DNA from: Pseudomonadota bacterium
Lineage (GTDB): Bacteria; Pseudomonadota; Gammaproteobacteria; JAKAQQ01
DNA length: 64,000 nucleotides
Direction: 5' to 3'
NCBI GenBank assembly: GCA_027320085.1
Contig: DAHVLZ010000019.1
Coordinates: forward strand, 87,912-151,911
Below, in pieces: positions 1-64,000 of this stretch. How positions within the stretch are numbered: position 1 is the stretch's first letter; each line of letters begins with the position of its first letter. The notes under the pieces were generated by a model. It ran no database searches. It saw only the letters and a list, made by a program, of their open reading frames with translations, and had not been told where the DNA came from. The position numbers were made by a program, and so were the translations under genes.

Positions 1-1015
1 GCAGACCGCCATCGGTGGATTCGTACATCGCGGTATTGAGGACGTAGACCACCCGCGCATTGCGTGGATTCACGTAAACTCCGCCAAAATACCAGCCCCG
101 TCCCCACAGCCGATGGGTGTGGTTGATGAGGGTCCAGTGATGGCCTCCGTCGGTTGAACGATACAGTCCGCCACCCTGACGGGCACTGACGATGGCATAA
201 AACAGTCGCCCGTTGCCGGCGATGGCGAGCCCGATCCGGCCGGGATGGTGGGGCAGGCCAACCGTCCGGAGCGGTTGCCAATGCTGTCCACCGTCCATGG
301 AACGCCAGATCCCGCTGCCCGCACCCTGCAGGGGCGGGTACTGGCTCCAGGGGGGGCGGACCGCGTTCCAGAGCACGGCGTAGAGTTCATCGCGGGGATC
401 ACGGGGGTTCGCGATCAGCTGGATCGCTCCGGTTAGGTCATTGTGGTAAAGCACCCGTGTCCAGTGACGACCACCATCCGTGGTCCGGAAGACGCCCCGT
501 GTCCGGTTGGGTCCGAAAGCATGCCCCATGGCGGCGACCACGACGATGTTGGGGTTTTGGGGATTGACCCAGATGGAACTGATTTGCTGGCTTTGGACCA
601 GCCCGATCCGGTGCCAGGTGAGCCCACCGTTGTCCGAGCGGAACATGCCGCCTCCGGTCGAGAGATCGGACCGCATGTCCGCCTCGCCGGTTCCGGCGTA
701 GAGGATCCGGGGATTGGACGGGGCTACGGCGAGGGCGCCAATCGAGGAGACGGGCTCATGCTGGAAAAGCGGATGCCAGACGGTCCCGCCGTCGGTCGTC
801 TTGAAGATGCCTCCATCGACGGACCCGAAATAGTAGGTTTCGGGCTCGTCGGAAACCCCCGCCACCGCGAGCACGCGCCCGCCCCGGGTGGGGCCGATGA
901 AACGCCAGTGAAGGCCTTGGTAGAGGCTTTGCGGCATGGCCTGGACTGAAGGAGCCAGGCAGAAACCCAACAGGACGAGGAAAGCAAGGCGGAAACGAAA
1001 ACGGGACATGGACAT
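1..1015 (-). CDS. Secreted BNR/Asp-box repeat protein (Ycf48- or sortilin-like beta-propeller). The 5' part lies in the window; the CDS runs off the window start.
   Basis: Read by eye from the reverse complement. A start ATG at 1013-1015 is followed by a signal peptide (MSMSRFRFRLAFLVLLGFCLAPSVQA) and repeated S/TxDGGxxW BNR motifs (TTDGGTVW, SDNGGLTW, TTDGGRHW, SMDGGQHW, STDGGHHW). There is no stop before position 1. Confidence 0.75.
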   Translation of the reverse strand, partial: MSMSRFRFRLAFLVLLGFCLAPSVQAMPQSLYQGLHWRFIGPTRGGRVLAVAGVSDEPETYYFGSVDGGIFKTTDGGTVWHPLFQHEPVSSIGALAVAPSNPRILYAGTGEADMRSDLSTGGGMFRSDNGGLTWHRIGLVQSQQISSIWVNPQNPNIVVVAAMGHAFGPNRTRGVFRTTDGGRHWTRVLYHNDLTGAIQLIANPRDPRDELYAVLWNAVRPPWSQYPPLQGAGSGIWRSMDGGQHWQPLRTVGLPHHPGRIGLAIAGNGRLFYAIVSARQGGGLYRSTDGGHHWTLINHTHRLWGRGWYFGGVYVNPRNARVVYVLNTAMYESTDGGL

Positions 1016-1146
1016 ACCCTCCACGGGACGGTTCCGGGCGTCCGCCTGATTCTATCACCCGGGTTTGCGCTCGCGGGCGGAAGCTCGAGGCGACGGGGTT
1101 TTTGCGATTCGGGTAAGCTCACGGTCTCGCCGCGAGTCTGTCCCCG

Positions 1147-2025
1147 GTGTCCCCGAACGAACCTCCGAGCATCGTCGTCCAGCGCCTTCCGGCCAATCGC
1201 AAGGGACGGGATTTTGTCCTGAGCGATGTGCATGGGTGCCGGAATACCCTTGAGCGGCTTTTGAACCGCGTCCGCTTCGACGCCGCCCGGGACCGGTTGC
1301 TGTCCGTGGGCGACCTGATCGATCGCGGACCCGAGTCGATGGCCTGTCTCGACTTTCTGGATGAGCCCTGGTTCCACGCGGTGCAGGGCAATCACGAGCA
1401 GATGCTGCTCCATTTCTGTGCGCGGTCGATGGCGGAGGGCGGGCGCGTGATTTGGGAAGAGAACGATGATTTTCTCCTGAATGGGGGCTACTGGATCGAG
1501 CGCGAACTGGTGGACCGTCGCCGGCGTCTGGGGACACGTCTCATGGAGGTCCTGGAAACCGTGGGGCGTCTGCCCCACATCCTGGTGGTCGGGGAGGGGG
1601 CGGAACGCTATCAGGTCATTCATGCCGAACTTTCCCAGTCGAGCCTCGATTACGAGCCGCCGGTTTACGGGGACCGGGATATCGACCAGTCATTTGAAAA
1701 CCTGGGTCCGGGGGAGCGTGAACAGCTCGGTGAAACCCTGACCTGGGGACGTCGGATCATGCACCTTCGTTCAAAGCGGAGCTGGCCCGAGCGTCATTCT
1801 GACCTGTCCGTCACCTACTGTGGGCATACGCCGTCACCGGAGGTGCGCCGGCGGCTGTCCCATGTCTGTATCGACACCGGAGGATATCTGCCGCTGGTTT
1901 CCGGGGAACGGATCGACCAGGAGTGGGGACTGACCATGATTGAGCCGGCGACCGACACGGTGTATTTCGCACAGACGGATGAGCGACCCGGCTGGGCCGC
2001 ATGGCGCGGCCGGACTTATCGGTGA
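1147..2025 (+). CDS. Calcineurin-like metallophosphoesterase, a Ser/Thr protein phosphatase (PPP or ApaH-like).
   Basis: Provided ORF. It carries the phosphoesterase signature motifs DVHGC, GDLIDRGP and GNHE. Confidence 0.85.
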   Translation: MSPNEPPSIVVQRLPANRKGRDFVLSDVHGCRNTLERLLNRVRFDAARDRLLSVGDLIDRGPESMACLDFLDEPWFHAVQGNHEQMLLHFCARSMAEGGRVIWEENDDFLLNGGYWIERELVDRRRRLGTRLMEVLETVGRLPHILVVGEGAERYQVIHAELSQSSLDYEPPVYGDRDIDQSFENLGPGEREQLGETLTWGRRIMHLRSKRSWPERHSDLSVTYCGHTPSPEVRRRLSHVCIDTGGYLPLVSGERIDQEWGLTMIEPATDTVYFAQTDERPGWAAWRGRTYR

Positions 2026-2294
2026 GGATCGCGGGCGCGCGAGGGGAAGTAGCCCGGGATCCGGTGAATCGTCGCAGCCGGACCGTAGCGGTTGTAGAGG
2101 TGGAGGAGCGGATCCTTCAGGGTCAGGCTGATCGCCATGATGAGATAGCCCCCGAGTGCCACGAGCCCGAGACTGATCCGCACGCGGGAGCGGGCCAGCT
2201 TCGGGAATCGCTGCGGTCGGATCAGCACGATGGCCAGCAGGAAAAATGCTGCGATCGAAAGGATCAGGAAAAAGGCAACGACAAAAGACCACAT
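2016..2294 (-). CDS. Small membrane protein with two transmembrane helices, hypothetical.
   Basis: ORF 2016..2339 trimmed to the internal Met (MWSFVVAFFLIL...), which is preceded by a GGAG ribosome-binding site. It has two hydrophobic helices and overlaps the phosphatase stop by 10 nt. Confidence 0.45.
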   Translation of the reverse strand: MWSFVVAFFLILSIAAFFLLAIVLIRPQRFPKLARSRVRISLGLVALGGYLIMAISLTLKDPLLHLYNRYGPAATIHRIPGYFPSRARDPHR

Positions 2295-2413
2295 GGAACG
2301 CTCCGCCTCCGCGGAAAACCGGACAGGACAAAACCGCACATCGGGAACCCGCGTGCGCGGGGACCGCGTGACGGAGTGGATTCATCATACTCGATTTACC
2401 GGACGGACTGCGG

Positions 2414-3706
2414 ATGATCCGGGTGGGGACGCTTCCCCAAAAGTTTGCGGGAATGCTCCGGCTCCCGGGCAGCAAGTACGTTGCCAATCGTGCCTTCCTC
2501 ATGGCTGCACTCGCCCGGGGAACCAGTGTGATCGAAAACGCCCCGGACAACCAGGACATAGAACGGGCGCGTGATTTCGGTTTTTTCCTCGGTGCCGATC
2601 TTTGCCGGGACGGGGAGGAGTGGCTGGTTCGAGGTGTTGCAGGATGCCCGGAATGGAGAAAACCAAAGGTGTTTTTCTGTGGCGAGAGCGGGACCCTGGC
2701 CCGCTGGGCTTTGGCCCTGGCCACACTGTCTTCAGATCCGATCCGGCTCGAGGGTGCCCCGCGACTCCAGGAACGGCCGATGGCGGAACTGGTGTCTGTG
2801 CTCATGAACCTGGGTGCGCGGATCGAGCCGGAAAACGCAAGGGGATTGCCGCTTTCGATATCGGGACCCCTGCGCGGTGGACGGGTGACGCTTTCAGGAC
2901 AGGTCAGCAGTCAGTTTGGCAGCGCCCTCCTCACGCTGGCACCCCTTTTGCCGGAGGGGCTGGTCATCGATTTCACCCATCCCCCCGTTTCCCGGAGCTA
3001 TCTCGAACTCACGCTCGAAACCCTGCGGACCTTTGGCGTCTCGGGAAGATGCGATCCGGACTGGCATCTCGAGGTTCCGGGCGGACAGCACTACCGGGCG
3101 ACCCGCATCCGGATTGACCCGGATCCGGTCCTCGCGGGCTACTTCATGGCGTTGCCGGCCGTACTGGGCGGCAGCCTCCACCTGCCCGGCTTTTTCCCCA
3201 AGGATGCGGGTGAGGGGAGAGTGGCCACGCTCCTCTCCCGCATGGGTCTGTCGGTCCGCGCCGGCGCGGAGGGTCTCACGGTTCTTGCCTCCGGAGAACC
3301 GCTCTGTGCCTTGGGGACCGTGGATCTGTCGGATGCGCCCGATGGGGTCCCCACGCTGGCCGTTCTCGCTGCACTGGCGGAATCCGGGACCACCCGGTTT
3401 ACCGGCATCGGTCATTTGCGGTACAAGGAATCCGACCGGCTCCTGGATCTGGCCCGCGAGATGGTCGCGGCGGGCCTCAACGTCCGGGTCGAGGCCGGAG
3501 ACTTGGTCATTCACGGGGGCGGGCGATTGCAGCCGGTGGTTTTGGACGCGCATGGGGATCACCGGCTGGCCATGAGTTTTGCCCTACTGGCGGTGGCCTG
3601 TCCCGGGCTTTCCATCCGCGGGGAAGCCAGTGTCGGGAAGTCTTCCCCGGATTTCTGGCGTAGACTCGAATCCCTCGGTATTTCCTGGGTTCCCGCCCGT
3701 GACTGA
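2414..3706 (+). CDS. aroA: 3-phosphoshikimate 1-carboxyvinyltransferase (EPSP synthase).
   Basis: The N-terminal LPGSKYVANRAFLMAALARGTSVIEN matches the AroA LPGSKSxSNRALLLAALA signature. Length is 430 aa, with an enolpyruvyl transferase fold pattern. Confidence 0.8.
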   Translation: MIRVGTLPQKFAGMLRLPGSKYVANRAFLMAALARGTSVIENAPDNQDIERARDFGFFLGADLCRDGEEWLVRGVAGCPEWRKPKVFFCGESGTLARWALALATLSSDPIRLEGAPRLQERPMAELVSVLMNLGARIEPENARGLPLSISGPLRGGRVTLSGQVSSQFGSALLTLAPLLPEGLVIDFTHPPVSRSYLELTLETLRTFGVSGRCDPDWHLEVPGGQHYRATRIRIDPDPVLAGYFMALPAVLGGSLHLPGFFPKDAGEGRVATLLSRMGLSVRAGAEGLTVLASGEPLCALGTVDLSDAPDGVPTLAVLAALAESGTTRFTGIGHLRYKESDRLLDLAREMVAAGLNVRVEAGDLVIHGGGRLQPVVLDAHGDHRLAMSFALLAVACPGLSIRGEASVGKSSPDFWRRLESLGISWVPARD

Positions 3707-3815
3707 CCAGACGAAGAAAGATGGAACGGGGATGCCTGAACCCGGGATTGATGGGGGGGCTCCAGCCCGGGCGGTTTCAGGTGGCGGAAACTTTGGGGTG
3801 GGACGGTGTCTCCCC

Positions 3816-4262
3816 ATGCGGTCCGGTTTAGTCGTGCTCCTCATGATCGGGCTTGCGGCATGCAACATGACCGGTTCCGCATCCGGACATTTAGGACGCG
3901 ACCGGAACCCCAGCCCGGTCACCGCTCCGGGCAAGACTTCCCGGGTGCTCCCGGCCCCAGTCACCCGTTTGACGTTACGCGTGCTGGCCCGGATGCGGGC
4001 CGGGCAGGATCCGGCGGTGCTCAGTGAAGCGGGGCGCTGGCAAGTCGACCGGAAGGGACGCTTGGATCTCGTGATCCGGCTCCAGGGGCATTGGGCCCCG
4101 CTGGTCCGCTGGATCCGGCATCAGGGGGGGCGGGTTGTGGCCGTGGTTCCCCTGGTGCACGAGTGCGAGGCCTGGATTCCGGCGGATCAGGTGGCTCGTC
4201 TGTCCCGGAGACCAGGGGTGGTTCTTGTCCGGTTTCCGCATTATGCTATGAACCGAAGGTAA
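3816..4262 (+). CDS. Lipoprotein, hypothetical.
   Basis: ORF 3579..4262 trimmed to Met 3816, because the longer form overlaps aroA. The new N-terminus MRSGLVVLLMIGLAAC is a lipobox signal peptide. Confidence 0.5.
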   Translation: MRSGLVVLLMIGLAACNMTGSASGHLGRDRNPSPVTAPGKTSRVLPAPVTRLTLRVLARMRAGQDPAVLSEAGRWQVDRKGRLDLVIRLQGHWAPLVRWIRHQGGRVVAVVPLVHECEAWIPADQVARLSRRPGVVLVRFPHYAMNRR

Positions 4263-4274
4263 GGAGTATTCATC

Positions 4275-6341
4275 ATGATGAAAGCTGTTTTCAGACTGGT
4301 TGTCGCGTTCGGGCTCGTCACAGCCTCGATCGGACTGGCCAAGGCCGGCAACAACCCGGTGAACCTAAGCAAGCTGGCGCCCGCCCTGCGGGAGGTGGCG
4401 AATGCGGCCCATGCGCCTCAGGCTCTCGCACGTGTGCAGGCGGAAGGCTATGTGTCAGGGTTGAGCAATGAGGTCCGGCCGGCTCCCGGCCAGGTCCGGT
4501 GGAATCGGGAGGGTGCGGTCCAGGTGGACGTGCGCTTTGCCACACCGCTCGCTCTCGGGGCCACACAAGCGTCCTTGCGTGCACTGGGTGCGCGCGGACT
4601 CGTCACCGACCCGTACAACAGCATTGCCGAGATGTGGCTGTCTCCGGCCAGCCTGATGCAAGTGGCGGCCCTGCCCGGTGTCCAGGCGATCACGGTGCCG
4701 CACTATGCGGTGGTGAGACGGGAGGTCGCCTACGGATCGAATCCAACCTACTACGATACCGCGGGGTCGAATGCCTTGGGAGCCGTTGCCTTCGCCAATG
4801 CGACGGGGGATATCGGGTCGGGAATCAGCGTCGGGGTGATTTCGGATGGCGCCCAGGACTACCAGACGGATGTCCAGCAGGGGTACCTTCCGAGCACTGT
4901 CTGGATTGATCCCAATGACTCGAAATACAAATCGTCGGGGAACGAGGGCGCTGCCATGATGCAGATCGTCTACGACTCGGCGCCCGGCGTGAAACTCGGA
5001 TTTTGTGGGCCGTCGACGGACATCCAATTCCTCTCCTGCCTGAGCGACTTCGAGAGTTCGTCCTTCAAGGCCAACATCATTGTGGACGACCTCGGTTTCC
5101 CGGGGGTGGCCATGTTCCAGAACGGGACGTTTGCGACGGGAGTCGCGAGTTTTGCCCAGTCCAACCCGAGCGTCCACCTGGTCACCGCAGCCGGCAACGA
5201 CAACCAGGCCTTCTGGCAGGGGACGTTCACGCCGATGACCCTGAGTACCCCGCTGACTCTGAATGGGGTTACCTATACGGAAGCCAACAATTTCGGGACC
5301 AGTGCCAATCCCAATCCTTATGCAGATGTGGGCATCGCGTCAACCGACACTGATTACTGGATTCTGGAATGGGCCGATCCTTGGGAAAGCCCGGTCGGGG
5401 ATTACGATGTGGTGGTCTATGCCCAAAAGCCGGGTGGGACGCCCGTGGCCTGCAACCAGGGTGACCAGATCGATTCGACGGGCTGCTCGTTTTCGACCAC
5501 GCCCGGTACGAGCCCGGGACCCAATCCGGTCCAGGGGAATGCCTATAAGAATACCGCGACGACTGCCCAGATCCTCTACATCGAGGTCCTGCTGCGCAAC
5601 AGCACGACACCGAGTACCTCGCTCAAGCTCCTGACCGGATCGGTGAGTTCCCACGCGCTTTTCCTGAACCCGGATTCCCCGAACGGCAGCATCTATGGGC
5701 AGTCCGCCCTGCCCCAGGAGTTTACGGTCGGCGCCATGGATGTCGATGAAGTGGGTAGCAGCACCGCGAAGATCGAACACTACAGTTCGACCGGTCCGGT
5801 TGATTTCGAGTACTCCTCCCTCACCTCGACGACCCCCTCGCCCACTTCGATTCCCAAACCGGACATCACGGGGGTGGACGGGGTCACGATCAACCCGCTG
5901 AGCGGTTTCACCCCGCCCTTTTTTGGCACGTCGGCGGCCGCGCCCCACATTGCAGCGCTCATGGCCCTGCTTCTCCAGCACGCCCCCACTACCAATCCCG
6001 AATCGACCCTGAAGACGGTTTCCAGCCTCCCCGGGGGGGCACCTGCGACCGGGGCCAGTAGCATTTATGGTGCCGGTGTGCCCTGCCTTGCGAAACTGAC
6101 GGCTGCGGGTGTTTCGGCCTGCAATCCCGACTCGACGGCTACCATCACGGTGGGTGGCAGTTCCTCTTCCGGGAGCAGCAGCTCGAGTTCCGGTGGGGGA
6201 GGGGGGGGGCTGGGTCCGATCGTCCTTCTCCTGCTGGCCGGTTTTGCGTGGGGTGGTGGATGGGCAAGCCGCCGGCGGAAGGGTGTTGGGTGTCCAACCG
6301 ATCGGGGAGGGCCACGAAATTCGGCGCTGTCATTGGAATAG
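4275..6341 (+). CDS. Secreted subtilisin-like serine protease (peptidase S8) with a Gly/Ser-rich linker and a C-terminal membrane-anchor or sorting-signal-like tail.
   Basis: It has a signal peptide, an Asp motif VGVISDG, an oxyanion/His region HLVTAAGN, and the catalytic Ser motif GTSAAAPHIAALMALL. The C-terminus reads GGSSSSGSSSSSSGGGGGGLGPIVLLLLAGFAWGGGWASRRRKG. Confidence 0.85.
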   Translation: MMKAVFRLVVAFGLVTASIGLAKAGNNPVNLSKLAPALREVANAAHAPQALARVQAEGYVSGLSNEVRPAPGQVRWNREGAVQVDVRFATPLALGATQASLRALGARGLVTDPYNSIAEMWLSPASLMQVAALPGVQAITVPHYAVVRREVAYGSNPTYYDTAGSNALGAVAFANATGDIGSGISVGVISDGAQDYQTDVQQGYLPSTVWIDPNDSKYKSSGNEGAAMMQIVYDSAPGVKLGFCGPSTDIQFLSCLSDFESSSFKANIIVDDLGFPGVAMFQNGTFATGVASFAQSNPSVHLVTAAGNDNQAFWQGTFTPMTLSTPLTLNGVTYTEANNFGTSANPNPYADVGIASTDTDYWILEWADPWESPVGDYDVVVYAQKPGGTPVACNQGDQIDSTGCSFSTTPGTSPGPNPVQGNAYKNTATTAQILYIEVLLRNSTTPSTSLKLLTGSVSSHALFLNPDSPNGSIYGQSALPQEFTVGAMDVDEVGSSTAKIEHYSSTGPVDFEYSSLTSTTPSPTSIPKPDITGVDGVTINPLSGFTPPFFGTSAAAPHIAALMALLLQHAPTTNPESTLKTVSSLPGGAPATGASSIYGAGVPCLAKLTAAGVSACNPDSTATITVGGSSSSGSSSSSSGGGGGGLGPIVLLLLAGFAWGGGWASRRRKGVGCPTDRGGPRNSALSLE

Positions 6342-6397
6342 ATTCGGGTGGAATAGATTCCGGGTGATTCAGCCTGACCGCCCAGGGCGGGGAAGCT

Positions 6398-9259
6398 TTG
6401 AGCCCCAAGGTTGAGGGCCCGTCTGTTCCACCGATGGTGCCAGATGCCGGTGGCTGGGTTGTTTTGGGCTGGCCTGCAGGGAGGATTCTCGGGGTCAGCC
6501 AAACCGTTGCCTCTGATTTCCAGGTTCTGAAAGAGGGTGCGGAACCTTCTTCGGATCGTCCCTCCACCGAATCCGGATTGCGCGATTGGCTGATCCGCGC
6601 GGTTCAGGAAAGCCAGAAAACAAACCCCCAACCACAGGATCCCCTCTCATCGCCAAACGGTCGGACCTGGTGGCTGTCAGGACATCCTGAACCCCTGGTT
6701 TTCAAGGGGCTTTCTTCATTTCTACTGAATCTCGTCGATCGGTCGCCCGCGCTCTCCGCACAGGTTCAGGATGGGTTTTCGGAAGAGGAGAGTCCGGATC
6801 GAGAGAATGCTTTCCTCAAGGAGCGCTACGACGTTTTGGTCGAGCACAGCCAGGACGGCGTGTTCCTGGCCCATGAGGGACGGTATCTCTACGTCAACCA
6901 GACCTATGCCAATATGCTGGGTTATTCCCGTGAGGAGATGGAAGGCTCTTCGTTCCTGCGTTTCATCGCCCCGGAGGAGCATGTTCGCATGCTCGAGATC
7001 TGGCGGGAGCGGGAAGCCGGCCGCTGGGAAAAGTCCACCTATGAAATGTTTCTGCTCAAAAAGGACGGAAAGACCCGGGTTCTGGCGTCAGTCCGGTCCG
7101 GCCCCATTTTTTTCAATGGCAAGCTCTCGAGTACCGGGACCATCCGGGACATCACGGCGGAGCGGAGTGCCGCGCGGGCCTTGCGGAAGATCGAGAGAGA
7201 CTACCAGGCGATTTTCGAGAACTCGCTGATCGGAATCTATCAGAGCCTGCCCGAAGGTCGATTCCGGACGGCTAACGAGTCACTGGCGCGCATGCTGGGT
7301 TACGGAAGCGCCCATCAGCTCGTGGAGCAGGTCCAGAACATCGCCAATCTCTTTGTGGATCCGGCCGACCGCTTGCGGCTCAATCAACGGCTGGATAGTG
7401 ATGACCATGTGACCGGATACGAACTGCGGTTGCGTCGGCGGGACGGAACACTGCTTTTCGCGGAAGCCAGCTCCCGTTCCATCCGGCGCAAGGATGGAAG
7501 CTTGGCCTATTACGAAGGCTCGCTCGTGGATGTGACCGAACGGAAACGGGCGGAAGCGGCCTTGATGCGATCGGAAATGCGGTATCGGACACTCGTCGAG
7601 AACAGCCATGTCGGCGTCTTCATCCTGGAAAAGAATCGCTTCGTATACGTCAATGAATCGTTTGCCCATATGCTCGGATGGGAATCGGAACAATTGGTGG
7701 GTCAGTCGTTCCGGGACTTGGTGCTGCCGAAGCTGCAGTCCGTGTGCGACGAATGTCTGGGCCGCCTGGCCCGTGCAGAATCCACCGTCGAATCGCGCGA
7801 ATGGTCCTTGGTCCACCGGGATCCGGCAGTGGTTCCGACGGCGCTGGTCAGCATGCAGAGTCTCGTGACCGATCTGGGCACGATTCTCATGGGCACTTCC
7901 GTCGATATTACCGAGCGCAAACGGATCGAGGCGCGCCTGATCCATCAAGCCGGACACGATCCCCTGACCGGTTTGCCTAACCGCGTTCTTTTCAGTGAAC
8001 AACTCGATCAAGCAATCCGGGGATTCGAGCCCGATCAGCGTCCCTATGCGGTCCTCTTGTTTGAAGTCGATACGTATCAACTGGTCAATGACAGTCTGGG
8101 CTACGTCGCCGGCGACGAGTTGCTCATCCGGGTCGCGCATCGACTGGAGCAAACCACAGGAACCCGGGCCTTTGTCTCTCGTCTCGAGGGCAGCGAGTTT
8201 GCTTTGCTGCTTTCCGTGCAGACCGTGGCCCAGGTCCGGGCCATGGTCGAGCAGATTCGCCAGAGTTTTTCCAAGCCCTTTACCGTCCTGGAACGGGAGA
8301 TTTTCACCCAGGTCCACATGGGGATCGTTTGGGGGGAGTCCAGCTACCAAGACAGCAATGCGGTTCTCCGGGACGCCGATACGGCGCTATCCGTCGCCCG
8401 CCTCCACAGTGATACCGGCTACGCTCTTTTTGACCGCCGCATGCGGCAAGAGGTTGTTCGGCGACTCAACCTTGAATCCGAGCTCAGGGCGGCCTTGATC
8501 CGGCAGGAGTTTCGTGTGCTTTACCAGCCGGTTGTTGAGCTGGACACGGGCCGGATGGTGGGGGTCGAGGCGCTTTTACGCTGGCAACGTCGCCCGAGCG
8601 AGCAGGTTTCGCCCCAGGTGTTCCTGTCCATCGCCGAAGAGATCGGCCTGATCATCCCGATTGGCATCCACTGCCTGCAGCAAATCTGCGAGACGGTTGT
8701 ACGCTGGAAGCACGAATACTCCTCAGCCGCCGAGTTGGTGGTTAATTTCAATCTGTCCCATCGCCAGTTTGTCGACCCCCTGTTCTGGGATCTCATGAGC
8801 AGCGTGCTCAGTGAGAGTCGCTTTCCGCCGAAGTATTTTCAGGTTGAAATCACGGAAAACGTTCTTCTGGGACAGGATCGTGGACTTTGGTTGCAGCTTG
8901 AGAAACTGTTGGGGATGGGGGCGAAGCTGGCCCTGGATGACTTTGGAACCGGATATTCCTCCCTCAGCTACCTCCACGATCTGCCATTGAGCAGCCTCAA
9001 GATTGACCGCTCATTTACCCTTGATCTTGAAGACAATCCACGACACCAAACAATCGTCCAAGCGATTTTGCGTCTTGCCAACGATCTTAACTTCAAAGCG
9101 ATTGTGGAAGGGATTGAAGAGGTGGGACAGCTCCGGGCCCTGCAGAAGGCCGGAGCGCGTTTTGGTCAGGGATATTACTTCGCTCCGGCCTTGACTGTGT
9201 CCGAACTGGAGGCTGGTCTTGCGGAAGGGGCCTGCTTTCCCCGCCCAGTGCTGCACTAA
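6398..9259 (+). CDS. PAS/PAC sensor protein with GGDEF and EAL domains, likely a c-di-GMP phosphodiesterase with a degenerate cyclase domain.
   Basis: It has repeated PAS segments. The GGDEF-domain core (DPLTGLPNR...) has EGSEF in place of GGDEF. The EAL domain has EALLRWQ and DDFGTGYSSL. The start codon is uncertain. Confidence 0.85.
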   Translation: MSPKVEGPSVPPMVPDAGGWVVLGWPAGRILGVSQTVASDFQVLKEGAEPSSDRPSTESGLRDWLIRAVQESQKTNPQPQDPLSSPNGRTWWLSGHPEPLVFKGLSSFLLNLVDRSPALSAQVQDGFSEEESPDRENAFLKERYDVLVEHSQDGVFLAHEGRYLYVNQTYANMLGYSREEMEGSSFLRFIAPEEHVRMLEIWREREAGRWEKSTYEMFLLKKDGKTRVLASVRSGPIFFNGKLSSTGTIRDITAERSAARALRKIERDYQAIFENSLIGIYQSLPEGRFRTANESLARMLGYGSAHQLVEQVQNIANLFVDPADRLRLNQRLDSDDHVTGYELRLRRRDGTLLFAEASSRSIRRKDGSLAYYEGSLVDVTERKRAEAALMRSEMRYRTLVENSHVGVFILEKNRFVYVNESFAHMLGWESEQLVGQSFRDLVLPKLQSVCDECLGRLARAESTVESREWSLVHRDPAVVPTALVSMQSLVTDLGTILMGTSVDITERKRIEARLIHQAGHDPLTGLPNRVLFSEQLDQAIRGFEPDQRPYAVLLFEVDTYQLVNDSLGYVAGDELLIRVAHRLEQTTGTRAFVSRLEGSEFALLLSVQTVAQVRAMVEQIRQSFSKPFTVLEREIFTQVHMGIVWGESSYQDSNAVLRDADTALSVARLHSDTGYALFDRRMRQEVVRRLNLESELRAALIRQEFRVLYQPVVELDTGRMVGVEALLRWQRRPSEQVSPQVFLSIAEEIGLIIPIGIHCLQQICETVVRWKHEYSSAAELVVNFNLSHRQFVDPLFWDLMSSVLSESRFPPKYFQVEITENVLLGQDRGLWLQLEKLLGMGAKLALDDFGTGYSSLSYLHDLPLSSLKIDRSFTLDLEDNPRHQTIVQAILRLANDLNFKAIVEGIEEVGQLRALQKAGARFGQGYYFAPALTVSELEAGLAEGACFPRPVLH

Positions 9260-9270
9260 GCACTGGGCGG
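9241..9270. terminator. Probable bidirectional terminator hairpin between convergent genes.
   Basis: An 11-bp perfect stem, ccgcccagtgc ... gcactgggcgg, with an 8-nt loop. It spans the stop codon of the GGDEF-EAL gene and lies 14 nt from the stop of the convergent gene. Confidence 0.5.
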
Positions 9271-9283
9271 TCCGAGCAGCTAG

Positions 9284-10150
9284 TTAGCTTTGATGTGGAA
9301 TGTGCCCACCACCGTGCCCGCCTGCTCCCCGCATGGGCCCGCCCCGGAACCGTCCTCCGGGCCCGCCCCGGAACTGGCCGGGTCCGCCCCGGAACTGGCC
9401 GGGTCCGCCACGGAACTGGCCGGGTCCACCACGGAACTGACCGGGTCCACCCCGCATGGGTGGCCGGCCTGGAGCCATGGGTTGGAAAGGGCCGTGCCGG
9501 AGGGGGCCGTAAAAATGGGGATGGGGAGGGTAACCTCCACCCTGGCGTGCGCGATACTGGTTGAACCTCTGCCGGATATTGGGGTGACTCGCGATGAAGC
9601 TACGGCGGTAGTTGGGATGAGCCGGCGCAAAAATGGGGTGCATGCGGGGGCCGCCGCGATGTTCCCAGAAATCGGGGTGATTGCGGAAGCGGGGAACGGC
9701 ACGCTGACGCCAGTCATCGAAGTGATCGAGGTAGGGGTGATAGCGACCCCACCAGTAGGGGTGATGCATTTCGTACCAGGGTCCGACATAGCCCCGCCAC
9801 CACATGAAGTACGGACGGTAGGCGATGACAGGTGGGGGTGGTCCATAGAGCAGGACCTGAGGCAGGACAAACCAAGGTGGTAAGGGAGCCCAGGGGCCAT
9901 AGTAGACCGGGGCATAGAGCCAACCCCCTTGATACCAGCGATAGTAGTAGCCGTTACCGTAATAGGTATAGGTTGCAAAACTTGGCATCCAGAAAACGTT
10001 GACCCCGCCGAAAAGCGAGAAGGCGAATGTCGGTGCACCTATAAAAACACCGAACTGCGCACGGGCAGGCCGAACCGGAACTAGGAGAAAAAGAGCCAAT
10101 ATCCCGGCCATCAGGAGGGTCTGATGGTTTTTCTTTCGTGGATTCAACAT
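9284..10150 (-). CDS. Secreted low-complexity Trp/Tyr/Pro/His-rich protein with a C-terminal (GGPGQFR)n repeat, hypothetical.
   Basis: ORF 9284..10210 trimmed to MLNPRKKNHQTLLMAGILALFLL..ARAQ. A GGAGAC ribosome-binding site lies 5 nt upstream. The protein has a signal peptide, an extreme aromatic/proline composition, and 7-aa tandem repeats encoded by 21-bp DNA repeats. Confidence 0.6.
   Translation of the reverse strand: MLNPRKKNHQTLLMAGILALFLLVPVRPARAQFGVFIGAPTFAFSLFGGVNVFWMPSFATYTYYGNGYYYRWYQGGWLYAPVYYGPWAPLPPWFVLPQVLLYGPPPPVIAYRPYFMWWRGYVGPWYEMHHPYWWGRYHPYLDHFDDWRQRAVPRFRNHPDFWEHRGGPRMHPIFAPAHPNYRRSFIASHPNIRQRFNQYRARQGGGYPPHPHFYGPLRHGPFQPMAPGRPPMRGGPGQFRGGPGQFRGGPGQFRGGPGQFRGGPGGRFRGGPMRGAGGHGGGHIPHQS
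9340..9447. repeat. A 21-bp tandem repeat in about 5 units (gccccggaactggccgggtcc and variants). It is coding and lies inside the 9284..10150 CDS.
   Basis: Direct inspection shows units at 9364, 9385, 9406 and 9427, plus a degenerate first unit. Confidence 0.85.
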
Positions 10151-10353
10151 GGTAGTCTCCTCTGCCGGGTTCCCCGGCGTTGCCAGGTCACGGATCCCTC
10201 CGCCTGCCACTCGAAAAGAGGGTGGGACACCCCATCCACTGTATCAAACGCTGTCTGCCCGGGTTGGTTGACCCCTAGGGGTTTTTTACAGTGGTTTAGT
10301 GTATGATGCCACGGGTCTTAGTCTGATTTGGAGCTTCGGCTCAGGAGTTTGCG

Positions 10354-10698
10354 TTGAACAATAAGCTTTATGTTGGTAACCTGAACTACCGGACCAATAG
10401 CGCGGAGCTTGAACAGCTCTTTGCTGCCTATGGTTCGGTGCGTTCCGTACAGATCATATCGGATCGACATACCGGTCAGTCCAAAGGGTTTGGTTTCGTG
10501 GAAATGGGCAGTGCTCAGGAAGCCCAGGCAGCCATGAACGCTCTCAATGGAAAGGATTTCAATGGCCGGAATCTCACCGTGAATGAAGCCCGCCCGCAGA
10601 CGGAAAATGGAAACCGTGGCGGCGCCTCCCGGGGCCCGGGTCGGCGCAGTGGCGGCTTTGGGGGCAGCCCCTCGTCTGGAGGACACGGTCACTTCTAA
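10354..10698 (+). CDS. RRM-type RNA-binding protein with a glycine-rich C-terminal tail.
   Basis: The start MNNKLYVGNLNY fits RNP2 and KGFGFVEM fits RNP1. The tail is Gly/Arg/Ser-rich. Confidence 0.9.
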   Translation: MNNKLYVGNLNYRTNSAELEQLFAAYGSVRSVQIISDRHTGQSKGFGFVEMGSAQEAQAAMNALNGKDFNGRNLTVNEARPQTENGNRGGASRGPGRRSGGFGGSPSSGGHGHF

Positions 10699-11109
10699 AT
10701 CGATTTGCCCCCGTCCTGCTCGATCCCTCTCCCTCTTTCCCGGAAGTTCAGATCGCAAGCCTTGACCCTTCACATCGTGAAGGGCGGTAGTCTTGTGTTT
10801 TCATCCGGCGATGAGAAGATGGCTGGATGGCCACCGAAGGGGTCAAATAGGATGGGACTGGATAGGCCAAGGTTCCAGATGGAACCTTGGCTGCCCAGAG
10901 CTTCCGATCTTTACTCCACTTGGGCTCGTCGTCGAGAGGTCGCAGTGAGATGCCGCCATACGAACGTTCCCCAGCATGCCTACAATGGGCACGAGAAGTT
11001 TGACCTCATCCTGCGGCATGAGTCCGGGACTCGTGCGCGGGGTGCCTACATGCGGGACCCGGTGTATGAACAGTCTGCCGCGCAGGATCCTGGGGCGTGA
11101 GAGGGACTG

Positions 11110-13029
11110 ATGGCCACTCGACCCACGGCCCGACGCACCCCTGTCCGACTGCTTCTGGTCAATCCCCGCTTCCCGGAAAGTTTCTGGAGTTTCCGGTGGG
11201 CGTTGGAGCGGATCTTGCCGGGCAAGCGGGCGGTCAATCCGCCTCTGGGTTTGGCCACGGTAGCCGCCCTGTGCCCCCCTGACTGGTCGGTCCGGATTGT
11301 CGACGAAAACATCGAATCGATCCCGTTGGAGCCCGATGTGGATATCATCGGGGTTTGCGGGATGGGCGTCCAGTTCAAGCGGGAAAGCGAGATCCTGAAG
11401 TACTACCGGAGTCGCGGCTATTATGTCGTGGCGGGTGGCAGTTATGCGTCCCTCTGTCCGGAATCCTTCGGGGAGCTGGCACACACCGTCATTTCGGGCG
11501 AGGCTGAATATGTCTGGGGACGGTTTTGCGAGGACTTCCAGGCGGGGCAACCCCAGTCGCTGTACCGGGAAACCGGAACCGTGGACCTCGCCGATTCACC
11601 GCCCCCCCGTTTTGACCTGCTGAAACTTGAACAGTACACGACTGTCAGCTTACAGTTTTCCCGCGGGTGTCCGTATCGGTGCGAGTTCTGCGACATCATT
11701 GTCATGTTCGGTCGCCGACCGCGCACCAAACGGCCGGAACAGATCGGAATGGAACTGGATCTCCTGCGGGAGCGAGACGTTCACAACGTCTTTTTTGTTG
11801 ATGACAACCTGATCGGTAACAAGAAGGCGGCGCGCGAGCTCTTGATCTACCTTGCCCAGTACCAGCGAAAACATGACTATGTCTTTCGTTTCGGCACCGA
11901 GGCCTCTCTCAATCTCGCCCTGGATGACGAGTTGATGGAACTGTTTCGCGCGGCCAACTTTAGCTGGGTTTTTCTGGGGATCGAGACCCCGGATCCGGAC
12001 AGCCTGCAGGAGGTCCAGAAGACCCAGAACCTGGCTCAGGACGTGCTGACGGCCGTGCGGAAGATTTATGACCACGGGCTTGATGTCTTTGCTGGATTTA
12101 TCGTGGGCTTCGACCATGATCGTGTGGAGACGTTCGACCGCCAGTACCGCTTTATCCTGGATTCCGGAATTCAGGCTTCGATGATCGGGTTGCTGACCGC
12201 GATGCCCAAGACTCCGCTCTACGAGCGGTTGACCCGGGAGGGTCGATTGGTGCCCACGCTCGAGCTGGCCGACAACACCAAGCCTGTGACGAACGTGGTT
12301 CCGCTGCACATGAGTGTGGCTGATCTGGTCCGGGAGTATCAGTCGCTCTACCAGCGACTGTTCTGCGATGCCAATATCGCCAAACGCATCCGCAACAAGT
12401 TCCGGTATCTGGCACACCGGGTTCCGCGTCACCAGGTTCCATCCGAGCGTAACGGAACGATTCTGCGCCGGCTGTTCTATTCCGGCCTGTTGCCGGGCGG
12501 GCCGGTTCGGGTCTACCGCTTCGTTTCGACGCTGGTGGTGACTCCGTGGCGGGCCTGGCCTCTGGTTGTCACGGACTGGATTCAGGGCCTTTCCATCCGT
12601 TCCTACATTCACCGGCATCTCGACCCTGACTTGGCGCAAGCACAACGCGTGGTGGAGACGACACGAAAACGGTTGAGCAGGTACCTGCACCCGCGGTCCT
12701 CAACCCCTTCCCTCCGGGTGGCCCTGTCCATGAATGGCACAATCCCCTGCCTGCAGCTGTGGTTGGAGGGGACGGTGGATCGGGCTTTTTTCCGGTATGC
12801 AGCACGTCGGCTCTGCGGCATGCTGAACCAGAGTGCGGCGGCGCTTTTCCTGCATGTGGCGGATCTGCGCGAGGATCAACACCGGTTGTTTGACCGGTTT
12901 CTGGACCGTTTGTCTCCCTATGGAGACCGGGTCTCGATTTTCATCAACCAGAAGATCCGGACGCAGATGATGGTCGACTCGTCTGTTTTCCATCTCCTGC
13001 TCGAAGATCCGACCGCCAGCGCATCGTGA
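11110..13029 (+). CDS. B12-binding-domain radical SAM enzyme with a C-terminal extension (DUF4070-like), function unknown.
   Basis: An N-terminal cobalamin-binding-like region (LLLVNPRF..., GGSYAS) is followed by the radical-SAM cysteine triad CPYRCEFCD. Length is 639 aa. Confidence 0.8.
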   Translation: MATRPTARRTPVRLLLVNPRFPESFWSFRWALERILPGKRAVNPPLGLATVAALCPPDWSVRIVDENIESIPLEPDVDIIGVCGMGVQFKRESEILKYYRSRGYYVVAGGSYASLCPESFGELAHTVISGEAEYVWGRFCEDFQAGQPQSLYRETGTVDLADSPPPRFDLLKLEQYTTVSLQFSRGCPYRCEFCDIIVMFGRRPRTKRPEQIGMELDLLRERDVHNVFFVDDNLIGNKKAARELLIYLAQYQRKHDYVFRFGTEASLNLALDDELMELFRAANFSWVFLGIETPDPDSLQEVQKTQNLAQDVLTAVRKIYDHGLDVFAGFIVGFDHDRVETFDRQYRFILDSGIQASMIGLLTAMPKTPLYERLTREGRLVPTLELADNTKPVTNVVPLHMSVADLVREYQSLYQRLFCDANIAKRIRNKFRYLAHRVPRHQVPSERNGTILRRLFYSGLLPGGPVRVYRFVSTLVVTPWRAWPLVVTDWIQGLSIRSYIHRHLDPDLAQAQRVVETTRKRLSRYLHPRSSTPSLRVALSMNGTIPCLQLWLEGTVDRAFFRYAARRLCGMLNQSAAALFLHVADLREDQHRLFDRFLDRLSPYGDRVSIFINQKIRTQMMVDSSVFHLLLEDPTASAS

Positions 13030-13177
13030 GATCCTAAGGTCGGAACCCTCTCCGAGTGTGCGGAGGGGATCCGGGGCAGTGGATCCCCGGGCGAGAGACG
13101 GGGGTATCATGACTGGTGGGGGAAGCCGCTCGATGCCCGTTTGCGGGCGGGTCCCGGATGAAGGGGGAGGAGGGGCG

Positions 13178-13558
13178 ATGGATCAGTGCGCACGAGAATC
13201 AAAGCCGGATCTTTTGAATGACCGGAAGGCGACCTTCAGCTTGTGGGTTGTCCCTGTGCTCATCATTCTGATCGGCAGCAGCCTGCCCCGGCCTCTCCAT
13301 ACGGCACTCTGGGCACTCGGTTTTTCGGTCCTGGCGGCGGCCTGTGCGGTCAATGCCCGCCGTTGCGGTCGGCGACATTGTTTTTATACGGCACCGTTGT
13401 TCTTGGTTCTGGCTTTGGGTTCCCTGCTCTTCGGAATGGGCCTGCTCCCTCTGGGTCCTCACGGTTGGGGTGACCTCGTGGGGGTGGCCGTAGGCGGCTG
13501 GCTTTTGTCATGTTGCGTCATCGAACCCTGGAAGGGCCGTTACCTCCGGACCAAGTGA
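13178..13558 (+). CDS. Small integral membrane protein, hypothetical.
   Basis: ORF 13058..13558 trimmed to MDQCARE..., which is preceded by a GGAGGAGG ribosome-binding site. It has 3-4 hydrophobic helices. Confidence 0.45.
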   Translation: MDQCARESKPDLLNDRKATFSLWVVPVLIILIGSSLPRPLHTALWALGFSVLAAACAVNARRCGRRHCFYTAPLFLVLALGSLLFGMGLLPLGPHGWGDLVGVAVGGWLLSCCVIEPWKGRYLRTK

Positions 13559-13589
13559 TCCTGGTCCCTGAACCGGGTTCTCGCCTCAG

Positions 13590-13694
13590 TCACTCAACGG
13601 CTCAGAGGATCTGCGGTTCCGGTTTGAGGTCGAGCCCGAAATTTGAACGGACGGATTCTTGGATCCGTTGGGCGAGTGACCAGATCTGGGCGCC
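13590..13694. repeat. A 105-bp perfect direct repeat (copy 1), identical to the murB 3' end plus 12 nt of downstream flank.
   Basis: Positions 13590-13694 match 14891-14995 exactly (tcactcaacggctcagaggatctgcggttccggtttgagg...cagatctgggcgcc). Confidence 0.9.
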
Positions 13695-13744
13695 CGGGGT
13701 CGAACCATAAATTGATGAGAACCAGGTTCAGGATTGGGAGATCC

Positions 13745-13975
13745 CGGATCCCCGGGATCTGGCTTGGGTTCCCGGATTCGGCGAGCCGAGCGGCACGAGC
13801 CGGCACGCGAAAGGTGTGATGACGGTCGAGTGGGGCATCCGGCCAGAGCGTGGGGTTCGAAGATCGGGACACTGTTGGGACGTTCTCTGGACAGCCTGAG
13901 CTGATTTCCGGTTCGGTCCGCCAGATGTAGAGCTGCAGTTGGGGGCGATTGGGGCGTCGAATCACTGAGCCTGCC
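13745..13975 (-). pseudogene. Diverged partial duplicate of the murB 5' region (about 60 codons) plus a diverged tRNA-Val 3'-half remnant. It is fused to repeat copy 1 and is nonfunctional.
   Basis: Positions 13790-13890 align at about 80% identity with 15830-15930 (cggcacgagccggcacgcgaaaggtgtgatgacggtcgag...). Positions 13939-13975 (ttgggggcgattggggcgtcgaatcactgagcctgcc) resemble the tRNA-Val 3' half. ORF 13594..14100 translates as a MurB N-terminus (SRSSNPTLWPDAPLDRHHTFRVPARAA...) and then loses homology. Confidence 0.6.
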
Positions 13976-14162
13976 ATGCGGGAGGCAGGAAACACCAAAA
14001 GTACCCCAAGTTTTATAGGGACCTGAGCTGCACGAAAGGGCCCGGTCAGCGACCCGCTTGCACCGGATTTGTACCGGTCATCACCAGCCAGATGTCTCAA
14101 GGGACATGGTCAGGGACATGGTCAGGATTGATGTTTCGTAATCATTCGATTACAATGCAGCG

Positions 14163-14462
14163 ATGACCTACTCGGTGAAGCTGCTCGGTGAGTTTTCTGA
14201 CTGGCTTGCAGGCTTGAAGGACGGACTGACAAGACAACGCCTCGTCAAGCGTCTTCGTAAAGCGCAACTGGGCAACCTTGGCGATGTGGAGCCGGTAGGA
14301 GGAGGTGTATTTGAAATGCGCGAGCATTTTGGACCTGGATGGCGTATGTATTATGTTCAGCGCAGTAGAACGCTGATTGTCATGCTGGCAGGTGGCGACA
14401 AGACTACGCAACAGTCGGACATTGAGCGGGCCATTGCGTTTGCAAAGTCGCTGGAGGATTGA
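14163..14462 (+). CDS. Type II toxin, RelE/ParE superfamily (HigB-like addiction-module killer protein).
   Basis: It is 99 aa. The C-terminal LIVMLAGGDKTTQQSDIERA and the GNLGDVEPVGGGVFEMR motif are typical of the killer-protein family. A 4-nt overlap with the downstream antitoxin suggests translational coupling. Confidence 0.8.
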   Translation: MTYSVKLLGEFSDWLAGLKDGLTRQRLVKRLRKAQLGNLGDVEPVGGGVFEMREHFGPGWRMYYVQRSRTLIVMLAGGDKTTQQSDIERAIAFAKSLED

Positions 14463-14779
14463 TCATGGTTCATAAAGTCAAAGTCTCTGAGCTTTCAGAA
14501 CTCGACGTATCTGAGTACCTGGATAGCGGGGAAGATATCGCCGCCTATTTGACCGCTGTTCTGGAAGAAAACGATCCGGCGCTGCTAGCTGCAGCCTTGG
14601 GCGACATTGCCCGCGCCCGAGGAATGACTCAGGTGGCCAAGGACGCTGGCATCACTCGCGAAGCCTTGTATAAGGCACTTCGACAAAACAGCGAACCGAG
14701 ATTTGAAACGATCCAACGGGTTTGTACCGCTTTGGGTGTGCAACTGGTAGCACAATCCATGCACTTGCGTCATGCTTGA
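14459..14779 (+). CDS. Type II antitoxin, HTH (XRE)-type addiction-module antidote protein (HigA-like).
   Basis: It is 106 aa. The helix-turn-helix segment reads MTQVAKDAGITREALYKAL. It is encoded after the toxin, which is the reversed higBA gene order. Confidence 0.8.
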   Translation: MIMVHKVKVSELSELDVSEYLDSGEDIAAYLTAVLEENDPALLAAALGDIARARGMTQVAKDAGITREALYKALRQNSEPRFETIQRVCTALGVQLVAQSMHLRHA

Positions 14780-14890
14780 TGCGCACAACAGGCGACCAAT
14801 CCACCCGCGTGAAATTTTATGCGAGGGGTGTCCGGATTCCGGAGGAACGCTGTGCCTCTGGTGCAAGGTTGATGCAGATTCTTGTGCCAT

Positions 14891-14995
14891 TCACTCAACG
14901 GCTCAGAGGATCTGCGGTTCCGGTTTGAGGTCGAGCCCGAAATTTGAACGGACGGATTCTTGGATCCGTTGGGCGAGTGACCAGATCTGGGCGCC
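14891..14995. repeat. A 105-bp perfect direct repeat (copy 2). It covers the last 93 nt of murB plus 12 nt of downstream flank.
   Basis: Identical to 13590-13694. Confidence 0.9.
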
Positions 14996-15931
14996 TGTTG
15001 CCGTGCCATGGTTGACGAGAACGAGAGCATGCTGGGGTGAGACGCCCGCATCCCCCTCCCGGAATCCCTTCCACCCCGCCCGTTCGATGAGCCAGGCTGC
15101 GCTCACCTTCTGGCCTGACGGACTCTCAAAGACGGGGAGGTCGGGAAAGCGATCACGGAGCGACTGGACGCGCTCCGGTGTCAGGATGGGGTTCTTGAAG
15201 AAACTTCCTGCATTCCCGATCTCGGCCGGGTCCGGCAGCTTGCGTCGCCGTAGCCGGATGATGGCCTCGGCGACAGTGCGGGCCGTGGGAGGATCGGCCT
15301 GCAGGGCGGCCAGTTCCTCCCGGAGGCCGGGATAGTCGATCCGGAGAGCGGTCTCGAGGCCCAGCCGGAGCTCGATGGCGGTGATGATCCACCGGTCGGG
15401 CTCCCTCTGGAAACGGCTCTGGCGATAGCCGAACCCGCAAGCTTCCCGGTCCAGTCGCCGCCCCTGCCCGGCATGGCAGTCAAAGACTTCGACCGCTTCC
15501 AACACGTCGGAGAGTTCTGAGCCATAGGCGCCGATGTTCTGGACTGGCGCTGCCCCGACGCTGCCCGGGATGAGCGCCAGATTCTCGAGTCCGCAGAGGT
15601 TCCGATCGAGCGTCCATGTGACCAGCTCATGCCAGCCGACCCCGGCTTCCGCCCGGACACCCACGGTTCCGGATTCGGTGGAAAGGACTTTCGTGCCCCG
15701 GTTCCTCAGGATCAGCACCAGCCCCGGGAAATCCCGGGTGAAGAGCACGTTGCTGCCGGAGCCCAGTACCAGTCTCGGCTGGTTCCGGATTTGCGGGAGG
15801 TCCAGGATCTCCGGAATTTGATCCGGGTTTTCGATTTCGGCGAGCCAGGCAGCACGAGCCGGCACGCGAAAGGTGTTATGACGGTCGAGCGGAGCATCCG
15901 GGCTGAGCGTGGGATTCGAGGATCGGGACAT
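14903..15931 (-). CDS. murB: UDP-N-acetylenolpyruvoylglucosamine reductase.
   Basis: ORF 14903..16084 trimmed to MSRSSNPTL.... The longer N-terminus reads through the tRNA remnant. MurB motifs are present: LVLGSGSNVLF, LENLALIPGSVGAAPVQNIGAYG, GNAGSFFKNP and AAWLIERAGWKG. Confidence 0.85.
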   Translation of the reverse strand: MSRSSNPTLSPDAPLDRHNTFRVPARAAWLAEIENPDQIPEILDLPQIRNQPRLVLGSGSNVLFTRDFPGLVLILRNRGTKVLSTESGTVGVRAEAGVGWHELVTWTLDRNLCGLENLALIPGSVGAAPVQNIGAYGSELSDVLEAVEVFDCHAGQGRRLDREACGFGYRQSRFQREPDRWIITAIELRLGLETALRIDYPGLREELAALQADPPTARTVAEAIIRLRRRKLPDPAEIGNAGSFFKNPILTPERVQSLRDRFPDLPVFESPSGQKVSAAWLIERAGWKGFREGDAGVSPQHALVLVNHGTATGAQIWSLAQRIQESVRSNFGLDLKPEPQIL

Positions 15932-15998
15932 ATTCCGGTCGTCCTCGTGGGCAGCCTGAGCCGACTTCAGGTCTGGTCCGCCCGACGATGGTGCGGTT

Positions 15999-16047
15999 TG
16001 GTGGGCGATAGTGGGATCGAACCACTGACCCCTGTCGTTGTGAAAGC
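15999..16047 (-). other. tRNA-Val 3'-half remnant (acceptor and T-arm down to the anticodon loop). This is the distal att site of the tRNA-Val island.
   Basis: tggtgggcgatagtgggatcgaaccactgacccctgtcgttgtgaaagc compares with the intact tRNA-Val at 26218-26266, tggtgggcgatgcaaggttcgaacttgcgacccctgccgtgtgaaagc. The T-stem changes are compensatory. Confidence 0.75.
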
Positions 16048-16414
16048 TCACTGGGGTCGGCGTCCAGTATGGGTTTTCAGCCAAATCAACGAGTTAGGAC
16101 AGCACAAAACCCACCTAGCAACACATTTTACACGTCGAATTGTACCCAAAGTGTACCCAAATGTCTTGGCGTCGTAGGGGCACCGGGCCGGACCCGGCGG
16201 CGAATTTTTCCGGGCCCTTGTCAGACACGCCGGGGCCGCCTGGACGGGGAGCAGGCCGAACAACGGCGCGTAGCGCCGGCGGTAAGGCCGTATCTCCTGC
16301 ACAGTAGGAGCTTCGTCGCCTCTCGGCGCCGAAGGTGTACCTCGTGCGGTTTATCAGCAGGAGCCATCTCCGCGAATTTTTCCCGTGGCCTAAGAGCACC
16401 TCAGTCCAATAACT

Positions 16415-16660
16415 GTGGTAACCAGTATGCCCAAAGCAACCCTCGACGCCAAGCAGCTGGCGGAAGTGCTACACCTGAACGCCCGCACCATCACCAATAA
16501 CGTCCTGACTCACCCGGAACGGCTACCGTCCTTCGTGCGTCTTCCCTCCGGGAAGACCATCTGGTTTGAGGAGGACGTCCAGGCCTGGCTGGAGGAGCGG
16601 CGTGTCCAGGTGTTACCGACGCAGCGACATCCAACCGACTTTAGCCGCAGGTGGTGGTAA
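16415..16660 (+). CDS. AlpA/Xis-family phage-type DNA-binding regulator or excisionase.
   Basis: It is 81 aa. The segment LAEVLHLNARTITNNVLTHPERLPSFVRLPSGKTIWFEEDVQAWLEERR fits the AlpA family. It lies inside the island near the distal att site. Confidence 0.65.
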   Translation: MVTSMPKATLDAKQLAEVLHLNARTITNNVLTHPERLPSFVRLPSGKTIWFEEDVQAWLEERRVQVLPTQRHPTDFSRRWW

Positions 16661-17009
16661 TGGGGTCGGCCCGGGAAGGCCAGGCATGCGGTAGGCCCGA
16701 CGTTGAGGCGTGGCTGGCAGCCTTGACTGTGCGCGCCACTGGCCGCAGGCAGCCCCGCAACCGAACCAGCCACCGCCGGCCCTGACCGGCGAGGCGGCAA
16801 TTTGGGATAAGTATAAATAGCGGCGAATTGGAGCGCACCCAGAGGGCGCTTCGTCGCTCGCTGTGCCGATGTGGCAGTTCTGGAGATTGAGCGGTTTGCC
16901 GATAAGTACTGATAACAGTAGACTCGGAGAGCGTGGATTCGCGCACATTGGGGTTAACTTACCTTGCCGAAACATCTATGACTTCAGCGTACTTTTTCGC
17001 TAGCTAAGG

Positions 17010-17692
17010 ATGCGGAGAATTCAGCGCGTGACGTCCAAGACTTCGACTACGCGCGGTACTGGCAGCCCAACAGTCCTTCCAGCTCTGTGTCATGGGAGTA
17101 ACTCCTTGAGCAGCCTTTTTGTGTTGTCTTGGGTGAAGCTGGCATCGGTAAGACCACCGAATTTCAGGACCGAACCAGTAGGCTTCAGGAGGAAGGCAAA
17201 GCGGCCTTCTTTGTACCCCTCGATATTGCCGAAAATGAAAAAGCCTCTTCGGTCGGCTTGCCAGGGGACTGTACCCTTTCAACATATGGCAGGCGGGAAC
17301 AGACGTCGGCTACTTTTTTTAGATGCAGTCGATGAAGCGCTCTGGCGAAAAATGCCGACCTCGAAGTGGCACTCGAAAATGTGGTCCACCAGATAGGCTC
17401 TGTCCCAGGTGCTCTTGCCCGTGCCCGATTCATAGTGTCGACCCGTATAGGTGACTGGTATACACGAGGCGTGCCAGACACTGTCGGACAATTTATCGGC
17501 CACACATCCAACGGCAACCAGGCAACTTCGGTCGCGCCGCTTGTGTATTCCTTGAACCCATTGTCTGCAGAGGATGCAAAAGCTCTGGCCAAGTTTTATG
17601 GCGCTATTGACGCGAACTTGTTTTGGCGAGAGGTAGAACGGGTCGTGTCGCAAAAGTGGTGGAAACAAAAGTGGCGTAGTCTCCGAGATTGA
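17010..17692 (+). pseudogene. 5' portion of a P-loop NTPase gene. It is frameshifted and interrupted by an IS256-family insertion.
   Basis: A Walker A motif (LGEAGIGKTTEF) and a Walker-B-like motif (LLFLDAVDEA) sit in different frames. GC content is lower here. The fragment ends at the IS junction. Confidence 0.5.
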
Positions 17693-17699
17693 AAACCAA

Positions 17700-18960
17700 C
17701 GCAATCACGGCGTGACAAGCGCCGAGGAGGCTACGCCATGCGGAACCCTGGCACGGGACCGACAGATTTGCTGGAGGGAAGCGAGTGGCTCGATCCGCTC
17801 GAGCAGCAGGTGCTGCTCCGGGGTGCGCCCGTTCCTGCCGGAGCTGATTGAGCAGGAAGTGACCGAGGCGCTGGGACGGCTTCGGCACGGGCGGGACAAG
17901 GGCGACGGGCACCGGTCCCGGACGGTGATGGGCTCGTTTGGCCGGGTGGAACTGTCGATGCCGCGGGCCCGGGTGCGTGGTGAGGAGGGTTGCAGCCGTG
18001 AGTTTCACAGTGCGTTGCTGCCGCGCGACCAGCGTCTGACGGGCTCGGCGAGTGCCCTGATGGCCGGAGCGTACCTGGCGGGGGCGAACACCCGGCGGGT
18101 GCGCTTGGCGCTGGGGAGACTCTTTGGTGGGGCGGTGGGCAAGGAGACCGTCCGTCGTGCCTGGCACCGGGTGCGGGAGGACTTCGAGACCTGGAACCAC
18201 CGCCGCCTCGAGGGCGAGCCGATCGTGCGGCTAGTCCTCGATGGCACCGGGGTGCATGTGCGCCTGGACGGGGCGAGCACGGCCTTGTCGATCCAAGTGG
18301 CCCTGGTGGGGGTACGGGCCGATGGGCCGAAAGTGCTGCTGGGCTTGCGGGCACTGGCCGGAGAGAACTAGGCAGCCTGGGCCGATCTGCTCGGGGACCT
18401 GGAGTCCCGAGGCCTGAAGACCCCCGAGCTGGTGATCATCGATGGCGGCAAGGGGTGGGAAGCGGCGTTGGCCGCCTGGTGGCCCCGGGTACCGGTACAA
18501 CGCTGTACGGTCCACAAACTCCGAAACCTCATGGCCCATGCCCCGAAAAAGCTGCATGAGGAGATCAGCGCCGACTACCACGCCATGATCTATGCCGAGT
18601 CGGCCTCCCAGGTGCTCGCCCGGCGGCAGGCCTTCCTGCGCCAGTGGCGCCTGCGTTGTCCCGGAGTGGCCCGCAGTCTCGAGGAAGCCGGCGAGCGGCT
18701 GTTCACCTTCCTCCGCTATCCTCCCACCCAGTGGAAGCCGATCTGCACAACCCATGCCATCGAACGACTCCACCTGGAGTTCAAGCGGAGCATCCAGACG
18801 CAGTGCATGCTGCCCTGTGCCGACACCGCCTACATGATGTTCTGGGCCTTGCTCGCCAGCGGTCAGATCACGCTGCGCAAGGTGACCGGCTGGCAGATGC
18901 TTCTTGCCCCCCCACCCGCTTGACCTCGCCGCATGACCCGTGCAAGACTTAACCCGTCTG
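17700..18960. mobile_element. IS256-family insertion sequence with a degenerate transposase. Boundaries are approximate.
   Basis: Transposase homology covers 17712..18923. Imperfect terminal inverted repeats are suggested by ggcgtgacaagcgccgaggagg at 17709-17730 and a related reverse-complement sequence near 18925-18950. Confidence 0.65.
17712..18923 (+). pseudogene. IS256-family (mutator-type) transposase. It has an in-frame TAG stop at 18369-18371 and probably an N-terminal frameshift.
   Basis: Two ORFs (17712..18371 and 18432..18923) lie in the same frame, separated only by TAG. The translation EN*AAWADLLGDLESRGLKTPELVIIDGGKG shows conserved IS256 transposase blocks: RVELSMPRAR, VRLVLDGTGVHVR, CTVHKLRNL and LRYPPTQWKPICTTHAIERLH. 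Confidence 0.8.
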
Positions 18961-19015
18961 GAGACCATCCGTCAATTTCTACCAACTTCCGGACACAACC
19001 CCCACCACATCGGCA

Positions 19016-19902
19016 ATGGCGCCCATAATCGAAAGCGTGTACGCATTCTTTCACAGAAACATTTCTCGTGAACACGACATTCGCCACAAGAGCGGCGAGG
19101 CCTATTCACCCGGCGAACGGGACATCGCACAATCCGTGCGCGACAACTTGGCTGTACACCTCGCGCGCATACCAGGTAATGCGCCTCACGAGAGCCTTCG
19201 TCGACTGGCAGTCAGTGCTAAAGACCGGCCAGAAGAAGTGGGCCTCCAGGCCCTTCTGCGCAACCACGCCTCCGAGGGAGCGGCACGGCTGGTGCTTCGT
19301 GAGCCCAAGGACATCCCGCGCTTAGGGGACGTGTATTGCCGGGAACTACGGTCTGAGGCCGAGTTGTTTGAAGTCGTTCTTGCGCGCCTAGAAGCCATAA
19401 AAGACAGTGTCGAGTCCGGCCGGTTCAGTGAGAGGGTGTTATTCGAGCGCGGTATGGAAGAAAAAAGCTGCAGACGTGGCTCGCGGCGCGGCTTGAGGAG
19501 GCATGCGGCCGGCACGCGTTTGGGGTTACGCGGGAGTTTGAGGGTGACGAAGGCAAGAGGCCGGATATTCACATCCATCATGCAAAGGGAGCGGTCTGTT
19601 TGGAAATCAAGCCCCTGGATAAAATGCGCTATACGCATAAGAAGCTGCGAAAGGCGTTGGAAAGACAGCTTGTCGACCAATACATGGGTAGGCGCAATAG
19701 TCGTCATGGTATTCTCATGCTTTTTCTATTAGAGAGTCGAACGTGGCAACTTCCAAGAAATGGGCGAGCGGATTTCAACGAGCTCCTGGTCTTTATACAG
19801 GAATGCGGAAATATGCTCGCCAAAAACAGGCCGGATGTCGAGATTCTTAAGGTCTTCGGTATTGATTGTACCGAGCGTCACGTGCCGGTAGTAGTGTGTT
19901 AA
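19016..19902 (+). pseudogene. 3' portion of the same disrupted P-loop NTPase gene, with at least one internal frameshift.
   Basis: ORFs 19016..19732 and 19600..19902 overlap in different frames. They lie downstream of the IS, with low GC content. Confidence 0.4.
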
Positions 19903-20023
19903 GAGAACAAATCTGTGAAGGCGGACACAGGGTCACAGGGTTTAGGTTTGTGGCACCAAGAATACCCCCGTGTCTAGCGACAAACTAAGAACGAAACAAC
20001 GAGAAAAACGAGAGGAGGACCAC

Positions 20024-21205
20024 ATGAAGCTGTATATTACGTCGCCGGCGAAGGCAGACGCAGGGGTAATAGGTGTCTATCGGAGGGCGTTTCGGGAGGC
20101 TACGGAGCTCTATCTTGTTTCCGCTTATCTCACAGCGTGGACGGATATCCCGAAATTAAACAGAGCGTGCAAAAGCTTCACCATGATTATAGGCAAGGAT
20201 TTCGGTATTACGCGCAAGGCAGCATGTAATTCAGTTGTGGATTGGTTACCGAAGAGATTTCTGTCGAATTTCATGGTAGCGGATGGAATGGCGGGGTTCC
20301 ACCCGAAGGCGCTTTTCTGGAAAGACAGTTGCAATGGGAACCACATGCTTGTAGGGTCGTCGAACATGACAGAAGCGGCAATGTCAGGGAATGTAGAAGC
20401 TAACGTGTACCAGCTCATTACACGGAAAGAGTTTGATAGAGCGCGCCTATGGGTTGGAGGCCTGGCGCAACATTCAGTACCGGTGGCGGGGGGCTGGCTC
20501 GCCAGGTACAGGGAGGCATCAAAATGGCCTTCTGGCGGCGGAGGTAGGCGAAAGCAGATGGTGGGGGAAAAGGAAGGCGTCTCCGTTATGCCGTTGACCT
20601 TGCCAGACCCAACGGCTGGTAAAGAAATGATTGGGGGCCGAAAATCGCAGATAAAAGAGTTCGAACATAACAGAAGGAAGTTTCTACATATGCTCCGCCG
20701 GCGCGTTGCAGGAAAGACACGTAATGTTGATGTATACAATAGTATGTTAAATCTATGGGGCATTATGGCATTTCAATCGCAGCAATGGACAAGGAGTGGG
20801 CGGCGGAGCAACTGGAAAGCGTTTGCGCGGGCCTTTCTGGAGGTTTGCGATGCCAGAGATGAAGAGCGGGATGAAGTCGTGCGGGCTCAAAAGGACTTGT
20901 TAAAGAAAAAGAAGGTACCGACGCGCGGGTCTGTGTTTGCGGAATTGCTGTGCCACTATTTTCCAGATTTGTATCCTGTGTTAAACGAGCCTGTCGGAGA
21001 ATGGGCGAAGCGGGTAGGATACAGGGCGCCTCGTGGAGCATCGGAAGGAAATCGGTATCTTCTTCTTGCAAAAACACTCCGTGCCGCGCTTGCGCAAAAG
21101 CCCAGAAACTATCCCGCTAAAAATCTCGCGGAGCTGGACATTTATATTTGGGCTTACATAAAAAACGAGCGGGATAAAAAGAAAAGAAGACGCAAGAGTA
21201 AATAG
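20024..21205 (+). CDS. Phospholipase-D-family nuclease with a single HKD motif (Nuc/BfiI/NgoFVII-like fold) and a Lys/Arg-rich C-terminal tail.
   Basis: ORF 19970..21205 trimmed to MKLYITSP..., preceded by an AGGAGG ribosome-binding site. The HKD signature reads FHPKALFWKDSCNGNHMLVGSSNMT (HxK(x)4D(x)6GSxN). The gene ends 52 nt upstream of hsdM. Confidence 0.75.
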   Translation: MKLYITSPAKADAGVIGVYRRAFREATELYLVSAYLTAWTDIPKLNRACKSFTMIIGKDFGITRKAACNSVVDWLPKRFLSNFMVADGMAGFHPKALFWKDSCNGNHMLVGSSNMTEAAMSGNVEANVYQLITRKEFDRARLWVGGLAQHSVPVAGGWLARYREASKWPSGGGGRRKQMVGEKEGVSVMPLTLPDPTAGKEMIGGRKSQIKEFEHNRRKFLHMLRRRVAGKTRNVDVYNSMLNLWGIMAFQSQQWTRSGRRSNWKAFARAFLEVCDARDEERDEVVRAQKDLLKKKKVPTRGSVFAELLCHYFPDLYPVLNEPVGEWAKRVGYRAPRGASEGNRYLLLAKTLRAALAQKPRNYPAKNLAELDIYIWAYIKNERDKKKRRRKSK

Positions 21206-21257
21206 GGAGTGCAGTGTATATGAGGATTGCGGGGGGCTCTAAGTTGGATGGCGGCAT

Positions 21258-23062
21258 ATGAATTTCTCTGAACTCGCCAACTTCATCTGGTCTGTGGCAG
21301 ACCTCCTGCGCGGTGACTACAAGCGCGCCGACTACGGCAAGGTCATTCTCCCCTTCACCCTTCTGCGGCGTCTCGAGTGCGTCCTTGAGCCCACCAAGGC
21401 GAAGGTACTGAAAGAATACGAGAAGCGTAAGAGCGAGGCGGCGCTCGAGGTGCGTCTCGCGCGCGCAAGCGGTCAGATCTTCTGCAACACAAGCCCCTTT
21501 ACGCTGTCCGCGCTCTTGGATGACCAGAAACACATCCGGCAGAACCTCACCGCCTACTTGGGCGACTTCTCGGCCGAGGCCCGCTATGTCTTTGAGAACT
21601 TCAGGTTCTTGAACCGCGTAGGGGAACTCGAGGAGAAGAACCTCCTCTTTCTCATTGTCCAGAAGTTCGCCGCCATCGACCTGCACCCCGACGGGGTGCC
21701 GAACGAGATGATGGGCCAGGCCTTCGAGGACCTCATCCGGCGGTTCGCCGAGGACTCCAATGAGACGGCCGGTGAGTACTTCACGCCCCGGGACGTCATC
21801 CGCCTCATGGTCCAATGCCTGTTCGCTGAAGACAGCGACAGTCTCTCCCGCCCAGGTGTCATCCGCTCCCTCTACGACCCGGCGGCGGGCACGGGTGGGA
21901 TGCTCTCCATGGGGCAACTGGCCCTCCACGAGATGAACGACAAGGCCAAACTCGCCCTCTTTGGCCAGGAGCTGAACGAAGAGTCCTACGCCATCTGCAA
22001 GGCGGACATGCTCATCAAGGGCCAGGACCCGAACAACATCCGCCCGGGCAATACGCTCTCGGCGGACGCCTTCCCCGACGAGCGATTCGACTACGGGCTC
22101 TCCAATCCCCTGTTTGGAGTCGACTGGAAGAAGGTCCAGGAGGCGGTGAAGACCGAATACGAGAAGAAGGGCTACGGGGGCCGCTTCGGGCCGGGACTGC
22201 CGCGCATCTCGGACGGGGCGCTCCTCTTCCTCCTGCATCTCATCTCCAAGATGCGGCCAGTATCTGATGGCGGGGGCCGCATCGGCATCGTGTTGAGCGG
22301 CTCGCCCCTCTTTACGGGGGATGCCAGCTCCGGCGAGTCCGAAATCCGCCGCTGGATTCAGGAAAACGACTGGCTTGAGGCCATCATTGCGCTGCCCACC
22401 GACCTCTTCTACAACACGGGCATTGCCACCTACATCTGGATACTGGATAACGACAAGCGCAAGGACCGCAAGGGTAAGGTCCAGCTGATTGACGCCACCC
22501 GGATGTACGCCAAGATGAAAAAGAGCCTAGGGAGCAAGCGGGCCACCATCACGGACACCCAGATTGCCGAAATCGTGAAGGTCTACGGGGACGGTCAGGA
22601 AGGGGGCCACCTTCTCAAGCGAATACCAGGACAGCAAGACGAACGGCAACGGCACCCCCCGAACCCGAGGCCCCGCGGGTGGTCTCCAGGGTCTTCGACA
22701 ACGCCTTCTTTGGCTACCGCAAGGTCACCGTGGATAGGCCGCCCCGCCCCGGCACTGAGGGCAAGCCCAAGAAGGGCGAAAAGCCCTACGATAAAGAGCT
22801 GCGGGATACCGAGACCACCCCCCTTACCGAATCCATCGACGACTACATGGCGCGAGAGGTGTTACCCCATGTGCCGGATGCTTGGGTGAACACCACCATC
22901 CGGGATGAGAAGGACGGTCAGGTCGGCAAGGTCGGTTATGAAATCAACTTCAACCGCTATTTCTACGTGTACAAGCCACCCCGGCCGCCCGAAGTCATTG
23001 CGGCGGAGATTCGGGAGATGGAGAAACGCTTCCTTGAGCTCATGAAGGGGATGGTGGGGTGA
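21258..23062 (+). pseudogene. hsdM: Type I restriction-modification N6-adenine DNA methyltransferase subunit HsdM. It is interrupted by a -1 frameshift in a C6 homopolymer near 22655-22660.
   Basis: The N-terminal part (21258..22889) carries DPAAGTGGML (motif I) and SNPLFG (motif IV). The conserved C-terminal part (...PEPEAPRVVSRVFDNAFFGYRKVTVDRP...EINFNRYFYVYKPPR) lies in the -1 frame (ORF 22679..23062). Adding one C to the C6 run joins the two frames. Confidence 0.8.
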
Positions 23063-23595
23063 AAGTGTTGGCCGAGGTTCTAAATCCCGATGTGCGCCAA
23101 GCGGCTCTTGTCACGTTAGACATTGGCGGATGGCGCCCTATAGGGATTCGCGACTACCATACGCAATTGGAGGCTCTCCGAGTTACAGATGTTGTCCCGG
23201 AAGCCGTTCGGGAGCAGTTTGATGTTGCTCGCAATTTGATGTTGTATGGCTGGTTTGTGTACGAATTCTATACAGTTGCAAGCAATCATGCGCTGGCATG
23301 CTTGGAATACGGCTTGCGAGAAGCCTGTCAAATCGTAAATGGCGGCATGAACCCGTGCGCGAAAAAACCCGGACTCAGGTGTTACCTCAAGAAAGCGACG
23401 AAACTCGGATTGATTCCCGCGGGTAAGTACCATGACAAACTGGACTTTCTCCTTTCGAGTGTTCGCAATAGCATAGCCCACGGCGGCCGCACACTGCTCA
23501 ACTACGCAATGGCGATGGCAACTTTGGAGGTAGTGGCCGACTTATTAAATGACGTATTCAGTTCGGAAAGGGTCTCGTCATGTCGGCCAATATAA
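23059..23595 (+). CDS. Hypothetical protein encoded between hsdM and hsdS, possibly DUF4145-like and R-M-associated.
   Basis: It is 178 aa and overlaps hsdM by 4 nt at the GTGA stop/start. The motif VRNSIAHGGRTL resembles the R-x-IGN-AAH motif of the convergent protein at 24405..25064. There is no recognisable catalytic motif. Confidence 0.5.
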   Translation: MKVLAEVLNPDVRQAALVTLDIGGWRPIGIRDYHTQLEALRVTDVVPEAVREQFDVARNLMLYGWFVYEFYTVASNHALACLEYGLREACQIVNGGMNPCAKKPGLRCYLKKATKLGLIPAGKYHDKLDFLLSSVRNSIAHGGRTLLNYAMAMATLEVVADLLNDVFSSERVSSCRPI

Positions 23596-24227
23596 GACAT
23601 GTTGGTGTATCTGGTTCGTCCGCGTGGACCAAGCTGAAGTACGTCGCAAGAATTGGAGGTGGGGCAGGATTTCCTCCTGAAGAACAGGGTCAAACTGGCA
23701 ACGAGCTCCCGTTCTGCAAAGTAAATGCGCTCGAGTCTTCCACAAGCGATGGCATACTCTCGGCGCCTTGGGACACGGTTTCGAGTGCAACTGCCGAGAA
23801 ACTAGGGGCCCATATTTTCAAGCCGGGTTCGACCGTTTTCGCCAAAGTGGGTGCCGCGCTGTTATTGAATCGCTTCCGGCAGATTAACTGTCGTGCTTGC
23901 TTAGATAACAACAAGATGGGCCTTGAACCAGACCAGAGCCGTGTCTCACCACGGTATCTTATGTACGCCCTGAGCACAAAGGACTTGTCCATCGTCGCTA
24001 ATCCCGGAGCCGTTCCGTCGGTGAATGCTTCCCAAATTGCGGAGGAGAAAATTGTCTGCCCACCCGTCCTAGAACAAACCCGCATCGCCAACTTTCTCGA
24101 CGAGCAGATGGCGCGGATTAATGCGCTGATTGCGGAGAAGGAGAGGTTGGTTGAGTCATTGCGGGAATACAGGCAGTCATGGCTCTCGGGGCTATTGAGG
24201 TCGCCACCTGGTGGCGACGTTGCATAG
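23580..24227 (+). CDS. hsdS: Type I R-M specificity subunit HsdS, half-size with a single target-recognition domain.
   Basis: It is 215 aa. The C-terminal conserved-repeat region reads IVCPPVLEQTRIANFLDEQMARINALIAEKERLVESLREYRQS. Only one target-recognition domain is present. Confidence 0.75.
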   Translation: MSANIRHVGVSGSSAWTKLKYVARIGGGAGFPPEEQGQTGNELPFCKVNALESSTSDGILSAPWDTVSSATAEKLGAHIFKPGSTVFAKVGAALLLNRFRQINCRACLDNNKMGLEPDQSRVSPRYLMYALSTKDLSIVANPGAVPSVNASQIAEEKIVCPPVLEQTRIANFLDEQMARINALIAEKERLVESLREYRQSWLSGLLRSPPGGDVA

Positions 24228-24404
24228 CTACGAGGCCTGATACGCAAACGCACGAGATTCTGACCCTTCTGCGCCGTGGGGAGGGGTTCATCAATGACCT
24301 AGACAGCGACTTACCGTCCGAGGTCGTGGTCATGCGCGATGCGCTGGGCCGGAACCTGTGTAGAGCCGCAGGCCTCCGGTGACGCTTAACCACCAGATGC
24401 GCCA

Positions 24405-25064
24405 TTATGGGATGGGCTTTCTATTAGCGGCTATAACTTTTTTGTTAAAATCGTCCTTACGCTTTTGAGCAGCGGCGGGCGCGACGAAGAGGAAGTCAAA
24501 CAGTCCGTCAAGTACGATCAGATTCCACTCCGCTTCACCTTCCGCGACGGGCATTATTTGCCCGGACGATGCGTCTTTTAATGGGTGCGCAGCAAAGTTT
24601 CCGATCTCACGAACGCAGTGGAGTTGAGCGCCCAATTGAGACGGCAACATCTTGCCGTTGATGGCCTTCTCAATCTCATCTGACAGATTGTTTCCCTTGA
24701 TACCAAGGTTGTTTTGAAGAATGTTTTGAAGGCATCGACGGCTCAGGGCGGCGCTCGCCTTTGGACTGTCCTGTAGCACTAAGGCCGCCTCGGAGTAGTC
24801 TTCTGCAAACTCCCGCGGAACATCGGGCGGTGGGGCTGGTCGCGCAGACGCTTTTGGGTAAGCAATGAACGATTCTTGATCTACAAAAGACATGCCTCCA
24901 TCGCTGTAGTGCTTTACCTGGTTAGCGTGCACGAGAGAAATTATGACTTTTTTGCATTCTGGACATGCCTGATAAGAAACTCCCCAGTTACTGTCTGCAT
25001 CTCGGAGAAGGTAGTGCAATTGCGGATGGTTAAAAAAAGCTGTGCGGCAATGCGGACACACCAT
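24405..25064 (-). CDS. Zinc-ribbon protein with a DUF4145-like C-terminal domain, commonly found near type I R-M loci. Function unknown.
   Basis: The N-terminus has CPHCRTAF...CPECKK. The C-terminus reads HCVREIGNFAAHPLKD...EAEWNLIVLDGLFDFLFV. Confidence 0.5.
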   Translation of the reverse strand: MVCPHCRTAFFNHPQLHYLLRDADSNWGVSYQACPECKKVIISLVHANQVKHYSDGGMSFVDQESFIAYPKASARPAPPPDVPREFAEDYSEAALVLQDSPKASAALSRRCLQNILQNNLGIKGNNLSDEIEKAINGKMLPSQLGAQLHCVREIGNFAAHPLKDASSGQIMPVAEGEAEWNLIVLDGLFDFLFVAPAAAQKRKDDFNKKVIAANRKPIP

Positions 25065-25079
25065 ATGGTTTCCTCCTAT

Positions 25080-26081
25080 CTAGCCTAGTAGTGCAGCTAG
25101 GTCTTCTGCCCTTAGGTGAGTATAGCGTTTCAACATCTGCAACGTCTTGTGTCCCGTGATGGCGGCCACCTGCATCGGGTTCAGACCCCGCTCAAAGAGT
25201 CGGGACGTGGCCTCGTGGCGCAGATCGTGGAACGCCAGGCTCTCGATCTTGGCCTCGGCACAGACGCGCTCAAAGGCTTGTGAGATCGAATCTGGCCGCA
25301 TGGCCCAGACCTCGCCGTCTATGCGCCGTGGGAGAGCATCTAAGACGGCCAGGGCGCGGGTAGAGAGCGGCACACGCCGGGGCGTTCCCGTCTTGGTTTC
25401 CGGGATCAAAAGCACCCGGGCTCGCTGGTCCACATGCTCCCACCGCATGGCGGCGATCTCGCCGCGGCGCATGGCGGTCTCTATGGCCCAAGTGATGATC
25501 GGGCCGATCTGCCCGCCGTAGGTGGTGGCTTCTTCCAAGAGCTGCTTTCCCTCGTCGCTGACCAAGCGACGGTCGCGGCCGGGTGGCAGCTTAGGGCGCT
25601 GGCTTTTCACAATGTCCACGGGGTTCGAGAGGGATTCCATGCCCCATGCCGTGCGGGCGGTATTGAACAAATGGGAGAGAAGGTTGAGCTCTTTGTGGAT
25701 TGTCGCCGGTGCGGCGTTTTCGCCGGCGCGTTCGCGCACGTATTTCGCCATGTCTTTCCCTCTGATGACGGCGAGCGGACGAGATGCGAGCGCGTGACGC
25801 TGCCAGCGCTCGATCCGAAAACGCTCGACCGCCGTGCCTCTCTTGCCAGGTGTTATCTCCTGCGCGTAGCACTCCAGAGCCTCGCGCAGGGTCGTGCTCT
25901 CGGCCTCCGCGCGGGAGACGAACACGCCGCGCCTCATCTCAGATTCGATGGTGGTCGCCCAGGTCTCCGCCTTGTCCTTGCTGTCAAACGTGGCGGTTTG
26001 CTGAGGGTAACCCCGCCGGCGAATGAGGACTTGCCATACCCGGCGGCCGCCAGGGCCTTTGCGCGAAACGTAGGTCGCCAT
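25080..26081 (-). CDS. int: Tyrosine-type site-specific integrase (phage integrase family).
   Basis: ORF 25080..26171 trimmed to MATYVSRKGPGGRRVWQ. A C-terminal catalytic region (AFHDLRHEATSRLFERGLNPMQVAAITGHKTLQMLKRYTHL) is present. It lies directly downstream of tRNA-Val. Confidence 0.85.
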   Translation of the reverse strand: MATYVSRKGPGGRRVWQVLIRRRGYPQQTATFDSKDKAETWATTIESEMRRGVFVSRAEAESTTLREALECYAQEITPGKRGTAVERFRIERWQRHALASRPLAVIRGKDMAKYVRERAGENAAPATIHKELNLLSHLFNTARTAWGMESLSNPVDIVKSQRPKLPPGRDRRLVSDEGKQLLEEATTYGGQIGPIITWAIETAMRRGEIAAMRWEHVDQRARVLLIPETKTGTPRRVPLSTRALAVLDALPRRIDGEVWAMRPDSISQAFERVCAEAKIESLAFHDLRHEATSRLFERGLNPMQVAAITGHKTLQMLKRYTHLRAEDLAALLG

Positions 26082-26217
26082 AACACCCCCCTTATAACAC
26101 CTTGATAACACCCATTCGCCGGAACGCGGCCGGATGATTTGCGACAACGGATTGTCGCAGGATTGTCGCAAAAGGAAGGGTTGGCTGGCTAGTTGGCTTG
26201 CTAAGTGCTTGATTTTA

Positions 26218-26293
26218 TGGTGGGCGATGCAAGGTTCGAACTTGCGACCCCTGCCGTGTGAAAGCAGTGCTCTACCGCTGAGCTAATCGCCCC
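26218..26293 (-). tRNA. tRNA-Val (anticodon CAC), intact. This is the proximal att site of the island.
   Basis: The reverse complement GGGCGATTAGCTCAGCGGTAGAGCACTGCTTTCACACGGCAGGGGTCGCAAGTTCGAACCTTGCATCGCCCACCA folds as a 76-nt cloverleaf, with CAC at positions 34-36. Confidence 0.85.
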
Positions 26294-26359
26294 GGGGCCA
26301 TCTTGCGTCTTTCGGATGCTCATCTTAACATGGCCAAACCGTCCGAGCATGCCTGCTCC

Positions 26360-27073
26360 ATGATCTTCCGCCAGTTTTTTGATCCGGTTTCCTGCACCTA
26401 TACCTACGTTCTGGGGGACGAGGCGGGGCGGGAGGCGTGTCTCATCGACCCGGTTCTGGAGCAGGTCGATGAGTATGCCCAATGGCTCGATGAACAAGGG
26501 GTCCGCCTGGTTTATGCCATTGACACCCATATCCATGCGGACCACATCACGGGCTTGGGACGACTGCGCGAGCGGACCGCCTGCCGGACGGCGATGGGGC
26601 AAAGGAGCTCGGCCGAGTGCGTGGACGTCAAGCTTGCGGAAGGCGAATCCCTCTCCGTGGGGACTCTCGCGCTCAGGTTCCTTTATACCCCGGGTCATAC
26701 CGACGACAGCTACAGCTATGTCATGGCCGACCGGGTGTTTACGGGGGATGCACTTCTGATCCGGGGGACCGGCCGGACGGATTTCCAGAACGGGGATCCC
26801 TACCAGGCCTATGACAGCCTGTTCCACAAGCTCCTGCTGCTGCCGGAAACCACTGCGGTTTATCCTGCGCATGACTACCACGGAAAGACCGTGAGCACGA
26901 TTGGCGACGAGAAGAGATTCAACCCGCGGCTCCAGGTCCGCTCAGCCCGGGAATACGCGGATCTCATGGCCTCCCTCAAACTGCCGGATCCGCGTCTCAT
27001 GGACGTTGCGGTTCCCGCCAACCGGCGGTGCGGCCAGGTTGCCCCACAAAACGATGCCGGACCGGTTGGATGA
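26360..27073 (+). CDS. Metallo-beta-lactamase-fold persulfide or sulfur dioxygenase (ETHE1/SDO family).
   Basis: ORF 26303..27073 trimmed to MIFRQFFDPVSCTYTYVLGD. Metal-ligand motifs are HIHADHITG and YTPGHTDDS. Confidence 0.8.
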   Translation: MIFRQFFDPVSCTYTYVLGDEAGREACLIDPVLEQVDEYAQWLDEQGVRLVYAIDTHIHADHITGLGRLRERTACRTAMGQRSSAECVDVKLAEGESLSVGTLALRFLYTPGHTDDSYSYVMADRVFTGDALLIRGTGRTDFQNGDPYQAYDSLFHKLLLLPETTAVYPAHDYHGKTVSTIGDEKRFNPRLQVRSAREYADLMASLKLPDPRLMDVAVPANRRCGQVAPQNDAGPVG

Positions 27074-27138
27074 GCCGCAAGCGAGTGGGGAAACTCGGGT
27101 AAAATGACGCATCTTCCGGCCCCCTTCGGATCATTCCG

Positions 27139-28593
27139 TTGTCTCCATCCCATCGTCTGACCGACCCTCCGGTTGAACACCGCGTCGACCGGGTGCGGAC
27201 CCGCTTTGCGCCGAGTCCCACCGGCTTTCTGCATATCGGAGGGGCGCGGACCGCCCTTTTCAATTGGCTGTATGCCCGCCATTTCGGCGGTGATTTCATC
27301 CTGCGGATTGAAGACACCGATACTCACCGTTCCACGGCAGCCTATAGCCAAGCCATCGTCGAGGGACTTGCCTGGCTCGGACTCGATCCGGATGAGGGCC
27401 CCATCTACCAGAGTGGACGTTTCGAACGGTATCAGGCCGTCGCCGATACCCTGATCCGGCAGGGGTCGGCCTATCGCTGCTACTGCACCCCGCAGGAACT
27501 GGAAGAGCGGCGGAATGAGCAGACTCGCCGGGGTGAAAAACCCCGTTACGACGGGCACTGTCGGGATTTGACCGTAGCCCGTCCCGGCGTTTCGCCGGTC
27601 GTTCGTTTCCGGACTCCGCAAGAGGGGGCGGTGGGTTTCACCGACTCTGTCCGGGGAGCCATCGGTTTTGAAAACGCGGAGCTGGATGATCTTGTCATTC
27701 TGCGATCCGATGGGACCCCGACCTACAATTTCGGGGTGGTGGTTGATGATCATGACATGGAGATCACCCATGTGATCCGGGGGGACGACCACATCAACAA
27801 CACCCCCCGTCAGATCCACATCTATCACGCGCTCGGCTTTCCCCTGCCGGAGTTCGCGCACCTGCCGATGATCCTGGGTCCGGACGGTTCGCGGCTTTCC
27901 AAGCGCCACGGCGCCGTGAGCGTCGAGCAGTACCGGCTTGATGGCTTCCTGCCGGAAGCCATGGTCAACTACCTGGTCCGACTCGGTTGGTCGCATGGGG
28001 ATCAGGAAATTTTCCCGACGGACGAGATGGTGCAGTACTTCGACCTGACCGCCATCAGCCGGTCTCCCGCGATTTTCAATCGGGACAAGCTCACCTGGCT
28101 CAATCAGCACTACCTCAAAAGCTTGCCTGGGGAGAGGATCCGGTCCGCGCTGGAACCACTCCTGCCGATCATCGGTCTTTCGGAATGGGCGAGTCCCGCA
28201 CTCGGTGCCGTAATCCCCCTCCTGCAGGGACGCAGCCGGACCTTGACGGAGATGGCCGAGTCATGCCTGGTGTTCTACCGTGAACCGCAAGCCTACGATG
28301 AGAAAGCCTGGAGGGAGCATCTCGGATCCGGCCAGGAGCACTTGCTGGAAGTCGTTCGGAAGCGACTCGATGCCCAGTTGGAATGGACACCAGAAGCCCT
28401 TCATCACATCCTCACCGAGGTCGCGGAGGCTCAAGGCCTGAAGCTCGGACAGGTGGCCCAGCCGATCCGGGTGGCGCTCACCGGGAATACCGTCTCACCT
28501 CCGATCGATCAGACCCTGGCCGTATTGGGAAAGGAACGGTCGCTCGCCCGCCTGGACCGGGCCCGAGCCAGGCAGGCCGGACTTGCGGGGTAA
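27139..28593 (+). CDS. gltX: Glutamyl-tRNA synthetase.
   Basis: RTRFAPSPTGFLHIGGARTALFNWLYARHFGGDFILRIEDTD matches the HIGH-class signature. There is an alternative GTG start at 27193. It is followed by tRNA-Ala and tRNA-Glu. Confidence 0.85.
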   Translation: MSPSHRLTDPPVEHRVDRVRTRFAPSPTGFLHIGGARTALFNWLYARHFGGDFILRIEDTDTHRSTAAYSQAIVEGLAWLGLDPDEGPIYQSGRFERYQAVADTLIRQGSAYRCYCTPQELEERRNEQTRRGEKPRYDGHCRDLTVARPGVSPVVRFRTPQEGAVGFTDSVRGAIGFENAELDDLVILRSDGTPTYNFGVVVDDHDMEITHVIRGDDHINNTPRQIHIYHALGFPLPEFAHLPMILGPDGSRLSKRHGAVSVEQYRLDGFLPEAMVNYLVRLGWSHGDQEIFPTDEMVQYFDLTAISRSPAIFNRDKLTWLNQHYLKSLPGERIRSALEPLLPIIGLSEWASPALGAVIPLLQGRSRTLTEMAESCLVFYREPQAYDEKAWREHLGSGQEHLLEVVRKRLDAQLEWTPEALHHILTEVAEAQGLKLGQVAQPIRVALTGNTVSPPIDQTLAVLGKERSLARLDRARARQAGLAG

Positions 28594-28653
28594 AGAGAGA
28601 TACCTCAAAGCTTGACAGAACCCATGGGATGCCTTGAAAATGATCGGCTCCGG

Positions 28654-28729
<76 letters not shown>

Positions 28730-28753
28730 CGTCACCTTTGCTCCCGGAGTTTC

Positions 28754-28829
28754 GTCCCCATCGTCTAGAGGCCTAGGACACGGCCCTTTCAAGGCCGTAA
28801 CACGGGTTCGAATCCCGTTGGGGACGCCA
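28754..28829 (+). tRNA. tRNA-Glu (anticodon TTC).
   Basis: GTCCCCATCGTCTAGAGGCCTAGGACACGGCCCTTTCAAGGCCGTAACACGGGTTCGAATCCCGTTGGGGACGCCA. Confidence 0.85.
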
Positions 28830-29392
28830 ACTTTTGGCTCTCGCGAGCAGTTTCCGGAAGCGTCCCGATACGGGTCAGGCCGCTCACCTCGTACTCCCTG
28901 TGACCGACCGGCTGGCTGGAACTTCATTGGCTCGGCCAGAAGCTCGACCAAGGCCGACCGTGCGGCGGCGGTTTCCGAGTGCAGGACGTGGCGCAGATGC
29001 GCCGCGCGCTGGGTGATCAAACCCTCCATCGCTTGCCAATCCCACGGCAAAGCCATGGCAACCGCCCATTCGCCGGGGCAAAGCGCGGGAAGCGTGCGCT
29101 GATGGGTCCAAACACCGGGCGGGTTGCATCAATGGAGTTACTGGCGGAGTTGCCGAACGTCACAAATCGGCCAGGAGCCGTCACTCACGGATTGCGAACA
29201 TCGGCGAAACAAACGTCGGCAGTACACTCAACAGTTGACGCCGCGAGGGCAAACCGACTTCACGCTGTTCAGCCACACGGGCTGTCGACAAAGACCGTCA
29301 TTAGACAGCCTGTGACTCTTCCCTGACTTTCGGAAGGTCATCTTCCGGAAGCCTTCGGAGTAGTTCGCCGCGTAGGCACCGCGACCTGACCG

Positions 29393-30316
29393 TTAGCGCC
29401 AGGTCCCGCCATTCGGGTCCCATCGGCCTTTGGCGCCTTCCGGCAGCGCAAGGTTTGCGATAACAGGGCCGAAGAAGCGCCGCAGCTCCGCTTGCAGGTC
29501 GATGAAGGACAGCGGTTGAAGGGTCGGTGGATTTCGGCGCAGGAAGCCACTCCAAAGGCCGCGCTCCTCAGCAATCTTCGCAAACCTTTCCGTAAGACCC
29601 ACCGGCATTTCGCTCGGGATCGCAATCTCGCGGCGCCGAAGCGTTCCTGAGACGGCTTCAGCCAGGCTAGGTAGGTCGAACGGGAACGTGCGGGTCGTGA
29701 CCCAAATATCATGAAAATCCTTGATCCTTCCGTTCGCCTCCCCGAAGCGGATCATCGCTTCGAACTTCTCAGCCACCACGGCTTCAGGCGGGTACATCAG
29801 GATATTCGCCGCGGATAGATCTGGCAGGAGGGCTGGGAAGGTCTGCCGCGTCGGTGGAGGGTAGACATAGTCGCCAAAACCGACGTCCACATGCACGGGA
29901 ATGATTGCCTTGGCCAGTTCGCCCGTCAGGTTCAGCTGGGCGCCTTGGTACTTGTCGGCTTCGCGCACCGGCTCGACTCGCAGGCTTGCCGGGTCGAAGA
30001 CAATGCCGTCGTCGGGGGCTTGGACCTGGCAGATGCGGGTAAAGAGTTCGGTGATGGCGGCAGGGTCAGAGTCGCCCTGGCCGAGCAAGTCGAGGTCACC
30101 GGTGGGCCGGAAGGCGTGCTCGGGCCAGGTGACGAACAGCATGGCGCCCTTGAGCACATAGTGCTCGGCAGCCTCCGTCTGACTGAGCCGATAGAGCAGG
30201 CGTTCGATAGCGTAGCGCGTCAAGACTCGCTGGTAGTCATCGCGATGCTCCTTGGCATGCTGGAGCAGCCGCGCCCTGATGGATGCCGCGGGATTCTTTA
30301 GAGTCTTGCCATTCAT
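29393..30316 (-). CDS. AbiEii/AbiGii-family nucleotidyltransferase toxin (type IV toxin-antitoxin system).
   Basis: ORF 29393..30472 trimmed to MNGKTLKNPAASIRARLLQHAKEHRDDYQRVLTRYAIERLLYRL.... A nucleotidyltransferase GDLD motif is present (HYVLKGAMLF...TGDLDLLG). It shares an ATGA stop/start overlap with the upstream gene. Confidence 0.75.
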   Translation of the reverse strand: MNGKTLKNPAASIRARLLQHAKEHRDDYQRVLTRYAIERLLYRLSQTEAAEHYVLKGAMLFVTWPEHAFRPTGDLDLLGQGDSDPAAITELFTRICQVQAPDDGIVFDPASLRVEPVREADKYQGAQLNLTGELAKAIIPVHVDVGFGDYVYPPPTRQTFPALLPDLSAANILMYPPEAVVAEKFEAMIRFGEANGRIKDFHDIWVTTRTFPFDLPSLAEAVSGTLRRREIAIPSEMPVGLTERFAKIAEERGLWSGFLRRNPPTLQPLSFIDLQAELRRFFGPVIANLALPEGAKGRWDPNGGTWR

Positions 30317-30948
30317 TGCACCGCTTTGATATAGGGCGCGATCCGTTCGGTGACGCGATCGATGGCTGCGTACTTCATCAGCTCGCTCGGGGTAGTCTTT
30401 CTTTTGCGCAAGGCGTCCCGCAGCGCTTCGATGGCGACGTCCTCGCCAATATGGCGGCGATGCTTGAAGCAATCCGCTACGGTTTTTGCGACACCGTAGA
30501 TCGGCACGTCGACCCCCTCTATGCGGATGTGCTCGATGCCCGCAGTCAGGACCGCACCAGTGGCGCGAACAATCTCGAGCCGCGGATTCCGCACGTTCGG
30601 CGTCCTGGCTCCGTGAGGAATGGTCATCCAGACCGCGTGCGGCAGCTGAGTAGTCAGTTCGTGGTACCGAAGCGCACTGACGAGGCTGATCACGCCGTTC
30701 GGGGCGAGACGGGCGGCTTCAGCCAGGTCATGAGCAACGTCCTCGCCCACGCGTTCCGGGTCTTGGTAGAGGCCGCGGCCAAGCTGGACAAGGTCGCCGG
30801 CGTCGGTCAGGCGCTTCAGGTAGACCAGAGGGATGCCCGCCGCTTTGAAATCGCGTGCGCGCGCAATTCCCCTGTCATGGATGAGGCGGAGCGCGCGTTC
30901 GCGATAAGTTATATGACGTTCAGCCATTGTGTTATCTATTGTAGTCAA
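30313..30948 (-). CDS. AbiEi-family antitoxin and transcriptional regulator (type IV toxin-antitoxin system).
   Basis: It is 211 aa, immediately upstream of AbiEii and translationally coupled to it. An N-terminal winged-helix-like region is followed by a conserved C-terminal domain. Confidence 0.65.
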   Translation of the reverse strand: MTTIDNTMAERHITYRERALRLIHDRGIARARDFKAAGIPLVYLKRLTDAGDLVQLGRGLYQDPERVGEDVAHDLAEAARLAPNGVISLVSALRYHELTTQLPHAVWMTIPHGARTPNVRNPRLEIVRATGAVLTAGIEHIRIEGVDVPIYGVAKTVADCFKHRRHIGEDVAIEALRDALRKRKTTPSELMKYAAIDRVTERIAPYIKAVQ

Positions 30949-30996
30949 TAATATACATCAATCAACATAAAGTAACAGTTGATAAATTACAGGTGA

Positions 30997-31017
30997 GATC
31001 ATATAATTTTTATGATC
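30997..31017. promoter_or_regulatory. AT-rich divergent promoter region containing a perfect inverted repeat (GATCATA-TAATTTT-TATGATC) that overlaps a TATAAT -10 box. It is a candidate operator.
   Basis: Positions 30949-31011 are the only strongly AT-rich stretch in the area. The inverted repeat overlaps the annotated ATG at 31012, so an alternative start at 31018 is possible. Confidence 0.4.
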
Positions 31018-34000
31018 ATGGATCAAGCTACCTCAATCGACGATCTTACGCCCAAACATGTCCGAGCCGCACGGGCACTCCTGGCCTGGTCCCAGCAGGA
31101 TCTCGCCAAGGCGGCGGGCGTGGCGACTTCGACAGTCGCTGACTTTGAAAGGGGTAAGAGAACCCCAGTTGCCAACAACGCCCAAGCCATTCGCAGCGCC
31201 CTCGAGGGCGCCGGCATCCGCTTCCTGCCCACGGGGGCAGTGATTGGACCGGCCATTCCGAGCATCGTGCCGAGCGAGCGTCCTGGCACGCCGATTCGAT
31301 GGGTGGATGCGGAAAATCTTTCAGACTGGGCGAACCGCAACGATGGCGCCGTAAGCCTGCCGACCCTCATCGCTCATCTTATTCGCGCCACCCACGGTCC
31401 GGCCGTCCAGCTCCGCTTTCCCGCCGACGGGGGTGTGCGGCACCCGGGCTGGGACGGCCACACCTCGACCGAGACCGGAAGCACCTACGTGCCGCAGGGT
31501 GAAACCGGCTGGGAGATCAGCAGCCAGCGCAGCAACATAGCGCAGAAGGCGATAGAGGATTACCGCAAGCGCACGGCGGCGCCTGCGCCGCTCGTCCCCG
31601 CCCACGCCGCCTTTGTCTTCGTCACCCCCCGCCATTGGCCCAAGAAAGACGAGTGGGCAAAGGCCCGCCGCGATGAAGGTGTCTGGCGAGAGGTCCGTGC
31701 CTACGACGCTGACGACCTCGTCCACTGGATCGAGCAGACACCCGCAGTCGGACTTTGGCTGGCCACTCGCCTTGGTAAGCGGCCCGCTGGGATTCGCGAA
31801 CTCGACAATATCTGGGAAGAGTGGTCGTGTGCAACCCAGTGGCCCCTCACGCCCGAACTGGTCCTCAGCGATCGGGACCAGGACGCAACGGCAGTGCTGC
31901 AGTGGCTACGCGGCGAGCCGTCCGTCTTCTCCCTCCGAGCGACCACGACGGATGAGGTGATCGCGTTTTTCCACGCCACCCTCAGCATGCTGCCGGACGA
32001 CATGGCGGCCGCCTATCGGGCCCATTGCCTCGTGGCGACCACGACTGCGGGCGCCCGGGCGCTGGCTAACGCGCCAGCGCCCCTGATTCTCCTTCTGACC
32101 GAACCCGAGCCCGGTCTGGCACGGACGCTCGTGGAACGGGGTCACTATGTGCTGCAGGCCTATGACGAGCGGCCGGTCGCGCGCGGCGAAGTCCGCACCC
32201 TCGCACGGGCATCACGCGAAGGGATCGCCAGGGCGCTGATCGCGGCCGGAATCGCCAAGCCTCGGGCTGAGGCGCTCGCGCGCGACAGTGCCCGCAATCT
32301 TACGGTCCTCCGCCGCCTCATCCCCGGCGCGCCGGGGCGCCTTCCTCGCTGGGCGCAAGACCCCCCCCCCCACGCCTTGCTGGCGGCACTGCTGGCAGGT
32401 GGTTGGGACGAGAACATGGAGGTTGATCGGGCTCTACTCGCCGCGATTGCCGACCAGCCGTATGAAACCGTCATCACCGTCCTGGCGCCGTACGTCGGCG
32501 ATTTCGACGCCCCGCTGCAGAAGATCGGCTCGACATGGCGCATCGCGTCGCCAGCGGACGCGTGGTTCCTGCTCGCGCCGTACCTGACGAGCGCCGACCT
32601 AACGCGTTTCGAGGCCGCGGCGCACACCGTGCTCGGCTCGGCGGACCCGCGTTACGAGATGGACCCCAAGGAGCGCTGGATGGCAGCGGTGCGCGACATC
32701 CGGCCGGCGTATTCGGGGCTGCTGCGTCACGGAATCGGGCAGGTGCTGATCCTGCTCTCGCTGTGGGGCGACAGGGTCCGTACCGTGCCCGACGCCGCGC
32801 GGCGCGCCGACGCCATCGTCGACAAGCTGCTCCGCAAGGCCGACGCACAACGGTGGTGGTCGCTCTCCCGGGATTTTCGACTGCTCGCCGAGGCCTCGCC
32901 CGGGGCCTTCCTGGGTGCCATCGAAGACAGCCTCGATGAGGACGATCCGCCCATCCACGCCCTGTTTGGCGCCGACGAGGGGGGCGTGTTCGAGACCGAA
33001 CACCTCTCAGACCTGCTTTGGGCGCTGGAGTCCCTGGCCTGGTCGCCGGAACTGATGCCTCGGGTGACCCATGTCCTCGCACGGCTCGACGCCATCGATC
33101 GCCCGCCTGGGCGGAACGGGAATCGGCCGGCGAACAGTCTCCGCACAATTCACCTGCTTTGGTACCCCCAGACCTATGCAACGCTTGACCACCGACTTCA
33201 GGCTCTCGACCTGATTCGTAAGCATGAACCCGATGCTGCGTGGAAGCTGATGCTCCGTCTCCTGCCGAAAGGGCCCGATACCGCGAGCCCGACCCCCATG
33301 CCGCTGTGGCGTGACTTCCCGATCGGCAACGTCGAAGACGTCACCTGGGGTCTCGTTGGGCACGGGGCCACCGCCATCACCGAACGGCTCGTCGCCGACG
33401 TGGGTGTGAACGCAGAACGCTGGTTGCAGCTGCTCGATCACCTGGCCGCTCTGGCTCCGGATTCCCAGGCTGGAATCGCAGCGCTCGAGGCGGCTGCGCC
33501 GAAGATTACGGACAAGGCCGATCGCGACCGGCTCTGGACGAGTCTGCGGCGCGTGCTGCACCACCATCACCACCACCGACGGTTCCCGGGCGCCAAATGG
33601 TCCATACCGACCGAGTTGCTGGATCGGCTGGAAGCGATCTACGAGCGCTTCGCGCCCTCGGATCTGCTTGAGCGCACGGCCTGGCTCTTCGAGCAATCCG
33701 CAGTACTACCCGAACCTTCGACAGCGGGCTGGGAGGCGCAGGTGCACGACATCGACGCTGCCAGACAGGAGGCGGCACGAATGTTGTTCTCCGAAGGCGG
33801 CGCGACATCCATCCTGGCGCTCGCGCGTCTCGTCGACGCGGCCGGGCACATCGGCAAGGCGCTCTACAACAGCGGACTTTCGGAGTCCGGCCTCGATTCG
33901 CTCCTCGAGGCGGCGCTGCGGAGCAACAACGATCATGAACGGGACGTCGCCCATGGCCTGATCATCTCCGTCTTCCGCGATCGAAAGGAGCCCTGGGCGG

Positions 34001-35094
34001 CGACCTTGATTGCCAAGGCCAAGAAAGAGGCGTGGGGTGACACCGCGCTTGTGACTATCCTGCGTGCGCTCCCCGTTCAACGCTGGACTTGGGACCAGGC
34101 TACCCAACTCGGTACAGTAATTGAAGATACCTACTGGCGCCATGTGTCTATGTTTTGGGAAAGCGAGGACAGCGAGGACATCGCCTTCGCCATCCGCAAG
34201 CTGATCTCTGTAGGCCGCGCGCGCCATGCCCTACAGCTGACAGGACAGGACAGTAAGGCCCAGCTACCGTCAGACCTGCTCGTCGATGTGCTGCGGGAGG
34301 CCGTGCGCCAGCCGTCCAAGAGTGACGGTACCATGAACGACGCAACCATGTTTCAGCACTACGTTACCAAGACACTTCAGATCCTGGATGAGCGCAGTAA
34401 CGTAAGCAGGGACATTCTGGCCGAGCTCGAGTGGATCTATCTGCGAGTTCTGGAGCATTCACACCGACCGGCCAAGGTGCTGCTGGAGGCCCTTTCGGAG
34501 CGGCCCGCGCTATTCATCCAGGTGCTCAGCGCGGTATTCAAGGCGAGCGAAGAAGGCGTCGTCGATGTCGAACCCGAGAACCCCGAGAACCCCGAGCACA
34601 CCCGTACTGTCGCCAAACAGGCGTATCGGCTGCTGGAACTCTGGAACCGCCTTCCTGGCACTCGTGACGACGGCACCCTTGACGGCCAGGTTCTGGAGGC
34701 TTGGATCAAGGCGGCTCGGTCACGCGCCAAAACGGCGGGGCGGGAAGAGATCGCCGACAGCCGGATTGGGCACATGCTGTCGGCCTCACCGGTCGGGGCG
34801 GACGGCAACTGGCCGGCCGAAGCAGTGCGCGACGTGCTCGACCTGTTTCGCAGTAAGCCGATGATCGAAGGCTTTTGCATCGGGAAAAGAGAACGGGGTG
34901 GCGTCACCGCGCGGATGCCGTGCGACGGGGGGAATCTCGAACGCCAGGAGGCTGCGAAGTACCGCAACTGGGCGGAGGCCATCGCCTACGAACATCCACA
35001 TACTTCAAAGGCCCTCGACACCCTGGCGGACAGCTACGAAAACGAAGCGCGCTCCCACGACGAAGATGCCGAGCGCCGGGACTGGTGGTATTAG
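31012..35094 (+). CDS. Large orphan protein (1360 aa) with an N-terminal XRE-type helix-turn-helix domain and an internal His7 run. It is a candidate defence or abortive-infection factor.
   Basis: The N-terminal LTPKHVRAARALLAWSQQDLAKAAGVATSTVADFERGKRTP fits an XRE helix-turn-helix. The remaining roughly 1250 aa has no motif I can recognise. It contains HHHHHHH at RRVLHHHHHHRRF. It is transcribed divergently from the abiEi-abiEii pair. Confidence 0.7.
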   Translation: MIMDQATSIDDLTPKHVRAARALLAWSQQDLAKAAGVATSTVADFERGKRTPVANNAQAIRSALEGAGIRFLPTGAVIGPAIPSIVPSERPGTPIRWVDAENLSDWANRNDGAVSLPTLIAHLIRATHGPAVQLRFPADGGVRHPGWDGHTSTETGSTYVPQGETGWEISSQRSNIAQKAIEDYRKRTAAPAPLVPAHAAFVFVTPRHWPKKDEWAKARRDEGVWREVRAYDADDLVHWIEQTPAVGLWLATRLGKRPAGIRELDNIWEEWSCATQWPLTPELVLSDRDQDATAVLQWLRGEPSVFSLRATTTDEVIAFFHATLSMLPDDMAAAYRAHCLVATTTAGARALANAPAPLILLLTEPEPGLARTLVERGHYVLQAYDERPVARGEVRTLARASREGIARALIAAGIAKPRAEALARDSARNLTVLRRLIPGAPGRLPRWAQDPPPHALLAALLAGGWDENMEVDRALLAAIADQPYETVITVLAPYVGDFDAPLQKIGSTWRIASPADAWFLLAPYLTSADLTRFEAAAHTVLGSADPRYEMDPKERWMAAVRDIRPAYSGLLRHGIGQVLILLSLWGDRVRTVPDAARRADAIVDKLLRKADAQRWWSLSRDFRLLAEASPGAFLGAIEDSLDEDDPPIHALFGADEGGVFETEHLSDLLWALESLAWSPELMPRVTHVLARLDAIDRPPGRNGNRPANSLRTIHLLWYPQTYATLDHRLQALDLIRKHEPDAAWKLMLRLLPKGPDTASPTPMPLWRDFPIGNVEDVTWGLVGHGATAITERLVADVGVNAERWLQLLDHLAALAPDSQAGIAALEAAAPKITDKADRDRLWTSLRRVLHHHHHHRRFPGAKWSIPTELLDRLEAIYERFAPSDLLERTAWLFEQSAVLPEPSTAGWEAQVHDIDAARQEAARMLFSEGGATSILALARLVDAAGHIGKALYNSGLSESGLDSLLEAALRSNNDHERDVAHGLIISVFRDRKEPWAATLIAKAKKEAWGDTALVTILRALPVQRWTWDQATQLGTVIEDTYWRHVSMFWESEDSEDIAFAIRKLISVGRARHALQLTGQDSKAQLPSDLLVDVLREAVRQPSKSDGTMNDATMFQHYVTKTLQILDERSNVSRDILAELEWIYLRVLEHSHRPAKVLLEALSERPALFIQVLSAVFKASEEGVVDVEPENPENPEHTRTVAKQAYRLLELWNRLPGTRDDGTLDGQVLEAWIKAARSRAKTAGREEIADSRIGHMLSASPVGADGNWPAEAVRDVLDLFRSKPMIEGFCIGKRERGGVTARMPCDGGNLERQEAAKYRNWAEAIAYEHPHTSKALDTLADSYENEARSHDEDAERRDWWY

Positions 35095-35405
35095 AGATCG
35101 GCGACGGCAGCAGGAATACCGCTCTGGCGAGGGGGTCGACGTCCTGTCGCAGCAGGCGCCACTGATCGATCCTACAGTCTGCGGTCGGTCCCTGATCACC
35201 CTCCACCCTGCCGCGCTTTGTGGCTCCTGCAGACGCGCGACTGTAGCGGCGCGCTATGATCGTTGGTCGGGCAGGTGTCAGCCCGATGAAGATGTCGCTC
35301 TTAATGGGTCAGGGAACCCGACGCGCCATATTCGGGTGCGAGAACCATCCTGACGGATAATAAGGTTTACACATATCAATGTGTGTGATCAAAAGGGAGA
35401 TCAAC

Positions 35406-36245
35406 ATGCTTCCACGTCGCCGGTTCGTGTTGTGTTGCTTGATGATGCTCATGTGGCATTCTGCCCGAGCAGGATCAACTCCCGGACCCTCTCCCCTCAT
35501 TTGGCTTTTCGCAGGAAGTGGCGTTTCCCGTCTGGCTGAGGCTCACGGGGGACGGGCTTTGCTGCGGGGTGTGCTGAACCGGCCGGAGACCTGGGTGATG
35601 GGCCACACCCCGGATGTGCCACCGCGTGCGATGCGGGTGGGGGGGGCTTCTCGTCTGTACGGTTTCCACCACGCGGTGGAGTCGCCAGTCCCTGCTGTCG
35701 TCCTGGACATCGAGAACTGGCCCATGACACCACCGGCGGAAAAAGAACATCCCGTGGCCACTTATGCCAAGGCGGCCCGGATCGCTGCCGCCCATCACAA
35801 AATGCTGATCGCAACCCCGGCCATGGATCTGGTGCGGGCTGTGGACCCCGCGTCGCGGGGTCCTCTCTACCGCCGCTTTCTTGAATTGCGTCTGGCCGCT
35901 CGGATTGCGCCCTATGCCGAGGTCTACGAGATCCAGGCGCAAGGGATCGAGAATGAGCCACGCCGTTACCTGGCGGTGGTCCGTGCGATTGCCCGGCAGG
36001 TGCGATCGATTCATCCGCAGGTGAGGATTCTGGCAGGACTGAGCACGGGTCCTTCGGGGCAGAGGACGAGTGCCCTCACGTTATATCGGGACGTGGTGGA
36101 GACCCGGGACATTGTCTCCGGTTACTGGCTCAACATCCCCGGTCATAGTCGCGGGTGTCCCCGTTGCACCACGCCACACCCGGAGATCGCGGTACGCCTT
36201 TTGCATCGCCTGGTGAGGTCCCGTCAGGGATTTTTGACGCGGTGA
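35406..36245 (+). CDS. Secreted hypothetical protein, possibly a glycoside-hydrolase-like TIM-barrel.
   Basis: ORF 35379..36245 trimmed to MLPRRRFVLCCLMMLMWHSARAGS, a signal peptide with an AAGGGAG ribosome-binding site upstream. Confidence 0.5.
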   Translation: MLPRRRFVLCCLMMLMWHSARAGSTPGPSPLIWLFAGSGVSRLAEAHGGRALLRGVLNRPETWVMGHTPDVPPRAMRVGGASRLYGFHHAVESPVPAVVLDIENWPMTPPAEKEHPVATYAKAARIAAAHHKMLIATPAMDLVRAVDPASRGPLYRRFLELRLAARIAPYAEVYEIQAQGIENEPRRYLAVVRAIARQVRSIHPQVRILAGLSTGPSGQRTSALTLYRDVVETRDIVSGYWLNIPGHSRGCPRCTTPHPEIAVRLLHRLVRSRQGFLTR

Positions 36246-36387
36246 CCCTGCCTTTTGATGATCCAAACAATGACAACCCGTCTCAGTCAGTCAATGGAGC
36301 AATACGCGCTGACCGATCAAAATGAAGTTCCGGACAGGACGGATACCGGGATTGTTCTCTCATCTCGATTAAACTAAAGGTTCTTCA

Positions 36388-37164
36388 TTGACTGGGGTCA
36401 TCATGCCGGGAAAAACCATTCTTGCGGTTATCGGAGGCACGGGCGCGGGTGCACTGGAGGATTTTGTAGAGGAACGACGGGACGAAATCTCGACTCCGTG
36501 GGGATCGCCCTCCGCCCCGCTTCGCTGGGGCCGTCTTTTCGGTGCCGAGATCGTGTTCCTGGCACGCCACGGGGACGGCCATGCACTGGCTCCCCACCAG
36601 ATCAACTACCGGGCCAATCTCTGGGCGATCGATTCGGTGGGGGCCCGCTCCGTGGTTGCGCTCGCGGCCGTCGGTGGAATCTCGCCTCGCATGGAGCCCG
36701 GATCGGTGGTGATCCCGGACCAGTTGATCGACTATACCTATGGGCGTGCCCAGACCTTTTTTGATGGGGAGGAGGATCCGGTCAAGCACATCGATTTCAC
36801 CGACCCCTATGATCCCGGGATGCGCAAATGGCTGTGTGACGGGGCCCGCCAGGCGGGTGTGCCCCGGATCGAGCAGGCCACCTACGGGGTGACCCAGGGG
36901 CCACGCCTGGAGACCCGAAAGGAAATCAGCAAGATGGAGCAGGACGGCTGCGATATCGTCGGCATGACGTCCATGCCCGAAGCTGCCCTGGCGCGTGAGC
37001 TGGGTCTCGCCTACGCCTGTTGTGCCCTGGTCAGTAACTGGGCGGCCGGCAAGGGAAGCCGACCCATCCACGACGAACTTGAAGAATCCCTGAGGCAGGC
37101 GATTTCGCGGATGCGGCTCACCCTGGAGGCGGCCTTGGCAAGGCCGTTACCGGAACGGCCTTGA
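36388..37164 (+). CDS. mtnP: S-methyl-5'-thioadenosine phosphorylase or purine nucleoside phosphorylase (PNP/MTAP family).
   Basis: ILAVIGGTGAG...EIVFLARHG...GVTQGPRLETRKEI...CDIVGMTSMPEAALARELGLAYA fits the family. An alternative start at Met 36403 is possible. Confidence 0.75.
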   Translation: MTGVIMPGKTILAVIGGTGAGALEDFVEERRDEISTPWGSPSAPLRWGRLFGAEIVFLARHGDGHALAPHQINYRANLWAIDSVGARSVVALAAVGGISPRMEPGSVVIPDQLIDYTYGRAQTFFDGEEDPVKHIDFTDPYDPGMRKWLCDGARQAGVPRIEQATYGVTQGPRLETRKEISKMEQDGCDIVGMTSMPEAALARELGLAYACCALVSNWAAGKGSRPIHDELEESLRQAISRMRLTLEAALARPLPERP

Positions 37165-37942
37165 CATAAACCAGAACCCCGTAGGCCGGGTTGTCGAAAT
37201 AGTTGATCCGCCCGGGACGGACCTGGTTGGCTTGGTGGATGGGGTAGACATTGAGGATCCATCGTGAAGACGGGTGCCGGGTCGGTTGTTGGCCCGCACC
37301 TGGCCGCTTCTTTGGGGTGGGGGCTGGTTTTCTTTCGACAAGAGCGGTATGGATCGCAATGTAGACGTGGCGTTGGACGGTGATTTTGACGGTACCGTAA
37401 ACCGTGGGCTTCCGGGGGGGCGTGGACAGCCTGCCCCGGGCCGGTACCGAAGTGCCCTTCCGGTGGGTGTGGATGGTCCCTCCGGAAACGGGGGGTTTTT
37501 CCTCCCGCCCGGGGTTGAGGGCGACGGGAATCGCCGAATCGAAATTGAGGGGAGGCTGGATCCAGGCCACCTTGAGCATGGGGGCGTAAAGGGCAGCGGC
37601 CCGGAGAGTGGCCCAGACGCGTTGCATGCGGGGTCCGAGAGAGGCCGGCCGGAAGGCGCTCACGCCTCTCTTGGATAGATGGAGGCCTTCCTGGATGAGT
37701 GCCTTGGGCAGACGATGGGACCACCGTTCATGGGCACCGGCATCGGGATCCAGGGTGCGAAACACAATGACCTGGACCCATTGATCCGGCGCAGGGACGG
37801 AGGGTGGCTGGGCCCGGGCGGCGCCCGCGGTCACCCCGGCCAGGAGGGCGAAGAGCGTGGGCAGGACGGAGTGCTTTGCGGTCAAGGTGGAGGCCTCATG
37901 GGGTTGCGGGCGAGCCTCCGAGTATTGTAAGGATTTCGTCAA
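37118..37942 (-). CDS. Periplasmic CsiV-family (peptidoglycan-binding-like) protein, hypothetical.
   Basis: It has a signal-peptide-like N-terminus. WVQVIVFRT and NYFDNPAYGVLVYV resemble CsiV family motifs. It overlaps the mfd 3' end by 47 nt, so the start is uncertain. Confidence 0.45.
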   Translation of the reverse strand: MTKSLQYSEARPQPHEASTLTAKHSVLPTLFALLAGVTAGAARAQPPSVPAPDQWVQVIVFRTLDPDAGAHERWSHRLPKALIQEGLHLSKRGVSAFRPASLGPRMQRVWATLRAAALYAPMLKVAWIQPPLNFDSAIPVALNPGREEKPPVSGGTIHTHRKGTSVPARGRLSTPPRKPTVYGTVKITVQRHVYIAIHTALVERKPAPTPKKRPGAGQQPTRHPSSRWILNVYPIHQANQVRPGRINYFDNPAYGVLVYVKAVPVTALPRPPPG

Positions 37943-40900
37943 TCCATTGGGTTCGTTCCAGAAGGCCCGGCAGGGGTTTCCGGTAGACCAGCCGAAGGGC
38001 GCCTTCCATGCGGTAGGCGGGTTTCTGGCGGTCCATCAGGCTCACGAGGTGGGCCGGGTCAATGTGCGGGTTCGGGCTGAAAACGATCCGACCGCCCGTG
38101 CCCGTGGTTTCGATGCGTTCGATTCCGAGGGCAGTTGCCCGCAGGCGGAAACCGGAGAGGAGAAAGAGCGTGGCCAGGGGTTCTGGAACGGGTCCGAACC
38201 GGTCCGAGAGCTCACTGCTCAGGCGCTCCAGGTCGGAGGGGCCGTCGATTGAGGCCAGCCGTTTGTAAAGGACCAGGCGCTGGTGGATGTCCGACACGTA
38301 GTTTTCCGGGATCAAGGCCGGCTCGTGGAGGTCGATTTCCGTCCTCCGGAAATCGACCATGATGGCCGGTTGGGCTGTGCCGGATTTCAGCGACTGGACG
38401 GCTTCCCGGACATATTCGGTATACAGGCTGAATCCCACCGCTTCGATCTCTCCGCTCTGGGCCTGGCCCAATAACTCGCCGGCACCGCGGATCTCGAGGT
38501 CCTGCATGGCGAGCAGGAGTCCCGATCCCAGGGCATCGAAGCGGGTGAGCGTTTCCAGGCGTTTTTCCGCGTCGTCGGCCAGCGCTTCGAGCGAGTGGAC
38601 GCAGAGGTAGGCGTAAGCCCGGTGGGCGGAGCGGCCGACCCGGCCCCGGAGCTGGTGCAGCTCAGCCAGACCGAAACGGTCGGCTTCGTGGATGAGCATG
38701 GTATTGGCCGTGGGAATGTCGATTCCGCTTTCGATGATCTTGGTCGAAACGAGAACGCTGAAACGGTGATGGTAGAAATCCGACATGGTCTGCTCGAGTG
38801 CGCGTTCCGGCATCTGTCCGTGGGCCTGCCGGACCATTCCAGCCGGGGCCCAGCGGGCGATTTCCCGAGCCAGGTCTTCGATACCCCGGATTCTTGGAGT
38901 CACGACATAGACCTGTCCACCGCGCTGCAGCTCGCGACCCAGGGCTTCCTGGAGGATGGCCGGCTTCCATTCGGTGAGGAAGGTCTGGACGGGCAGGCGA
39001 TCCTTGGGCGGTGTGGAAATGATGCTCAAGGACCGAAGTCCGCCCAAGGCCATGTTGAGGGTCCGGGGGATCGGTGTGGCCGTGAGGGTGAGTGTGTGGA
39101 CGTCCTGCTTGAAACGGGCCAGAAGCTCCTTCTGGCGGACGCCGAAGCGGTGTTCTTCGTCAATGAGGATGAGCCCGAGGCGCTTGAAATCGAGCCGGGC
39201 CGTGAGGAGCTTGTGGGTGCCGATCAGGATGTCGATCTCGCCCGCGGCGAGTTTCTCCCGGATCTGCGCCTGCTCTCGTGCGCCCCGGAACCGGGACAGC
39301 ATCTCGACTGTGATCGACCAGTTCGCGAAACGGTCGCTGAACGAGTCCAGGTGCTGCTGGGCGAGGAGCGTCGTGGGAACGAGGACCACGACCTGGTAGC
39401 CGGCTTCGACCGCCACCCAGGCGGCCCTGAGGGCGACTTCGGTCTTGCCGAATCCGACATCGCCGCAGACCACCCGGTTCATCGGGGTTGGGGACTTGAG
39501 ATCGTCCATGACCTCCCGGATGGCCTGGGCCTGGTCCGGGGTCTCCTCGAAGGGAAACTCCAGGGCGAAGCGTTCGTAGGAGACGGGATCCCACTCGAGA
39601 ACGGGAGCCTGTGCCAGCTGACGCTGGGCATGGGTTTCGAGCAGTTCCACGGCCACGTCGTGCGCCCGCTTCCGGGCGTCCCGCTTGGCTTTTTCCCATT
39701 GACCGCTTCCCAGCCGATGCCAGGGGGCCTGATCGGGGTCCCCTCCGAGGTAGGGGCTGACCAAGTGAAGCGAGGCAATGGGGACATAGAGGCGGTCGCC
39801 CCCCCAGTACTCGAGATGCAGAAACTCTCCGGCAACGCCGTCGACTTCGAGATGCACGAGTCCCCGGTAACGTCCGATGCCTTGCATTTCGTGGATGACG
39901 GGTGCTCCGGGAGAGAGGGTCTTGAAGTCCTCGATCCGCGCGAGCCATTGCTGGGCGGTTCTGGATTCAGGACTCCGGACGGGGGGGCTCGTCCAGATCT
40001 CGTTTTCGGTGAAAACGGCGACGCCGGCCTCCGGCCAGAGAAAACCTTCCTCGATCGGGGCCTGGAGGAGGGCCCAGGGTGCCGGGCCCGAGAGGAACGA
40101 GTCCCAGTCGCGGGCGAGGGCCGGGGGCGGCGGGGGTCCCTTCGCGAACAGCCGGGTCAGGGTCTCCCGACGGCCCGGCGAGGCTGCCACGACGAGGCCC
40201 CGAAGACGCGTGAGGTCCAGATAAGACCAGAGATGTTGCGCGAGGCGGTCCTGCTCGGTCCTCGGAATCCGCAACGACGGTGGAATGGGTTCGGCCATCC
40301 CCCGTCCGATGGGCTCCCCGTCTGTATCGATCGAGCATCCGATCTCCTCGAAGGGCAATAACCGTCCGGCCAGCTCCAATGCGCCGGCGTAGGCCTCGCC
40401 GGGAGGCAGGGGGGGCAGGTCGAGTGCGTTTTTCCGCTGGTCATGGAGGGTTAACGTACGGGTTTGGGCTTCCTCGAGGGCCAGGCGGGAGCCGGGTGCC
40501 CACAGGATGCGCGTCGTCGGGTGGCAGTAATCCAAAAGGTGAAAGGGGTTCTCGAAGAAAAGGGGCAGGTAGGCCTCGAGTCCTTCAACCGGGCCACCCT
40601 CGCTCACCGCGCGGTAGACCCCATAGGTTTGAGGGGAGCCTTCGAAATGTTCGCGGAACTTCAGGCGGAAGTGCCGGATGGAATCCTCGTTGAGAAGCAC
40701 CTCGCGTGCAGGCAGGAGAACAATGCGGTCCAGGCGTTCGAGGGTGAGTTGACTTTCCGGATCGAAACTGCGCAGGGAATCAATCACGAGGTCATTGAGC
40801 TCGATCCGGTAGGGGACGGAGGCGGTCGGTGCGAACAGGTCCAGAATCGAACCCCGGATGGCCATTTCCCCCGGCCCGCGGACAATGCCCGTCGCACGGT

Positions 40901-41495
40901 ATCCCGCCTGCTCCAGGCGCGTTCTCAGGCTTTCCAGATCCAGTGTTTCCCCGACGGTGAGAAGCAGGCTGGTCTGGTCGAGAAAGGTCGGTGGGGGTAG
41001 TCGTTCACCGAGCGCGCTGGCGGATGCCAGGAGAAGCCGGATGCGTCCCAGGCGGAGTTCGGAGAGGGTCATGAGTCGCTCCGCAATGATTTCCGGTGCC
41101 GGCGAAAAGAGATCGTAAGGAAGGATTTCCCGGTCGGGAAAAGTGCGGAGCCGGCCTTGGAGACGGCCCTGGCTCAGGTAGTCGAGTTCACGGGTCAGAT
41201 GCGCGGTGGCTTCGTTGGAGGGGGAGACGACGAGCCAGGGCCTCTCATCCTGCCCCAGAGCCTCGAGGATCCGGACGGCCAGGAAGGAACCGGCCATTCC
41301 CAGCCAGCGGGATTTTGCACCCGCCACCCGTTCGCCGGCCCGGCCCGGCGGCGGGCCGGCGGCTTTGACAGCTCCGGGTTTCACGGCCCGGAGGAGCCCG
41401 CGTTCACGATGGGGGGATGGGCGAGCCTCGAGGGCCCGGAATCCCGCCGTGCCTCCCGGTATCGGGAGGCACGGGATCCCCGGGCGGCTGCCCAC
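37896..41495 (-). CDS. mfd: Transcription-repair coupling factor.
   Basis: It is 1199 aa. The helicase motif I region GDVGFGKTEVALRAAW is present, followed by DEEHRFGV and a TRG/TRCF C-terminal domain. Confidence 0.9.
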   Translation of the reverse strand: MGSRPGIPCLPIPGGTAGFRALEARPSPHRERGLLRAVKPGAVKAAGPPPGRAGERVAGAKSRWLGMAGSFLAVRILEALGQDERPWLVVSPSNEATAHLTRELDYLSQGRLQGRLRTFPDREILPYDLFSPAPEIIAERLMTLSELRLGRIRLLLASASALGERLPPPTFLDQTSLLLTVGETLDLESLRTRLEQAGYRATGIVRGPGEMAIRGSILDLFAPTASVPYRIELNDLVIDSLRSFDPESQLTLERLDRIVLLPAREVLLNEDSIRHFRLKFREHFEGSPQTYGVYRAVSEGGPVEGLEAYLPLFFENPFHLLDYCHPTTRILWAPGSRLALEEAQTRTLTLHDQRKNALDLPPLPPGEAYAGALELAGRLLPFEEIGCSIDTDGEPIGRGMAEPIPPSLRIPRTEQDRLAQHLWSYLDLTRLRGLVVAASPGRRETLTRLFAKGPPPPPALARDWDSFLSGPAPWALLQAPIEEGFLWPEAGVAVFTENEIWTSPPVRSPESRTAQQWLARIEDFKTLSPGAPVIHEMQGIGRYRGLVHLEVDGVAGEFLHLEYWGGDRLYVPIASLHLVSPYLGGDPDQAPWHRLGSGQWEKAKRDARKRAHDVAVELLETHAQRQLAQAPVLEWDPVSYERFALEFPFEETPDQAQAIREVMDDLKSPTPMNRVVCGDVGFGKTEVALRAAWVAVEAGYQVVVLVPTTLLAQQHLDSFSDRFANWSITVEMLSRFRGAREQAQIREKLAAGEIDILIGTHKLLTARLDFKRLGLILIDEEHRFGVRQKELLARFKQDVHTLTLTATPIPRTLNMALGGLRSLSIISTPPKDRLPVQTFLTEWKPAILQEALGRELQRGGQVYVVTPRIRGIEDLAREIARWAPAGMVRQAHGQMPERALEQTMSDFYHHRFSVLVSTKIIESGIDIPTANTMLIHEADRFGLAELHQLRGRVGRSAHRAYAYLCVHSLEALADDAEKRLETLTRFDALGSGLLLAMQDLEIRGAGELLGQAQSGEIEAVGFSLYTEYVREAVQSLKSGTAQPAIMVDFRRTEIDLHEPALIPENYVSDIHQRLVLYKRLASIDGPSDLERLSSELSDRFGPVPEPLATLFLLSGFRLRATALGIERIETTGTGGRIVFSPNPHIDPAHLVSLMDRQKPAYRMEGALRLVYRKPLPGLLERTQWIDEILTILGGSPATP

Positions 41496-41507
41496 TCCCG
41501 CCGGTCG

Positions 41508-44500
41508 TCAGCGGGTTCGGTGCGTGTGAGACGGATGGGCATGGGGGAGGGGGGGGTAGGCGGGTAGCCAGGGTGGTTTGGGGGCCCGAGGCACGGGATG
41601 GGTCTTGAGTTTCCGCATCAGGTAGGAAACCGCGGTCAGGAGCTGTGCATCCTGGCCCCGACGGAGTTGGCCCGGTTCGTCGTGGACCACGATATTGGGC
41701 CTGACCCCATAGTTTTCCACCGTCCATTGGCCGTGGCGGTTGTAGAGGGCGATCTCGGAAACCACGAGGGTGCCGCCATCCTCCAGGGGCAGGGGCCGGA
41801 AATAGCCCCGCACGCCTCCCCAGGTCCGGCTGCCGATGACGGGCCCCAGATGGTATTTCTCGAATTCGTAGGCAAAAATGTCACCGTCCGATGCGGATCC
41901 ATGGTTGACCAGAGCCGCGAGGTAACCGGGGAAGACGTTCGCGGGAACCCGGAACACCCCGCGCTCCCGGTCGATGAAATAAGCCACGAGACGGCGGGTC
42001 AGCCGGTCGAACAGCATGTCATCGATGAACCCGCCGGTATTCCAGCGTTCGTCGATGATGAGGGCCTTTTTGTGCAGCTGATGATAGAACTGGCGGATGA
42101 ACTCATTGAGTCCCATCCCCCCCATGTTGGCGAGGTAGAGATAGCCGATCCGCCCGTGGGAAAGCCGCCGGACCAGGTGACGGTTGTGGCGGATCCAGGC
42201 CAGGAGATGGAGCTTCGTCTGGTTGGCGATGGGCCGGACCCGGATGACCCAGCTGTCGCGGGAGGCGCCTGTTTTGCTCAGACGAAGTCGGAGGGTATGC
42301 CCGACCGTATGTTCGAGGAGCGCGTAGGGATTGGTCGGCCCGCGCAGCGGAGTCCCGTTGATGGCGAGGAGGAAATCTCCCCGGTGAACCCGAAGCCCGG
42401 GCTGGGCCAGCGGGGCGGTGTAGTTTTTGAGGGTGTTGTTGCCGTGAAAGATGCGGACGATCCGGTAGCGGTCATTGTGTCGATCGAGCGCGAGGTGGGC
42501 ACCCAAAAGCCCGGTGGGGACTGCTGGCACCTGAAGTCCGGTATCGCCTCCGAAAACGAACATGTGAGATTCATCCAGGGAACCGATCATGTTGCCGATG
42601 AGGTAGTTCAGGTCCTGTCGTGTGGCCACGAGGGGGAGCAGCCGGGCATAGCGTTCACCGATGCGTTTCCAGTTGTGACCGTTGAAACTGGGATTGACGA
42701 AGTAGGCACGGACCTTGCGCCAGGCGGACCAGTAGATCTCGTGCCATTCCGTGGCGGGCCGGATCCGGATCCAGAGCTGGTGGAGGGGAACCGGCCGGGG
42801 GTGGAGCGGAGCGGGTACGGCCGGGACTTCAAAAAAGTGGGGTCCTGCCGCATAGAGCAGGAATTGGCCGTTGTGGCTCAGGACGAACGACGAGGGCCCC
42901 TTGAGCCACTCCCGGCCCGAGCGCCGGCGCAGCGAAAAGCGGTCGATGGCGGGAGGAGTGACCGGAAGCGGGCCATTGACGGTGGGGAGCGGCTGCACTT
43001 CGTAGTAAAGCGCCGTCCGGGTGGCCGCCAGTTCGGAGATATCGGCGGGTGGAACGGGCAGTTGGACCACACGGTCGATGGCCTTGTGCCAATCGATCGT
43101 GAGCCGCTTGGCTTTTGGCTTTTTCTTGGCGCCGGGTCGGGGGACCACAGGGTGCGGGACGGGAGGATGCGGTGGGTGGCTTCCCCGGATCGCGAGCGGG
43201 GAGGGGATGGCGGGGTTGAGCGTCATGGCATACAGGCCGTCCGCATCGACCACGGCAAAATTCATGCCCGTGGCGCTGAGCGCGGGATTGGTATGGCGTG
43301 CCGAAACAAAGTAGAGGTAGCGTCCGGCGGGATCGAAAACCGGATCGCTGTCTGAGGCGTATCCTCGTGTGACTGGATGCACATGATTGTTTGTCAGGTG
43401 ATTGAGCCAGATGACGCCCAGACCATTCCGTCCGGCCCGGCTGTAGGCCAGCCATTGTGAGTCGGGCGACCAGGAATAGTCGTGGATCCAGCTATAGCGG
43501 TCCTGGGTGATCCGCACGAGCTTTCGGGTGTCCACATTGACCCGCCAGAGCCGCCTCGCGCTGTCGGCAAAGGCGATCCAGCGGCTGTTCGGCGACCAGA
43601 GCGGTCCGTAGAGGTGGGCGGTCCTGAAATGGGTGAGGATCCGGACCCGGTGCGGATAGGTGAGCGACCGGATCGCGATTTCGCTGTGACCGGTCTGGTC
43701 GGTGACGTAGGCCACCCATTTCCCGCTCGGGGACGCGACCGGCATGGTGAGATCGGCCCGGGAGGTGGGAATCAGGTTTTCCGTGGTGCCGTGGTGCAAC
43801 GGGACCCGGAACAGATGGCCGCGGGCGCCGAAAAAGGCGATCCGGCCGCGGCTGGACAGACTGTAGCTCTGGATCGACTTCCAGGCCTTGATCCACACCG
43901 GGTGGCGACGGACGCCGTCCAGAGGGAGACGGACGTGCACCCGGACGAGCCGGTGGGTGGGCAGCTCATAGCAGTAGAGATGGCCTCCGTCCTGGAAGAC
44001 GATGCCGGTATTGCCGAGGCTCGGCCAGTCGATGTCATAGCGGTGGAAGAAGGTCAACTGTCGCTTGTGCCCCGTGGCCAGATTGTCGGACCAGAGGTTG
44101 AGCACGCCCGTGGGGCCGCGATCGGAGGCGTAGTAGAGATGGCGGTGTCCCCATAGGGGAAAAGTCGATGTGCCCGGCCAGCGGGTGATGGCACGGATCC
44201 GACCGCTCCGGAAGTGGTAAATCCAGATTTTCTGGGCCCAGCCGCCCCGGTAGTGTTTCCGGTGAAAGCTCTGGTTGCGATAGAGCTTGTTATAAGCGAC
44301 CCTGTGGCCGTGGGGGCTCAGGGCCAAAGGTCCACTCCATGGCAGCGGGAGGGGACGGGCCAGGCCGCCTGTCACCGGTACCGTGAAGGCTTTGAGGTAT
44401 TCGGGGCTGGTGCTGTCACGACGCGAGAGAAAGATGACCCGGTGGCTCGTGGGCGTCCATCCCACGACCAGACCGGGGCGGTAGGTCAGACGGCGAGCAT

Positions 44501-44837
44501 AGCCTCCGTGTGCCGGAATCAGGTAAACATCCGCACTGCCTTCGTACCAGCCGGTGAAGGCAATCCAGCGTCCGTTGGGTGAAAACAAGGGATGGCTGTC
44601 ATAGCCGGTATCCGCCGTGAGACGAATGGCGGTCCCGCCCGCGAGTTTGACCTCCCACAGGTTGCCTGCCGCCTCGAAGACGATGCTCTGGTTGTGGATG
44701 GTGGGAAACCGGATCAGGGCCCGGATGGCCCCGAAGGCGGGCAGGTTGAGGCTGATCCATGCGCATGCCATGGCGAACGCCACGGCTTTCCAGTAACGGA
44801 CAGGACTGGACATAGGGGGGGTCTCCCGGAAGATCAC
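41508..44837 (-). CDS. Tricorn protease homologue (beta-propeller plus S41 peptidase).
   Basis: It is 1109 aa. An N-terminal signal or anchor is followed by WD40/TolB-like repeats. A C-terminal S41 domain includes GYLYLANMGGMG and LIIDERWNTGGF. Confidence 0.8.
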   Translation of the reverse strand: MIFRETPPMSSPVRYWKAVAFAMACAWISLNLPAFGAIRALIRFPTIHNQSIVFEAAGNLWEVKLAGGTAIRLTADTGYDSHPLFSPNGRWIAFTGWYEGSADVYLIPAHGGYARRLTYRPGLVVGWTPTSHRVIFLSRRDSTSPEYLKAFTVPVTGGLARPLPLPWSGPLALSPHGHRVAYNKLYRNQSFHRKHYRGGWAQKIWIYHFRSGRIRAITRWPGTSTFPLWGHRHLYYASDRGPTGVLNLWSDNLATGHKRQLTFFHRYDIDWPSLGNTGIVFQDGGHLYCYELPTHRLVRVHVRLPLDGVRRHPVWIKAWKSIQSYSLSSRGRIAFFGARGHLFRVPLHHGTTENLIPTSRADLTMPVASPSGKWVAYVTDQTGHSEIAIRSLTYPHRVRILTHFRTAHLYGPLWSPNSRWIAFADSARRLWRVNVDTRKLVRITQDRYSWIHDYSWSPDSQWLAYSRAGRNGLGVIWLNHLTNNHVHPVTRGYASDSDPVFDPAGRYLYFVSARHTNPALSATGMNFAVVDADGLYAMTLNPAIPSPLAIRGSHPPHPPVPHPVVPRPGAKKKPKAKRLTIDWHKAIDRVVQLPVPPADISELAATRTALYYEVQPLPTVNGPLPVTPPAIDRFSLRRRSGREWLKGPSSFVLSHNGQFLLYAAGPHFFEVPAVPAPLHPRPVPLHQLWIRIRPATEWHEIYWSAWRKVRAYFVNPSFNGHNWKRIGERYARLLPLVATRQDLNYLIGNMIGSLDESHMFVFGGDTGLQVPAVPTGLLGAHLALDRHNDRYRIVRIFHGNNTLKNYTAPLAQPGLRVHRGDFLLAINGTPLRGPTNPYALLEHTVGHTLRLRLSKTGASRDSWVIRVRPIANQTKLHLLAWIRHNRHLVRRLSHGRIGYLYLANMGGMGLNEFIRQFYHQLHKKALIIDERWNTGGFIDDMLFDRLTRRLVAYFIDRERGVFRVPANVFPGYLAALVNHGSASDGDIFAYEFEKYHLGPVIGSRTWGGVRGYFRPLPLEDGGTLVVSEIALYNRHGQWTVENYGVRPNIVVHDEPGQLRRGQDAQLLTAVSYLMRKLKTHPVPRAPKPPWLPAYPPLPHAHPSHTHRTR

Positions 44838-45013
44838 CTTATTTTAATCAGGAAAAGGCGTTCACCACGATCTCAGGGGAGGCCAAGGCCGGGAGGCGGG
44901 AGCGGGATGCGGGGGGTCGGATCATGGGATTTCTCGGGTAATGGACACGGACAGCCCCACCGGTCCAAAATAACGGCACAGGTTTTCGTTATCGCAGATC
45001 TCCACTTCTGTCC

Positions 45014-45703
45014 ATGACCCAGAGGATCGCCCCCGTGAAAAGATCGCTTCTTGCCATGACCGGTGTCCTGTGTGTGGCCTTGGCCTCCTGTGCCACCGAA
45101 CATCCGGCTCCGCCCAAGGCGAAACCGGCCCCCCACGTGACCCAGGCACTGCCCAGTTCATCGACCAGCCTGCGGGCGGCTCAGGCGCTGGCGGCGCGGC
45201 AGCGACGCCAGGCCGCCTTTCGGGCCTGGATGAAAAGCCATCCCGGCCTGGCGTACCGGTCGGTGTATTTCAACTTCAACCGGTCCCGTGTCCACAATCG
45301 TTACGAAAAGATGCTCAAGGCACAGGCCCAGTACCTGTTTGCGCATGCCCGGGCGGTTGTCCGGCTGGAAGGCAACTGCGATGAACGCGGGACGGTCGGC
45401 TACAACCTGGCACTGGGCCAGAAACGGGCCCATGCCGTGGCTGAACTGCTCGAATCCCTGGGGACCAACCCGGCCCAGGTCGAAATTGTGAGCTACGGCA
45501 AGCAACGCCCCGTGGCGCAGGGCAACAACCCGGCAGCCTGGGCCGTGAACCGCCGTGTGGACATCGTCTATATGCGCAGGCCACCCAAGGGGTGCGTGCC
45601 GGTCTTGCCGGCAAAGGACCGGTCGAAGTCCCGTCACTGGCGGATGCGCGAACTCAGTCGCCTCAAGAACCGCCTGTGTCAGGGAGCCACTTTTTCGAAG
45701 TAA
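45014..45703 (+). CDS. OmpA-family peptidoglycan-associated lipoprotein (Pal-like).
   Basis: It has the lipobox LASC. The OmpA C-terminal domain reads NFNRSRV...RLEGNCDERGTVGYNLALGQKRAHAV...NRRVDIVY. Confidence 0.8.
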   Translation: MTQRIAPVKRSLLAMTGVLCVALASCATEHPAPPKAKPAPHVTQALPSSSTSLRAAQALAARQRRQAAFRAWMKSHPGLAYRSVYFNFNRSRVHNRYEKMLKAQAQYLFAHARAVVRLEGNCDERGTVGYNLALGQKRAHAVAELLESLGTNPAQVEIVSYGKQRPVAQGNNPAAWAVNRRVDIVYMRRPPKGCVPVLPAKDRSKSRHWRMRELSRLKNRLCQGATFSK

Positions 45704-45736
45704 ATCAAAACCCGAAGGAACACCGCACGGCAGGTA

Positions 45737-46075
45737 TCAGGACGGGGGAGGGGCTGCTCGGATATCGGGCATCTCCTCCACCGTCCGGATGAGGGGTTTG
45801 CCCCAGCCCGGATGAACCAGGAGTTCTCCCCGCTGCCGGTGGAGCCCGTCCGGGGAAAAATCGAATTCGTACCGCCGCACGAGGGCCCAACCGCGGGCCG
45901 TGCGGCTCAGGCGAAGTGATTTCAGGCTCACGGTTTCGTCCAGGAACTGCCAGCCCATCTCTTCGCAATACTGGCGACCGTACGCGGCCAAGGCGGCCTT
46001 GCGGTCGGTCTGGCCGATCACCGAAAGCGTGACGGCCGCCCCGACGGCGAGCCCGATCAAGCCCAGAAGCGTCAT
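45737..46075 (-). CDS. Small membrane-anchored hypothetical protein (DUF3301-like).
   Basis: It is 112 aa with an N-terminal transmembrane helix. Confidence 0.4.
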   Translation of the reverse strand: MTLLGLIGLAVGAAVTLSVIGQTDRKAALAAYGRQYCEEMGWQFLDETVSLKSLRLSRTARGWALVRRYEFDFSPDGLHRQRGELLVHPGWGKPLIRTVEEMPDIRAAPPPS

Positions 46076-46147
46076 CCGGAAGTCCTGTTTTCGTCTCCAC
46101 CCAAGGCTAGCACAGGCCCGGGGCGGGCGAGCCGCCTACGGGCCCGC

Positions 46148-47776
46148 CTACGGGCCGACCTCGTAAGCCGTTTCCGGACGCCTGTGCAGGTCGTGGGTGA
46201 TGGCCGTGAACACGGCCTGGGTATGATCCCGGTCCAGACTGTTCCACAGGGCCAAGGCGAGAATGACGAGGCTCCACGCCGCGACGAGGAGGTTGCAGTT
46301 CAGGAAACTGAGGAGGTGGATTCCCCCCAGGCGGGCCGGCCCGAGCCAGGTGAGCCCCCAGAGTCCGCCGAAATAGGGAACCAGCCACAGGGCATGAAAA
46401 GCGTTCAGGGGAGGGACGGGCCGGCGACGCCCATATTTCTGGAACGCGTAGTAAGCCATGTAGATCGTGAACAGGCCGAGCAGGATTCCGAAGACGTAGC
46501 TGTCCGTTTTGAATCCGGTCCAGACAATGATCCAGTTGGCGACGATGAAGGCGATGGGGGCGATGACCCAGGCCCAGCGCAGACGGAAACGGCGTTCCAG
46601 GTCCGGCAGGCGTTTGCGTAACTGGAGCAGGACCACGGGCCCGATGCCGTAAGACAGGACGGTTGAGGAGGAAATCACGGCGACCAGCTTCTGCCAGGAC
46701 GGGAAGGGGAACAGGAAGATCGCACCAATCACGAACGTCGCAATGAGGGCCGCCCACGGGACCCCCCGTGCGCTGATCAGGGTGAGCCGGCTTGGGCCCG
46801 ATCCCACCTCACCGGTGGCCATGAGGATGCGGGAGGTGGTCGTGGTGTAAATGAAGGCCGTGCCGGTGGGAGAGACCACGGCATTGAGATAAATGAAATA
46901 ACTCCACCAGACCGCACCCGCCGCGACCACCATGGTGGCCAGTGGCCCGGCGGATCCCTTGAACCGGAGTCCGGCCCATCCGTCCTTCAGGATCAGGGCC
47001 GGGTTGATCGAGCCCAGGATCGCGTATTGCAATCCGACGTAAATGAGGGTGGAAATGATGACGGAACCGACGACCGCGAACGGAATGTTGCGGCGGGGAT
47101 CCTGGGTCTCCCCGGCCAGGTCGATCGCCTGACGGAACCCCAGAAAGCTGAAAATGATCCCGGCCGTGGCCACCGAGGTGAAAAGCCCGTCACGCGGAGT
47201 GCTCTGGAGCGCGAGGGTGAGATTGCCGGGATGAAAGGAGAAGGACAAGAGGACCGCGATCGTCACGATCGCGATCAGGATTTTCCACCAGGTGGCGGTG
47301 CTGTTGATGAACAGAACCCACCGGATGGCGAGGAAATTCATGGCTACGATGAGCGCGAGCAGGACGATCGAGATTCCGTAGCCCCATTCGGTCAGAAGAT
47401 GCTGGGGGCCGTGGACGAGGCCGGGAAAGTAGTTGTTGGCATAGTACAGGACCGCGAGCACCTCGACCGGGGGTACCGTCACGTAGGCCAGAAACAGGAT
47501 CCAGCTCCAGATGCGTCCGACCAGTTCGCCGTGACTCAGGTGGCTCAGGTGAACCAGAACGCCGCTTTTGGGGACGAGAATGGCCAGTTCGGCGAAGACG
47601 AACGCGAGGAGCAGGACGGCGATGGCGCCGATCAGCCACGACCCGATGCTCCAGGGACCGGCCAGCTGCATGGCCAGAAAGGGTCCCAAAAGCCAGCCGG
47701 ATCCGATGATCCCGGAGACACTCGAATAGAGCAACCCGATCCGACCCGCATCCCGTTTCAGGCGGTGTTGGGTCAC
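46148..47776 (-). CDS. APC-superfamily amino acid permease.
   Basis: It is 542 aa with about 12 predicted transmembrane segments. The N-terminal signature LLYSSVSGIIGSGWLLGP fits the family. Confidence 0.8.
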   Translation of the reverse strand: MTQHRLKRDAGRIGLLYSSVSGIIGSGWLLGPFLAMQLAGPWSIGSWLIGAIAVLLLAFVFAELAILVPKSGVLVHLSHLSHGELVGRIWSWILFLAYVTVPPVEVLAVLYYANNYFPGLVHGPQHLLTEWGYGISIVLLALIVAMNFLAIRWVLFINSTATWWKILIAIVTIAVLLSFSFHPGNLTLALQSTPRDGLFTSVATAGIIFSFLGFRQAIDLAGETQDPRRNIPFAVVGSVIISTLIYVGLQYAILGSINPALILKDGWAGLRFKGSAGPLATMVVAAGAVWWSYFIYLNAVVSPTGTAFIYTTTTSRILMATGEVGSGPSRLTLISARGVPWAALIATFVIGAIFLFPFPSWQKLVAVISSSTVLSYGIGPVVLLQLRKRLPDLERRFRLRWAWVIAPIAFIVANWIIVWTGFKTDSYVFGILLGLFTIYMAYYAFQKYGRRRPVPPLNAFHALWLVPYFGGLWGLTWLGPARLGGIHLLSFLNCNLLVAAWSLVILALALWNSLDRDHTQAVFTAITHDLHRRPETAYEVGP

Positions 47777-48045
47777 GAGGTGCCCGAAAGGATGGGGGCA
47801 GGGGGCCTGCCGGATGATCCCGCTTGTGGGTGGCGATTCCTTCCCCGGCTGAGAATGGCTGTCCGCTCGTGGGCTTTGGAGACTCCGGACCTGCCGGGAC
47901 CGGGAAGCGGATCCTTGCTTGCGGGGCGGTTCAAGGCTCCAGACATGGAAAAAACCGGAAGTCCGATTCGTTACAATAGTTCTACCTATTGTAACCAGAA
48001 GATTCCCTCACCGCCGGATTCCCGGCGGAGGGGCGGAGGTCTCAG

Positions 48046-48654
48046 GTGCAGCCAGAACCCGGATTGTATGTACCCGTACCCGAAGCCGTGGTCGCCCGCT
48101 TCCGGGCGCTTCTGGACGAGGCGGAGCAAACCGGGATCCCGGAGGCGTCGGCCATGTCGCTGGCCACCGCCACCCCCACCGGCCAGCTCTCGGTTCGTAC
48201 GGTTCTGCTCAAGTCCTGGAATGTCCACGGGATCAGTTTTTATACCAACCTGAACAGTCGCAAGGCACAGCAGCTCGCCTCCCATCCGCGGGCTGCGGTG
48301 TGTTTTTACTGGCGGCCCCTGTGGCGGCAGGTTCTCATGGAAGGCGGGGTGGAACGGCAGGCGGACCCGGAAGATGATGCCTATTGGGAGACGCGACCCC
48401 GCGAACACCAGCTGGGCGCCTGGAGTTCCAACCAGTCGCAGCCCCTGCCCAGCGGGGATTTTCTGGAATCCGAGTACCGGCGTTATGAGCAGCTTTTCGC
48501 GGATCGGCCCGTTCCCCGACCGCCTTTCTGGGGCGGCTTCCGCTTTCATCCCGACCTCATCGAATTCTGGCACGGGCGGCCGGGACGCCTCCATGAGCGG
48601 GACCGGTATACCGTGGTCGAGGGTTCTTGGAATCACCAGCTTTACTTTCCCTGA
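48046..48654 (+). CDS. pdxH: Pyridoxamine 5'-phosphate oxidase.
   Basis: LATATPTGQLSVRTVLLK...FYTNLNSRKAQQL...WRQVLMEG and a C-terminal FWHGRPGRLHERDRYT fit PdxH. Confidence 0.85.
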   Translation: MQPEPGLYVPVPEAVVARFRALLDEAEQTGIPEASAMSLATATPTGQLSVRTVLLKSWNVHGISFYTNLNSRKAQQLASHPRAAVCFYWRPLWRQVLMEGGVERQADPEDDAYWETRPREHQLGAWSSNQSQPLPSGDFLESEYRRYEQLFADRPVPRPPFWGGFRFHPDLIEFWHGRPGRLHERDRYTVVEGSWNHQLYFP

Positions 48655-48767
48655 CCCGTCCGGGGGGATCGTCCGGCTGAGGCAGCCCGCCCGCCCGCCC
48701 GGTTTCCCGTCCCCCTGAATCCAATTTGCGCTGCTGTTCCTCCCGTTTGCTGCCTTGGAGACATTGC

Positions 48768-49832
48768 ATGCCCACCCATCTCTTCTCTCCCTTAAAGATC
48801 CGGGAAGCGCATTTCCGTAACCGGATCTTTGTCTCTCCCATGTGTCAGTATTCGGCACGTGAGGGTCTGGCGCAAACCTGGCATCTCGTGCATCTGGGAT
48901 CCAGGGCGGTGGGCGGAGCCGGGCTCGTCTCGACGGAAGCCACGGCGGTCTGCCCGGAGGGGCGCATCTCCCCCGGGGACACCGGGCTCTGGAACGATGC
49001 CCAACTTCACGCCTGGGCCCCGATCGCCGCCTTCATCCGTGAACAGGGTGCGGTTCCCGCCATCCAGCTGGCCCATGCCGGACGCAAGGCGTCGACCGGC
49101 ATTCCCTGGCTCGGGGGACAGCCTCTCGACTCCGGCCAGGGGGGATGGACCGTGTCCGCGCCTTCCCCGCTGCCCTTCGATACCGGCTATCCGGTCCCCC
49201 ACGAACTGGATCCGGGAGAGATCCAGGAGATCGTCCATGCCTTTGCCGAAGCGGCCAGGCGTGCTCTGAAGGCCGGCTTCGAGGCGGTCGAACTCCATTT
49301 TGCCCATGGCTATCTGGCCCACGAGTTTCTTTCACCGCTCAGCAATCACCGGAAGGACGACTACGGCGGATCACTCGAAAACCGCATGCGTTTTCCGCTT
49401 GAGGTAGCCGACTCGGTCCGAGCCGTCTGGCCCGCTTCCCACCCGCTTTTGGTCCGGCTTTCGGTGACCGACTGGGTGCCGGGCGGATGGGATCTCCCCT
49501 CGTCCATCACGCTGTCCCGGGAACTCAAACGGGTGGGTGTGGATTTGATCGACTGCTCGAGCGGGGGCAATGTCCCGCGGGCCGAGATTCCCCTGGGTCC
49601 CGGCTACCAGACGGTCTTTGCCGAGGCGATCCGCCGTGAGACCGGGGTGCTCACGGGGGCAGTCGGACTCATCACGGAGCCCGTTCAGGCGGAACATCTG
49701 CTCGGCACGGGGCAGGCCGACGTGGTTTTCCTCGCCCGGGCCGAGCTGCGTGACCCGTATTGGCCGCTTGCGGCGGCGCGTCATCTCGGGGTCGAAATCG
49801 ACTGGCCTCCTCCTTACCGGCGCGGGAAATGA
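48768..49832 (+). CDS. NADH:flavin oxidoreductase of the Old Yellow Enzyme family.
   Basis: ORF 48726..49832 trimmed to MPTHLFSPLKIREAHFRNRIFVSPMCQY, preceded by a GGAG ribosome-binding site. OYE motifs HLVHLGSRA and ELHFAHGYL are present. Confidence 0.8.
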   Translation: MPTHLFSPLKIREAHFRNRIFVSPMCQYSAREGLAQTWHLVHLGSRAVGGAGLVSTEATAVCPEGRISPGDTGLWNDAQLHAWAPIAAFIREQGAVPAIQLAHAGRKASTGIPWLGGQPLDSGQGGWTVSAPSPLPFDTGYPVPHELDPGEIQEIVHAFAEAARRALKAGFEAVELHFAHGYLAHEFLSPLSNHRKDDYGGSLENRMRFPLEVADSVRAVWPASHPLLVRLSVTDWVPGGWDLPSSITLSRELKRVGVDLIDCSSGGNVPRAEIPLGPGYQTVFAEAIRRETGVLTGAVGLITEPVQAEHLLGTGQADVVFLARAELRDPYWPLAAARHLGVEIDWPPPYRRGK

Positions 49833-50132
49833 CGGAAGTCTTGCCCGAGAGGACCCGGGGAAAATACCCTTGGGGAGGTTCGCCAGTGGACCTGCCCGAA
49901 TTGCGGAGCCATCCATGACCGGGGGGGACATGCGGCTGGGAATTCCCCGGCTGCTGGCTGGGCAGCCCATGCCCTCCTACAGCGAGTTCCACCGGAGGTG
50001 ACGCCTGTGAGGCGGCGGTGTTGGCCGGTGTCGCGGGACCCAGGTGAAACCGACCTCTATAAAGCAGGAAGCCAGCTTTTTGCAGCGGATCTTTGCGTTG
50101 TTGGGCGGCAGCGATCGCCCGGGGTGCACGAA

Positions 50133-51149
50133 TCAAGGAACCAGGACGACCTTGCCCGTATTCTTGCGTGACTCGATATAGGCGTGTGCGTTGCCCGCTT
50201 GTGCGAGCGGGAAAGTCCGATCCACATGGGGGCGCACCCACCCGGCATGCACACCGCCGATCAAGGTCCTCATCCAGGCCTCGATCTTTGGCACCTCGTG
50301 CCAGAGGTGCCCGAGATTAACCCCAAACACCGACCGGTTCCGATTCATCAATGCGACCGGGTTGAACCACGGCATGCCCAATCCCACCTTGAGCAGTTTC
50401 AGCGGACCCGGAAGCCTTGATTCGGTCATCATGGATGCACCGAATATCCCGAGCCTGCCCGTGTGGCGCAGGGCGCCATAGCTCCTCTTCCATTCCAATC
50501 CGCCCAGTGGGTCGGTAATGAGTTCGACGCCGCGCCCCTGCGTGAGCCTTGCCACCTCGCGCGTCCAGTCGAGCTCGATGTAGTCGATCGCCTCATGGAG
50601 GCCGCGTTGCTTGAGAAAACCATGCTTGCGGGCGCTCGCCGTACCGTAGATCGTGGCACCGATGTGGCGGGCGATATCGATCGCCGCCAGTCCAACTCCG
50701 CTGCCGGCATTATGGATAAGCACCGTCTCGTCGGGCTTCAGTGCACCCATCACGACCAGTAACTGCCAAGCCGTCAGGTAGTTGACTGGAATCGCCGCCG
50801 CCTCTTCAAAGCTTAATGCGGCAGGCTTCTCGAAGGTCTGGGTCGCGGGTACCACCACAGTGTCGGCATAGCCGCCAAAGCGTGTCAGCGCGAAAACCTC
50901 CTTGCCGATCCAGGCGTGATCCACATGTGGGCCGATGGCATCGACCATGCCAGAGACTTCGTAGCCAACCACGGCCGGAAGCTTTGGCGCGTCCGGATAG
51001 AGACCCCGGCGGGCCAGGAGGTCGGCAAAGTTGATGCCACAGGCCCTGACCCGGATGCGTAATTCCTCGGCCTGCGGTTGCAAGTCGGGAGCCTCGCGCA
51101 GCTTGAGCTTCTCCGGGCCTCCGGTGGCGATGATCCAGACCTGCTTCAT
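50133..51149 (-). CDS. Zinc-binding alcohol dehydrogenase-family quinone oxidoreductase (MDR superfamily).
   Basis: GYEVSGMV and the NAD(P) fold VLIHNAGSGVGLAAIDIA are present. Length is 338 aa. Confidence 0.75.
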   Translation of the reverse strand: MKQVWIIATGGPEKLKLREAPDLQPQAEELRIRVRACGINFADLLARRGLYPDAPKLPAVVGYEVSGMVDAIGPHVDHAWIGKEVFALTRFGGYADTVVVPATQTFEKPAALSFEEAAAIPVNYLTAWQLLVVMGALKPDETVLIHNAGSGVGLAAIDIARHIGATIYGTASARKHGFLKQRGLHEAIDYIELDWTREVARLTQGRGVELITDPLGGLEWKRSYGALRHTGRLGIFGASMMTESRLPGPLKLLKVGLGMPWFNPVALMNRNRSVFGVNLGHLWHEVPKIEAWMRTLIGGVHAGWVRPHVDRTFPLAQAGNAHAYIESRKNTGKVVLVP

Positions 51150-51525
51150 GGCGGGTATGCGGGTTCAGCCTTTGGCGGACCGCCCATTTTAGCCCGGAGT
51201 CCCTCCTTCGGCGCTGGGTGAATGTTTCACGGAGGGAGTTGATTTTTCCATGGCGGGAGTGACCGGAGAAAGCGCTTCTAGCAGGCTGGATGTCGTCATG
51301 GAATATGCGGGGGCTGGGCCATGAAGGACGAATCGGCGCGTGCCCGCCTTCTGTGATGTTGAGGGGCACATCCGCGAATTGCTCTTCGTTGGCGAAGATC
51401 CCTTCACTCCCCCGCCGATCACCACCGCGAACCCGGCTCGATAGGCGGCTCGGGCGCCTGCACCCGAGACGCCCGCAGTCCGCTGAATGGCCAGACAACT
51501 GCCCGAACCGAAGGGGGATTCCCGC

Positions 51526-53086
51526 CTAGGGGGTGGAACCCGCATCGTAGTCAACAGGGGTGGTCTGGTCCACACCCCGCGTGGCCGGCCAGCGGGACAA
51601 CAACAGGGTTCCCAGGATGGAGACGATGAAGTTGAGGAAAACGGCCACGATGGCGATGTAGACCGGGATGGACTCGGGTCCCCAGTGAAGGACCGTGACG
51701 GCGCTGGTGAAATGGTTGGCCATCATGAGACCGGTGCCCGCCACCATGCCGAGCATCCATCCCGCGATCAGGGCCCAGCGGTGGAACCAGCCCGTGTAAA
51801 GCCCGGCGGCGATACTGGGCAAGAGCTGGATGATCCAGATTCCGCCCAGTAACTGGAAGTCAATGGCGTAGTGGAATGGGATCGCGAGGACGAAAAGCAG
51901 GGCCCCGGCCTTGATCAGGAGCGAACTCCATTTCGCGACCCGGGTTTCGGTGGCAGGTGTGGCATCCGGGTTGACGAAGGCCCGGTAGAGATTGCGCGTG
52001 AACAGGTTGGCGGCGGCAATCGACATGATGGCGGCCGGGACGAGCGCTCCGATGGCGATGGCGGCGAGTGCCACAGCGGCGAACCAGGAGGGGAAGTTGG
52101 TGAGCAGGAGGGCGGGGACGGCAAAGTTGGTGCCATAGCGGTGAAAGGCCGGGGCGAAGGCCGCCCGGGTGAGCGCCTTCCGGTCGGCCATGGCCATGAA
52201 CCCGAGCAAGCTGAGCAAGCCGAGAATGAAGCTGTAAGCCGGCAGGTACGTCATGTTGCGGCGGATCACGTCGGGATTTTTCGCGCCGAGCACCCCGGTG
52301 GTCGCATGGGGGTAGAGAAAGAGGGCGAGTGCGGATCCCAGGGCGAGTGTGATGAACGCACTGTCCGGACCCAGGGAATGGGCCGCGGGGGGTTCGAGGA
52401 GCAACCGGCCCGGAGGGACGGATGCGAAGATCTTTCCGTAGCCCCCAAGATGCATGGGGATGATCACGATGCAGGCGATTGCCGTGATGTAGATGAGGGC
52501 ATCCTTGACGACGGCGATCAGCGCAGGGGCCCGGAGACCGCTCGTGAACGTATAGGCGGCCAGCAAACCGAAGGCAATGATCAATGGAAAATCGGCCCAG
52601 GGCCCGTGCAGGGGGAAGCCCAGGGCAGCCAGGACGACCTCGAGACCGATCAGCTGGAGCGCAATGTAGGGCAGGGTCGCGAGGATGCCCGTCACGGCGA
52701 CGAGCAAGGCCAAGGTCCGACTGCCGTAACGTCCCTCCACGAAATCCGCCGTCGTGACGTAGCCGTGACGGTGGCTGACCTGCCAGAGTCGGGGCAGGGC
52801 GACCAGGGCGAGGGGAAAGGCCATGATGGTGTAGGGAAGGGCGAAATAGCCCAAGGCGCCGGTCCCGAAGATCAGGGCGGGTACGGCTATGAAGGTATAG
52901 GCCGTGTAGAGGTCTCCGCCAAGCAGGAACCAGGTCAGCCAGCCCCCGAGACGGCGGCCGGCCAGCCCCCATTCCTCGAGCCGGTTCAGGGGGGCGGCTC
53001 GCCACCGCGCAGCCAGAAAACCGAGAACGGTGACCAGGACGAAGAGGCCAATGAAGATGAGGAGCGGAACCGGCGCTGGGCTCATC
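51526..53086 (-). CDS. Sodium:solute symporter family transporter.
   Basis: ORF 51526..53238 trimmed to MSPAPVPLLIFIGLFVLV. The longer form overlaps the upstream GT2 gene. About 13 transmembrane segments are predicted. The ATGA overlap with the upstream gene suggests translational coupling. Confidence 0.7.
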
Positions 53087-54110
53087 GCGAATCTTTCTTC
53101 CGGGATCGGGGCTTCCGGGTCAGGTAGGTCACGAGCCCGTTGAAGAGACCGGAGAGGGGAACCCAGGCGAGCAGGTAGGTATAAAAGAAGGGAATGCCCC
53201 AGAGGGTGGGGTGACGGTGATTGAACACCGGAATCCACAGGCTGGCCAGCATGGGGACGAGGAGCAGGAGGGCCCAGTATCCCCGCCGTGACCGGCTGAC
53301 GTCGTTGCTCCCGTCTCCCGGGGAGGGAGGGGTGACTCCCGCTTCGATGCCTCCCGGCCGGGGAGGATCCGGTGGCCGTTTCGGCGGCCGGAAAAAAAAC
53401 CGGAACCGGGCCCCGATGGCCAGGCCGATGGCGAGGCTGTCCCAGACCGGACGAAAGTAACTGGGCCGGGCGTCCCGGGGATAGCGGCCGGAGACTCGGA
53501 CTCCGGTCATGGGGATTCCGAGCCGTCCCAGCATGATCAGGACCTCACTCTCGAAAGGGAAGCCCCGGGCATGAGGGGGATGGTCTGTGATGGCGGAAAC
53601 CGCCCCTGCCGGGTAAACCCGGAAACCCGACTGCGTATCCTCGAGCGGGAGACCGGCCAGTCGTGAAATGAAGAAGTCGGCCACCTGGTTGGCCCCGGCG
53701 CGGATTCTTGGAGCCGACGCCTTGTCCCGCGTGCCGAGGATCAGGGCGCGGGGGTTGCGGGTCGCAACCGCCAAAAGGCGCGGGATTTCCCCCGGATCAT
53801 GCTGGCCGTCCCCGTCTACGGTGACCACCCATCGGTAGCCCTGCTCGTGGGCGAACTCGAAGCCGGTCAGGAGTGCGGCCCCCTTCCCCAACCGTCGGGC
53901 GTGCCGGATCACCCGGGCTCCGTGCGTCGTGGCGATTTGCGCCGAGCCGTCCTGTGATCCGTCGTCGACCACGAGGCAGGGATGGCCCAGGGCCGAAATC
54001 CGGTCCAGGAGTGCAGCCAGGGTCCGGCTCTCGTCCAATGCCGGGACGAGCACCAGAACGGCCGGGCCTGTCACGCCTGGGGTTGCCACGGTCGGGTGGG
54101 GGCTGCTCAT
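53082..54110 (-). CDS. Family 2 glycosyltransferase with a C-terminal membrane anchor.
   Basis: VVDDGSQDGS...VVTVDGDGQHDP is a GT2 DxD pattern. Hydrophobic helices lie at the C-terminus. Confidence 0.75.
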   Translation of the reverse strand: MSSPHPTVATPGVTGPAVLVLVPALDESRTLAALLDRISALGHPCLVVDDGSQDGSAQIATTHGARVIRHARRLGKGAALLTGFEFAHEQGYRWVVTVDGDGQHDPGEIPRLLAVATRNPRALILGTRDKASAPRIRAGANQVADFFISRLAGLPLEDTQSGFRVYPAGAVSAITDHPPHARGFPFESEVLIMLGRLGIPMTGVRVSGRYPRDARPSYFRPVWDSLAIGLAIGARFRFFFRPPKRPPDPPRPGGIEAGVTPPSPGDGSNDVSRSRRGYWALLLLVPMLASLWIPVFNHRHPTLWGIPFFYTYLLAWVPLSGLFNGLVTYLTRKPRSRKKDSR

Positions 54111-54883
54111 GCCGGGGAAGGTCCGTCGGGGGACGACAGGTGAAGGGTGAGATAGTGCTCCGCCGAAAGCGGAAACGTCCCCTCCAACAGGGTGGTCCCG
54201 GTGAGTTTGCCGGTACCCGAAAACGGACCAGGATAGGGGGGGGCTCCCGGATCCGGGATTTCACGCATGCGGCCCGTTTCGATTTCGAAGCTGAGACATG
54301 GCCCGGGGCCGGATTCCGAACCACCAGCACGATCCTGCGATCCGAGGATGAAAGCCACCGCCCGGGCTGGGGGCGATCCATAGATCAACCGGAAGCGATC
54401 GGGGACCGTCATCTCGTAATAAATGTAGAGCACCGGCGTTTCGGGTTCAGTCTGGATTTGTCCAAGGGCGGTGAGAAAGCCCATCGCAAAGGAAAAGGGG
54501 CCTGCGGCGACGGCGCGGCACGGATTCCGGGATTGTCCCGCGATGGACCAGTAGCCCGCCGCCGTATTGTGCACGGAGTTGTGGAAGAGAACCGGGGACA
54601 GCGCCAAGGGTTGTTCCGCGAGAACGCGGCAAATCTGGTCGGTGATCTCGAGTTCACCGAGTGCCGAGGAGAAAACGCAGGCCAGCGTCTGGGAAGGACA
54701 CCGGGCATTCTCCAAGGCCTGTTCGGCCGCAAGTCCGCACAGCCGGGCGGCGCGGGTGGCGTGACGGAGCGAGGCGCGTGTGAAGCTCACCGGTTCCTCG
54801 ATCTCCGCCCCCTCCGTCCGCCCATCGGGCTGTTCGCAATCCGTGATAGACCCCCAGCCGAAAAGCCGGACCTGTTCCTTCAT
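54107..54883 (-). CDS. Beta-ketoacyl synthase N-terminal-domain protein, a chain-length-factor-like partner of the adjacent KS.
   Basis: MKEQVRLFGWGSIT...FHNSVHNTAAGYWSIA. It has no active-site Cys context and overlaps the KS gene by 4 nt. Confidence 0.6.
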   Translation of the reverse strand: MKEQVRLFGWGSITDCEQPDGRTEGAEIEEPVSFTRASLRHATRAARLCGLAAEQALENARCPSQTLACVFSSALGELEITDQICRVLAEQPLALSPVLFHNSVHNTAAGYWSIAGQSRNPCRAVAAGPFSFAMGFLTALGQIQTEPETPVLYIYYEMTVPDRFRLIYGSPPARAVAFILGSQDRAGGSESGPGPCLSFEIETGRMREIPDPGAPPYPGPFSGTGKLTGTTLLEGTFPLSAEHYLTLHLSSPDGPSPA

Positions 54884-56038
54884 GGGCCGGCTCCCGCGAA
54901 GATGAGCGCACAGTTGTTGCCTCCGAAGCCGAAGGCGTTGGTCAGGATGTAGTTCGGCCGGGTCCGCTCCGCTTCGAGGAGGATCCGGCTTCTCAAGCCG
55001 GGATCGGGCTCCTCGGTATTCAGCGTTCGGGGCAGGAGACCGCTTTCGAGGGTGAGGAGGGAGATGAGTGCGCCCAGCATGCCCGCGGCACCCAGGGTGT
55101 GGCCGGTCCAGCCCTTGGTCGAACTGACCGGGATTTCCGGCGGGAAAAGATGGCTGATGGCCCGATCCTCGGAGAGGTCGTTGAGCCGGGTTCCCGTGCC
55201 ATGGGCGTGGATGTACCCGATGTCTGACGGACGGATCCCTGCCCGGGTCAGGGCACGGGACATGGCCAAGCGGGCGCCTTCCCCATCCGGATGAGGGGCC
55301 GTGATGTGATAGGCGTCCGCGCTTTCCCCGTAGCCGGCCAGTCGCCAGGGTCCCGGCCGGTTCGAAACCAGCATCAACACAGCCGCCTCGCCCAGGTTGA
55401 TCCCTGCCCGCCTTCGATCAAAGGGCCGGCAGGGGGTCGGAGCGACGAGGTTCAGCGAGCGGAAGCCGAACAGGGTGGTCATGCACAGGCTGTCAATCCC
55501 GGCCACGACCGCCGCATCGATCCATTTCCGTTCCATCCACTGATGGGCCAGCACGAGCGACTGGGCGCTCGACGAGCAGGCGGAGGAGACCGTGAGTGCC
55601 GGGCCCGAGAGCTGCAAGCGCTGCTTCAGATAGTTCGCGGTTGCATGGAGTTCGAAGGTTTTCTCGAGCCGGTCCGAGAAATCAAAGGGTTCGCTGCGCT
55701 TCCGGCAATAGGCGTCCTCGAGGCTTGCGATCCCCGAGGAGCTCGTGCCCACGATCAGTCCGATCCGCGAGGTGCCGAACTGGTCGGCGGCCGCTTTCAC
55801 GGCGGATTCGAAGTGATCGGCCCTGATGGCGTGTTCGGCCAGACGGTTGTTCCGGCAGTCGAAGGTCTGCAAATCATCCGGCAGCCGGACCGTGTCGAGT
55901 CCGGCAACGGTCCCGACATAGGTGGGAAGGGGGCCGGGCCAGGGGCTCAGGCCGGATTGTTCCTCGAAGAAAGCCCGTTGGAGTTCCCGGCAACCCGCCC
56001 CACAACTGGCGGTCGCTGAACAGGCCTGGATATAGAGC
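54880..56038 (-). CDS. Beta-ketoacyl-ACP synthase (FabF/KAS II-like).
   Basis: ORF 54880..56658 trimmed to MLYIQACSAT. The longer form overlaps the MMPL gene. The active-site Cys lies in TVSSACSSSAQSL. HAHGTGT and NAFGFGGNN are also present. Confidence 0.8.
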
Positions 56039-56042
56039 ATGA

Positions 56043-58331
56043 TCAGGGCACAGCCCGCCCTGATGAGGGGCGGGTGGCGAGTGAGAAAGCGACTGCCGTA
56101 TCGAGGAGGACGCCCAGGCAGACGGTGAATCCGATGGTCGTGAGCATGGGAACACCGCTCAGGATCAGCGGAAGAAACACGGCCAGCACGATAAGCATAC
56201 TGATCAGGATGACGTCTCGTGTCGTCTGCCCGAGCGGACTTCTCGGAACCGAAAGGAAGATACTGTAATCGAGACCGAGGCCGAACACGAGAAAGAGTCC
56301 GATCAGCATGTCGAGGTCCGGGCGGATTCCTGCCGTATTGAGAAGTGCCAGGGTTGTCGAGACGCCCAAGACCGGTGTGGCGACGAGAAGGAGTGTCCGT
56401 CTGGCCGACCGGGTGAACGCGCCCAGAAACAGGACCACGAGGCTCAGGACGGCCATCCCGATTTCCACCAGCCGGGAGGCCAGATCCTGCTGCAAGTGGG
56501 ACAAGGCTCGGGACAAGTGGATGCGGTGGAGATGCGGGATCGGGTGTTTTTTCAAGAAACGGCTGAGCCTCGGATCCGAGGTCGGGGATCCCAGCGGAAC
56601 CCAGGATGCCCAGCGGTGACCGAGACGAAGGAGTTCGCTTTGCACCAGAAACCGCCATCGCGTCTTGAGCAGTCGCGGCAGGTTCAGGACGGGCAGCTTC
56701 CGGCTTTGTGCAAGTGCGTGGGAAAAGGGTGAAAAGAAGGCGGGGGTGAAAGGCAGGCCCCGGATGGCGTGCTCCAGTCTCCGGTGGAGCAAGGCGGGGT
56801 TTGGGATGACCCGCTCACGCCGGATCTGTAGCGAGGGGGGAGGCAGGAAACGGGTGACCGTGAGAAAACGCAGCTTCGCACCCTCCCGTCGCTGCTCCTC
56901 CAGCAGGTCTTGAAGCGCCTGGGTGCGGTCCAGGACGGTCTCCAGGTGGGCTCCCGTCACGACGAGGTAATGGTTGATCTGTGGGGTCCCCATGGCACGG
57001 CGCAGCTCTTGGGTTGTGCGCATCAACGCCTTGGGAAGTCCGGATTGGGACAAGGATCCGGCTCGCCAATGCAGTGGATGGACAAGGAGGAGGACCCCGC
57101 CGAGTCCAGCCAAGAGAAGGGCAAAACCGGGATGTCCGCGGGGCATCGGGCTCCCGCTTCCGGCCGGGTCCCGGCGAAGCGTCCGGACAGGCACGGGTCC
57201 CAGGGCGACCGTGATCAATCCGCCGCCGATCAACCCGATTGCACCTAGGGCCCCGATCTGGACCAGGTCCGGGACTCCGGCCGACAGGAATCCCAGGTAT
57301 CCCACGCCGGAGGCAACGGCCGCTGTGAGGACGGTTCGGCGATGATCGGCCAAGGATTCCGGATGGAGACGGGCGTGTGTCCAGAAATAGAGCGGGTGAT
57401 CCACCACCATCCCGATGACCACGCCGGCACAGGCGAGCGAGAGCGCATTCAGGCTGCCGAAGATCCATCCGGCGGCCAGGAGGGCAAAGGCCACGGCGAG
57501 GGCTGGAATGGCAAACAGGAGGAGTGCGGTCTTGATGCTCCGGAAGAGGAGACCCAGCCCGATCAGGAGCAAGAGCGTGCTCGTGATCGCGAGTTCGGCC
57601 ATCCGGGTATGGATACGCCGTGACAGGGCGGTTGCGATCGGGGCCACGCCACCGATCCGGAGGTGGGTCAGGTCGAGTCCGGCCTGGCGGGTTTCCTGCC
57701 GGATGGCGCGGAGTGCCCGGGTATCGTGGGACAGATCCCAGCCGGAATGCACAAGCACTGCGGCCAGAAGTGCCATGGACGGATGGCGTACGAACCAGAC
57801 GCCATGGCGTTCGGGTGGCTCAGGCAGGAGGTGGATCTGTCGCAGCCAGCCGGTCCAGGCACCGGTCGGATCACGACGTAACAGATCCGCGAATTGGGGA
57901 CCCGCCGGTCCGGCCAGAGTTCCCAGATCTTCCAGAAAAGCCCGGTGGAGCCCGGCCGTAGACCATGGCCGCCCCCTGCCGGGTGGATGAACGAGCAGAT
58001 AGCGGTAACGGAAAAGGATTTCATGCCGCAGGGAGGATGAGGAGAAGGCTTTGGGTGCGGGCGAATGGTCGAGCACCGCGGCAAACTCCGGATTGCGGGA
58101 CAACTCGCCCTGCAACGCACGGGAAGCCTGGACCAGCTGCCTGACCGGTGCACCCGTGAGCCCGATGAGAATCATGTGGTTGTCGAGGCCGTGCTTGACT
58201 TGACTCAGGATCAGCCGGGTCCGGGTTCCGGACGCTTCCGGCAGAAAGCCGCTCAGGCGATTGACCGGATGGGGGGGATCGAGCAGGAGGCCGAGGGCCA
58301 GCAGGACGCCCCCGCCTAAAATCAGAATCCT
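56043..58331 (-). CDS. MMPL/RND-family predicted lipid exporter.
   Basis: ORF 56043..58382 trimmed to MSKRRILILGGGVLLALGLLL. Two 6-transmembrane bundles are separated by soluble loops. Length is about 760 aa. Confidence 0.7.
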   Translation of the reverse strand, partial: RILILGGGVLLALGLLLDPPHPVNRLSGFLPEASGTRTRLILSQVKHGLDNHMILIGLTGAPVRQLVQASRALQGELSRNPEFAAVLDHSPAPKAFSSSSLRHEILFRYRYLLVHPPGRGRPWSTAGLHRAFLEDLGTLAGPAGPQFADLLRRDPTGAWTGWLRQIHLLPEPPERHGVWFVRHPSMALLAAVLVHSGWDLSHDTRALRAIRQETRQAGLDLTHLRIGGVAPIATALSRRIHTRMAELAITSTLLLLIGLGLLFRSIKTALLLFAIPALAVAFALLAAGWIFGSLNALSLACAGVVIGMVVDHPLYFWTHARLHPESLADHRRTVLTAAVASGVGYLGFLSAGVPDLVQIGALGAIGLIGGGLITVALGPVPVRTLRRDPAGSGSPMPRGHPGFALLLAGLGGVLLLVHPLHWRAGSLSQSGLPKALMRTTQELRRAMGTPQINHYLVVTGAHLETVLDRTQALQDLLEEQRREGAKLRFLTVTRFLPPPSLQIRRERVIPNPALLHRRLEHAIRGLPFTPAFFSPFSHALAQSRKLPVLNLPRLLKTRWRFLVQSELLRLGHRWASWVPLGSPTSDPRLSRFLKKHPIPHLHRIHLSRALSHLQQDLASRLVEIGMAVLSLVVLFLGAFTRSARRTLLLVATPVLGVSTTLALLNTAGIRPDLDMLIGLFLVFGLGLDYSIFLSVPRSPLGQTTRDVILISMLIVLAVFLPLILSGVPMLTTIGFTVCLGVLLDTAVAFSLATRPSSGRAVP

Positions 58332-58924
58332 TCTTTTTGACATGTGCGCCAGGAAACTGGGGTCAGTCGGTAGTGCGACCAATCCCCGTTCGGGTAGAGG
58401 AGGGTCAAGTCCCGGAGCGTCGGTCCACGGCCCCGGAGCACGAGGGACCGGAGGCTACGAGTTCCGGCGTCACGGCGCGGGCTGAGCGTGAGGATCCACT
58501 CCGGCGGCTTGACCCGTTGGGCCACGTGGAAGAGCTGGTGGAGTGTTTGGGGCTGACCGGAGAGAAGCGACTCCAGGGTTTGGGCCAGCATTCGAAGATC
58601 AGGAACGAGCGCCAGGGCAATCGTTCGTCGCTGTCCCCGCGCGTTGATGCTCCAGGCTTCCTTGCGGTTCATCCCGTATTGTTTCCGGACGGGGGTGAGC
58701 ATGATGTCAGACAGATGATCCGGACGCTGATAACACCAGAATCCGCTCGCCCGGAGCTTCCCGTAGAGTACGCCGACATGTTCGGTTTCCCGATAGGCCA
58801 CGGCAGCCTGTGTTTTTTTTGCAAACGACTTGAGGATGGTCTGCCAGTTGGGGGGCATGGCCCGGGCCGTGCCGAGGGCGAGAAGCACGAGACCCGGGAT
58901 GAGGATAGGTCCGGCGCGTTTCAT
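58322..58924 (-). CDS. LolA-like outer-membrane lipoprotein carrier family protein.
   Basis: It is 200 aa with a signal peptide (MKRAGPILIPGLVLLALGTARA). It sits between the LPLAT and MMPL genes, as in aryl-polyene-type clusters. Confidence 0.5.
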   Translation of the reverse strand: MKRAGPILIPGLVLLALGTARAMPPNWQTILKSFAKKTQAAVAYRETEHVGVLYGKLRASGFWCYQRPDHLSDIMLTPVRKQYGMNRKEAWSINARGQRRTIALALVPDLRMLAQTLESLLSGQPQTLHQLFHVAQRVKPPEWILTLSPRRDAGTRSLRSLVLRGRGPTLRDLTLLYPNGDWSHYRLTPVSWRTCQKEGF

Positions 58925-59808
58925 GAAGGATCCCGAGGGAGCCAGAAATCGTAGAAGTTGAACCAGTTCATCGGGTATTGATGGGCCTCTCGTTCCAGCC
59001 GTTGCACGTATTTCTGCCCGATACGGAGCGCGGTCTCCTCAAGGGTCGGTTGGGGCGGACTGAGCAAGGGTTCGATCTGGATCCGGTAGTGTCGTGCCCG
59101 CTCGTGGATGCAGTAGAAAGTGAAAATCGAGGGGCCAAGCCGTGCGGCGAGATAAAAGGGGGTCAGCGGAAACTCGGCCTCCTGGCCGAGAAAGTCCGTC
59201 TTCCAGGTCCGGGAGGACCGGTGGGCCCGATCCGCGAGCATGCCGAGAAGCCCGCCCGACCGCAGGTGGGCCTGCATGGTGATCATGGCATAGGGATTAT
59301 CGGTCCAGATGACCGAGTGGGGATCCAGGTTGCCGAAGTTTTCCAGAAAGGACGTGACCGGTCGGCCACCCGCCGGATGCATGACAATTTTGAGCGGGAG
59401 ATGGGCGGACTCTCCAAGGGACCGCATGACCTCGAAGCTCCCCAAATGGGAACCGAGCAGCAAAACGCCACTCCCCTCCGCCAAGGCCTTTTGTAGCAGA
59501 TCGAGTCCTTCGATGGCGAAGTGGTAGCGCGGGTCCGGTCCTTGGGTCAGGAAGATCCGGTCATGGAGCGTGGCCGCATAGGTCCAAAGATGCAGGTAGA
59601 TCTCCCGGGTCATGATCCGGTGGCGGTCCCGTGCATGCCTGAGAAAATTCCTCGAGGAACGGGTGGCGTGCCGTGAGGTCAGGAGAAAGTAGAGAACGAT
59701 GGGCGGCAGGAAGAAGCGTCCGGCGGTATAGCCGATTTTTCGACTGATCCAGAGAATCAGTCGAATGGCTTCCGGTGTGCCGCGGTCGGGCTGGGTTTGC
59801 CAGTTCAT
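58921..59808 (-). CDS. Lysophospholipid or lipid A-type acyltransferase (LPLAT/HtrB family).
   Basis: ORF 58921..60027 trimmed to MNWQTQPDRG. An N-terminal transmembrane helix is followed by an HX4D/E-like motif (LGSHLGSFEV). Confidence 0.6.
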   Translation of the reverse strand: MNWQTQPDRGTPEAIRLILWISRKIGYTAGRFFLPPIVLYFLLTSRHATRSSRNFLRHARDRHRIMTREIYLHLWTYAATLHDRIFLTQGPDPRYHFAIEGLDLLQKALAEGSGVLLLGSHLGSFEVMRSLGESAHLPLKIVMHPAGGRPVTSFLENFGNLDPHSVIWTDNPYAMITMQAHLRSGGLLGMLADRAHRSSRTWKTDFLGQEAEFPLTPFYLAARLGPSIFTFYCIHERARHYRIQIEPLLSPPQPTLEETALRIGQKYVQRLEREAHQYPMNWFNFYDFWLPRDPS

Positions 59809-59858
59809 GGCTCGGGCCGGCGCAGATCCTCCCCTTTGCGGGTCATCCGGATCCTCAC

Positions 59859-61277
59859 TCATCGGGACGTGGAGTCGGCGGGGACGAGGACGTGTTCGCG
59901 GTAGAGGCCGGCCAGCACAGCGTGGCTGATCTTTCCCGTGGGCAGGTGGGGGATATCCTCGACCACGATCAGGGGCCGGGGCAGGAAAATCCCATCGATG
60001 CGTTTCCGAAGCTGGGCCAGGATCCACTTCTCGGAGACACCGGGAGCCGTGACAAAGGCCACCAGCCGTTCGGGTTCACCCCGGGTTTCTTGTTCTCGGG
60101 GCTGGTAAAACGCCCCGGACTTCACTCCCGGGATTTCGAGGAGTGCGTGGTTGAGCGCGGCAAGGGAGGCCCTTCGCCCCGCGACCTTGAGAATGTCCTG
60201 CCGTCGTCCGAGAAGACAGAGGTGGGACGAATCCAAGACTTCCACCTCATCGTCCAGGAACCGGGCAGTGCCTGTCCGGCGCCGGATCACGCATGGCCGT
60301 CCCTCAAGCCGCGATACGCTCACGTGGTCGAGCAGGTGCCAGGGCTCCTCGCGGACGGTTCTCCGGGTGGCCAGCGCGCCGGTTTCCGTACTGCCATAGA
60401 CTTCCATCACGGGTACCTTGAATCGCTGCTCGGATTCCCGGGCCAATGCCGTCGAGAGAGGAGCGGTCGAGCAGATGATCAGGCCGAGTCCGGTCACCGT
60501 CAAGCCGCTCTCGACCAGGGCCCGCAAGTGAAAAGGCGTGGTGACCAAGACCGCGTGTGTCCCCAGCGAGGCGGCCTCCCGGACATCAGAGGGGAAAAAC
60601 AGTCGCTTGCGGTAGAGGCTCACTCCGTTGCGCCAAGGCATGAACAGGCCGTGCTCCAGGCCGTACAGATGGTAAGGGGGGACGGTCGAAAGCACATGGC
60701 TGAAATCCCGGATCCGTACCCTTCGGCTCACGGCATCGGCACTTTCCAAAAGTTGTGTCCAGGACTTGTAGTGCAGGCCGGGAGACTGGGTGGTGCCCGA
60801 ACTCCACAGGGCAATCCGGCCTCGGGGGAGGGATTTCACCGGCCGGTCGCCCTCCCGGGGGGTTGGCGGATCAGGTGGTGGAGTCGCGGGTGGAGTGTCG
60901 GCCGGGAGATCGGTCTCCTCACAAAACAGGAAGGACGGGGCGGGAAGAGGCAGGTGACCGAGCAGTGCAGCGGCACTTTCCCGGTCCGGCGCCAAAAGGA
61001 TCCGCATCCGATGCTGACGGGCCCAGAGCAGGCACTGGGCAAAGGAGTAGAAATCCCGGGCCAGATTGACCATGACGGCGGAGGCCCTCCCCGCCGACTC
61101 CCAATCGGTTCCTTCCGGGAGCGTGATCTCGCATTCGGGGTGGGGTTCGGTCCCCCGGTCGGCCAGTGGCCGCGGACACCAGAGGAGGGGTTCCGAGCGG
61201 TCGGGTGGCCACCGGGGATGGGTGCGGACGATGGTCGGGTTGGAAATCCGGTCAGCGGGTCCGGTTTTGGGCCACAT
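59859..61277 (-). CDS. AMP-dependent synthetase/ligase (acyl-ACP/CoA ligase-like).
   Basis: The AMP-binding motif ALWSSGTTQSPGL is present, followed by YGSTETG and a C-terminal PTGKI lysine. The start is uncertain: Met 61277 or Met 61073. Confidence 0.65.
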   Translation of the reverse strand: MWPKTGPADRISNPTIVRTHPRWPPDRSEPLLWCPRPLADRGTEPHPECEITLPEGTDWESAGRASAVMVNLARDFYSFAQCLLWARQHRMRILLAPDRESAAALLGHLPLPAPSFLFCEETDLPADTPPATPPPDPPTPREGDRPVKSLPRGRIALWSSGTTQSPGLHYKSWTQLLESADAVSRRVRIRDFSHVLSTVPPYHLYGLEHGLFMPWRNGVSLYRKRLFFPSDVREAASLGTHAVLVTTPFHLRALVESGLTVTGLGLIICSTAPLSTALARESEQRFKVPVMEVYGSTETGALATRRTVREEPWHLLDHVSVSRLEGRPCVIRRRTGTARFLDDEVEVLDSSHLCLLGRRQDILKVAGRRASLAALNHALLEIPGVKSGAFYQPREQETRGEPERLVAFVTAPGVSEKWILAQLRKRIDGIFLPRPLIVVEDIPHLPTGKISHAVLAGLYREHVLVPADSTSR

Positions 61278-61545
61278 ACAGGCTGAGCTGGTTGAGGTTG
61301 CGGAAAATTTCTTGCGATTCCGCCTGATCCGCCTGAATCTGGATGCCGTACCGCTTGGACAGTTCCAGGGACAGCTCCAGGGCATCGATGGAATCGAGTT
61401 CGAGTCCCTGGTCTCCGAACAAGGGCTCTTGCGGGTCGATCGCCTCAGGCGGTCGTCTCAGCTTGACGGCCTGAACCAGTACGGTGGCGATTTCACGCTG
61501 CCAATCGGTGAGCGGGGCAGGGCGGGTCTTGTCGGCCGTCGTCAT
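61252..61545 (-). CDS. Acyl carrier protein (phosphopantetheine-binding).
   Basis: GLELDSIDALELSLELSKRYGI fits the DSL-type phosphopantetheine attachment site. The start is uncertain. Confidence 0.65.
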   Translation of the reverse strand: MTTADKTRPAPLTDWQREIATVLVQAVKLRRPPEAIDPQEPLFGDQGLELDSIDALELSLELSKRYGIQIQADQAESQEIFRNLNQLSLYVAQNRTR

Positions 61546-61567
61546 TTCATCGGTTTCCTCGGACTGA

Positions 61568-64000
<2,433 letters not shown>

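Follow-up and report, generated by a model that had tools for sequence, protein, structure and literature searches.

A putatively exported protein with an aromatic core domain and a repeat-containing cationic tail, from an undescribed family of acid-mine-drainage bacteria

Results

On the minus strand of the window, i.e. the whole 64,000-nt stretch of DNA analysed here, an open reading frame (ORF) extends over positions 9284–10210; its coding part, 9284–10150, specifies a protein of 288 aa and ends in a TAA stop codon (9284–9286). As read from the sequence, translation probably starts at the ATG at 10150, with a Shine-Dalgarno-like GAGGAG (10157–10162, minus strand) located 6 nt upstream, whose AGGA is invariant in an alignment of five related loci. 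An extended start at the GTG at 10210 was rejected because all close homologs begin with MLNP(R/H)(K/R)KN and because upstream conservation breaks the frame, with 1-nt indels 5′ of the ATG in the alignment of relatives.

Overlapping ORFs occur in other frames (9290–9883 on the plus strand, 197 aa; 9280–10038 on the minus strand, 252 aa), which, together with the odd composition of the protein, might suggest a spurious reading frame arising from GC-rich repeats or the antisense of a plus-strand gene. That 9284–10150 should be no gene at all is nevertheless barely conceivable. In this frame, dN/dS for the whole protein against the relatives L009, L011, L002 and L010 is 0.065–0.157, with purifying selection in both core and tail and a tail dN/dS of 0.06–0.16 among close relatives, which rules out an origin in another frame as well as the antisense artefact that the initial annotation had named as a possible refutation. 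Moreover, conservation at the protein level (37–59% identity across bacteria with a genomic GC of 28 to 69%) reaches genomes of 28–44% GC, every repeat indel is in frame, signal peptide and Shine-Dalgarno sequence are both conserved, and confidence in the AlphaFold2 (AF2) model is high. On sequence evidence, 9284–10150 is a genuine gene under purifying selection. What the initial annotation observed at this ORF as a whole was borne out, and its interpretation found support in part.

A scan for sigma-70 promoters found none upstream of the gene, and a terminator scan returned no canonical terminator. Just 3′ of the stop codon, RNA folding placed a G+C-rich hairpin with a 12-bp inner stem (9234–9279, minus strand) that overlaps the 3′ end of a convergent PAS-GGDEF-EAL gene; its folding energy of −33.5 kcal/mol (z = −4.5) was equalled by 0 of 200 shuffled sequences. 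This hairpin is terminator-like, without a U tract; the terminator scan needs a T run and therefore did not report it. An Rfam gathering scan of the window yielded three tRNAs only.

The first 32 residues (10055–10150, minus strand) form a predicted signal peptide of the signal peptidase I type, MLNPRKKNHQTLLMAGILALFLLVPVRPARA followed by Q. Judged by eye, it is laid out as a basic n-region (MLNPRKKNHQT), a hydrophobic h-region (LLMAGILALFLLV) and an AxA c-region (PVRPARA, then Q), the features of a putative Sec-exported substrate of signal peptidase I. Essentially all 56 family loci carry an N-terminus of either the AxA or the lipobox (L-S/A-G-C) type at the same place, in agreement with the earlier description of the protein as secreted. 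About 26 of the 56 homologs have a lipobox (L-S/A/G-G-C or LAAC/LSAC). The window protein, which contains no Cys, was rejected as a lipoprotein; the family thus seems to alternate between soluble and lipid-anchored forms. The signal sequence predicts a periplasmic or soluble-exported protein in this organism, and those of many relatives predict a lipid anchor. Under the proteobacterial sorting rule, a residue other than Asp after the lipobox Cys fits sorting to the outer membrane; this residue, where read, was A or V, which is consistent with outer-membrane sorting.

The mature protein (256 aa) is rich in G (17.6%), P (15.2%), R (10.2%), F (8.6%), Y (8.6%), H (5.9%) and W (4.7%) and free of Lys and Cys; long ORFs in the same window have 1.7% W, 1.9% Y, 3.6% F and 8.3% P. 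Both peptide strings quoted at the outset as typical of this composition, YYGNGYYYRWYQGGWLYAPVYYGPWAPLPPW and HHPYWWGRYHPY, are present in the translation. The computed net charge of the mature protein is +21 at pH 7 and about +41 at pH 3.

Alignments and AF2 modelling delimited an aromatic- and proline-rich core domain of an undescribed family at residues 33–176 (144 aa; 9623–10054, minus strand), of which 30% are Trp, Tyr or Phe and 15% Pro. It contains nine invariant Trp residues in addition to the motifs YRPYFxWWR and HPxWW. The core is confidently modelled (pLDDT 82, pTM 0.72; core blocks at pLDDT 85–95) as a five-strand β-meander followed by the invariant GPPPP linker and then by a helical subdomain. 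According to DSSP on the AF2 model, the meander occupies residues ~41–87 (9890–10030, minus strand) and ends in a GPW motif; the linker, residues 103–107 (9830–9844, minus strand), is kept in 123–126 of 126 unique sequences; and the W/Y/H/R-rich helices, residues ~112–162 (9665–9817, minus strand), correspond to positions 82–132 of a 180-aa construct modelled at a pLDDT of about 87–95. Conserved positions among the 126 unique sequences are W, Y, F, G, P, R and H, those that are invariant being W, Y, G and P plus R and one or two His. H130 is conserved in 120, H158 in 100 (with Arg in its place in 16) and M170 in 99 of the 126. D, E, S, C, K, T or N was not found at any conserved position in this set. 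Lacking conserved catalytic-type residues, the protein was rejected as an enzyme of any hydrolase or oxidoreductase class, and the absence of conserved Asp, Glu, Ser, Cys and Lys is in line with the initial view that it matches no standard enzyme. Its description as a low-complexity protein holds for the last ~110 residues but not for residues 33–176, for which the model predicts a folded domain.

The window protein gave no match in Pfam or NCBIfam at E ≤ 10. For 50 members of the family, the lowest Pfam E-value was 0.13, a single chance-level match, and 20 distant relatives matched nothing in Pfam or NCBIfam. Against PDB sequences, the best E-values were 2 with phmmer and 4 in a profile search. 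Foldseek was queried first with a full-length model (pLDDT 59) and second with the core model (pLDDT 82); for the latter, the best hit in the PDB had an E-value of 2.6 with TM ≤ 0.16, and the best E-value against BFVD was 0.67, below which no hit fell with either model in the PDB. The top matches, the CPAP G-box, VgrG/pyocin spikes and CyaY, were all at chance level and were dismissed. No counterpart of the modelled core domain was found in Pfam, NCBIfam or PDB sequences, nor among PDB and BFVD folds. The search for homologs that the initial annotation had proposed uncovered a small conserved family of 42 cluster representatives among 1.84 billion. Scored against the HMM of its core (202.8 bits, E = 2.9e-61), the window protein carries every invariant residue, and it shows the whole family signature: signal peptide, β-meander leading into GPW, GPPPP, YRPYFxWWR, HPxWW and a basic tail. 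Literature searches turned up neither a description of the family nor, in a metatranscriptome paper on Ca. Acidulodesulfobacterales, statements on its expression. The family and its predicted fold are undescribed; the novelty concerns these two and not a mechanism.

The β-meander does have homologs. This N-terminal meander, of the form ..FFYxGxWYRxxxGxWxxxxxYxGPW.., aligns with the repeat module of uncharacterised secreted proteins (P0044, P0047, P0048, P0050 and similar; hhalign probability 96.7%, E = 4e-10). These proteins likewise have signal peptides and charged tails, but they are devoid of the GPPPP linker and the helical subdomain and often contain the module 2–4 times. They match nothing in Pfam or NCBIfam, and a further search with the β-module profile added four unnamed fragments.

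Residues 177–288 (112 aa; 9287–9622, minus strand) make up a polycationic tail composed of 27% G, 16% P, 14% R and 7% H, with no D, E or K, a pI of 12 and a charge of about +25 at pH 3. By AF2 pLDDT and composition, the tail is predicted to be intrinsically disordered, residues 202–288 being mostly below pLDDT 50 in the full-length model. It contains four perfect 21-bp repeats encoding GGPGQFR (9368–9451, minus strand), as established with TRF and unit-by-unit translation, and two degenerate units, GGPGGRFR (9344–9367) and GGPMR (9329–9343), which together cover 9329–9367 on the minus strand. TRF reported a period of 21 with 4.7 copies and a 93% match at 9357–9454, plus a second row at 9335–9437; the position first given for the repeats, 9340–9447, was thus essentially right, if a few bases off. 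The tail also holds six RGG triplets (in the FRGGPG repeats and MRGGPG); Pfam detects no RNA-binding domain in this predicted exported protein.

Repeat number varies, as the initial annotation had anticipated. Near-identical alleles that do not differ elsewhere have 3, 4, 6 or 9 copies of GGPGQFR (281, 288, 301 and 323 aa), and sister lineages have 2, 3 or 4 copies of GGPGPGQFR and 3 or 10 of GGPGQFH, with the caveat that arrays of more than about 150 bp (9–10 copies) could be artefacts of short-read assembly. Since the unit of 21 bp (27 bp in L009) is a multiple of 3 and all variants are in frame, this is variation in length and not on/off switching, and we rejected a phase-variable contingency locus. 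Across the family it is the basicity of the tail that is conserved (pI 11–12 in about 50 of 56 members), and not its sequence, which is R/G/P-rich in high-GC and K/N/R-rich in low-GC genomes; L029, L036 and L054 are exceptions with short or near-neutral tails. Independent repeat units follow one theme (GGPGQFR, GGPQRF, GQGRQMG, RRGPV and QGPAFRGPMQQ). The C-terminus reads HGGGH or HGHGHG in the clade of the window protein, and most of the family lacks a His-rich end of this kind.

Fifty loci were found in 46 of 185,579 species genomes, nearly all of them metagenome-assembled genomes (MAGs) from acid-mine-drainage (AMD) sediment. The hosts fall into two unrelated GC classes and include Acidiferrobacter or Acidiferrobacteraceae, Ca. 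Acididesulfobacter and MAGs with the isolate prefixes DBS, WY, TL and MAS, which match mining areas of a 90-sample survey of AMD sediment (PMC12153355; PMC6776010). Acidithiobacillus contributes one MAG fragment only (L058). The family is almost confined to AMD bacteria, a habitat signal that is possibly overstated, since most of the genomes come from a single large AMD survey.

Synteny across 58 loci was lineage-specific only. In the clade of the window protein, the neighbours are an RRM protein, whose cluster has entries named 'mine drainage metagenome', and the convergent PAS-GGDEF-EAL gene; in the low-GC clade, a metallo-β-lactamase-fold gene is followed by gap-pgk-lspA-leuS. Genes for c-di-GMP turnover lie within 0–4 kb in both major lineages, those of the low-GC clade (HD-GYP, PAS-GGDEF) not being adjacent. 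Apart from these loosely nearby genes, the 58 loci contained no partner common to all lineages, nor did we find a neighbourhood conserved across lineages that would link the gene to envelope biogenesis. We likewise set aside a reading as precursor of a toxin or antimicrobial peptide: the gene is present in single copy among housekeeping genes, its product is often a lipoprotein, and partner genes for immunity or export are lacking.

Discussion

We tentatively propose that the protein is a non-enzymatic component of the cell envelope adapted to low pH, whose polycationic tail binds anionic groups. The aromatic domain would dock on an envelope surface or on a partner, and the tail would bind groups that are still anionic at low pH, such as phosphates of LPS, phospholipids or nucleic acids and sulfated or uronic polymers, through Arg salt bridges and Arg–aromatic cation–π contacts. 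The resulting additional layer of fixed positive charge might stabilise the envelope and disfavour the entry of protons and metal cations, an effect that would require the protein to be highly abundant. Repeat number could tune the length and charge of the tail, which evolves through in-frame gain and loss of short repeats. Acidophiles maintain a membrane potential that is positive inside, and spermidine, a polycation, has been ranked with the first-line defences that keep protons out (PMC7231039). These defences share with our proposal the idea that positive charge at the envelope disfavours proton entry, but they consist of small molecules and ion gradients, and here the agent would be an exported protein. 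Going beyond that paper, we infer that an inside-positive potential would also make exporting a highly cationic chain less costly than it is in neutrophiles.

Other functions would also accommodate parts of the evidence. Cationic–aromatic adhesive or phase-separating sequences resemble the protein in composition (G, P, R, Y, F and W, with no acidic residues in the tail) and in repeat architecture, and surface proteins commonly have repeats of variable length. The protein could thus act in the biofilm matrix or in adhesion, with Arg/aromatic cation–π 'stickers' and Gly/Pro/Gln 'spacers' that gel with sulfate, extracellular DNA or acidic polysaccharide, or glue cells to minerals; the c-di-GMP turnover genes near the locus in both major lineages would agree with such a role. 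We consider it rather unlikely. The c-di-GMP genes are numerous, so that they may lie close by coincidence, and in the low-GC clade they do not adjoin the gene; the hosts' metabolisms differ (sulfur and iron oxidisers versus sulfate reducers), leaving no common mineral substrate; many members are lipoproteins for which surface exposure is not indicated; and secretion-system or matrix genes are absent nearby. A periplasmic chaperone for acid stress, functionally analogous to E. coli Asr and protecting the outer membrane as well as envelope proteins against aggregation by acid, would be exported, highly basic and partly disordered, as is predicted here for a protein of hosts living at low pH, and an aromatic-rich surface could bind unfolded clients. 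Indeed, Asr of Enterobacteria is likewise Sec-exported and strongly basic, with repeat-containing disordered sequence, and as a periplasmic intrinsically disordered chaperone it has been linked to low-pH survival and to outer-membrane integrity under severe acid stress (PMC10746267). Yet Asr is small and disordered, whereas the window protein combines a large, rigid, conserved aromatic domain of 140 folded residues with an Arg/Gly/Pro tail; with no Pfam match at E ≤ 10, it shows a sequence relationship to neither the Asr nor the HdeA/B families and was rejected as an Asr family member. The periplasmic proteomes of obligate acidophiles are, moreover, constitutively acid-stable, and a chaperone of this kind seems distinctly unlikely.

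Still less can be said for the binding of metals (Cu, Ni, Fe) or oxyanions (arsenate, sulfate, phosphate) in the periplasm, whether by His, Met and Trp of the core or by the His/Arg tail with its GGHGGGH end, which we regard as very unlikely. H130, H158 and M170 are conserved in most members, the clade of the window protein has His-rich C-termini, and the habitat is rich in metals and sulfate. His would be protonated, and hence a poor ligand, at pH 2–4, however; H158 is replaced by Arg in some members and M170 is not universal; most of the family has no His-rich end; the protein is without Cys and matches none of the known metallochaperone families; and metal-resistance genes are not adjacent.

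Our favoured reading of a polycationic envelope protein can be extended, though in this form we hold it to be improbable, to an unrecognised protein-based defence against acid and metals that is specific to AMD bacteria. An aromatic domain of new fold would anchor a hyper-cationic Arg/aromatic 'sticker–spacer' tail at the periplasm or outer membrane, where a fixed-charge (Donnan-type) layer, or a condensate bridged by sulfate or polyanions, would exclude protons and metal cations; repeat slippage would adjust the length of the tail within populations, and the family would have spread across unrelated phyla by horizontal transfer within the habitat.

RGG/GAR domains, as in FUS, nucleolin, fibrillarin and LAF-1, bind polyanions and self-associate, and the tail resembles them in its repeated R-G-G, interspersed Phe/Tyr and Gly/Pro/Gln spacers; they are, however, intracellular and bind nucleic acids, whereas the tail is predicted to be exported, and the likeness is one of compositional convergence and not homology. 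Mussel foot proteins (mfp-1/3/5) are likewise secreted and built of short tandem repeats with Gly, Tyr/Trp and Arg/Lys. These and similar adhesives use cation–π chemistry, but mussel foot proteins are animal and DOPA-dependent and have no homology to the window protein. A precedent for the family is provided by the orphan envelope-associated core gene families I–V of Acidithiobacillus, hypothetical proteins restricted to habitat or lineage with predicted envelope roles (PMC5186765); these also have no database relatives, but they are unique to that genus, and the present family occurs instead in Acidiferrobacter-like Proteobacteria and Ca. Acidulodesulfobacterales.

How Gram-negative acidophiles protect their periplasm and outer membrane, both exposed to near-external pH and a high metal load, is poorly understood, the known 'first-line' defences being ion gradients, lipids, porins and polyamines. 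Because this family is conserved, extremely cationic, predicted to be exported and of a confidently modelled fold that matches no other, and because it is nearly confined to unrelated AMD lineages, it supplies a specific candidate, open to cloning, for a protein-based part of envelope defence. Metagenomes commonly contain orphan families; this domain merits a family entry even if its function is mundane, because no Pfam or NCBIfam model covers it. It also provides a natural bacterial example of a predicted exported Arg/aromatic repeat sequence such as those investigated for phase separation and wet adhesion.

Gene model and protein architecture

The open reading frame at 9284-10210 (minus strand) in the ORF listing has its biologically sensible start at the ATG at 10150, yielding a product of 288 aa, since a GAGGAG motif is read 6 nt upstream, all close homologues share the N-terminus MLNP(R/H)(K/R)KN, and alignment of five related loci showed 1-nt indels and loss of conservation upstream of this codon. 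Nei-Gojobori dN/dS in the target frame was 0.065-0.157 against four related loci (L009, L011, L002 and L010; dS 0.6-1.15) and low in both parts of the protein (core 0.07-0.14, tail 0.06-0.16), and homologues with 37-59% identity can be recognised in genomes whose local GC is 28-44% or 57-69%. An origin as a compositional or antisense artefact, the latter of which the initial annotation had named as grounds for refutation, is therefore excluded, and the ORF is a genuine gene.

A classical signal peptide (residues 1-32, ending ARA|Q) precedes a core (residues 33-176; 30% Trp/Tyr/Phe, 15% Pro) and a tail (residues 177-288) of 27% Gly, 16% Pro, 14% Arg and 7% His, devoid of Asp, Glu and Lys. The mature protein contains neither Lys nor Cys and carries a charge of about +21 at pH 7 and about +41 at pH 3. 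TRF detected a 21-bp repeat (4.7 copies, 93% match) at 9357-9454, and translation placed four perfect GGPGQFR units at 9368-9451, followed by GGPGGRFR and GGPMR, in agreement to within a few bases with the initial description of the ORF and its repeats.

Export is predicted for the whole family: of 56 family loci, ~26 encode a lipobox (LSGC, LAGC, LTGC, LAAC and others), ~22 an AxA site and a few a variant signal-peptide end such as LSGF or LSGW. The window copy lacks a lipobox. The alternation of soluble and lipid-anchored forms with an unchanged domain argues for the periplasm or outer membrane as the working compartment.

A conserved aromatic core

Fifteen relatives were found by a first search and 41 by profile search; an HMM run exhaustively against 1.84 billion cluster representatives returned only 42 at E<=1e-3, 20 of them at E<=1e-30. 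Their alignment revealed a sharply conserved core of ~140 residues with the motifs FAFS..GV..Y, Y.Y..NGYYYRW...GW.Y....Y.GPW, LP..L.YGPPPP, YRPYF.WWR, PWY, HP.WW and W.....Y..HP, in which nine Trp are invariant among 126 unique family sequences. With 16 sequences, AlphaFold2 reached an overall pLDDT of 59 and left the tail mostly disordered; with 50 sequences, the first 180 mature residues were modelled at pLDDT 82 and pTM 0.72 (most core blocks 85-95), as a predicted five-strand beta meander leading via a GPPPP linker into several helices. The earlier label 'low-complexity' is thus apt for the disordered tail but not for the core.

The core had no match in Pfam, NCBIfam or PDB sequence searches, and Foldseek with the core model found no matching fold (best E 2.6 in PDB, 0.67 in BFVD). 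As judged by profile comparison, its sole wider link is the beta part, which is homologous (hhalign, 96.7%, E 4e-10) to a module present once or 2-4 times in other, equally uncharacterised secreted proteins. Because conserved acidic, nucleophilic and Cys residues are absent from the core across the 126 sequences, an enzymatic role is unlikely, as had been suspected from composition. H130 (120/126), H158 (100/126, otherwise Arg) and M170 (99/126) are the best candidates for a putative ligand site. A family subgroup of 420-520 aa (P0021, P0023, P0026 and P0031) has an extra N-terminal domain of ~150 residues, containing …YYYTGIWNGQRVYLQLVPNVTVE…GESLNIWAAPSEF… and without a Pfam match, and very long Pro/Arg/Val/Ile-rich tails.

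Tail chemistry and repeat variation

Across the family, it is the character of the tail that is conserved, not its sequence. Tails span 14-180 residues, with a pI of 11-12 in ~50 of 56 members, and are Arg/Gly/Pro-rich in high-GC and Lys/Asn/Arg-rich in low-GC hosts. At least three tandem copies of a 5-16-residue unit occur in 12 of 52 distinct tails, the units differing around a common theme (GGPGQFR/H, GGPGPGQFR, GGPQRF, GQGRQMG, RRGPV, QGPAFRGPMQQ, YRGQGQRGRMQPG, LMRQNRI).

Within the 90%-identity cluster that includes the window protein, alleles identical outside the array carry 3 (281 aa), 4 (window, 288 aa), 6 (301 aa) or 9 (323 aa) GGPGQFR copies, bearing out the length variation foreseen in the initial annotation, with the caveat that arrays exceeding read length may be mis-assembled. 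Sister lineages likewise vary (GGPGPGQFR 2/3/4; GGPGQFR 1/2/3 before a GGPGPMR unit; GGPGQFH 3 versus 10). Every change in repeat number was in-frame, and the target array does not qualify as a phase-variable contingency locus. A run of N/X within the GGPQRF array of a related locus (L034) shows that such arrays are difficult to resolve in assembly and that repeat counts taken from short-read MAGs should be read cautiously. P0091 (319 aa) was rejected as a repeat variant, being simply an upstream-extended gene call.

Distribution in acidic habitats

A pattern scan of 185,579 species, one genome each, recovered 50 loci in 46 genomes and placed the family nowhere else, in a sampling dominated by one project. 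Hosts comprise Acidiferrobacter or Acidiferrobacteraceae MAGs, Ca. [quoted passage not shown] The isolate prefixes of these last MAGs (DBS, WY, TL, MAS and others) correspond to mining areas listed in a survey of 90 AMD-sediment samples (PMC12153355). The cluster of the adjacent RRM protein holds entries labelled 'mine drainage metagenome' and 'Gammaproteobacteria bacterium'. The family is thus common to at least two unrelated lineages co-occurring at low pH. Four genomes have two family copies, and one locus (L056) has a tandem pair. The paralogue pairs are L025/L027, L019/L034, L036/L048 and L018/L050; the tandem copies, at 3412-4423 and 4856-5879 of L056, are longer (~336-340 aa), divergent members.

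Proposed function

The protein represents an undescribed exported family with striking chemistry, a predicted fold that is unmatched and a narrow ecological range, its novelty lying in the family and predicted fold rather than in a demonstrated mechanism. For an exported protein with a folded aromatic core, a disordered polycationic repeat tail, a non-enzymatic pattern of conservation and restriction to low-pH habitats, we tentatively favour a role in the envelope. The tail would bind groups still anionic at pH 2-5, candidates being LPS, phospholipid and nucleic-acid phosphates, sulfate esters and some carboxylates. The fixed positive charge that it contributes would make the envelope more stable and hinder entry of cations and protons. 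Acidophiles are recognised to use an inside-positive potential and spermidine, a polycation, as first-line strategies (PMC7231039), and such a mechanism would extend these. We infer that this potential would also ease export of the cationic chain.

In its proposed way of working, the protein most resembles the polyamine 'positive shield' idea and, jointly with it, Asr, a periplasmic chaperone (PMC10746267); it lies outside the Asr family, and an Asr-like chaperone function is unlikely. A matrix, adhesive or condensate-forming protein is a somewhat unlikely alternative. With RGG/GAR domains and cationic-aromatic adhesives the tail shares no more than its composition. The functional suggestions of the initial annotation (a structural, metal-binding or adhesive protein) may be right in part. 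Binding of a metal or oxyanion is very improbable, and the remaining probability falls to some explanation not yet conceived.

Genomic neighbourhood

In the high-GC clade of the window, the target gene is divergent from a gene for an RRM RNA-binding protein (10354-10698, plus strand, 114 aa, TTG start) and convergent with a PAS-GGDEF-EAL gene (6398-9259, plus strand). In the low-GC clade, the family gene is flanked by a metallo-beta-lactamase-fold gene on one side and gap-pgk-lspA-leuS on the other; an HD-GYP gene, and in many cases a PAS-GGDEF gene as well, lies only a few kb away. In Acidiferrobacteraceae, the family gene sits among truA, trpFBA and accD. The neighbourhoods of the family loci contained no operon partner, mobile-element genes or secretion-system genes. 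c-di-GMP turnover genes lie 0-4 kb from the family gene in both clades (PAS-GGDEF-EAL in high-GC loci; HD-GYP and PAS-GGDEF in low-GC loci, namely L026, L035, L038, L041, L042, L049 and others), a proximity that may be due to chance and is weak as evidence.

After the target stop codon, a very stable hairpin at 9234-9279 (-33.5 kcal/mol, z -4.5), with no U tract on either strand, falls exactly between the convergent target and PAS-GGDEF-EAL genes and overlaps the last codons of the latter. Adjacency to the RRM gene is kept only within the close clade. The C-terminus of the RRM protein is Gly/Arg-rich (…NGNRGGASRGPGRRSGGFGGSPSSGGHGHF), echoing the GGHGGGH end of the target, probably a compositional coincidence in a GC-rich genome. 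Beside the RRM gene, 11110-13029 (plus strand) encodes a B12-binding-type radical SAM protein with a DUF4070 C-terminal domain, the only member of its 90%-identity cluster. Between the target and RRM genes, the ~95 nt adjoining the RRM TTG start (10259-10353), which had no Rfam match at gathering thresholds, are almost invariant across five loci with coding dS of 0.6-1.1; elsewhere the intergenic sequence varies, a pattern that points to a conserved 5′ leader or regulatory element belonging to the RRM gene.

Follow-up and report, generated by a model that had tools for sequence, protein, structure and literature searches.

The window analysed here, a stretch of 64,000 nucleotides from an uncultured gammaproteobacterium, contains an exact 105-bp direct repeat (13590-13694 and 14891-14995) whose copies are spaced 1301 bp apart; the identity ends sharply at both edges, without even a one-base extension, and no third copy was found in a search of the whole window. 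The right copy belongs to the functional murB gene (14903..15931, minus strand; 342 aa, Pfam domains FAD_binding_4 and MurB_C), whose genuine 3' end it forms, and consists of the last 30 codons, the stop codon and 12 bp of downstream sequence; the earlier note had already assigned one of the two copies to that end. The left copy is a host-type murB 3' end of the same make-up (30 codons, stop and 12 bp downstream). The site is bordered on the left by a gene on the plus strand (13178..13558) for a 126-aa predicted membrane protein, which is also called in sibling contigs and has no family match in Pfam or NCBIfam.

The cassette is an insertion, because the two nearest sister species, B (four loci, 87% MurB identity) and C (four loci, 82%), have an empty site and the window becomes colinear with both of them once 1301 bp are taken out. 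In these species, murB abuts an ORF of 126-146 aa in convergent orientation, and the cassette is absent. The left-flank gene is 85% identical at the nucleotide level to its counterpart in species B, and the MurB protein of the window shows 87%, 82% and 70% identity to its orthologues in three sister species. The sister species came from a protein search and contig look-ups; a scan of GTDB genomes with MurB yielded a best relative with only 59% identity and was therefore unsuited to the empty-site comparison. The cassette with the identical 1301-bp spacing is found in every sampled site-spanning contig of the window species, and no empty site was detected among the contigs of this species that carry the exact 126-aa flank protein.

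The functional content of the cassette is a toxin-antitoxin (TA) module with two intact genes on the plus strand, arranged in the order toxin-antitoxin with a 2-nt gap. The toxin (14163..14462; 99 aa) belongs to the RelE/ParE superfamily, HI1419/Gp49 type, and matches TIGR02683 with 117.4 bits (cut-off 62.85) over profile positions 3-94 of 95, and PF05973 (Gp49) with 28.7 bits. The antitoxin (14465..14779; 104 aa) is of the HI1420 type with a C-terminal XRE-like HTH domain and scores 123.3 bits against TIGR02684 (cut-off 53.7), 119 bits against PF21716 and 30 bits against HTH_3 (cut-off 23). Both assignments bear out the RelE/ParE-type toxin and HTH antitoxin originally recognized between the repeats. 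Membership in HigBA sensu stricto was rejected, the only Pfam match of the toxin at E <= 0.01 being Gp49, with no HigB-family model among the matches; the NCBIfam label for this protein is merely RelE/ParE family toxin. Upstream of the toxin gene, a promoter-like site (14128..14156, plus strand; TTGATG, a 17-nt spacer and TACAAT) overlaps the palindrome GTAATC-attc-GATTAC at 14138-14153, which is presumed to be the antitoxin operator. The toxin is presumably an mRNA interferase that is neutralised and auto-repressed through the HTH antitoxin, and the module may be active. The GC3 of the TA genes is 0.51-0.55 vs 0.66-0.76 in host genes.

Homologues of this TA module are found in 930 plasmid records as well as in viral and prophage-like contigs. 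The closest relatives are about 80-87% identical in protein sequence and about 73% in DNA; the antitoxin search gave thousands of matches with a best non-self identity of about 80%, whereas scans with the toxin detected 80 loci in JGI metagenomes (best 87%) and 13 loci in IMG/VR. No sequence match to either protein was found in the PDB. The nucleotide similarity to other TA loci is confined to the module, starting at 14124-14138 and ending by 14767. The notion that such modules are typical tRNA-adjacent cargo was not borne out, with a tRNA within 3 kb in only one of 53 loci, and this counts against the explanation proposed below.

Between the left repeat and the TA module lies a diverged stretch of about 250 bp, which matches the native tRNA-Val half and the 5' end of murB at 75-80% identity. 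This similarity had been suggested by the earlier note and holds in a formal BLAST alignment, in which segment 13725-13978 aligns with 15781-16031 at 77% identity (E about 1e-47; ungapped, 80% over 152 nt and 82% over 38 nt) and the adjoining segment 13587-13725 aligns with 14888-15025, the two meeting at 13725. An entire murB pseudogene, frameshifted and with 755 bp cleanly deleted from its interior, makes up the diverged stretch and continues in register into the left repeat. Its 3' fragment (13695..13725, minus strand), through which the BLAST alignment extends, encodes the motif LVLIN (native ALVLVN), carries a 1-nt insertion that shifts the frame and, when aligned by hand, is about 64% identical to native 14996-15025 and about 75% identical to sister species C. 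The deletion junction lies at 13725..13726, where native 15026-15780 (755 bp) is missing. The 5' coding fragment (13726..13872, minus strand) retains 80% ungapped identity to the native gene, with a start codon changed from ATG to GTG (13870-13872) and substitutions at otherwise conserved residues (N19H, W29R, I33S and E34G); the relic core at 13777-13871 reaches 89%. The murB 3' fragment and the 755-bp deletion had previously been overlooked. The chimeric ORF 13594..14100, already regarded as an artefact, has no Pfam match, is out of the murB frame in its 3' part and is not called by gene callers in sibling contigs, all in line with that assessment.

The pseudogene is followed by a diverged copy of the tRNA-Val-murB intergenic spacer (13873..13938, minus strand), identified by alignment, and by a decayed tRNA-Val 3' half (13939..13989, minus strand) that extends from the anticodon stem to the CCA end. 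The T-stem of this half is unpaired, about 26% of its positions are changed vs a tRNA that is identical across the window species and sister species B and C, and it is called by neither ARAGORN nor Rfam. The tRNA homology gives out at the anticodon stem, no more than 3 nt from the end of the attR of a neighbouring island, and the half looks like an attR-type scar. The end point of the relic tRNA half, which is that expected of an integrase scar, had likewise gone unnoticed.

The neighbouring island occupies 16048..26217 (10.2 kb) and encodes an HTH_17 protein, a split IS256-family transposase, HsdM, an HsdS fragment, a DUF4145 protein and a tyrosine integrase (25080-26171; PF00589). tRNA 3' halves are present at both of its ends (15998-16047 and 26218-26265). 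The functional tRNA-Val(CAC) gene (26218..26292, minus strand) has an island-supplied 3' half with a compensated T-arm, whereas the half at 15998..16047 (minus strand) is the displaced host sequence, that is, the 3' half of the tRNA-Val that is intact in island-free siblings, three contigs of which were found without the island. The sequence at 15998-16047 is indeed a native tRNA-Val remnant, as the earlier note had it, but more precisely it is the attR of this separate island. The 10.2-kb element is an autonomous tRNA-targeting integrative island distinct from the cassette, and the tRNA-Val site is demonstrably an active integrase target. The cassette itself does not qualify as an autonomous island of this kind, given that 13590-14995 encodes no recombinase and contains only a single decayed tRNA half.

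The remainder of the cassette is non-coding and unique. The arm, which separates the tRNA relic from the TA module (13990..14124; GC 0.556) and includes a tandem repeat of two copies of GGGACATGGTCA at 14101-14124, is matched neither by other parts of the window nor by the fetched loci, and shows no similarity to the end of the 10-kb island. The tail (14780..14890), which ends at the junction 14890/14891, likewise has no homologue in the window or the fetched loci, and the fold of 14777-14895 is no better than that of shuffled sequences (z = -0.87 and -0.37). An integron gene cassette was considered and rejected: the tail lacks an attC-like fold, and no IntI was found. When the relic, arm and tail were compared by BLAST with all 202 fetched loci and the window, the TA module (14125-14767) was the only match. 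An exact 38-nt relic pattern has no match in IMG/VR, and no donor of the relic, arm or tail was found in JGI metagenomes, IMG/VR or the protein collection, which counts against import.

The two repeat copies are much younger than the relic. The identity of the 105-bp copies originally reported is exact in the window, but in four other assemblies the left copy has A rather than G at 13621 and 13650, giving 103/105 identity to the right copy, so that only the window strain, or its assembly, shows perfect 105/105 identity. Thus, the copies differ at 0-2 of 105 positions across assemblies and the divergence of the repeat is at most 2%; were the repeat diverged like the neighbouring DNA (about 22%), the probability of two or fewer mismatches in 105 bp would be 2e-9. 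Both copies are of the host type. The repeat is 86.7% identical to sister species B, compared with 88% for the rest of murB; if the repeat were donor-type, at 75% identity, this value would have P = 0.003. In the window strain, the left copy appears to have been reconverted to the murB sequence by gene conversion.

By comparison, the relic is old, with alterations at 26 of 157 columns that are invariant in four species, tRNA positions included (Jukes-Cantor distance about 0.19), and an overall pseudogene decay of about 17-25%, estimates that are based on about 260 aligned bases. At four-fold sites, the divergence of the native gene is 0.25 from species B (0.126 per lineage) and 0.50 from species C. 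The relic was not copied from the resident locus in recent times, since it contains only two of eight native-specific changes and the quartet count (8:2:1 for native,B / relic,C) places it outside the native sequence and sister species B. The pseudogene branches at about, or earlier than, the point where the closest sister species diverged. The site accordingly gives a dated contrast between an old relic, a young repeat and copy correction in a single strain.

The two junctions of the cassette are also dissimilar. Junction 13694/13695 is in register and homology-guided, and the adjacent block 13675-13694 is conserved in 20 of 20 positions in sister species C and in 19 of 20 in B. Junction 14890/14891 is illegitimate and shows almost no microhomology, a feature that counts against the proposed explanation.

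The reading that we prefer, and to which we give about an even chance, is that the cassette is a non-autonomous and likely imported relic that was joined to the chromosome via one homology-guided and one illegitimate junction, with a duplication that spared murB. Under this reading, the cassette would combine an intact, self-promoted TA module of the HI1419/HI1420 type (about 14125-14779) with the fossil right-hand junction of an earlier tRNA-Val island, which would survive as a tRNA 3' half truncated at the anticodon stem, together with the spacer and a later-gutted murB. The relic would have evolved for a long time without constraint, most likely as passenger DNA taken from a related host via imprecise excision, which assumes that a useless murB/tRNA fragment persisted for long on a mobile element. 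The relic would then have been joined to the resident murB 3' end of the window species, with the 20-nt block conserved among relatives guiding the joining at 13694/13695 and illegitimate joining at 14890/14891, leaving the resident 105 bp on either side and hence the essential murB whole. Such an event would be homology-facilitated illegitimate recombination or interchromatid integration with a small duplication rather than a simple reciprocal Campbell crossover. Subsequently, the cassette might have become fixed in the species while the two repeat copies drifted to 103/105, and the left copy of the window strain might later have been converted back.

A more specific and decidedly tentative version of this scenario interprets the 105-bp duplication as a rescue scar. 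Here, the short conserved block would have pulled foreign DNA into the 3' end of an essential gene, the sole survivor would have been a recombinant that duplicated the resident 3' end by an interchromatid or replicative route, and the TA module would now penalise repeat-mediated loss. If so, the locus would be a natural, small-scale counterpart of experiments in which a lethal cassette produces a merodiploid, and decayed host flanks on mobile debris could serve as homing arms in related species.

The foremost alternative, unlikely in our estimate but to be taken seriously, is that the cassette arose in situ. In this history, an ancestor carried a TA-bearing island at tRNA-Val beside murB, an illegitimate tandem duplication copied the segment from murB through the tRNA half, arm, TA module and tail, and the integrase excised the island from the second copy, restoring tRNA-Val; the redundant left murB then decayed and lost 755 bp, and its last 105 bp were homogenised much later vs the functional gene. 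The order of flank, murB pseudogene, tRNA half and TA-bearing island end is exactly the leftover expected of a tRNA-Val island, murB and the left flank are natural neighbours, the 10.2-kb island attests to integrase activity at the site, copy correction inside the 105 bp is evidenced by the window strain, and the decay of the relic (about 0.19) fits, within error, an origin soon after the split from sister species B (0.126 per lineage). However, this history involves an extra event of awkward geometry, since the conversion tract must extend precisely to 13590, where homology ends, and break off abruptly at 13694, next to 31 bp of about 64% identity. Furthermore, with only two of the eight native-specific substitutions in the relic, an origin before the split of species B would require a precise loss in B, and the intermediate form has not been seen.

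The single homologous crossover proposed in the earlier note would have inserted a circle carrying tRNA-Val/murB DNA of about 75-80% identity through one reciprocal exchange in the murB 3' region, the repeats being the duplicated homology. Several parts of this proposal stand: the cassette is an insertion, 13694/13695 is in register and homology-guided, the captured segment is not a recent resident copy, and direct repeats of a homologous segment around an insert are the classic signature of such an event. The plain form, a single crossover with a diverged circle, is nevertheless contradicted as stated because both repeats are host-type: the diverged 3' end of the element would be expected at 14891-14995, and that copy is 98-100% identical to the left one. 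Nor does the perfection of the repeats extend to the other strains. Its rescue would need mismatch correction of the whole 105 bp or an element that already carried a host-type 105 bp, and we regard the model as improbable. Many integrative elements integrate at the 3' terminus of a housekeeping gene and restore that gene by means of a direct repeat, as do the trmE- and dusA-targeting islands, and the cassette could by analogy be the stump of an element specific for the murB 3' end with the 105-bp repeats as attL and attR; this is highly improbable, as there is no recombinase between the repeats, the internal murB 5' end and tRNA half are left unexplained, and none of 92 related TA loci shares the flanks. 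A collapsed or chimeric assembly, a possibility that the earlier note had itself allowed for and that the perfect identity seen only in the window and some short contigs breaking within the repeat might favour, is least probable of all, because at least five independent assemblies cross both repeats with the 1301-bp spacing kept (MEGAHIT k141 contigs from four ENA samples and the NCBI MAG GCA_021828425.1, all of the same architecture), longer contigs traverse both copies and short Logan contigs are consistent.

None of the components of the locus is new, and the locus is a tidy but ordinary example of a stranded selfish cassette. It nonetheless provides a well-resolved natural case of a selfish TA module outlasting its carrier island, of captured host-flank DNA that can steer later recombination, and of a short duplication that kept an essential gene intact. 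It is useful as an example to annotation pipelines, which should refrain from calling genes at the chimeric ORF and the tRNA scars, and to work on how islands decay.

Several known systems resemble the cassette in part. The TA module shares with other HI1419/HI1420-type systems the toxin-first order with a 2-nt gap (a HigBA-like arrangement), the promoter-like site over a palindrome, proteins well past the curated cut-offs and a family that is common on plasmids and prophage-like contigs; it differs from its closest relatives in sequence, at about 80-87% protein and 73% DNA identity. Truncation of a tRNA 3' half at the anticodon stem, with TA-bearing island DNA following it, is what a relic attR of a tRNA-targeting tyrosine-integrase island would look like, and 2 kb from the cassette the window has a live counterpart at this same tRNA-Val. 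Unlike such relics, the cassette has no integrase or partner att site, is located on the far side of murB and includes a gutted murB copy. In specialised transducing elements of the lambda dgal type, imprecise excision captures the host flank, and insertion is then driven by homology. As in these elements, host DNA beside the attachment site would have moved with the cassette and later paired with its host homologue, resulting in a partial duplication; unlike them, the cassette has no phage or island backbone, and both of its repeats are recipient-type, contrary to a simple Campbell event; of the two hallmarks of that event, the flanking direct repeats are present here and a donor-type repeat copy is absent. 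In homology-facilitated illegitimate recombination, one-sided homology is combined with an illegitimate end (PMC3240628), and in interchromatid integration the intact copy of an essential gene is preserved through duplication (PMC3784515). The cassette, with its homology-guided and illegitimate junctions and an essential gene kept by duplication, resembles both. The homology-facilitated illegitimate events reported so far mostly delete recipient DNA, in contrast to the duplication seen here, a difference that counts against our proposal, and transformation-induced merodiploids span 100-900 kb (PMC3784515), whereas the duplication at murB amounts to 105 bp.

A protein search for MurB identified orthologs at 87%, 82% and 70% identity. 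In the two sister species with the 87% and 82% orthologs (species B and C, respectively), the gene order is GluRS, Lactamase_B, tRNA-Val, murB, an ORF of 126-146 aa and a radical SAM gene, with no toxin-antitoxin (TA) genes, and the window minus 1301 bp is colinear with both; by this comparison, the 1301-bp cassette beside murB is an insertion. Within the window species, all contigs crossing the site carry it at identical spacing; they derive from four MEGAHIT assemblies made independently and from an NCBI MAG, Logan contigs being too short to reach across. An assembly artifact is thereby excluded, and no empty-site variant was found among the contigs of this species covering the site. Species B carries an IS200/IS605 element (TnpA and a TnpB/Cas12f-like protein) between the radical SAM and RRM genes (contigs L092, 11874-13608, and L093, 9335-11069) that is missing in the window species. 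An AbiEii-type toxin is encoded at 29393-30472 (minus strand), past GluRS and a tRNA-Ala/tRNA-Glu pair, and is accompanied by an AbiEi partner in a same-species sibling contig (L001, 5224-6758) and in a contig of species C (L096, 395-1917); because this toxin also sits in the region, the neighborhood holds several addiction or defense modules.

The bracketing direct repeats are as described in the earlier note: the match between 13590-13694 and 14891-14995 is perfect, spans exactly 105 bp and cannot be lengthened by a base in either direction, and the 64-kb window contains no further copy. The right copy is the genuine 3' end of murB (14903-15931, minus strand; 342 aa, Pfam FAD_binding_4 and MurB_C) plus 12 bp past the stop. 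Since the repeat is 86.7% identical to species B, the same level as the remaining murB (88%) and too high for DNA of the relic type (~75%; P = 0.003), both copies are host-type. The perfect identity holds in the window but is strain-specific: four other assemblies read A instead of G at 13621 and 13650 of the left copy, G being the base of the right copy and of the window, so that the state at the species level is 103/105, or ~2% divergence. The background strain difference is otherwise ~1 base per 5 kb: across 5 kb, contigs of the species show just two further single-base differences, at 13840 in L006 and at 12606 in L005. The sampled population is nearly clonal, and thus the two left-copy changes, 29 bp apart and both toward murB, stand out; they mark either copy correction in the window strain or smoothing of the consensus when it was assembled. 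At 13621, species B and C have the codon GTG and functional murB has CCG, with CTG in the left copy carried by the other strains; this suggests, weakly (a chance match is estimated at ~0.13), that the left copy of the other strains keeps the older state. The k141 assembly of sample ERZ27237373 is interrupted within the left repeat (L187 ends at 13661; L003 and L008 start at 13651) although k exceeds the repeat, which could reflect low coverage or a variant mixture at the site.

Next to the left repeat lies a diverged, decayed copy of the tRNA-Val/murB locus (the relic), in which 13725-13978 aligns with 15781-16031 at 77% identity (80-82% in ungapped blocks). The tRNA remnant and murB 5' end previously assigned to this segment are both present, but the description was incomplete: 13695-13725, directly right of the left repeat, is still murB (...LVLIN... 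vs native ...LVLVN...), ~64% identical to the native gene with a 1-nt insertion. At 13725/13726, this fragment joins straight to the murB 5' region, native 15026-15780 (755 bp) being cleanly absent. The relic murB start codon is GTG, and residues kept in all four related species (N19, W29 and the EIEN motif) are substituted. The tRNA-like part (13939-13989), called by neither ARAGORN nor Rfam, extends from the anticodon stem to the CCA end and has lost the T-stem pairing. Given the 755-bp gap, the altered start and conserved residues, and the tRNA half, the left copy is a murB pseudogene that has lost its interior, together with the spacer upstream of it and the 3' half of tRNA-Val, and only its last 105 bp look fresh. 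The ORF 13594..14100 is indeed an artifact: it reads across this debris with its 3' part off the murB frame, matches no family and is uncalled in sibling contigs.

An intact tRNA-Val(CAC) is located at 26218-26292. Three same-species contigs (99.9% identical) pass from 16047 to 26218, the two ends overlapping by 48 bp, and hold an intact tRNA-Val there, and because they skip 16048-26217, this stretch is a strain-specific island of ~10.2 kb. It encodes an HTH_17 protein (16427-16660), an IS256-family transposase split in two ORFs (17712-18371 and 18432-18923), HsdM (21258-22889), an HsdS fragment (23580-24227), a DUF4145 protein (24405-25064) and, adjoining the tRNA, a tyrosine integrase (25080-26171). 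The native tRNA remnant at 15998-16047 is the attR of the island, which supplies the functional tRNA-Val 3' half with a compensated T-arm variant. Compared with the intact tRNA of island-free strains, attR shows one substitution and one inserted T (16035, 16039) beside the crossover core TGTGAAAGC; these may be heterology brought from the island attP or later mutations. Although an element separate from the cassette, the island demonstrates that the site functions as a target for integrase. Because the relic tRNA homology stops within 3 nt of where the island attR stops, the relic, the adjoining arm (13990-14124) and the TA module look like the fossilized attR junction left by a previous island at tRNA-Val.

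The TA pair reported between the repeats is well supported, with both proteins full length against their family profiles: the toxin (14163-14462, 99 aa; Pfam Gp49) scores 117 bits against TIGR02683 (cut-off 63) and the antitoxin (14465-14779, 104 aa; Pfam dnstrm_HI1420/HTH_3) 123 bits against TIGR02684 (cut-off 54). The toxin is presumably a ribosome-dependent mRNA interferase kept inactive by the HTH antitoxin, which would also auto-repress the pair. A promoter-like site (TTGATG, 17 nt, TACAAT; 14128-14156) shares bases with the palindrome GTAATC-attc-GATTAC, and just upstream, outside the region conserved among other TA loci, is an exact tandem repeat of GGGACATGGTCA (two copies, 14101-14124). 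GC3 is 0.51-0.55 in the TA genes vs 0.66-0.76 in neighboring host genes, and the pair has relatives in 930 plasmid records as well as on prophage-like contigs. Nucleotide similarity to ~90 related TA loci is always confined to 14125-14767, so the mobile unit comprises the promoter, toxin and antitoxin only. The ancestral site would be restored, with loss of the TA module, if the 105-bp repeats recombined with each other, and post-segregational killing could select against such loss.

The relic and the repeat differ in apparent age. Aligned over ~260 positions, the relic shows 75% identity to both the native locus and B, 73% to C and 65% to a further related species, D; it shares only two of the eight native-specific substitutions, and quartets count 8:2:1 for native,B | relic,C. 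It is altered at 26 of the 157 columns invariant in all four species, tRNA positions included (JC ~0.19), vs a murB four-fold-site divergence of 0.126 per lineage for native-B (0.25 in total; native-C, 0.50), and it has thus drifted unconstrained about as long as, or longer than, the window species and B have been separate. At 22% divergence, two or fewer mismatches in 105 bp would have P = 2e-9, and the repeat is roughly ten times younger than the relic. The history has two phases, with an old relic followed by recent joining or recent homogenization.

The earlier note proposed a single homologous crossover with a circular element. Homology guidance is retained for the 13694/13695 junction, which is in register and closes a 20-nt block (13675-13694) matching species C at 20/20 positions and B at 19/20, a place where a diverged partner would naturally pair. 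However, a reciprocal crossover with a diverged circle would leave the donor 105 bp beside murB, where it is absent, and the mechanism therefore needs amendment. At 14890/14891, unrelated tail DNA (14780-14890) abuts the position 12 bp beyond the stop of murB, and the two sides share no useful microhomology. The best fit, to which we give an even chance, is an import in which homology would guide one junction of the incoming relic (13694/13695), the second (14890/14891) would form illegitimately, and the resident 105 bp would be duplicated, leaving the essential murB intact. The main rival, rather unlikely in our estimate, is a history wholly in situ, whereby a TA island entered tRNA-Val, the region from murB to the tail was duplicated in tandem, the integrase excised the island from copy 2, the left murB decayed and its last 105 bp were homogenized late; this accounts very naturally for the gene order but requires a conversion tract running exactly to the end of homology, and the phylogenetic signal fits it less well.

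Taken together, the arrangement described in the earlier note is confirmed, apart from the strain-specific perfect identity, and its interpretation only in part. For the import, one-sided homology with an illegitimate second end has a documented precedent (PMC3240628), and sister-chromatid integration that spares the intact copy of an essential gene via duplication is also documented (PMC3784515), although both events occurred at other scales and in other organisms than the murB cassette. The locus, instructive rather than surprising, belongs to an already known kind: an addiction module left stranded among the debris of an island and of host flank.

Follow-up and report, generated by a model that had tools for sequence, protein, structure and literature searches.

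A genomic island inserted in the tRNA-Val(CAC) gene of an uncultured gammaproteobacterium

Organization of the locus

The window, that is, the whole stretch of 64,000 nt that was analysed, carries between murB and a tRNA-Val(CAC) gene a block that a preliminary description had taken for a tRNA-targeted integrative element of about 10.2 kb. Its features are:

15999-16034, minus strand: displaced native 3' segment of the host tRNA-Val(CAC), attR side
16035-16047, minus strand: island-borne, tRNA-like continuation of attP mimicking the anticodon loop (TCGTTGTGAAAGC; three-way alignment)
16141-16161, plus strand: two tandem TGTACCCAAA motifs, ~95 nt inside the attR end
16427-16660, plus strand: HTH_17-like protein, 77 aa, at the island end far from the integrase gene
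17000-17692, plus strand: N-terminal remnant of a NACHT-type anti-phage NTPase, pseudogene (three-frame translation)
17693-18967, plus strand: IS256-family insertion sequence, GC 0.67 (ends approximate)
19016-19902, plus strand: C-terminal remnant of the same NACHT gene (NCBIfam NF058534 HyoA, E=2.8e-22)
20024-21205, plus strand: single-motif HKD (phospholipase-D-family) nuclease-like protein, 393 aa, uninterrupted ORF (motif GFHPK...GSSN)
21258-23062, plus strand: hsdM (type I methyltransferase) pseudogene (Pfam HsdM_N, N6_Mtase)
23059-23595, plus strand: ORF for a 178-aa protein with no assigned function
23580-24227, plus strand: truncated hsdS, 215 aa (positions 24-208 of the 434-aa PADLOC specificity-subunit profiles)
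24405-25064, minus strand: RAZR/PD-T7-4-like protein, 219 aa, uninterrupted ORF (PF13643 DUF4145, 52 bits)
25080-26081, minus strand: tyrosine integrase, 333 aa, uninterrupted ORF (PF00589, E=3.5e-25, 89 bits)
26140-26170, no strand assigned: cluster of three TTGTCGCA motifs, one inverted and two direct, between the integrase gene and the tRNA end
26218-26292, minus strand: chimeric tRNA-Val(CAC) (ARAGORN; Rfam tRNA, 67.3 bits), divided by alignment into the next three
26218-26245, minus strand: island-supplied T arm GCAAG/CTTGC, acceptor 3' strand and CCA
26246-26253, minus strand: crossover core
26254-26292, minus strand: host 5' sequence

A repeat search of the window returned a direct repeat pairing 15999-16038 with 26218-26257, which can be extended by eye to 16047 and 26266 with one 1-nt indel and then covers ~49 nt of the tRNA-Val 3' end; an alignment check likewise placed 15999-16047 on the 3' half of tRNA-Val. 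Four of the five T-stem pairs differ between the copies, and the changes are fully compensatory (AGTGG/CCACT versus GCAAG/CTTGC). Two coordinates needed small adjustments: the tRNA gene lies where it had been reported, but ARAGORN ends it at 26292, one base short of the earlier limit of 26293, and murB (Pfam MurB_C and FAD_binding_4) starts at 15931 on the minus strand, so that the spacer to the correctly located repeat is 67 nt rather than ~68 nt.

Empty sites and the point of crossover

Three contigs (L081, L082 and L083) from independent assemblies, namely two ENA metagenome assemblies and the NCBI assembly GCA_021828425.1, lack the block altogether. They encode a MurB identical to that of the window, for which the best match among the matches listed from species-representative genomes is 59%, and they share the gene order gltX-MBL-tRNA-Val-murB, with tRNA-Val joined directly to murB, as had been anticipated for an empty site. 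Flank identity to the window is 99.5-99.9%, the alignments stop exactly at 26218 and 16047, and the tRNA-Val at the empty site is identical in all three. Within this uncultured gammaproteobacterial population, some members carry the island and others do not.

A three-way alignment of attB with both window junctions locates the crossover within an 8-bp core, GACCCCTG, at 16027-16034 and 26246-26253, directly after which the left junction leaves the attB sequence; the insert is 10,219 bp long. In tRNA sense the crossover block reads CAGGGGTC and covers the 3' end of the anticodon stem and the variable loop. The copy beside murB had been regarded as a diverged remnant. It is indeed a direct copy, but its first 36 nt (15999-16034), which hold CCA, the acceptor 3' strand, the AGTGG/CCACT T arm and the variable loop and include the core, are the host's original 3' segment: they match the tRNA 3' end of all three empty-site contigs at 100% identity, and the repeat at 15999 is therefore no chance match. 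In the adjoining 16035-16047, one substitution and a 1-nt insertion set the copy apart from the host sequence. The supposedly intact tRNA-Val is, by the same alignment, chimeric, the island attP having supplied its T arm and acceptor 3' strand; its Rfam score is as good as that of the native gene (65.8 bits in L081), and it appears functional.

Both junctions recur, at 100% identity, on contig L084, which was assembled independently from a different sample and runs 105 nt and 52 nt into the flanks past the two repeat copies. This contig begins exactly 141 nt ahead of the first base specific to the island, a distance equal to the k implied by the k141 in its name, as expected for an assembly branch between filled and empty alleles. 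Empty sites, crossover core and independently assembled junctions thus agree on an integrative element targeted to tRNA-Val.

The integrase and candidate associated sites

The tyrosine integrase gene predicted beside tRNA-Val lies directly downstream of the tRNA 3' end. Its product matches phrog_1 integrase (E=9.5e-56), retains all the catalytic-motif residues (R205, K230, H285, R288, H311 and Y320), and by sequence belongs to the Rci/HP1-like branch of tyrosine recombinases. It is ~38-40% identical over 95% of its length to the shufflon recombinases of IncI plasmids, of which the one inspected (IncI2) adjoins a pilV shufflon; Rci inverts shufflon segments, whereas the context of the island enzyme suggests tRNA integration. 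Distant PDB matches are to XerC-like proteins and to the catalytic domain of HP1 integrase; the catalytic residues are those of the Rci and HP1 enzymes. The closest relatives (77% and 75% identity, on contigs L085 and L086) lie immediately downstream of partial, 46-nt 3' copies of tRNA-Val(CAC), with no intact tRNA beside these integrase-flanking copies, and relatives at 69-70% identity adjoin tRNA-Lys and tRNA-Asn and accompany other defence or mobilisation cargo. The closest members of the clade come from Acidiferrobacter and Acidiferrobacterales MAGs.

At the opposite end, the gene first described as AlpA-like encodes an HTH_17-like protein, a likeness upheld by a match to phrog_66 'excisionase and transcriptional regulator' (E=1.7e-6) and not by Pfam, where HTH_17 scores 19.7 bits (E=0.001) against a cut-off of 27. 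An HTH_17 ORF beside a related integrase on contig L094 shares 63% identity with it, and a low-confidence AF2 model of the island protein has H-H-E-E-H topology. These sub-threshold or remote matches make it a candidate excisionase or AlpA-type regulator, presumably serving as the excisionase for the island integrase. The tandem TGTACCCAAA motifs are the only two matches in the window, a count not above chance, only their adjacency being suggestive; they are candidate arm-type or regulatory sites. The TTGTCGCA motifs cluster locally, with a window-wide count not above chance, and may be integrase arm sites or an operator of the integrase gene.

Decayed defence cargo

Between these ends lies a cargo that is of defence type and mostly dead or pseudogenised. 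Its GC content is as uneven as had been noted, island segments ranging from 0.50 to 0.67 with flanks at 0.60-0.63. Uninterrupted frames remain for the HKD nuclease, the RAZR/PD-T7-4-like gene, the integrase and the Xis-like HTH gene.

The NTPase previously seen to be disrupted by IS256 proved to be a NACHT gene. Its N-terminal remnant has a Walker A motif (GEAGIGKTT), a Walker B motif (LLFLDAVDEA) in another reading frame, an RFIVSTR motif and in-frame stops, with weak matches to the NCBIfam EruA/HyoA NACHT models. The C-terminal remnant matches HyoA positions 1146-1306 of 1430 and contains one further frameshift and a PD-(D/E)xK-like tail. About 900 codons are gone between the two, leaving ~500 of ~1430. 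The likeness to bacterial NACHT (NLR-related) anti-phage proteins thus lies in the HyoA C-terminal region and the NTPase motifs; the difference is that the island remnants carry stops and frameshifts and are split by the IS256-family element. The transposase frame of the latter (17712-18923) has a single in-frame TAG at 18369-18371, PF00872 matches both halves, and a 397-aa transposase from L086 aligns to it in one frame; a search for terminal inverted repeats found no clear pair, and the element is, as read, dead.

Both hsdM and hsdS, named in the preliminary description, were identified with Pfam and PADLOC and are clearly homologous to known type I subunits. DNA alignment to an intact 602-aa orthologue on L094 placed two frameshifts in hsdM (a +1 indel near 22595 and a -2 indel near 22654), and the conceptually repaired protein scores 830 rather than 710 bits against PADLOC MTase_I; the frameshifted sequence is identical in L084. 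Only about half of hsdS is left, namely its first target-recognition domain plus the central conserved region, and the ORF list and Pfam search contain no hsdR in the island. The related L094 locus has a complete PLD-hsdM-hsdS-...-hsdR arrangement, with a 409-aa hsdS and a 1056-aa hsdR; unlike it, the island module as encoded cannot form a working type I system.

The accompanying phospholipase-D-family nuclease (gene GC 0.51) has weak direct matches to PLDc_2, NgoFVII, ZacB, DrmC and the SauUSI N-terminal domain (7clg). It belongs to a large family of ~380-aa proteins, named 'HKD family nuclease' at source; PF13091 is precomputed for many of its homologues, if not for the closest ones. Two small proteins had been linked to the restriction-modification genes, and both ORFs exist. 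The frame of the 178-aa protein overlaps hsdM at its beginning and hsdS at its end, as is seen where genes are translationally coupled; the protein has no match in Pfam, PADLOC, NCBIfam or PHROGs, and one of its 15 homologues (on L099) also overlaps an hsdM stop codon. The other protein is instead a stand-alone RAZR/PD-T7-4 homologue (PADLOC PD-T7-4, E=1.3e-20). RAZR (PD-T7-4) is a ring-activated zinc-finger RNase with R146/H154 (PMC13017515). The island protein resembles it in an N-terminal Cys4 zinc ribbon (C3/C6/C34/C37), a C-terminal DUF4145 HEPN-like domain and an R152...H160 pair of the same spacing; it differs in being only a remote homologue, known here from its sequence.

Proposed history and alternative explanations

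In light of the above, we propose, as very probably the best explanation of the whole, that a 10,219-bp integrative genomic island entered tRNA-Val(CAC) by means of its own integrase. The enzyme encoded beside the tRNA presumably catalysed the event, inserting the island site-specifically in the 3' part of the chromosomal gene. On this reading the attP carries a ~49-nt mimic of the tRNA-Val 3' half, derived from a lineage of tRNAs whose T arm is different, and strand exchange took place within the 8-bp identity block. The tRNA stayed intact while its T arm and acceptor 3' strand became island-derived, and the host's original 36-nt segment moved 10.2 kb to its place beside murB. The cargo is a patchwork of anti-phage modules of differing GC, most of them inactivated. 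The island attP had no match in JGI and viral-contig scans. Two unrelated metagenome contigs bear its GCAAG T-arm segment in the form of a partial tRNA copy, and the JGI scan had no match to an intact native tRNA-Val with a GCAAG T arm, which would mark the donor lineage.

Metagenome assemblies can mis-join at tRNA repeats and GC is heterogeneous inside the island, but that a foreign contig was joined here at a tRNA-like repeat is exceedingly improbable: the junctions are exact reciprocal recombinants of attB and a tRNA-like attP, and L084 crosses both in another sample. It is unlikely, if less extremely so, that the island is ancestral and the empty contigs are products of integrase-mediated excision or recombination between the 49-nt repeats rather than naive sites. 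Precise excision would restore exactly the attB found, the integrase and Xis-like ORFs are uninterrupted and the heavy cargo decay suggests long residence; the native T arm at the displaced copy nevertheless means that an insertion came first. Such a history does not conflict with the island reading and only reverses its direction in some lineages. The identical empty sites and near-identical flanks fit a recent polymorphism in either direction. The island may still be able to excise; neither an attP junction nor a circular, excised form turned up, and L084 lacks terminal overlap.

Somewhat better placed, if still doubtful, is the idea that the element is not a dedicated 'defence island' but a stripped remnant of an integrative mobilisable or conjugative element, a phage or a satellite, and just as tentative is its corollary that transfer genes were lost and defence genes left over. 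The elements on L085 and L086 have a TrwC relaxase, a TraG/VirD4-type coupling protein, a RepB primase and DUF3987; the integrase, Xis-like and RAZR-like proteins all match PHROG families; and a phage-like contig (L092) bears the same tRNA-Val segment. Against this, the att segment drew no match in the viral-contig scan, and genes for transfer, replication or packaging are lacking from the island: neither the ORF list nor the Pfam, PADLOC, NCBIfam and PHROGs results show a relaxase, coupling-protein, replication, capsid or terminase gene between 16035 and 26253.

For integration into tRNA and tmRNA genes, Williams reportedly set out a sublocation scheme in 2002. Genomic islands that target such genes are catalogued by Islander (PMC4383910), and the present island resembles them in the tyrosine integrase adjoining a regenerated tRNA, the replacement 3' segment supplied by the island, the displaced 3' fragment in direct orientation at the far end, the empty site in related genomes and endpoints mappable to a few bases. 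It differs in that the crossover falls in the variable-loop/3' anticodon-stem block and not in the anticodon loop or T loop, that the imported T arm departs from the host's at four of five base pairs, and that the host is an uncultured gammaproteobacterium. Since strains that are nearly identical but lack the island reveal precisely where it inserted, it illustrates a well-known kind of element cleanly, without being out of the ordinary.

Elsewhere in the window, an older, degenerate tRNA-Val/murB relic lies at 13587-13988 and points to an earlier event at the same tRNA-Val/murB site.

Occupied and empty forms of the tRNA-Val locus

Among the three tRNAs predicted by ARAGORN in the window is a tRNA-Val(CAC) on the minus strand (26218-26292), which scores 67.3 bits against the Rfam tRNA model. 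A repeat search of the window recovered a direct repeat between the end of this tRNA (26218-26257) and a segment at 15999-16038, which, when the sequence was read further, proved to span about 49 nt, interrupted by one 1-nt indel. Common to both copies are the acceptor 3' strand with the CCA (TGGTGGGCGAT on the plus strand), an 8-nt block (GACCCCTG) and an anticodon-loop block (GTGAAAGC), and their T loops are the same except for one base. Their T stems differ in four of the five pairs in a fully compensatory manner, being AGTGG/CCACT in the left copy and GCAAG/CTTGC in the right copy. The left copy lies 67 nt from the start of murB (15931, minus strand; Pfam MurB_C and FAD_binding_4). A preliminary description, made from the sequence alone, had proposed a 10.2-kb defence island at this tRNA; it was accurate on the tRNA, the repeat and murB, and placed the tRNA end one base off.

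In a scan of species-representative genomes the best MurB match had 59% identity among the matches listed, and tRNA-Val was found beside murB in none of the 37 loci inspected. Since matches this distant make synteny uninformative on the empty site, we used exact-protein look-ups instead. These recovered the identical MurB on three contigs from different assemblies (ENA ERZ27237410, ENA ERZ27237373 and NCBI GCA_021828425.1), all with the order gltX, MBL-fold hydrolase, tRNA-Val(CAC), murB, with the island absent and murB separated from the MBL gene by about 210 nt. The empty site anticipated in the preliminary description is thus present in all three, the MBL gene, tRNA-Val and murB being directly joined within flanks that, on either side, match the window at 99.5-99.9% identity (blastn). 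In the window the alignments break off at 26218 and at 16047; on the query the two flank alignments share 48 nt, which is exactly what a duplicated tRNA 3' half should produce. All three empty sites have the same tRNA, with an AGTGG/CCACT T arm.

The exact integrase protein of the island is also encoded on a 10,451-bp contig (L084) of another assembly, ERZ27237364, which is 100% identical to window 15894-26344. As this contig spans both junctions at full identity, assembly chimerism is excluded, and the frameshifts in the island genes are unlikely to be errors of the window only. L084 starts exactly 141 nt ahead of the first island-specific base, a distance equal to the k implied by its k141 contig name, which would mark a branch between the filled and empty alleles in the assembly graph. 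Its almost exactly island-sized length might point to a circular form, yet it holds the integrated form and has no terminal overlap. The locus therefore displays a site-specific insertion into tRNA-Val, with the tRNA regenerated from island sequence, and the island is polymorphic in presence and absence among near-identical strains.

Crossover and the chimeric tRNA

The junctions were analyzed in a five-sequence alignment. The left junction follows attB, the empty tRNA-Val, from murB through GACCCCTG and then diverges (TCGTTGTGAAAGCTCAC...); in the right junction, foreign sequence gives way to attB at GACCCCTG. These switch points place strand exchange inside the 8-bp block (16027-16034 and 26246-26253), a resolution afforded by having attB, attL and attR all in hand, and the insert is 10,219 bp long. 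In tRNA terms the crossover block is CAGGGGTC, which comprises the 3' end of the anticodon stem and the variable loop.

The segment at 15999-16034 lies in direct orientation and is identical to the 3' end of the native tRNA found in the empty sites. The alignment hence inverts the roles given to the two copies in the preliminary description, in which the copy beside murB was a diverged remnant and the tRNA was intact: it identifies the murB-side copy as the host's original 3' segment and the apparently intact tRNA as a chimera, attributing its final 28-36 nt to the attP of the island. The chimeric tRNA scores slightly above the native one against the Rfam tRNA model (67.3 versus 65.8 bits). 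MFE folding returned a four-helix, cloverleaf-like structure for the native tRNA and did not do so for the chimeric one; tRNA quality was judged by the covariance-model scores in place of MFE folding. The reconstructed attP contains ...CTTGATTTTATGGTGGGCGATGCAAGGTTCGAACTTGCGACCCCTGTCGTTGTGAAAGCTCACTGGGG... and presents an imitation of about 49 nt of the tRNA-Val 3' half, including an anticodon-loop-like TTTCACA. Elements that target tRNA genes usually carry such a mimic of the tRNA 3' half in attP (Islander paper, PMC4383910).

The version of the tRNA segment that the island carries was also found on two JGI metagenome contigs, which are unrelated and of lower GC, as partial tRNA copies only:

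L092:3811-3856, exact copy of the GCAAG-arm tRNA-Val 3' segment
L093:45-90, exact copy of the GCAAG-arm tRNA-Val 3' segment

One of these contigs has phage-like ORFs, such as one for a terminase-small-subunit-like protein. Neither of them has an intact donor tRNA or the attP of the island, searches of the JGI metagenome and viral collections yielded no attP of the island, and the T-arm segment had no matches in viral contigs. The two unrelated partial copies mark the GCAAG arm as a recurring att-site variant, and by sequence the tRNA-Val att segment seems to be used by other mobile elements as well.

The integrase and its relatives

Ordered from attR to the tRNA, the island comprises:

16427-16660, Xis-like HTH protein (77 aa) at the attR end
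17000-17692, NACHT NTPase N-terminal remnant, with Walker A and Walker B in different frames and in-frame stops
~17693-18967, IS256-family element, GC 0.67
19016-19902, NACHT C-terminal remnant, matching HyoA positions 1146-1306 of 1430
20024-21205, HKD-motif protein (393 aa), from a large family whose members have ~380 aa and are named HKD nucleases
21258-23062, hsdM, its frame broken by two indels (+1 and -2) when compared with the intact orthologue (602 aa) of locus L094
23059-23595, 178-aa ORF overlapping the hsdM stop codon
23580-24227, half-length hsdS (215 aa), covering profile positions 24-208 of 434 only
24405-25064, minus strand, RAZR/PD-T7-4 homologue with a Cys4 zinc ribbon and DUF4145
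25080-26081, minus strand, tyrosine integrase (333 aa), 136 nt from the tRNA 3' end

The integrase matches PF00589 with 89.2 bits (cut-off 27.1) as well as phrog_1, and motif inspection located the catalytic residues R205, K230, H285, R288, H311 and Y320, with the motifs AMRRGE, ETKTG, HDLRH, GHKT and RYTH. We propose that this enzyme catalyzed the insertion, since it lies beside the tRNA, its catalytic motifs are uninterrupted and its closest relatives are associated with tRNA-Val. The 77-aa HTH protein could be its directionality factor: it matches the PHROG excisionase family phrog_66 (E=1.7e-6) and scores 19.7 bits with Pfam HTH_17, below the cut-off of 27; the confidence of its single-sequence AF2 model (pLDDT 51.6) was too low to justify a fold search. 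Two clusters of short repeats (26140-26170 and 16141-16161), whose counts are not by themselves above chance, are candidate protein-binding arm sites.

More than 7,800 homologues of the integrase were found. In a plasmid collection, recombinases of IncI plasmids have about 38-40% identity to it over 95% of its length, and the IncI2-plasmid recombinase inspected adjoins a pilV shufflon, which makes it Rci-type; for the island integrase, the PDB gave distant matches only, to XerC-like and HP1 integrases. The closest homologues (70-78% identity) are mostly unnamed or, by name, from Acidiferrobacter or Acidiferrobacterales MAGs. Genomic contexts were read for five homologues. In two of them (77% and 75% identity, on contigs L085 and L086 respectively) a partial tRNA-Val(CAC) copy lies directly upstream of the integrase gene:

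L085:340-386, 46-nt partial copy with the native T arm of the window's host (AGTGG/CCACT)
L086:9831-9877, 46-nt partial copy with the same arm

Neither contig has an intact tRNA beside the integrase gene. Both encode a TrwC relaxase, accompanied by a coupling protein in L085 and by a primase in L086, where the relaxase, the primase and an HTH_17 protein are on the far side of the partial tRNA copy. These partial copies resemble the attP of elements that have not integrated, or the junctions between tandem islands. A relative with 69% identity in Acidiferrobacter thiooxydans is beside tRNA-Lys(TTT), together with MmeI-type R-M and AAA_15 genes, and another with 70% identity (L088-L091) is beside tRNA-Asn(GTT), with patatin/iHKD and type ISP R-M genes. 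Together these contexts indicate that the integrase clade integrates at tRNA 3' ends, switches its target between close relatives and carries interchangeable cargo.

Decay of the defence cargo

The cargo is extensively decayed. The two NACHT fragments carry stops and frameshifts and reach 78 bits with HyoA against a cut-off of 1200, so that they do not amount to a full-length NTPase; about 900 codons have been lost beside the IS. The IS256 element is itself disrupted: PF00872 matches both halves of its Mutator-type DDE transposase (E=2e-22 and 5e-26), and the ORF is broken by one in-frame TAG (18369-18371). No convincing terminal inverted repeats were found for it, and a second copy is absent from the window and the fetched loci. 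Segment by segment, the GC of the island varies between 0.50 and 0.67 (flanks, 0.60-0.63), a spread that fits a patchwork origin.

The type I R-M module is likewise degraded. Conceptual repair of hsdM raises its PADLOC score from 710 to 830 bits, and a sequencing error is an unlikely source of the frameshift, because the same sequence occurs in the independent assembly and two indels separate it from the intact orthologue. Among ORFs of 16035-26253 there is no HSDR_N, ResIII or helicase match, and hence no hsdR. The corresponding locus in an Acidiferrobacterales MAG (L094:5600-14754, JBTSRE010000031.1) encodes the HKD protein, HsdM (602 aa), HsdS (409 aa) and HsdR (1056 aa), with several HEPN and unknown genes between hsdS and hsdR, and with an MTES_1575 gene and a HEPN_AbiU2 gene upstream of the module; its HKD gene and hsdM have 74% DNA identity to the window copy. 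As this locus is complete, with full hsdS and hsdR, the module in the window is a truncated and inactivated copy that, unlike type I R-M systems, lacks an intact hsdM, a full-length hsdS with two TRDs, and hsdR.

The HKD protein has the motif GFHPKALFWKD...GSSN and scores 18.6 bits with PLDc_2, below the cut-off of 27; many of its more distant homologues (at most 47% identity) have precomputed PF13091 matches and names such as 'HKD family nuclease'. We considered whether it replaces HsdR in a new type I-like system, a reading that we reject since L094 pairs the same PLD-hsdM arrangement with full hsdS and hsdR, and since other HKD homologues stand alone in unrelated contexts.

Two further genes accompany the module. 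The 178-aa ORF has 15 homologues, none annotated, in a family of 170-180 aa, and one of them (L099:3100-3609) likewise overlaps the stop codon of an hsdM gene; the family possibly serves this lineage of type I methyltransferases as an uncharacterised accessory. The RAZR homologue has its N-terminal zinc-ribbon cysteines at C3, C6, C34 and C37, and its C-terminal domain matches DUF4145 (HEPN-like) with 52.4 bits (cut-off 23.1); the protein matches PD-T7-4 with E=1.3e-20. The catalytic residues of RAZR are R146 and H154 (PMC13017515), and R152 and H160 of the homologue, which have the same spacing, are their putative equivalents.

An older relic at the same site

Downstream of murB lies a degenerate, internally deleted second copy of the tRNA-Val/murB unit (13587-13988), consisting of the murB 3' end, the murB 5' end with its 67-nt upstream spacer, and the tRNA-Val 3' half, collinear with 14888-16047:

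13587-13725, matching 14888-15025 at 91%
13725-13925, matching 15781-15985 at 79.5%
13939-13988, aligning to the native tRNA 3' half (local score 22; the highest background score over 2,108 tiles was 15)

A HigB/HigA-like toxin-antitoxin pair (14163-14779) sits between the relic and the real murB. As the empty-site contigs share the relic arrangement, it was in place before the 10.2-kb island arrived. Its presence suggests that an integration or a duplication took place at the same tRNA-Val earlier on. Imprecise excision from a previous host could have left an older element with a tRNA 3' half plus murB; on integrating here it would have supplied a foreign murB, and the resident copy would then have decayed. 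The relic has the layout expected from such a murB-carrying element. Alternatively, the unit could have been duplicated locally in tandem, after which the toxin-antitoxin pair inserted and one murB copy decayed. We consider it rather unlikely that the tRNA-Val locus has been used at least twice, with the earlier event possibly replacing the essential murB.

Status and implications of the island

Every feature of a tRNA-integrated island for which we tested was found, except an excised form. The tested hallmarks are the same as in known tRNA-integrated genomic islands, with nothing mechanistically unexpected. The island has no transfer or packaging genes; it is perhaps still capable of excision, and may be a reduced relative of the relaxase-bearing elements on L085 and L086. 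The names carried by homologues of the island genes hint faintly at an Acidiferrobacter-like host, and both the integrase clade and the host lineage are poorly studied.

The island leaves current understanding unchanged, and its value is as a well-bounded annotation and a source of att-site/integrase pairs. It is a textbook-quality natural example of tRNA-targeted integration, in which the T arm of the regenerated tRNA is heterologous, with compensatory changes at four pairs, and it shows the speed at which defence cargo erodes once resident. The integrase clade of Acidiferrobacter-like gammaproteobacteria, with members at ~70-77% identity at tRNA-Val, tRNA-Lys and tRNA-Asn bearing different cargo, is possibly useful for surveys of integrases and att sites.

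Beyond gltX and the tRNA-Ala/tRNA-Glu genes, both the window (about 29400-35100) and one of the empty-site contigs (L081:1057-6758) encode a 1360-aa HTH_3 protein and an AbiEi/AbiEii toxin-antitoxin-type defence pair. This stretch is a second defence-rich region near a tRNA cluster, and occurs at 99.8% identity in strains with and without the island.

Follow-up and report, generated by a model that had tools for sequence, protein, structure and literature searches.

A predicted Avs-like nuclease with a degenerate STAND module, encoded beside an AbiE pair in a conserved three-gene cassette

Three genes in the window (the whole 64-kb stretch of DNA that was analysed), abiEii, abiEi and a divergently transcribed gene for a protein of 1360 residues, form one conserved, sharply bounded cassette. 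This is the main structural fact of the locus, and it was absent from the initial annotation. The cassette (29393-35094) would consist of two modules, the AbiE pair and a single-chain sensor-effector. Our preferred explanation, which we consider probable, is that the large protein is an autoregulated, NTP-independent, Avs-like nuclease that is co-selected with AbiE on a horizontally mobile three-gene cassette.

The cassette and its AbiE pair

28654-28729, + strand: tRNA-Ala(GGC), genomic context outside the conserved cassette
28754-28829, + strand: tRNA-Glu(UUC), genomic context outside the conserved cassette
29393-30316, - strand: abiEii, 307 residues, DUF1814 nucleotidyltransferase toxin (Pfam PF08843, PADLOC AbiEii, gene call)
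30313-30927, - strand: abiEi, 204 residues from the ATG at 30927, antitoxin and transcriptional regulator (PF13338, PADLOC AbiEi)
31012-35094, + strand: large gene, 1360 residues, predicted HTH-fused, Avs-like nuclease with an inactive STAND module

The genes, their coordinates and the divergent layout are all as first described, and the distance of about 560 bp given between tRNA-Glu and the start of the block measures 563 bp. The view of the tRNA site as a hotspot for defence islands was not borne out, as a search of the locus for att repeats and an empty site found neither; use of the tRNA-Ala/Glu site as an insertion hotspot is plausible.

Judged by its profile matches, abiEi-abiEii is a canonical AbiE type IV toxin-antitoxin, or abortive-infection, pair, as had been proposed. 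Both proteins matched Pfam and PADLOC models strongly: AbiEii PF08843 (E 3e-36) and PADLOC AbiEii (3.6e-101), AbiEi PF13338 AbiEi_4 (E 4e-10) and PADLOC AbiEi (1.4e-76, full-length). The nucleotidyltransferase (NTase) motif RPTGDLDL is intact in AbiEii. AbiEi has an N-terminal AbiEi_4 winged helix followed by a C-terminal domain, and its gene lies upstream of abiEii in the same operon, where the abiEii ATG overlaps the abiEi stop codon by 4 bp (ATGA). With the alternative TTG start at 30948, the protein would have 211 residues (30313-30948). The ATG at 30927 is better supported by the start of the PADLOC AbiEi model, which aligns to residue 13-15 of the 211-residue form, by the public gene call (204 residues) and by the predicted promoter. 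The AbiE systems of Lactococcus and Streptococcus agalactiae share both the order of the genes, with an AbiEi_4 wHTH antitoxin upstream of a DUF1814 NTase toxin, and the bicistronic operon with overlapping genes (PMC3985639, PMC7319586). What sets the present AbiE subclade apart is its consistent tie to a divergent gene for about 1350 residues, which has not previously been described for AbiE.

The three genes are a collinear block in about 22 independent loci from Alpha-, Beta- and Gammaproteobacteria. In the 13 loci compared by blastn, the cassette gave a single collinear 5.7-kb alignment (67-79% identity), whose ends in most cases lay no more than a few bases from the two stop codons. The identities of the three proteins co-vary (Spearman rho 0.96), and linkage is kept at 39%/55%/44% identity in one locus (L040). 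The large gene was found alongside AbiEii homologues of 75-85% identity in every case checked, and it adjoined 3/3 arbitrarily chosen AbiEii homologues and 3/3 plasmid homologues of at least 65% identity.

Linkage this tight argues against simple co-selection and for a closer functional tie. In an integrated tripartite system, the large protein would be a sensor, target or activator coupled to AbiEii, and AbiE and the large protein would be interdependent; sensing might release or activate AbiEii, for example, or AbiEii/AbiEi might modify or license the nuclease. The sharp boundaries, the co-varying divergences and the persistence of the linkage all favour such a system, as do other nucleotidyl-transfer modules in the same divergent position. 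These all lie beside more distant HTH-fused relatives and comprise a wHTH protein with a weak AbiEii-like NTase (L038), a 381-residue protein with NTP_transf_8 (L035) and Fic (L030), although alternative partners gave few matches, and weak ones (E 0.005 and 1.4e-4). We nevertheless think a tripartite system unlikely. Most of the family, at about 1260 residues and without an HTH, stands alone with no recurrent partner, and close HTH-fused relatives also occur without AbiE (L007, 67% identity; L020, 61%; L029, 79%; L118, 60%). The two regulators seem to own separate operators over separate promoters, and AbiE functions elsewhere as a two-gene system (PMC3985639). The large protein probably does not require AbiE as a mechanistic partner, because most members of its family work alone. 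The co-inheritance of AbiE most likely reflects co-selection of the two modules, whether for layered abortive-infection defence or for stabilisation of the cassette on mobile elements.

Domain architecture of the large protein

31033-31248, + strand: XRE/Cro-C1 HTH, residues 8-79 (HTH_3, PADLOC Control_protein, PDB 4yba)
31309-31773, + strand: PD-(D/E)xK restriction-endonuclease-fold domain, residues 100-254 (predicted fold, conserved residues)
31792-32553, + strand: AAA+ (STAND/ORC-Cdc6-type) nucleotide-binding fold, helical domain and winged helix, residues 261-514 (predicted structure)
32554-35094, + strand: all-alpha solenoid, presumed sensor, residues 515-1360 (AF2 secondary structure, Foldseek; alpha-solenoid at residues 515-1284 and beyond)

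The XRE helix-turn-helix noted earlier at the N-terminus is present; its HTH_3 match (E 4.7e-8, residues 17-64) is the sole Pfam or NCBIfam match of the protein. No match covered the core of about 1260 residues in Pfam, NCBIfam, PADLOC or PDB sequences. The putative nuclease triad, the degenerate NTPase module and the helical repeats were brought out by structure prediction alone (AF2 models of pLDDT 88.1, pTM 0.69, and pLDDT 90.4, pTM 0.84). The statement that the remainder holds no nuclease motifs or repeats has to be replaced: a PD-(D/E)xK domain with a putative catalytic triad and an alpha-solenoid were found, in an effector-NOD-sensor layout with SeAvs3 as the best multi-domain match.

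Residues 100-254 are a probable PD-(D/E)xK nuclease domain. The predicted structure has the alpha-beta-beta-beta-alpha-beta core of the superfamily, with D148 where beta2 begins and E168 within beta3. Across 119 aligned family sequences (29-100% identity), D148, E168, K179 and R187 are invariant (119/119), and D111 is kept in 111/119. The residue two positions after E168 is not Lys; the invariant K179 sits 11 residues after E168, in the next helix. A presumed catalytic Lys outside the canonical (D/E)xK position counts against the preferred explanation. Such relocated Lys residues are known from some members of the superfamily.

Residues 261-514 have the fold of a nucleotide-binding domain, helical domain and winged helix (NOD) in the predicted structure. 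The Walker A site reads L-R-A-T-T-T-D-E in the window protein and [VL]-Q-A-x-T-x-[DE]-E in the family, so that acidic residues replace the Walker A Lys and Thr throughout ([DE]-E in 110-117/119 sequences, E315 in 117/119). GK[ST] occurred at this position in 0/119 sequences, and the large protein gave no AAA or NACHT match in Pfam. Because its Walker A motif is replaced, the module is, as modelled, an inactive one with a STAND-like fold and eroded NTP motifs. In Foldseek, residues 85-564 matched SeAvs3 best (E 1.3e-5, prob 0.99, 641 columns), and Avs5, Apaf-1 and Dark ranked next. Clamp loaders and ORC resemble the AAA+ domain about as closely as STANDs do; the STAND label therefore follows mainly from the layout of nucleotide-binding, helical and winged-helix domains plus repeats, and from the ranking of Avs3 and Apaf-1.

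The solenoid resembles the HEAT/ARM solenoids of transportin, importin and CAND1 (Foldseek E about 1e-4), and its region appears to be closed by a strongly conserved C-terminal tail (motif NKRGV..EGG.QER). It is not hypervariable, as the identity of the N-terminal 480 residues is just a few points above that of the whole protein. This is atypical of some fast-evolving sensors and also counts against the preferred explanation.

Among described systems, the protein is most like Avs/AVAST, especially the nuclease-headed Avs3 and Avs4 (PDB 8dgc, 8dgf), which likewise carry a PD-(D/E)xK-type head, the nucleotide-binding, helical and winged-helix domains and a long alpha-helical repeat sensor in one chain. 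Both groups are patchily distributed and horizontally transferred among bacteria and archaea. However, a functional P-loop (Walker A GxxxxGK[ST] and Walker B) is expected of Avs STANDs, whereas the Walker A replacement was acidic in every member of the present family examined; KpAvs8 is an Avs with degenerate Walker motifs (PMC13581612). No sequence-level match linked the core to any Avs, PADLOC or Pfam model or PDB sequence, and outside the HTH PADLOC v2 (2023) matched neither the window protein nor 7 diverse relatives. The clade studied here further differs from Avs in its added XRE HTH with its own predicted operator and in being locked to an AbiE pair.

By fold description, the central module can also be likened to iSTAND/iSTAND2 of MoxR-vWA ternary conflict systems (PMC7159879, PMC8195603) and to the BrxB/BrxF/PglW iSTAND of BREX (PMC12839542), which have a STAND/ORC-Cdc6-like AAA+ fold with eroded NTP motifs. 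These modules have been proposed as a sensing or assembly scaffold in conflict systems (PMC7159879, PMC8195603, PMC12839542). Unlike in the described iSTANDs, a nuclease head and a large solenoid share the polypeptide with the module in the large protein, and no MoxR, vWA or BREX genes lay near the family in any neighbourhood examined. Upx (Gao_Upx; bioRxiv 10.64898/2026.04.30.721860) is similarly a stand-alone protein of about 1250 residues, found in bacteria and archaea, that combines a large sensor with a divergent PD-(D/E)xK nuclease. Its nuclease is C-terminal and its N-terminal sensor is beta-rich, unlike those of the large protein, and no sequence similarity between the two was found.

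The sensor-effector would thus comprise an N-terminal PD-(D/E)xK nuclease, a central module of nucleotide-binding, helical and winged-helix domains, and a C-terminal alpha-solenoid of about 850 residues. We propose that the ligand of the solenoid comes from an invader and is most likely a phage protein, and that its binding would relieve autoinhibition and let the protein oligomerise through its inactive STAND module with no turnover of NTP. Oligomers would then unite the nuclease domains, DNA would be cut, and the phage would be stopped or the cell killed.

Family and genomic contexts

The large protein had been called an orphan. It is not: at least 6736 clusters at 50% identity are related to its core (E<=1e-3), in bacteria and archaea. 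Most members lack the HTH, and they occur in Firmicutes, Bacteroidota, WS5 and methanogens; others bear different DNA-binding heads (TetR, wHTH, HigA-type). Neighbourhoods were profiled in a sample of relatives with crude ORF calls, and the contexts were variable, mobile and partly rich in defence genes. In one case the gene is Tn7 cargo adjoining TerB/BrxD/DEAD genes, in another it lies with an integrase and a methyltransferase/helicase pair, and in a third a plasmid island carries it together with SIR2 and two RES-Xre toxin-antitoxin pairs. Relatives also have an Upx-like defence gene and a TIR gene nearby, the Upx-like gene adjoining the cassette itself in L123. Gabija, type I R-M, PD-Lambda-4_B and PDC-S06 are among the immediate neighbours of the sampled HTH-less relatives, for which no recurrent neighbour was seen in the neighbourhoods examined. 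In IMG/VR contigs the position is integrase-proximal.

Neither a housekeeping context nor a metabolic enzyme fold was found, either of which would have spoken against a role in defence. With its Avs/NLR layout, its invariant triad, its absence from Pfam, PADLOC and NCBIfam, and its mobile contexts, the large protein makes a strong candidate for a defence or abortive-infection effector not yet described, as the initial annotation had suspected. The family as a whole is very large yet unannotated, and its members are probable phage-sensing nucleases built, according to the models, like NLR/Avs receptors with a dead ATP-binding site.

The same contexts would suit a function in the mobile elements themselves, either as an exclusion, addiction or competition nuclease with AbiE as a stabilising addiction module, or in a DNA transaction such as control of target site or replication. 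The large gene is often found on rhizobial plasmids, ICEs, Tn7-like elements and IS-flanked islands; stabilisation of ICEs by AbiE is known (PMC11062541); and one of the homologues bears the annotation of a HigA-type antitoxin fusion. With a fold like those of ORC/Cdc6 and clamp loaders, the inactive NTPase module would be compatible with DNA binding, and inactive STANDs have been proposed as nucleic-acid receptors (PMC8195603). Against this, the effector-NOD-repeat layout is that of an immune sensor, as is the closest multi-domain match (Avs3), dedicated anti-phage systems are among the neighbours, and some relatives lie in archaeal and Firmicutes chromosomes away from obvious conjugative machinery. 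We regard a mobile-element function as improbable, and hold to a co-selected defence nuclease.

The HTH and its predicted operator

30928-31011, no strand: divergent AT-rich control region, 84 bp (63 bp with the TTG start of abiEi)
30938-30965, - strand: predicted abiEi-abiEii promoter-like site, TTGATT-16-TACAAT
30979-31007, + strand: predicted large-gene promoter-like site, TTGATA-17-TATAAT, 11/12 positions
30997-31017, no strand: putative palindromic operator, GATCATATAA-T-TTTTATGATC, core RTCATA-N7-TATGAY, predicted site of the protein's own XRE HTH

The control region carries two back-to-back promoter-like sites and conserved motifs. Its earlier length of 63 bp holds for the TTG start of abiEi; with the better-fitting ATG it is 84 bp. 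The inverted repeat reported there as perfect is so in its core (GATCATA-N7-TATGATC), whereas the arms GATCATATAA and TTTTATGATC are complementary at 9/10 positions. The promoter-like site of abiE overlaps a block, TGTTATCTATTGT, that is invariant among relatives. Relatives also have two TTGTCGnCAA palindromes over the predicted abiE promoter, except that L021 has a long inverted repeat instead; these are probable AbiEi sites. Inverted repeats bound by AbiEi for autoregulation are expected in AbiE promoters; in the window, by contrast, the corresponding repeats have become degenerate.

The operator palindrome overlaps both the -10 box and the start codon of the large gene. RTCATA-N7-TATGAY matched once in the 64-kb window (0.08 expected), with no second copy found there, and among HTH-fused genes with a pattern match it occurs once per locus, at the 5' end of the large gene, in 29 related loci. 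These counts place the palindrome beyond chance. Its position is kept down to 39% protein identity, and it is also kept in loci without AbiE (L007, L020, L037, L041). A palindrome over the -10 box and ATG of HTH-fused genes suggests C-protein-like autorepression, and most likely the XRE HTH binds this site. Such control would keep a potentially toxic nuclease at a low level.

These features also bear on whether the protein is instead a STAND-type transcription factor, like MalT, AfsR or GutR, that regulates abiE or other genes and uses the 'nuclease' as a non-catalytic module for binding DNA or a ligand. The N-terminal HTH, the NCBI annotation as 'helix-turn-helix transcriptional regulator', the control region common to the large gene and abiE, and the existence of STAND regulators (PMC13581612) would fit. 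We consider it very unlikely, since most family members have no HTH and others have unrelated DNA-binding heads in its place, the D-E-K triad, R187 and D111 show little or no variation, as one would expect of a catalytic site, and the single palindrome lies on the gene's own promoter even where AbiE is absent. The same evidence speaks against the earlier suggestion of a sensor-regulator of abiE.

An autoregulated nuclease is instead in keeping with the closest relatives of the HTH, the controller (C) proteins of restriction-modification systems (PADLOC Control_protein, 1.3e-14; PDB 4yba 'Regulatory protein C', E 4e-12, residues 9-79). Common to both are the small XRE HTH, a palindromic site over the gene's own promoter, which is predicted for the large gene, and the logic, here likewise predicted, of throttling a nuclease gene. 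In contrast to the fusion seen here, C proteins are encoded by a separate gene and control a methyltransferase/endonuclease pair, and the cassette has no methyltransferase. They usually have paired OL/OR C-boxes, whereas one palindrome was found here and the usual second C-box was not. With 4 nt between its -10 box and the ATG, and no Shine-Dalgarno sequence, the large gene probably gives a leaderless or nearly leaderless mRNA. The lack of a Shine-Dalgarno sequence and a probably leaderless start are also reported for C.PvuII.

Gene anatomy and control region

The ORF listing, tRNA scan and HMM searches bore out the anatomy proposed in the initial annotation, in which an abiEi-abiEii pair is divergent to a gene for a 1360-residue protein with an N-terminal XRE helix-turn-helix (HTH). 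The genes of this cassette are:

29393-30316 (-): abiEii, 307 aa (PF08843, E 3e-36; PADLOC AbiEii, 3.6e-101)
30313-30927 (-): abiEi, 204 aa from ATG (PF13338, E 4e-10; PADLOC AbiEi, 1.4e-76)
31012-35094 (+): large gene, 1360 aa, divergent to the abiE pair

The abiE genes overlap by ATGA, an alternative TTG start at 30948 would extend AbiEi to 211 aa, and the pair is an ordinary member of the AbiE family. In the large protein the XRE HTH (aa 17-64) is the sole sequence-level match, and it is nearest to restriction-modification controller proteins (PADLOC Control_protein, 1.3e-14; PDB 4yba, E 4e-12). The genes for tRNA-Ala and tRNA-Glu end at 28829, 563 bp ahead of the block, and the interval from there to the abiEii stop (28830-29392) held no recognisable gene and no att-like repeat. 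A public gene call of 192 aa (28478-29056, -) overlaps both tRNA genes, has no Pfam match and is probably spurious.

Only gltX and a metallo-beta-lactamase-fold gene separate the cassette from a second integrase-bounded island (21258-26292), located at tRNA-Val (26218-26292, -). No HsdR was identified among the ORFs scanned, and the island contains:

25080-26171: tyrosine integrase
24405-25064: DUF4145 protein
23580-24227: type I restriction-modification specificity fragment
21258-22889: HsdM

The spacer between abiEi and the large gene is 84 bp (63 bp if the TTG start is used) and contains two promoter-like sites back to back, TTGATA-17-TATAAT for the large gene (11/12 positions) and TTGATT-16-TACAAT for abiE. 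A palindrome, GATCATATAA-T-TTTTATGATC at 30997-31017, encloses the -10 box of the large gene. The ATG of this gene lies in the right arm of the palindrome, 4 nt past the -10 box and with no Shine-Dalgarno sequence, which points to a leaderless or near-leaderless mRNA. The RTCATA-N7-TATGAY core occurs once in the 64-kb window, compared to 0.08 copies expected, and exactly once, at the identical position, in each of 29 related loci. As these include one whose protein is only 39% identical (L040) and four that lack AbiE (L007, L020, L037 and L041), the predicted operator appears to be a property of the HTH-fused gene itself, and C-protein-like autorepression of the large gene through the palindrome is the simplest reading. 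The fused C-protein-like HTH and the conserved putative operator offer a ready-made, testable control circuit. On the abiE side of the spacer there is a separate conserved block, TGTTATCTATTGT, and relatives additionally carry two TTGTCGnCAA palindromes, which are degenerate in the window. Both features would fit a separate autoregulation by AbiEi (PMC7319586).

Fold and conserved residues of the large protein

In the window protein and seven diverse relatives alike, Pfam, NCBIfam and PADLOC matched nothing but the HTH, and neither phmmer nor a profile of 119 sequences found anything past the HTH among PDB sequences. By these searches no described family model covers the large protein, and no structure of a relative by sequence was found. 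Our literature searches found no account of the three-gene cassette or of the large-protein family. Two candidates were rejected: Upx, considered because an Upx-like gene occurs in a related locus (BLASTP E 0.45, domain order reversed), and Avs8/PD-Lambda-4, considered because of its degenerate Walker motifs (no PADLOC match).

Two AlphaFold2 models were built on the 119-sequence alignment (29-79% identity), one of aa 85-1284 (pLDDT 88.1, pTM 0.69) and one of aa 85-564 (pLDDT 90.4, pTM 0.84), the second being needed because HEAT/ARM solenoids crowded out other Foldseek matches of the 1200-aa model. The modelled chain has an AAA+ fold, scoring against RFC (9.3), clamp-loader gamma (8.4), ORC1/Cdc6 (8.3), NRC1 NB-ARC (7.3), Avs4 (7.2) and ZAR1 (7.1), and a winged helix (SmtB, 7.1). 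The top Foldseek match was SeAvs3 (8dgc_A; E 1.3e-5, probability 0.99, 641 aligned columns), followed by Avs5, Apaf-1 and Dark, all of which share the multi-domain NBD-HD-WHD arrangement. The remainder of the chain is an all-alpha solenoid, whose resemblance to HEAT/ARM proteins in Foldseek is generic only.

Counted as alignment columns over the 119 sequences, D148, G149, P161, W167, E168, K179 and R187 are invariant, and D111 is present in 111. Invariant D148, E168, K179 and R187 together with D111 form the pattern expected of an active metal-dependent nuclease, with the candidate catalytic lysine in the helix after beta3 and not at +2. In place of a Walker A motif the family has [VL]-Q-A-x-T-x-[DE]-E, with E315 in 117/119 sequences and GK[ST] in none. 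Since Walker A is replaced in every sequence, the family is of the inactive-STAND design, in which a STAND-like AAA+ module has an eroded NTP-binding site. The large protein resembles the Avs receptors (antiviral STAND NTPases) in layout but fails their defining NTPase test. Other conflict systems are known to contain inactive STANDs (PMC7159879, PMC8195603, PMC12839542), and degenerate Walker motifs are reported for one Avs, KpAvs8 (PMC13581612); however, the architectures and gene contexts of these proteins differ from those of the present family.

On balance, we favour reading the large protein as an Avs-like sensor-nuclease that is autoregulated and independent of NTP, with AbiE as a co-selected second module. 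The solenoid would sense an invader product, the inactive STAND module would mediate assembly and the PD-(D/E)xK head would cut DNA, while AbiE would add layered abortive infection and/or stabilise the cassette. The folds, the conserved residues, the operator and the conservation of the cassette are established by the analysis; catalysis, the trigger, assembly, repression and the phenotype are inferred. Should the large protein prove to function as an immune sensor, the effector-NOD-sensor design of NLRs and Avs proteins can run with a family-wide dead NTP-binding site, which bears on what NLRs actually need a nucleotide switch for. Pending an experimental phenotype, we regard the interest of the protein as good but not exceptional.

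The solenoid of the window protein contains a natural run of six histidines (LHHHHHHRRF; 33559-33576, aa 850-855) where the family consensus is ILSxHRSF, and the run appears specific to the window lineage. The C-terminal 76 residues (34864-35094, aa 1285-1360), beyond the model end at 1284, hold motifs that are among the family's best conserved (NKRGV..K.P.EGG.QER ... YEN.A...D.EAERRD).

Linkage of the large gene to AbiE

Searching all fetched loci of relatives with tblastn placed AbiEi/AbiEii in the same divergent position in L001-L006, L008-L013, L018, L019, L021, L024, L025, L027, L028 and L040, and the pair is likewise divergent to the large gene in three plasmids. Relative to the window copies, all three proteins lose identity together, from 77/83/80% to 39/55/44% (Spearman 0.96, 13 loci). 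In 13 loci, blastn gave one collinear alignment each (67-79% nucleotide identity), which in most of them ends a few bases from 29393 and 35094, the two stop codons, and beyond which the flanks are unrelated. The best 120 AbiEii homologues (75-85% identity) largely come from contigs of the same lengths as those in the large-protein match list, and the three examined outside that overlap each have a divergent HTH_3 gene of 1353-1354 aa. Plasmid AbiEii homologues at <=46% identity are absent from the large-protein match list. Direct repeats of att type were sought on both sides of the cassette, yielding only chance repeats of 14-18 nt, and relatives provided no empty site; all six contigs with the identical downstream MTAP gene also hold the cassette. 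A 288-aa ORF at 35379-36245 (+), whose N-terminus resembles a signal peptide and whose one match, to TniQ, is sub-threshold (E 0.045), lies outside the conserved unit because no other cassette locus has it.

AbiE does not accompany every large gene. HTH-fused relatives without AbiE include L007 (67% identity), L020 (61%), L029 (79%) and L118 (60%), L023 keeps an AbiEi remnant only, and more distant HTH-fused relatives mostly lack AbiE. Genes upstream of the AbiE-less relatives are mostly IS elements, integrases and unknowns. Only three distant HTH-fused relatives (39-45% identity), with weak scores, suggest alternative transferase modules in the divergent upstream slot:

L030, 1118-2239: DUF4172-Fic protein
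L035, 2885-5205: 381-aa protein and NTP_transf_8 protein
L038, 1974-4006: MarR-type wHTH protein and weak AbiEii/HEPN-like ORF (E 0.005)

The 381-aa protein of L035 and a 374-aa protein of L038 are weakly similar (E 7.5e-5), and other nucleotidyl-transfer modules in this slot are a lead only.

The main rival to our reading couples the large protein mechanistically to AbiE. In its favour is the unusual tightness of the linkage, but most members of the large-protein family are solitary, and we consider such coupling unlikely. More doubtful is a genuine immune system of three components, in which a nucleotidyltransferase toxin module works in mechanistic coupling with an NLR-like sensor-nuclease that needs no NTP; the transferase would be AbiEii in the window and, in distant relatives, NTP_transf_8, Fic or an AbiEii-like NTase. 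In such a system the transferase might provide in trans the nucleotide-dependent switch missing from the dead P-loop, or sensing of the invader by the solenoid might unleash AbiEii. If true, toxin-antitoxin modules and NLR-type receptors would be wired together in a new way, and the large protein, with at least 6700 clusters at 50% identity, would represent a large new defence family. The fixed pairing with AbiE is a tractable case for distinguishing functional partners from mere stabilisers among the toxin-antitoxin modules of defence islands.

Spread and genomic settings of the family

The large protein had been described as an orphan, which it is not: a word-indexed search returned 842 homologues. 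The best 120 of these are all 68-79% identical and about 1350 aa long, from hosts including Ralstonia, Burkholderia, Trinickia, Bradyrhizobium, Mesorhizobium, Methyloceanibacter, Rhodanobacter and Acidithiobacillus; such high identity across so wide a host range implies horizontal transfer. When 1.84 billion representatives were searched exhaustively by phmmer with aa 85-1284, 6736 clusters (at 50% identity) reached E<=1e-3 and 3063 reached E<=1e-30. The majority are 1255-1265 aa long and start aligned to window residue ~96, and so lack the HTH. Such HTH-less members occur in Neomoorella, candidate division WS5, Acidiluteibacter, Methanobacterium, Methanobrevibacter and Methanococcus, every one annotated as hypothetical. 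Other DNA-binding heads in the family are TetR_N, wHTH and longer XRE forms. A ~1370-aa homologue on Shewanella baltica OS195 plasmid pS19502 (L120, 152-4264) is labelled 'HigA family addiction module antitoxin' by NCBI because of its N-terminal HTH, which could mislead toxin-antitoxin surveys. Current annotation calls family members no more than 'helix-turn-helix regulator' or 'hypothetical', and neither Pfam nor PADLOC sees the family; should the large protein be a working immune sensor, a very widespread bacterial and archaeal family would join the defence catalogue.

Genome contigs were scanned with the single protein, which gave five loci, and metagenomes with the alignment. No recurrent partner of the HTH-less relatives was found among 132 flanking ORFs at ~48 metagenomic and viral loci, where the commonest Pfam matches were integrase (4), DDE transposase (3) and HTH_3 (3). 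PADLOC systems near a handful of them were Gabija, type I restriction-modification, PD-Lambda-4_B, PDC-S06 and mad3. Individual HTH-less relatives lie in an integrative element (Neomoorella), at a chromosomal site (Methanobacterium) and in an RHS/immunity neighbourhood (Acidiluteibacter). HTH-fused relatives occur as Tn7-like cargo next to TerB/BrxD/DEAD genes, beside an integrase and a methyltransferase/helicase pair, and, on a Thalassospira plasmid, between two RES-Xre pairs and a SIR2 gene. Others lie within an ICE or near TIR and Upx-like genes. Across the neighbourhoods sampled, the relatives are distributed as an accessory conflict gene would be. Service of the large protein to a mobile element, several kinds of which carry its relatives, is improbable in our view, and a purely regulatory role, in a family whose majority lacks the HTH, is the least credible of the alternatives.

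Relatives were present on 21 IMG/VR contigs. Shortened forms (767/728 aa; 1182 aa) in L109-L117 and L100-L104 match only the C-terminal part of the window protein, and the 767/728-aa forms are found at the margins of predicted proviral regions, with a convergent P4/CP4-type integrase of 413 aa ~140 bp away. In L007, the Myxococcales MAG with the AbiE-less homologue, three co-directional ORFs precede the homologue (2705-5857; unknowns of 299 and 317 aa and a metallo-beta-lactamase/RMMBL protein of 430 aa), and an HNH protein of 402 aa is encoded after it (10378-11586). One cassette locus, L123, has an Upx-like (PF28173) defence gene of 1267 aa directly downstream of abiEii (7955-11758), with no sequence relationship to the large protein. 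In L118, Rhizobium leguminosarum pPR4, a 1281-aa hypothetical protein with no Pfam match (9129-12974) is encoded directly downstream of the HTH-fused homologue; it has a short local match to the nuclease-domain end (40% over 40 aa, E 1e-4) and may be a distant paralogue in tandem, within a Tn7-like element.
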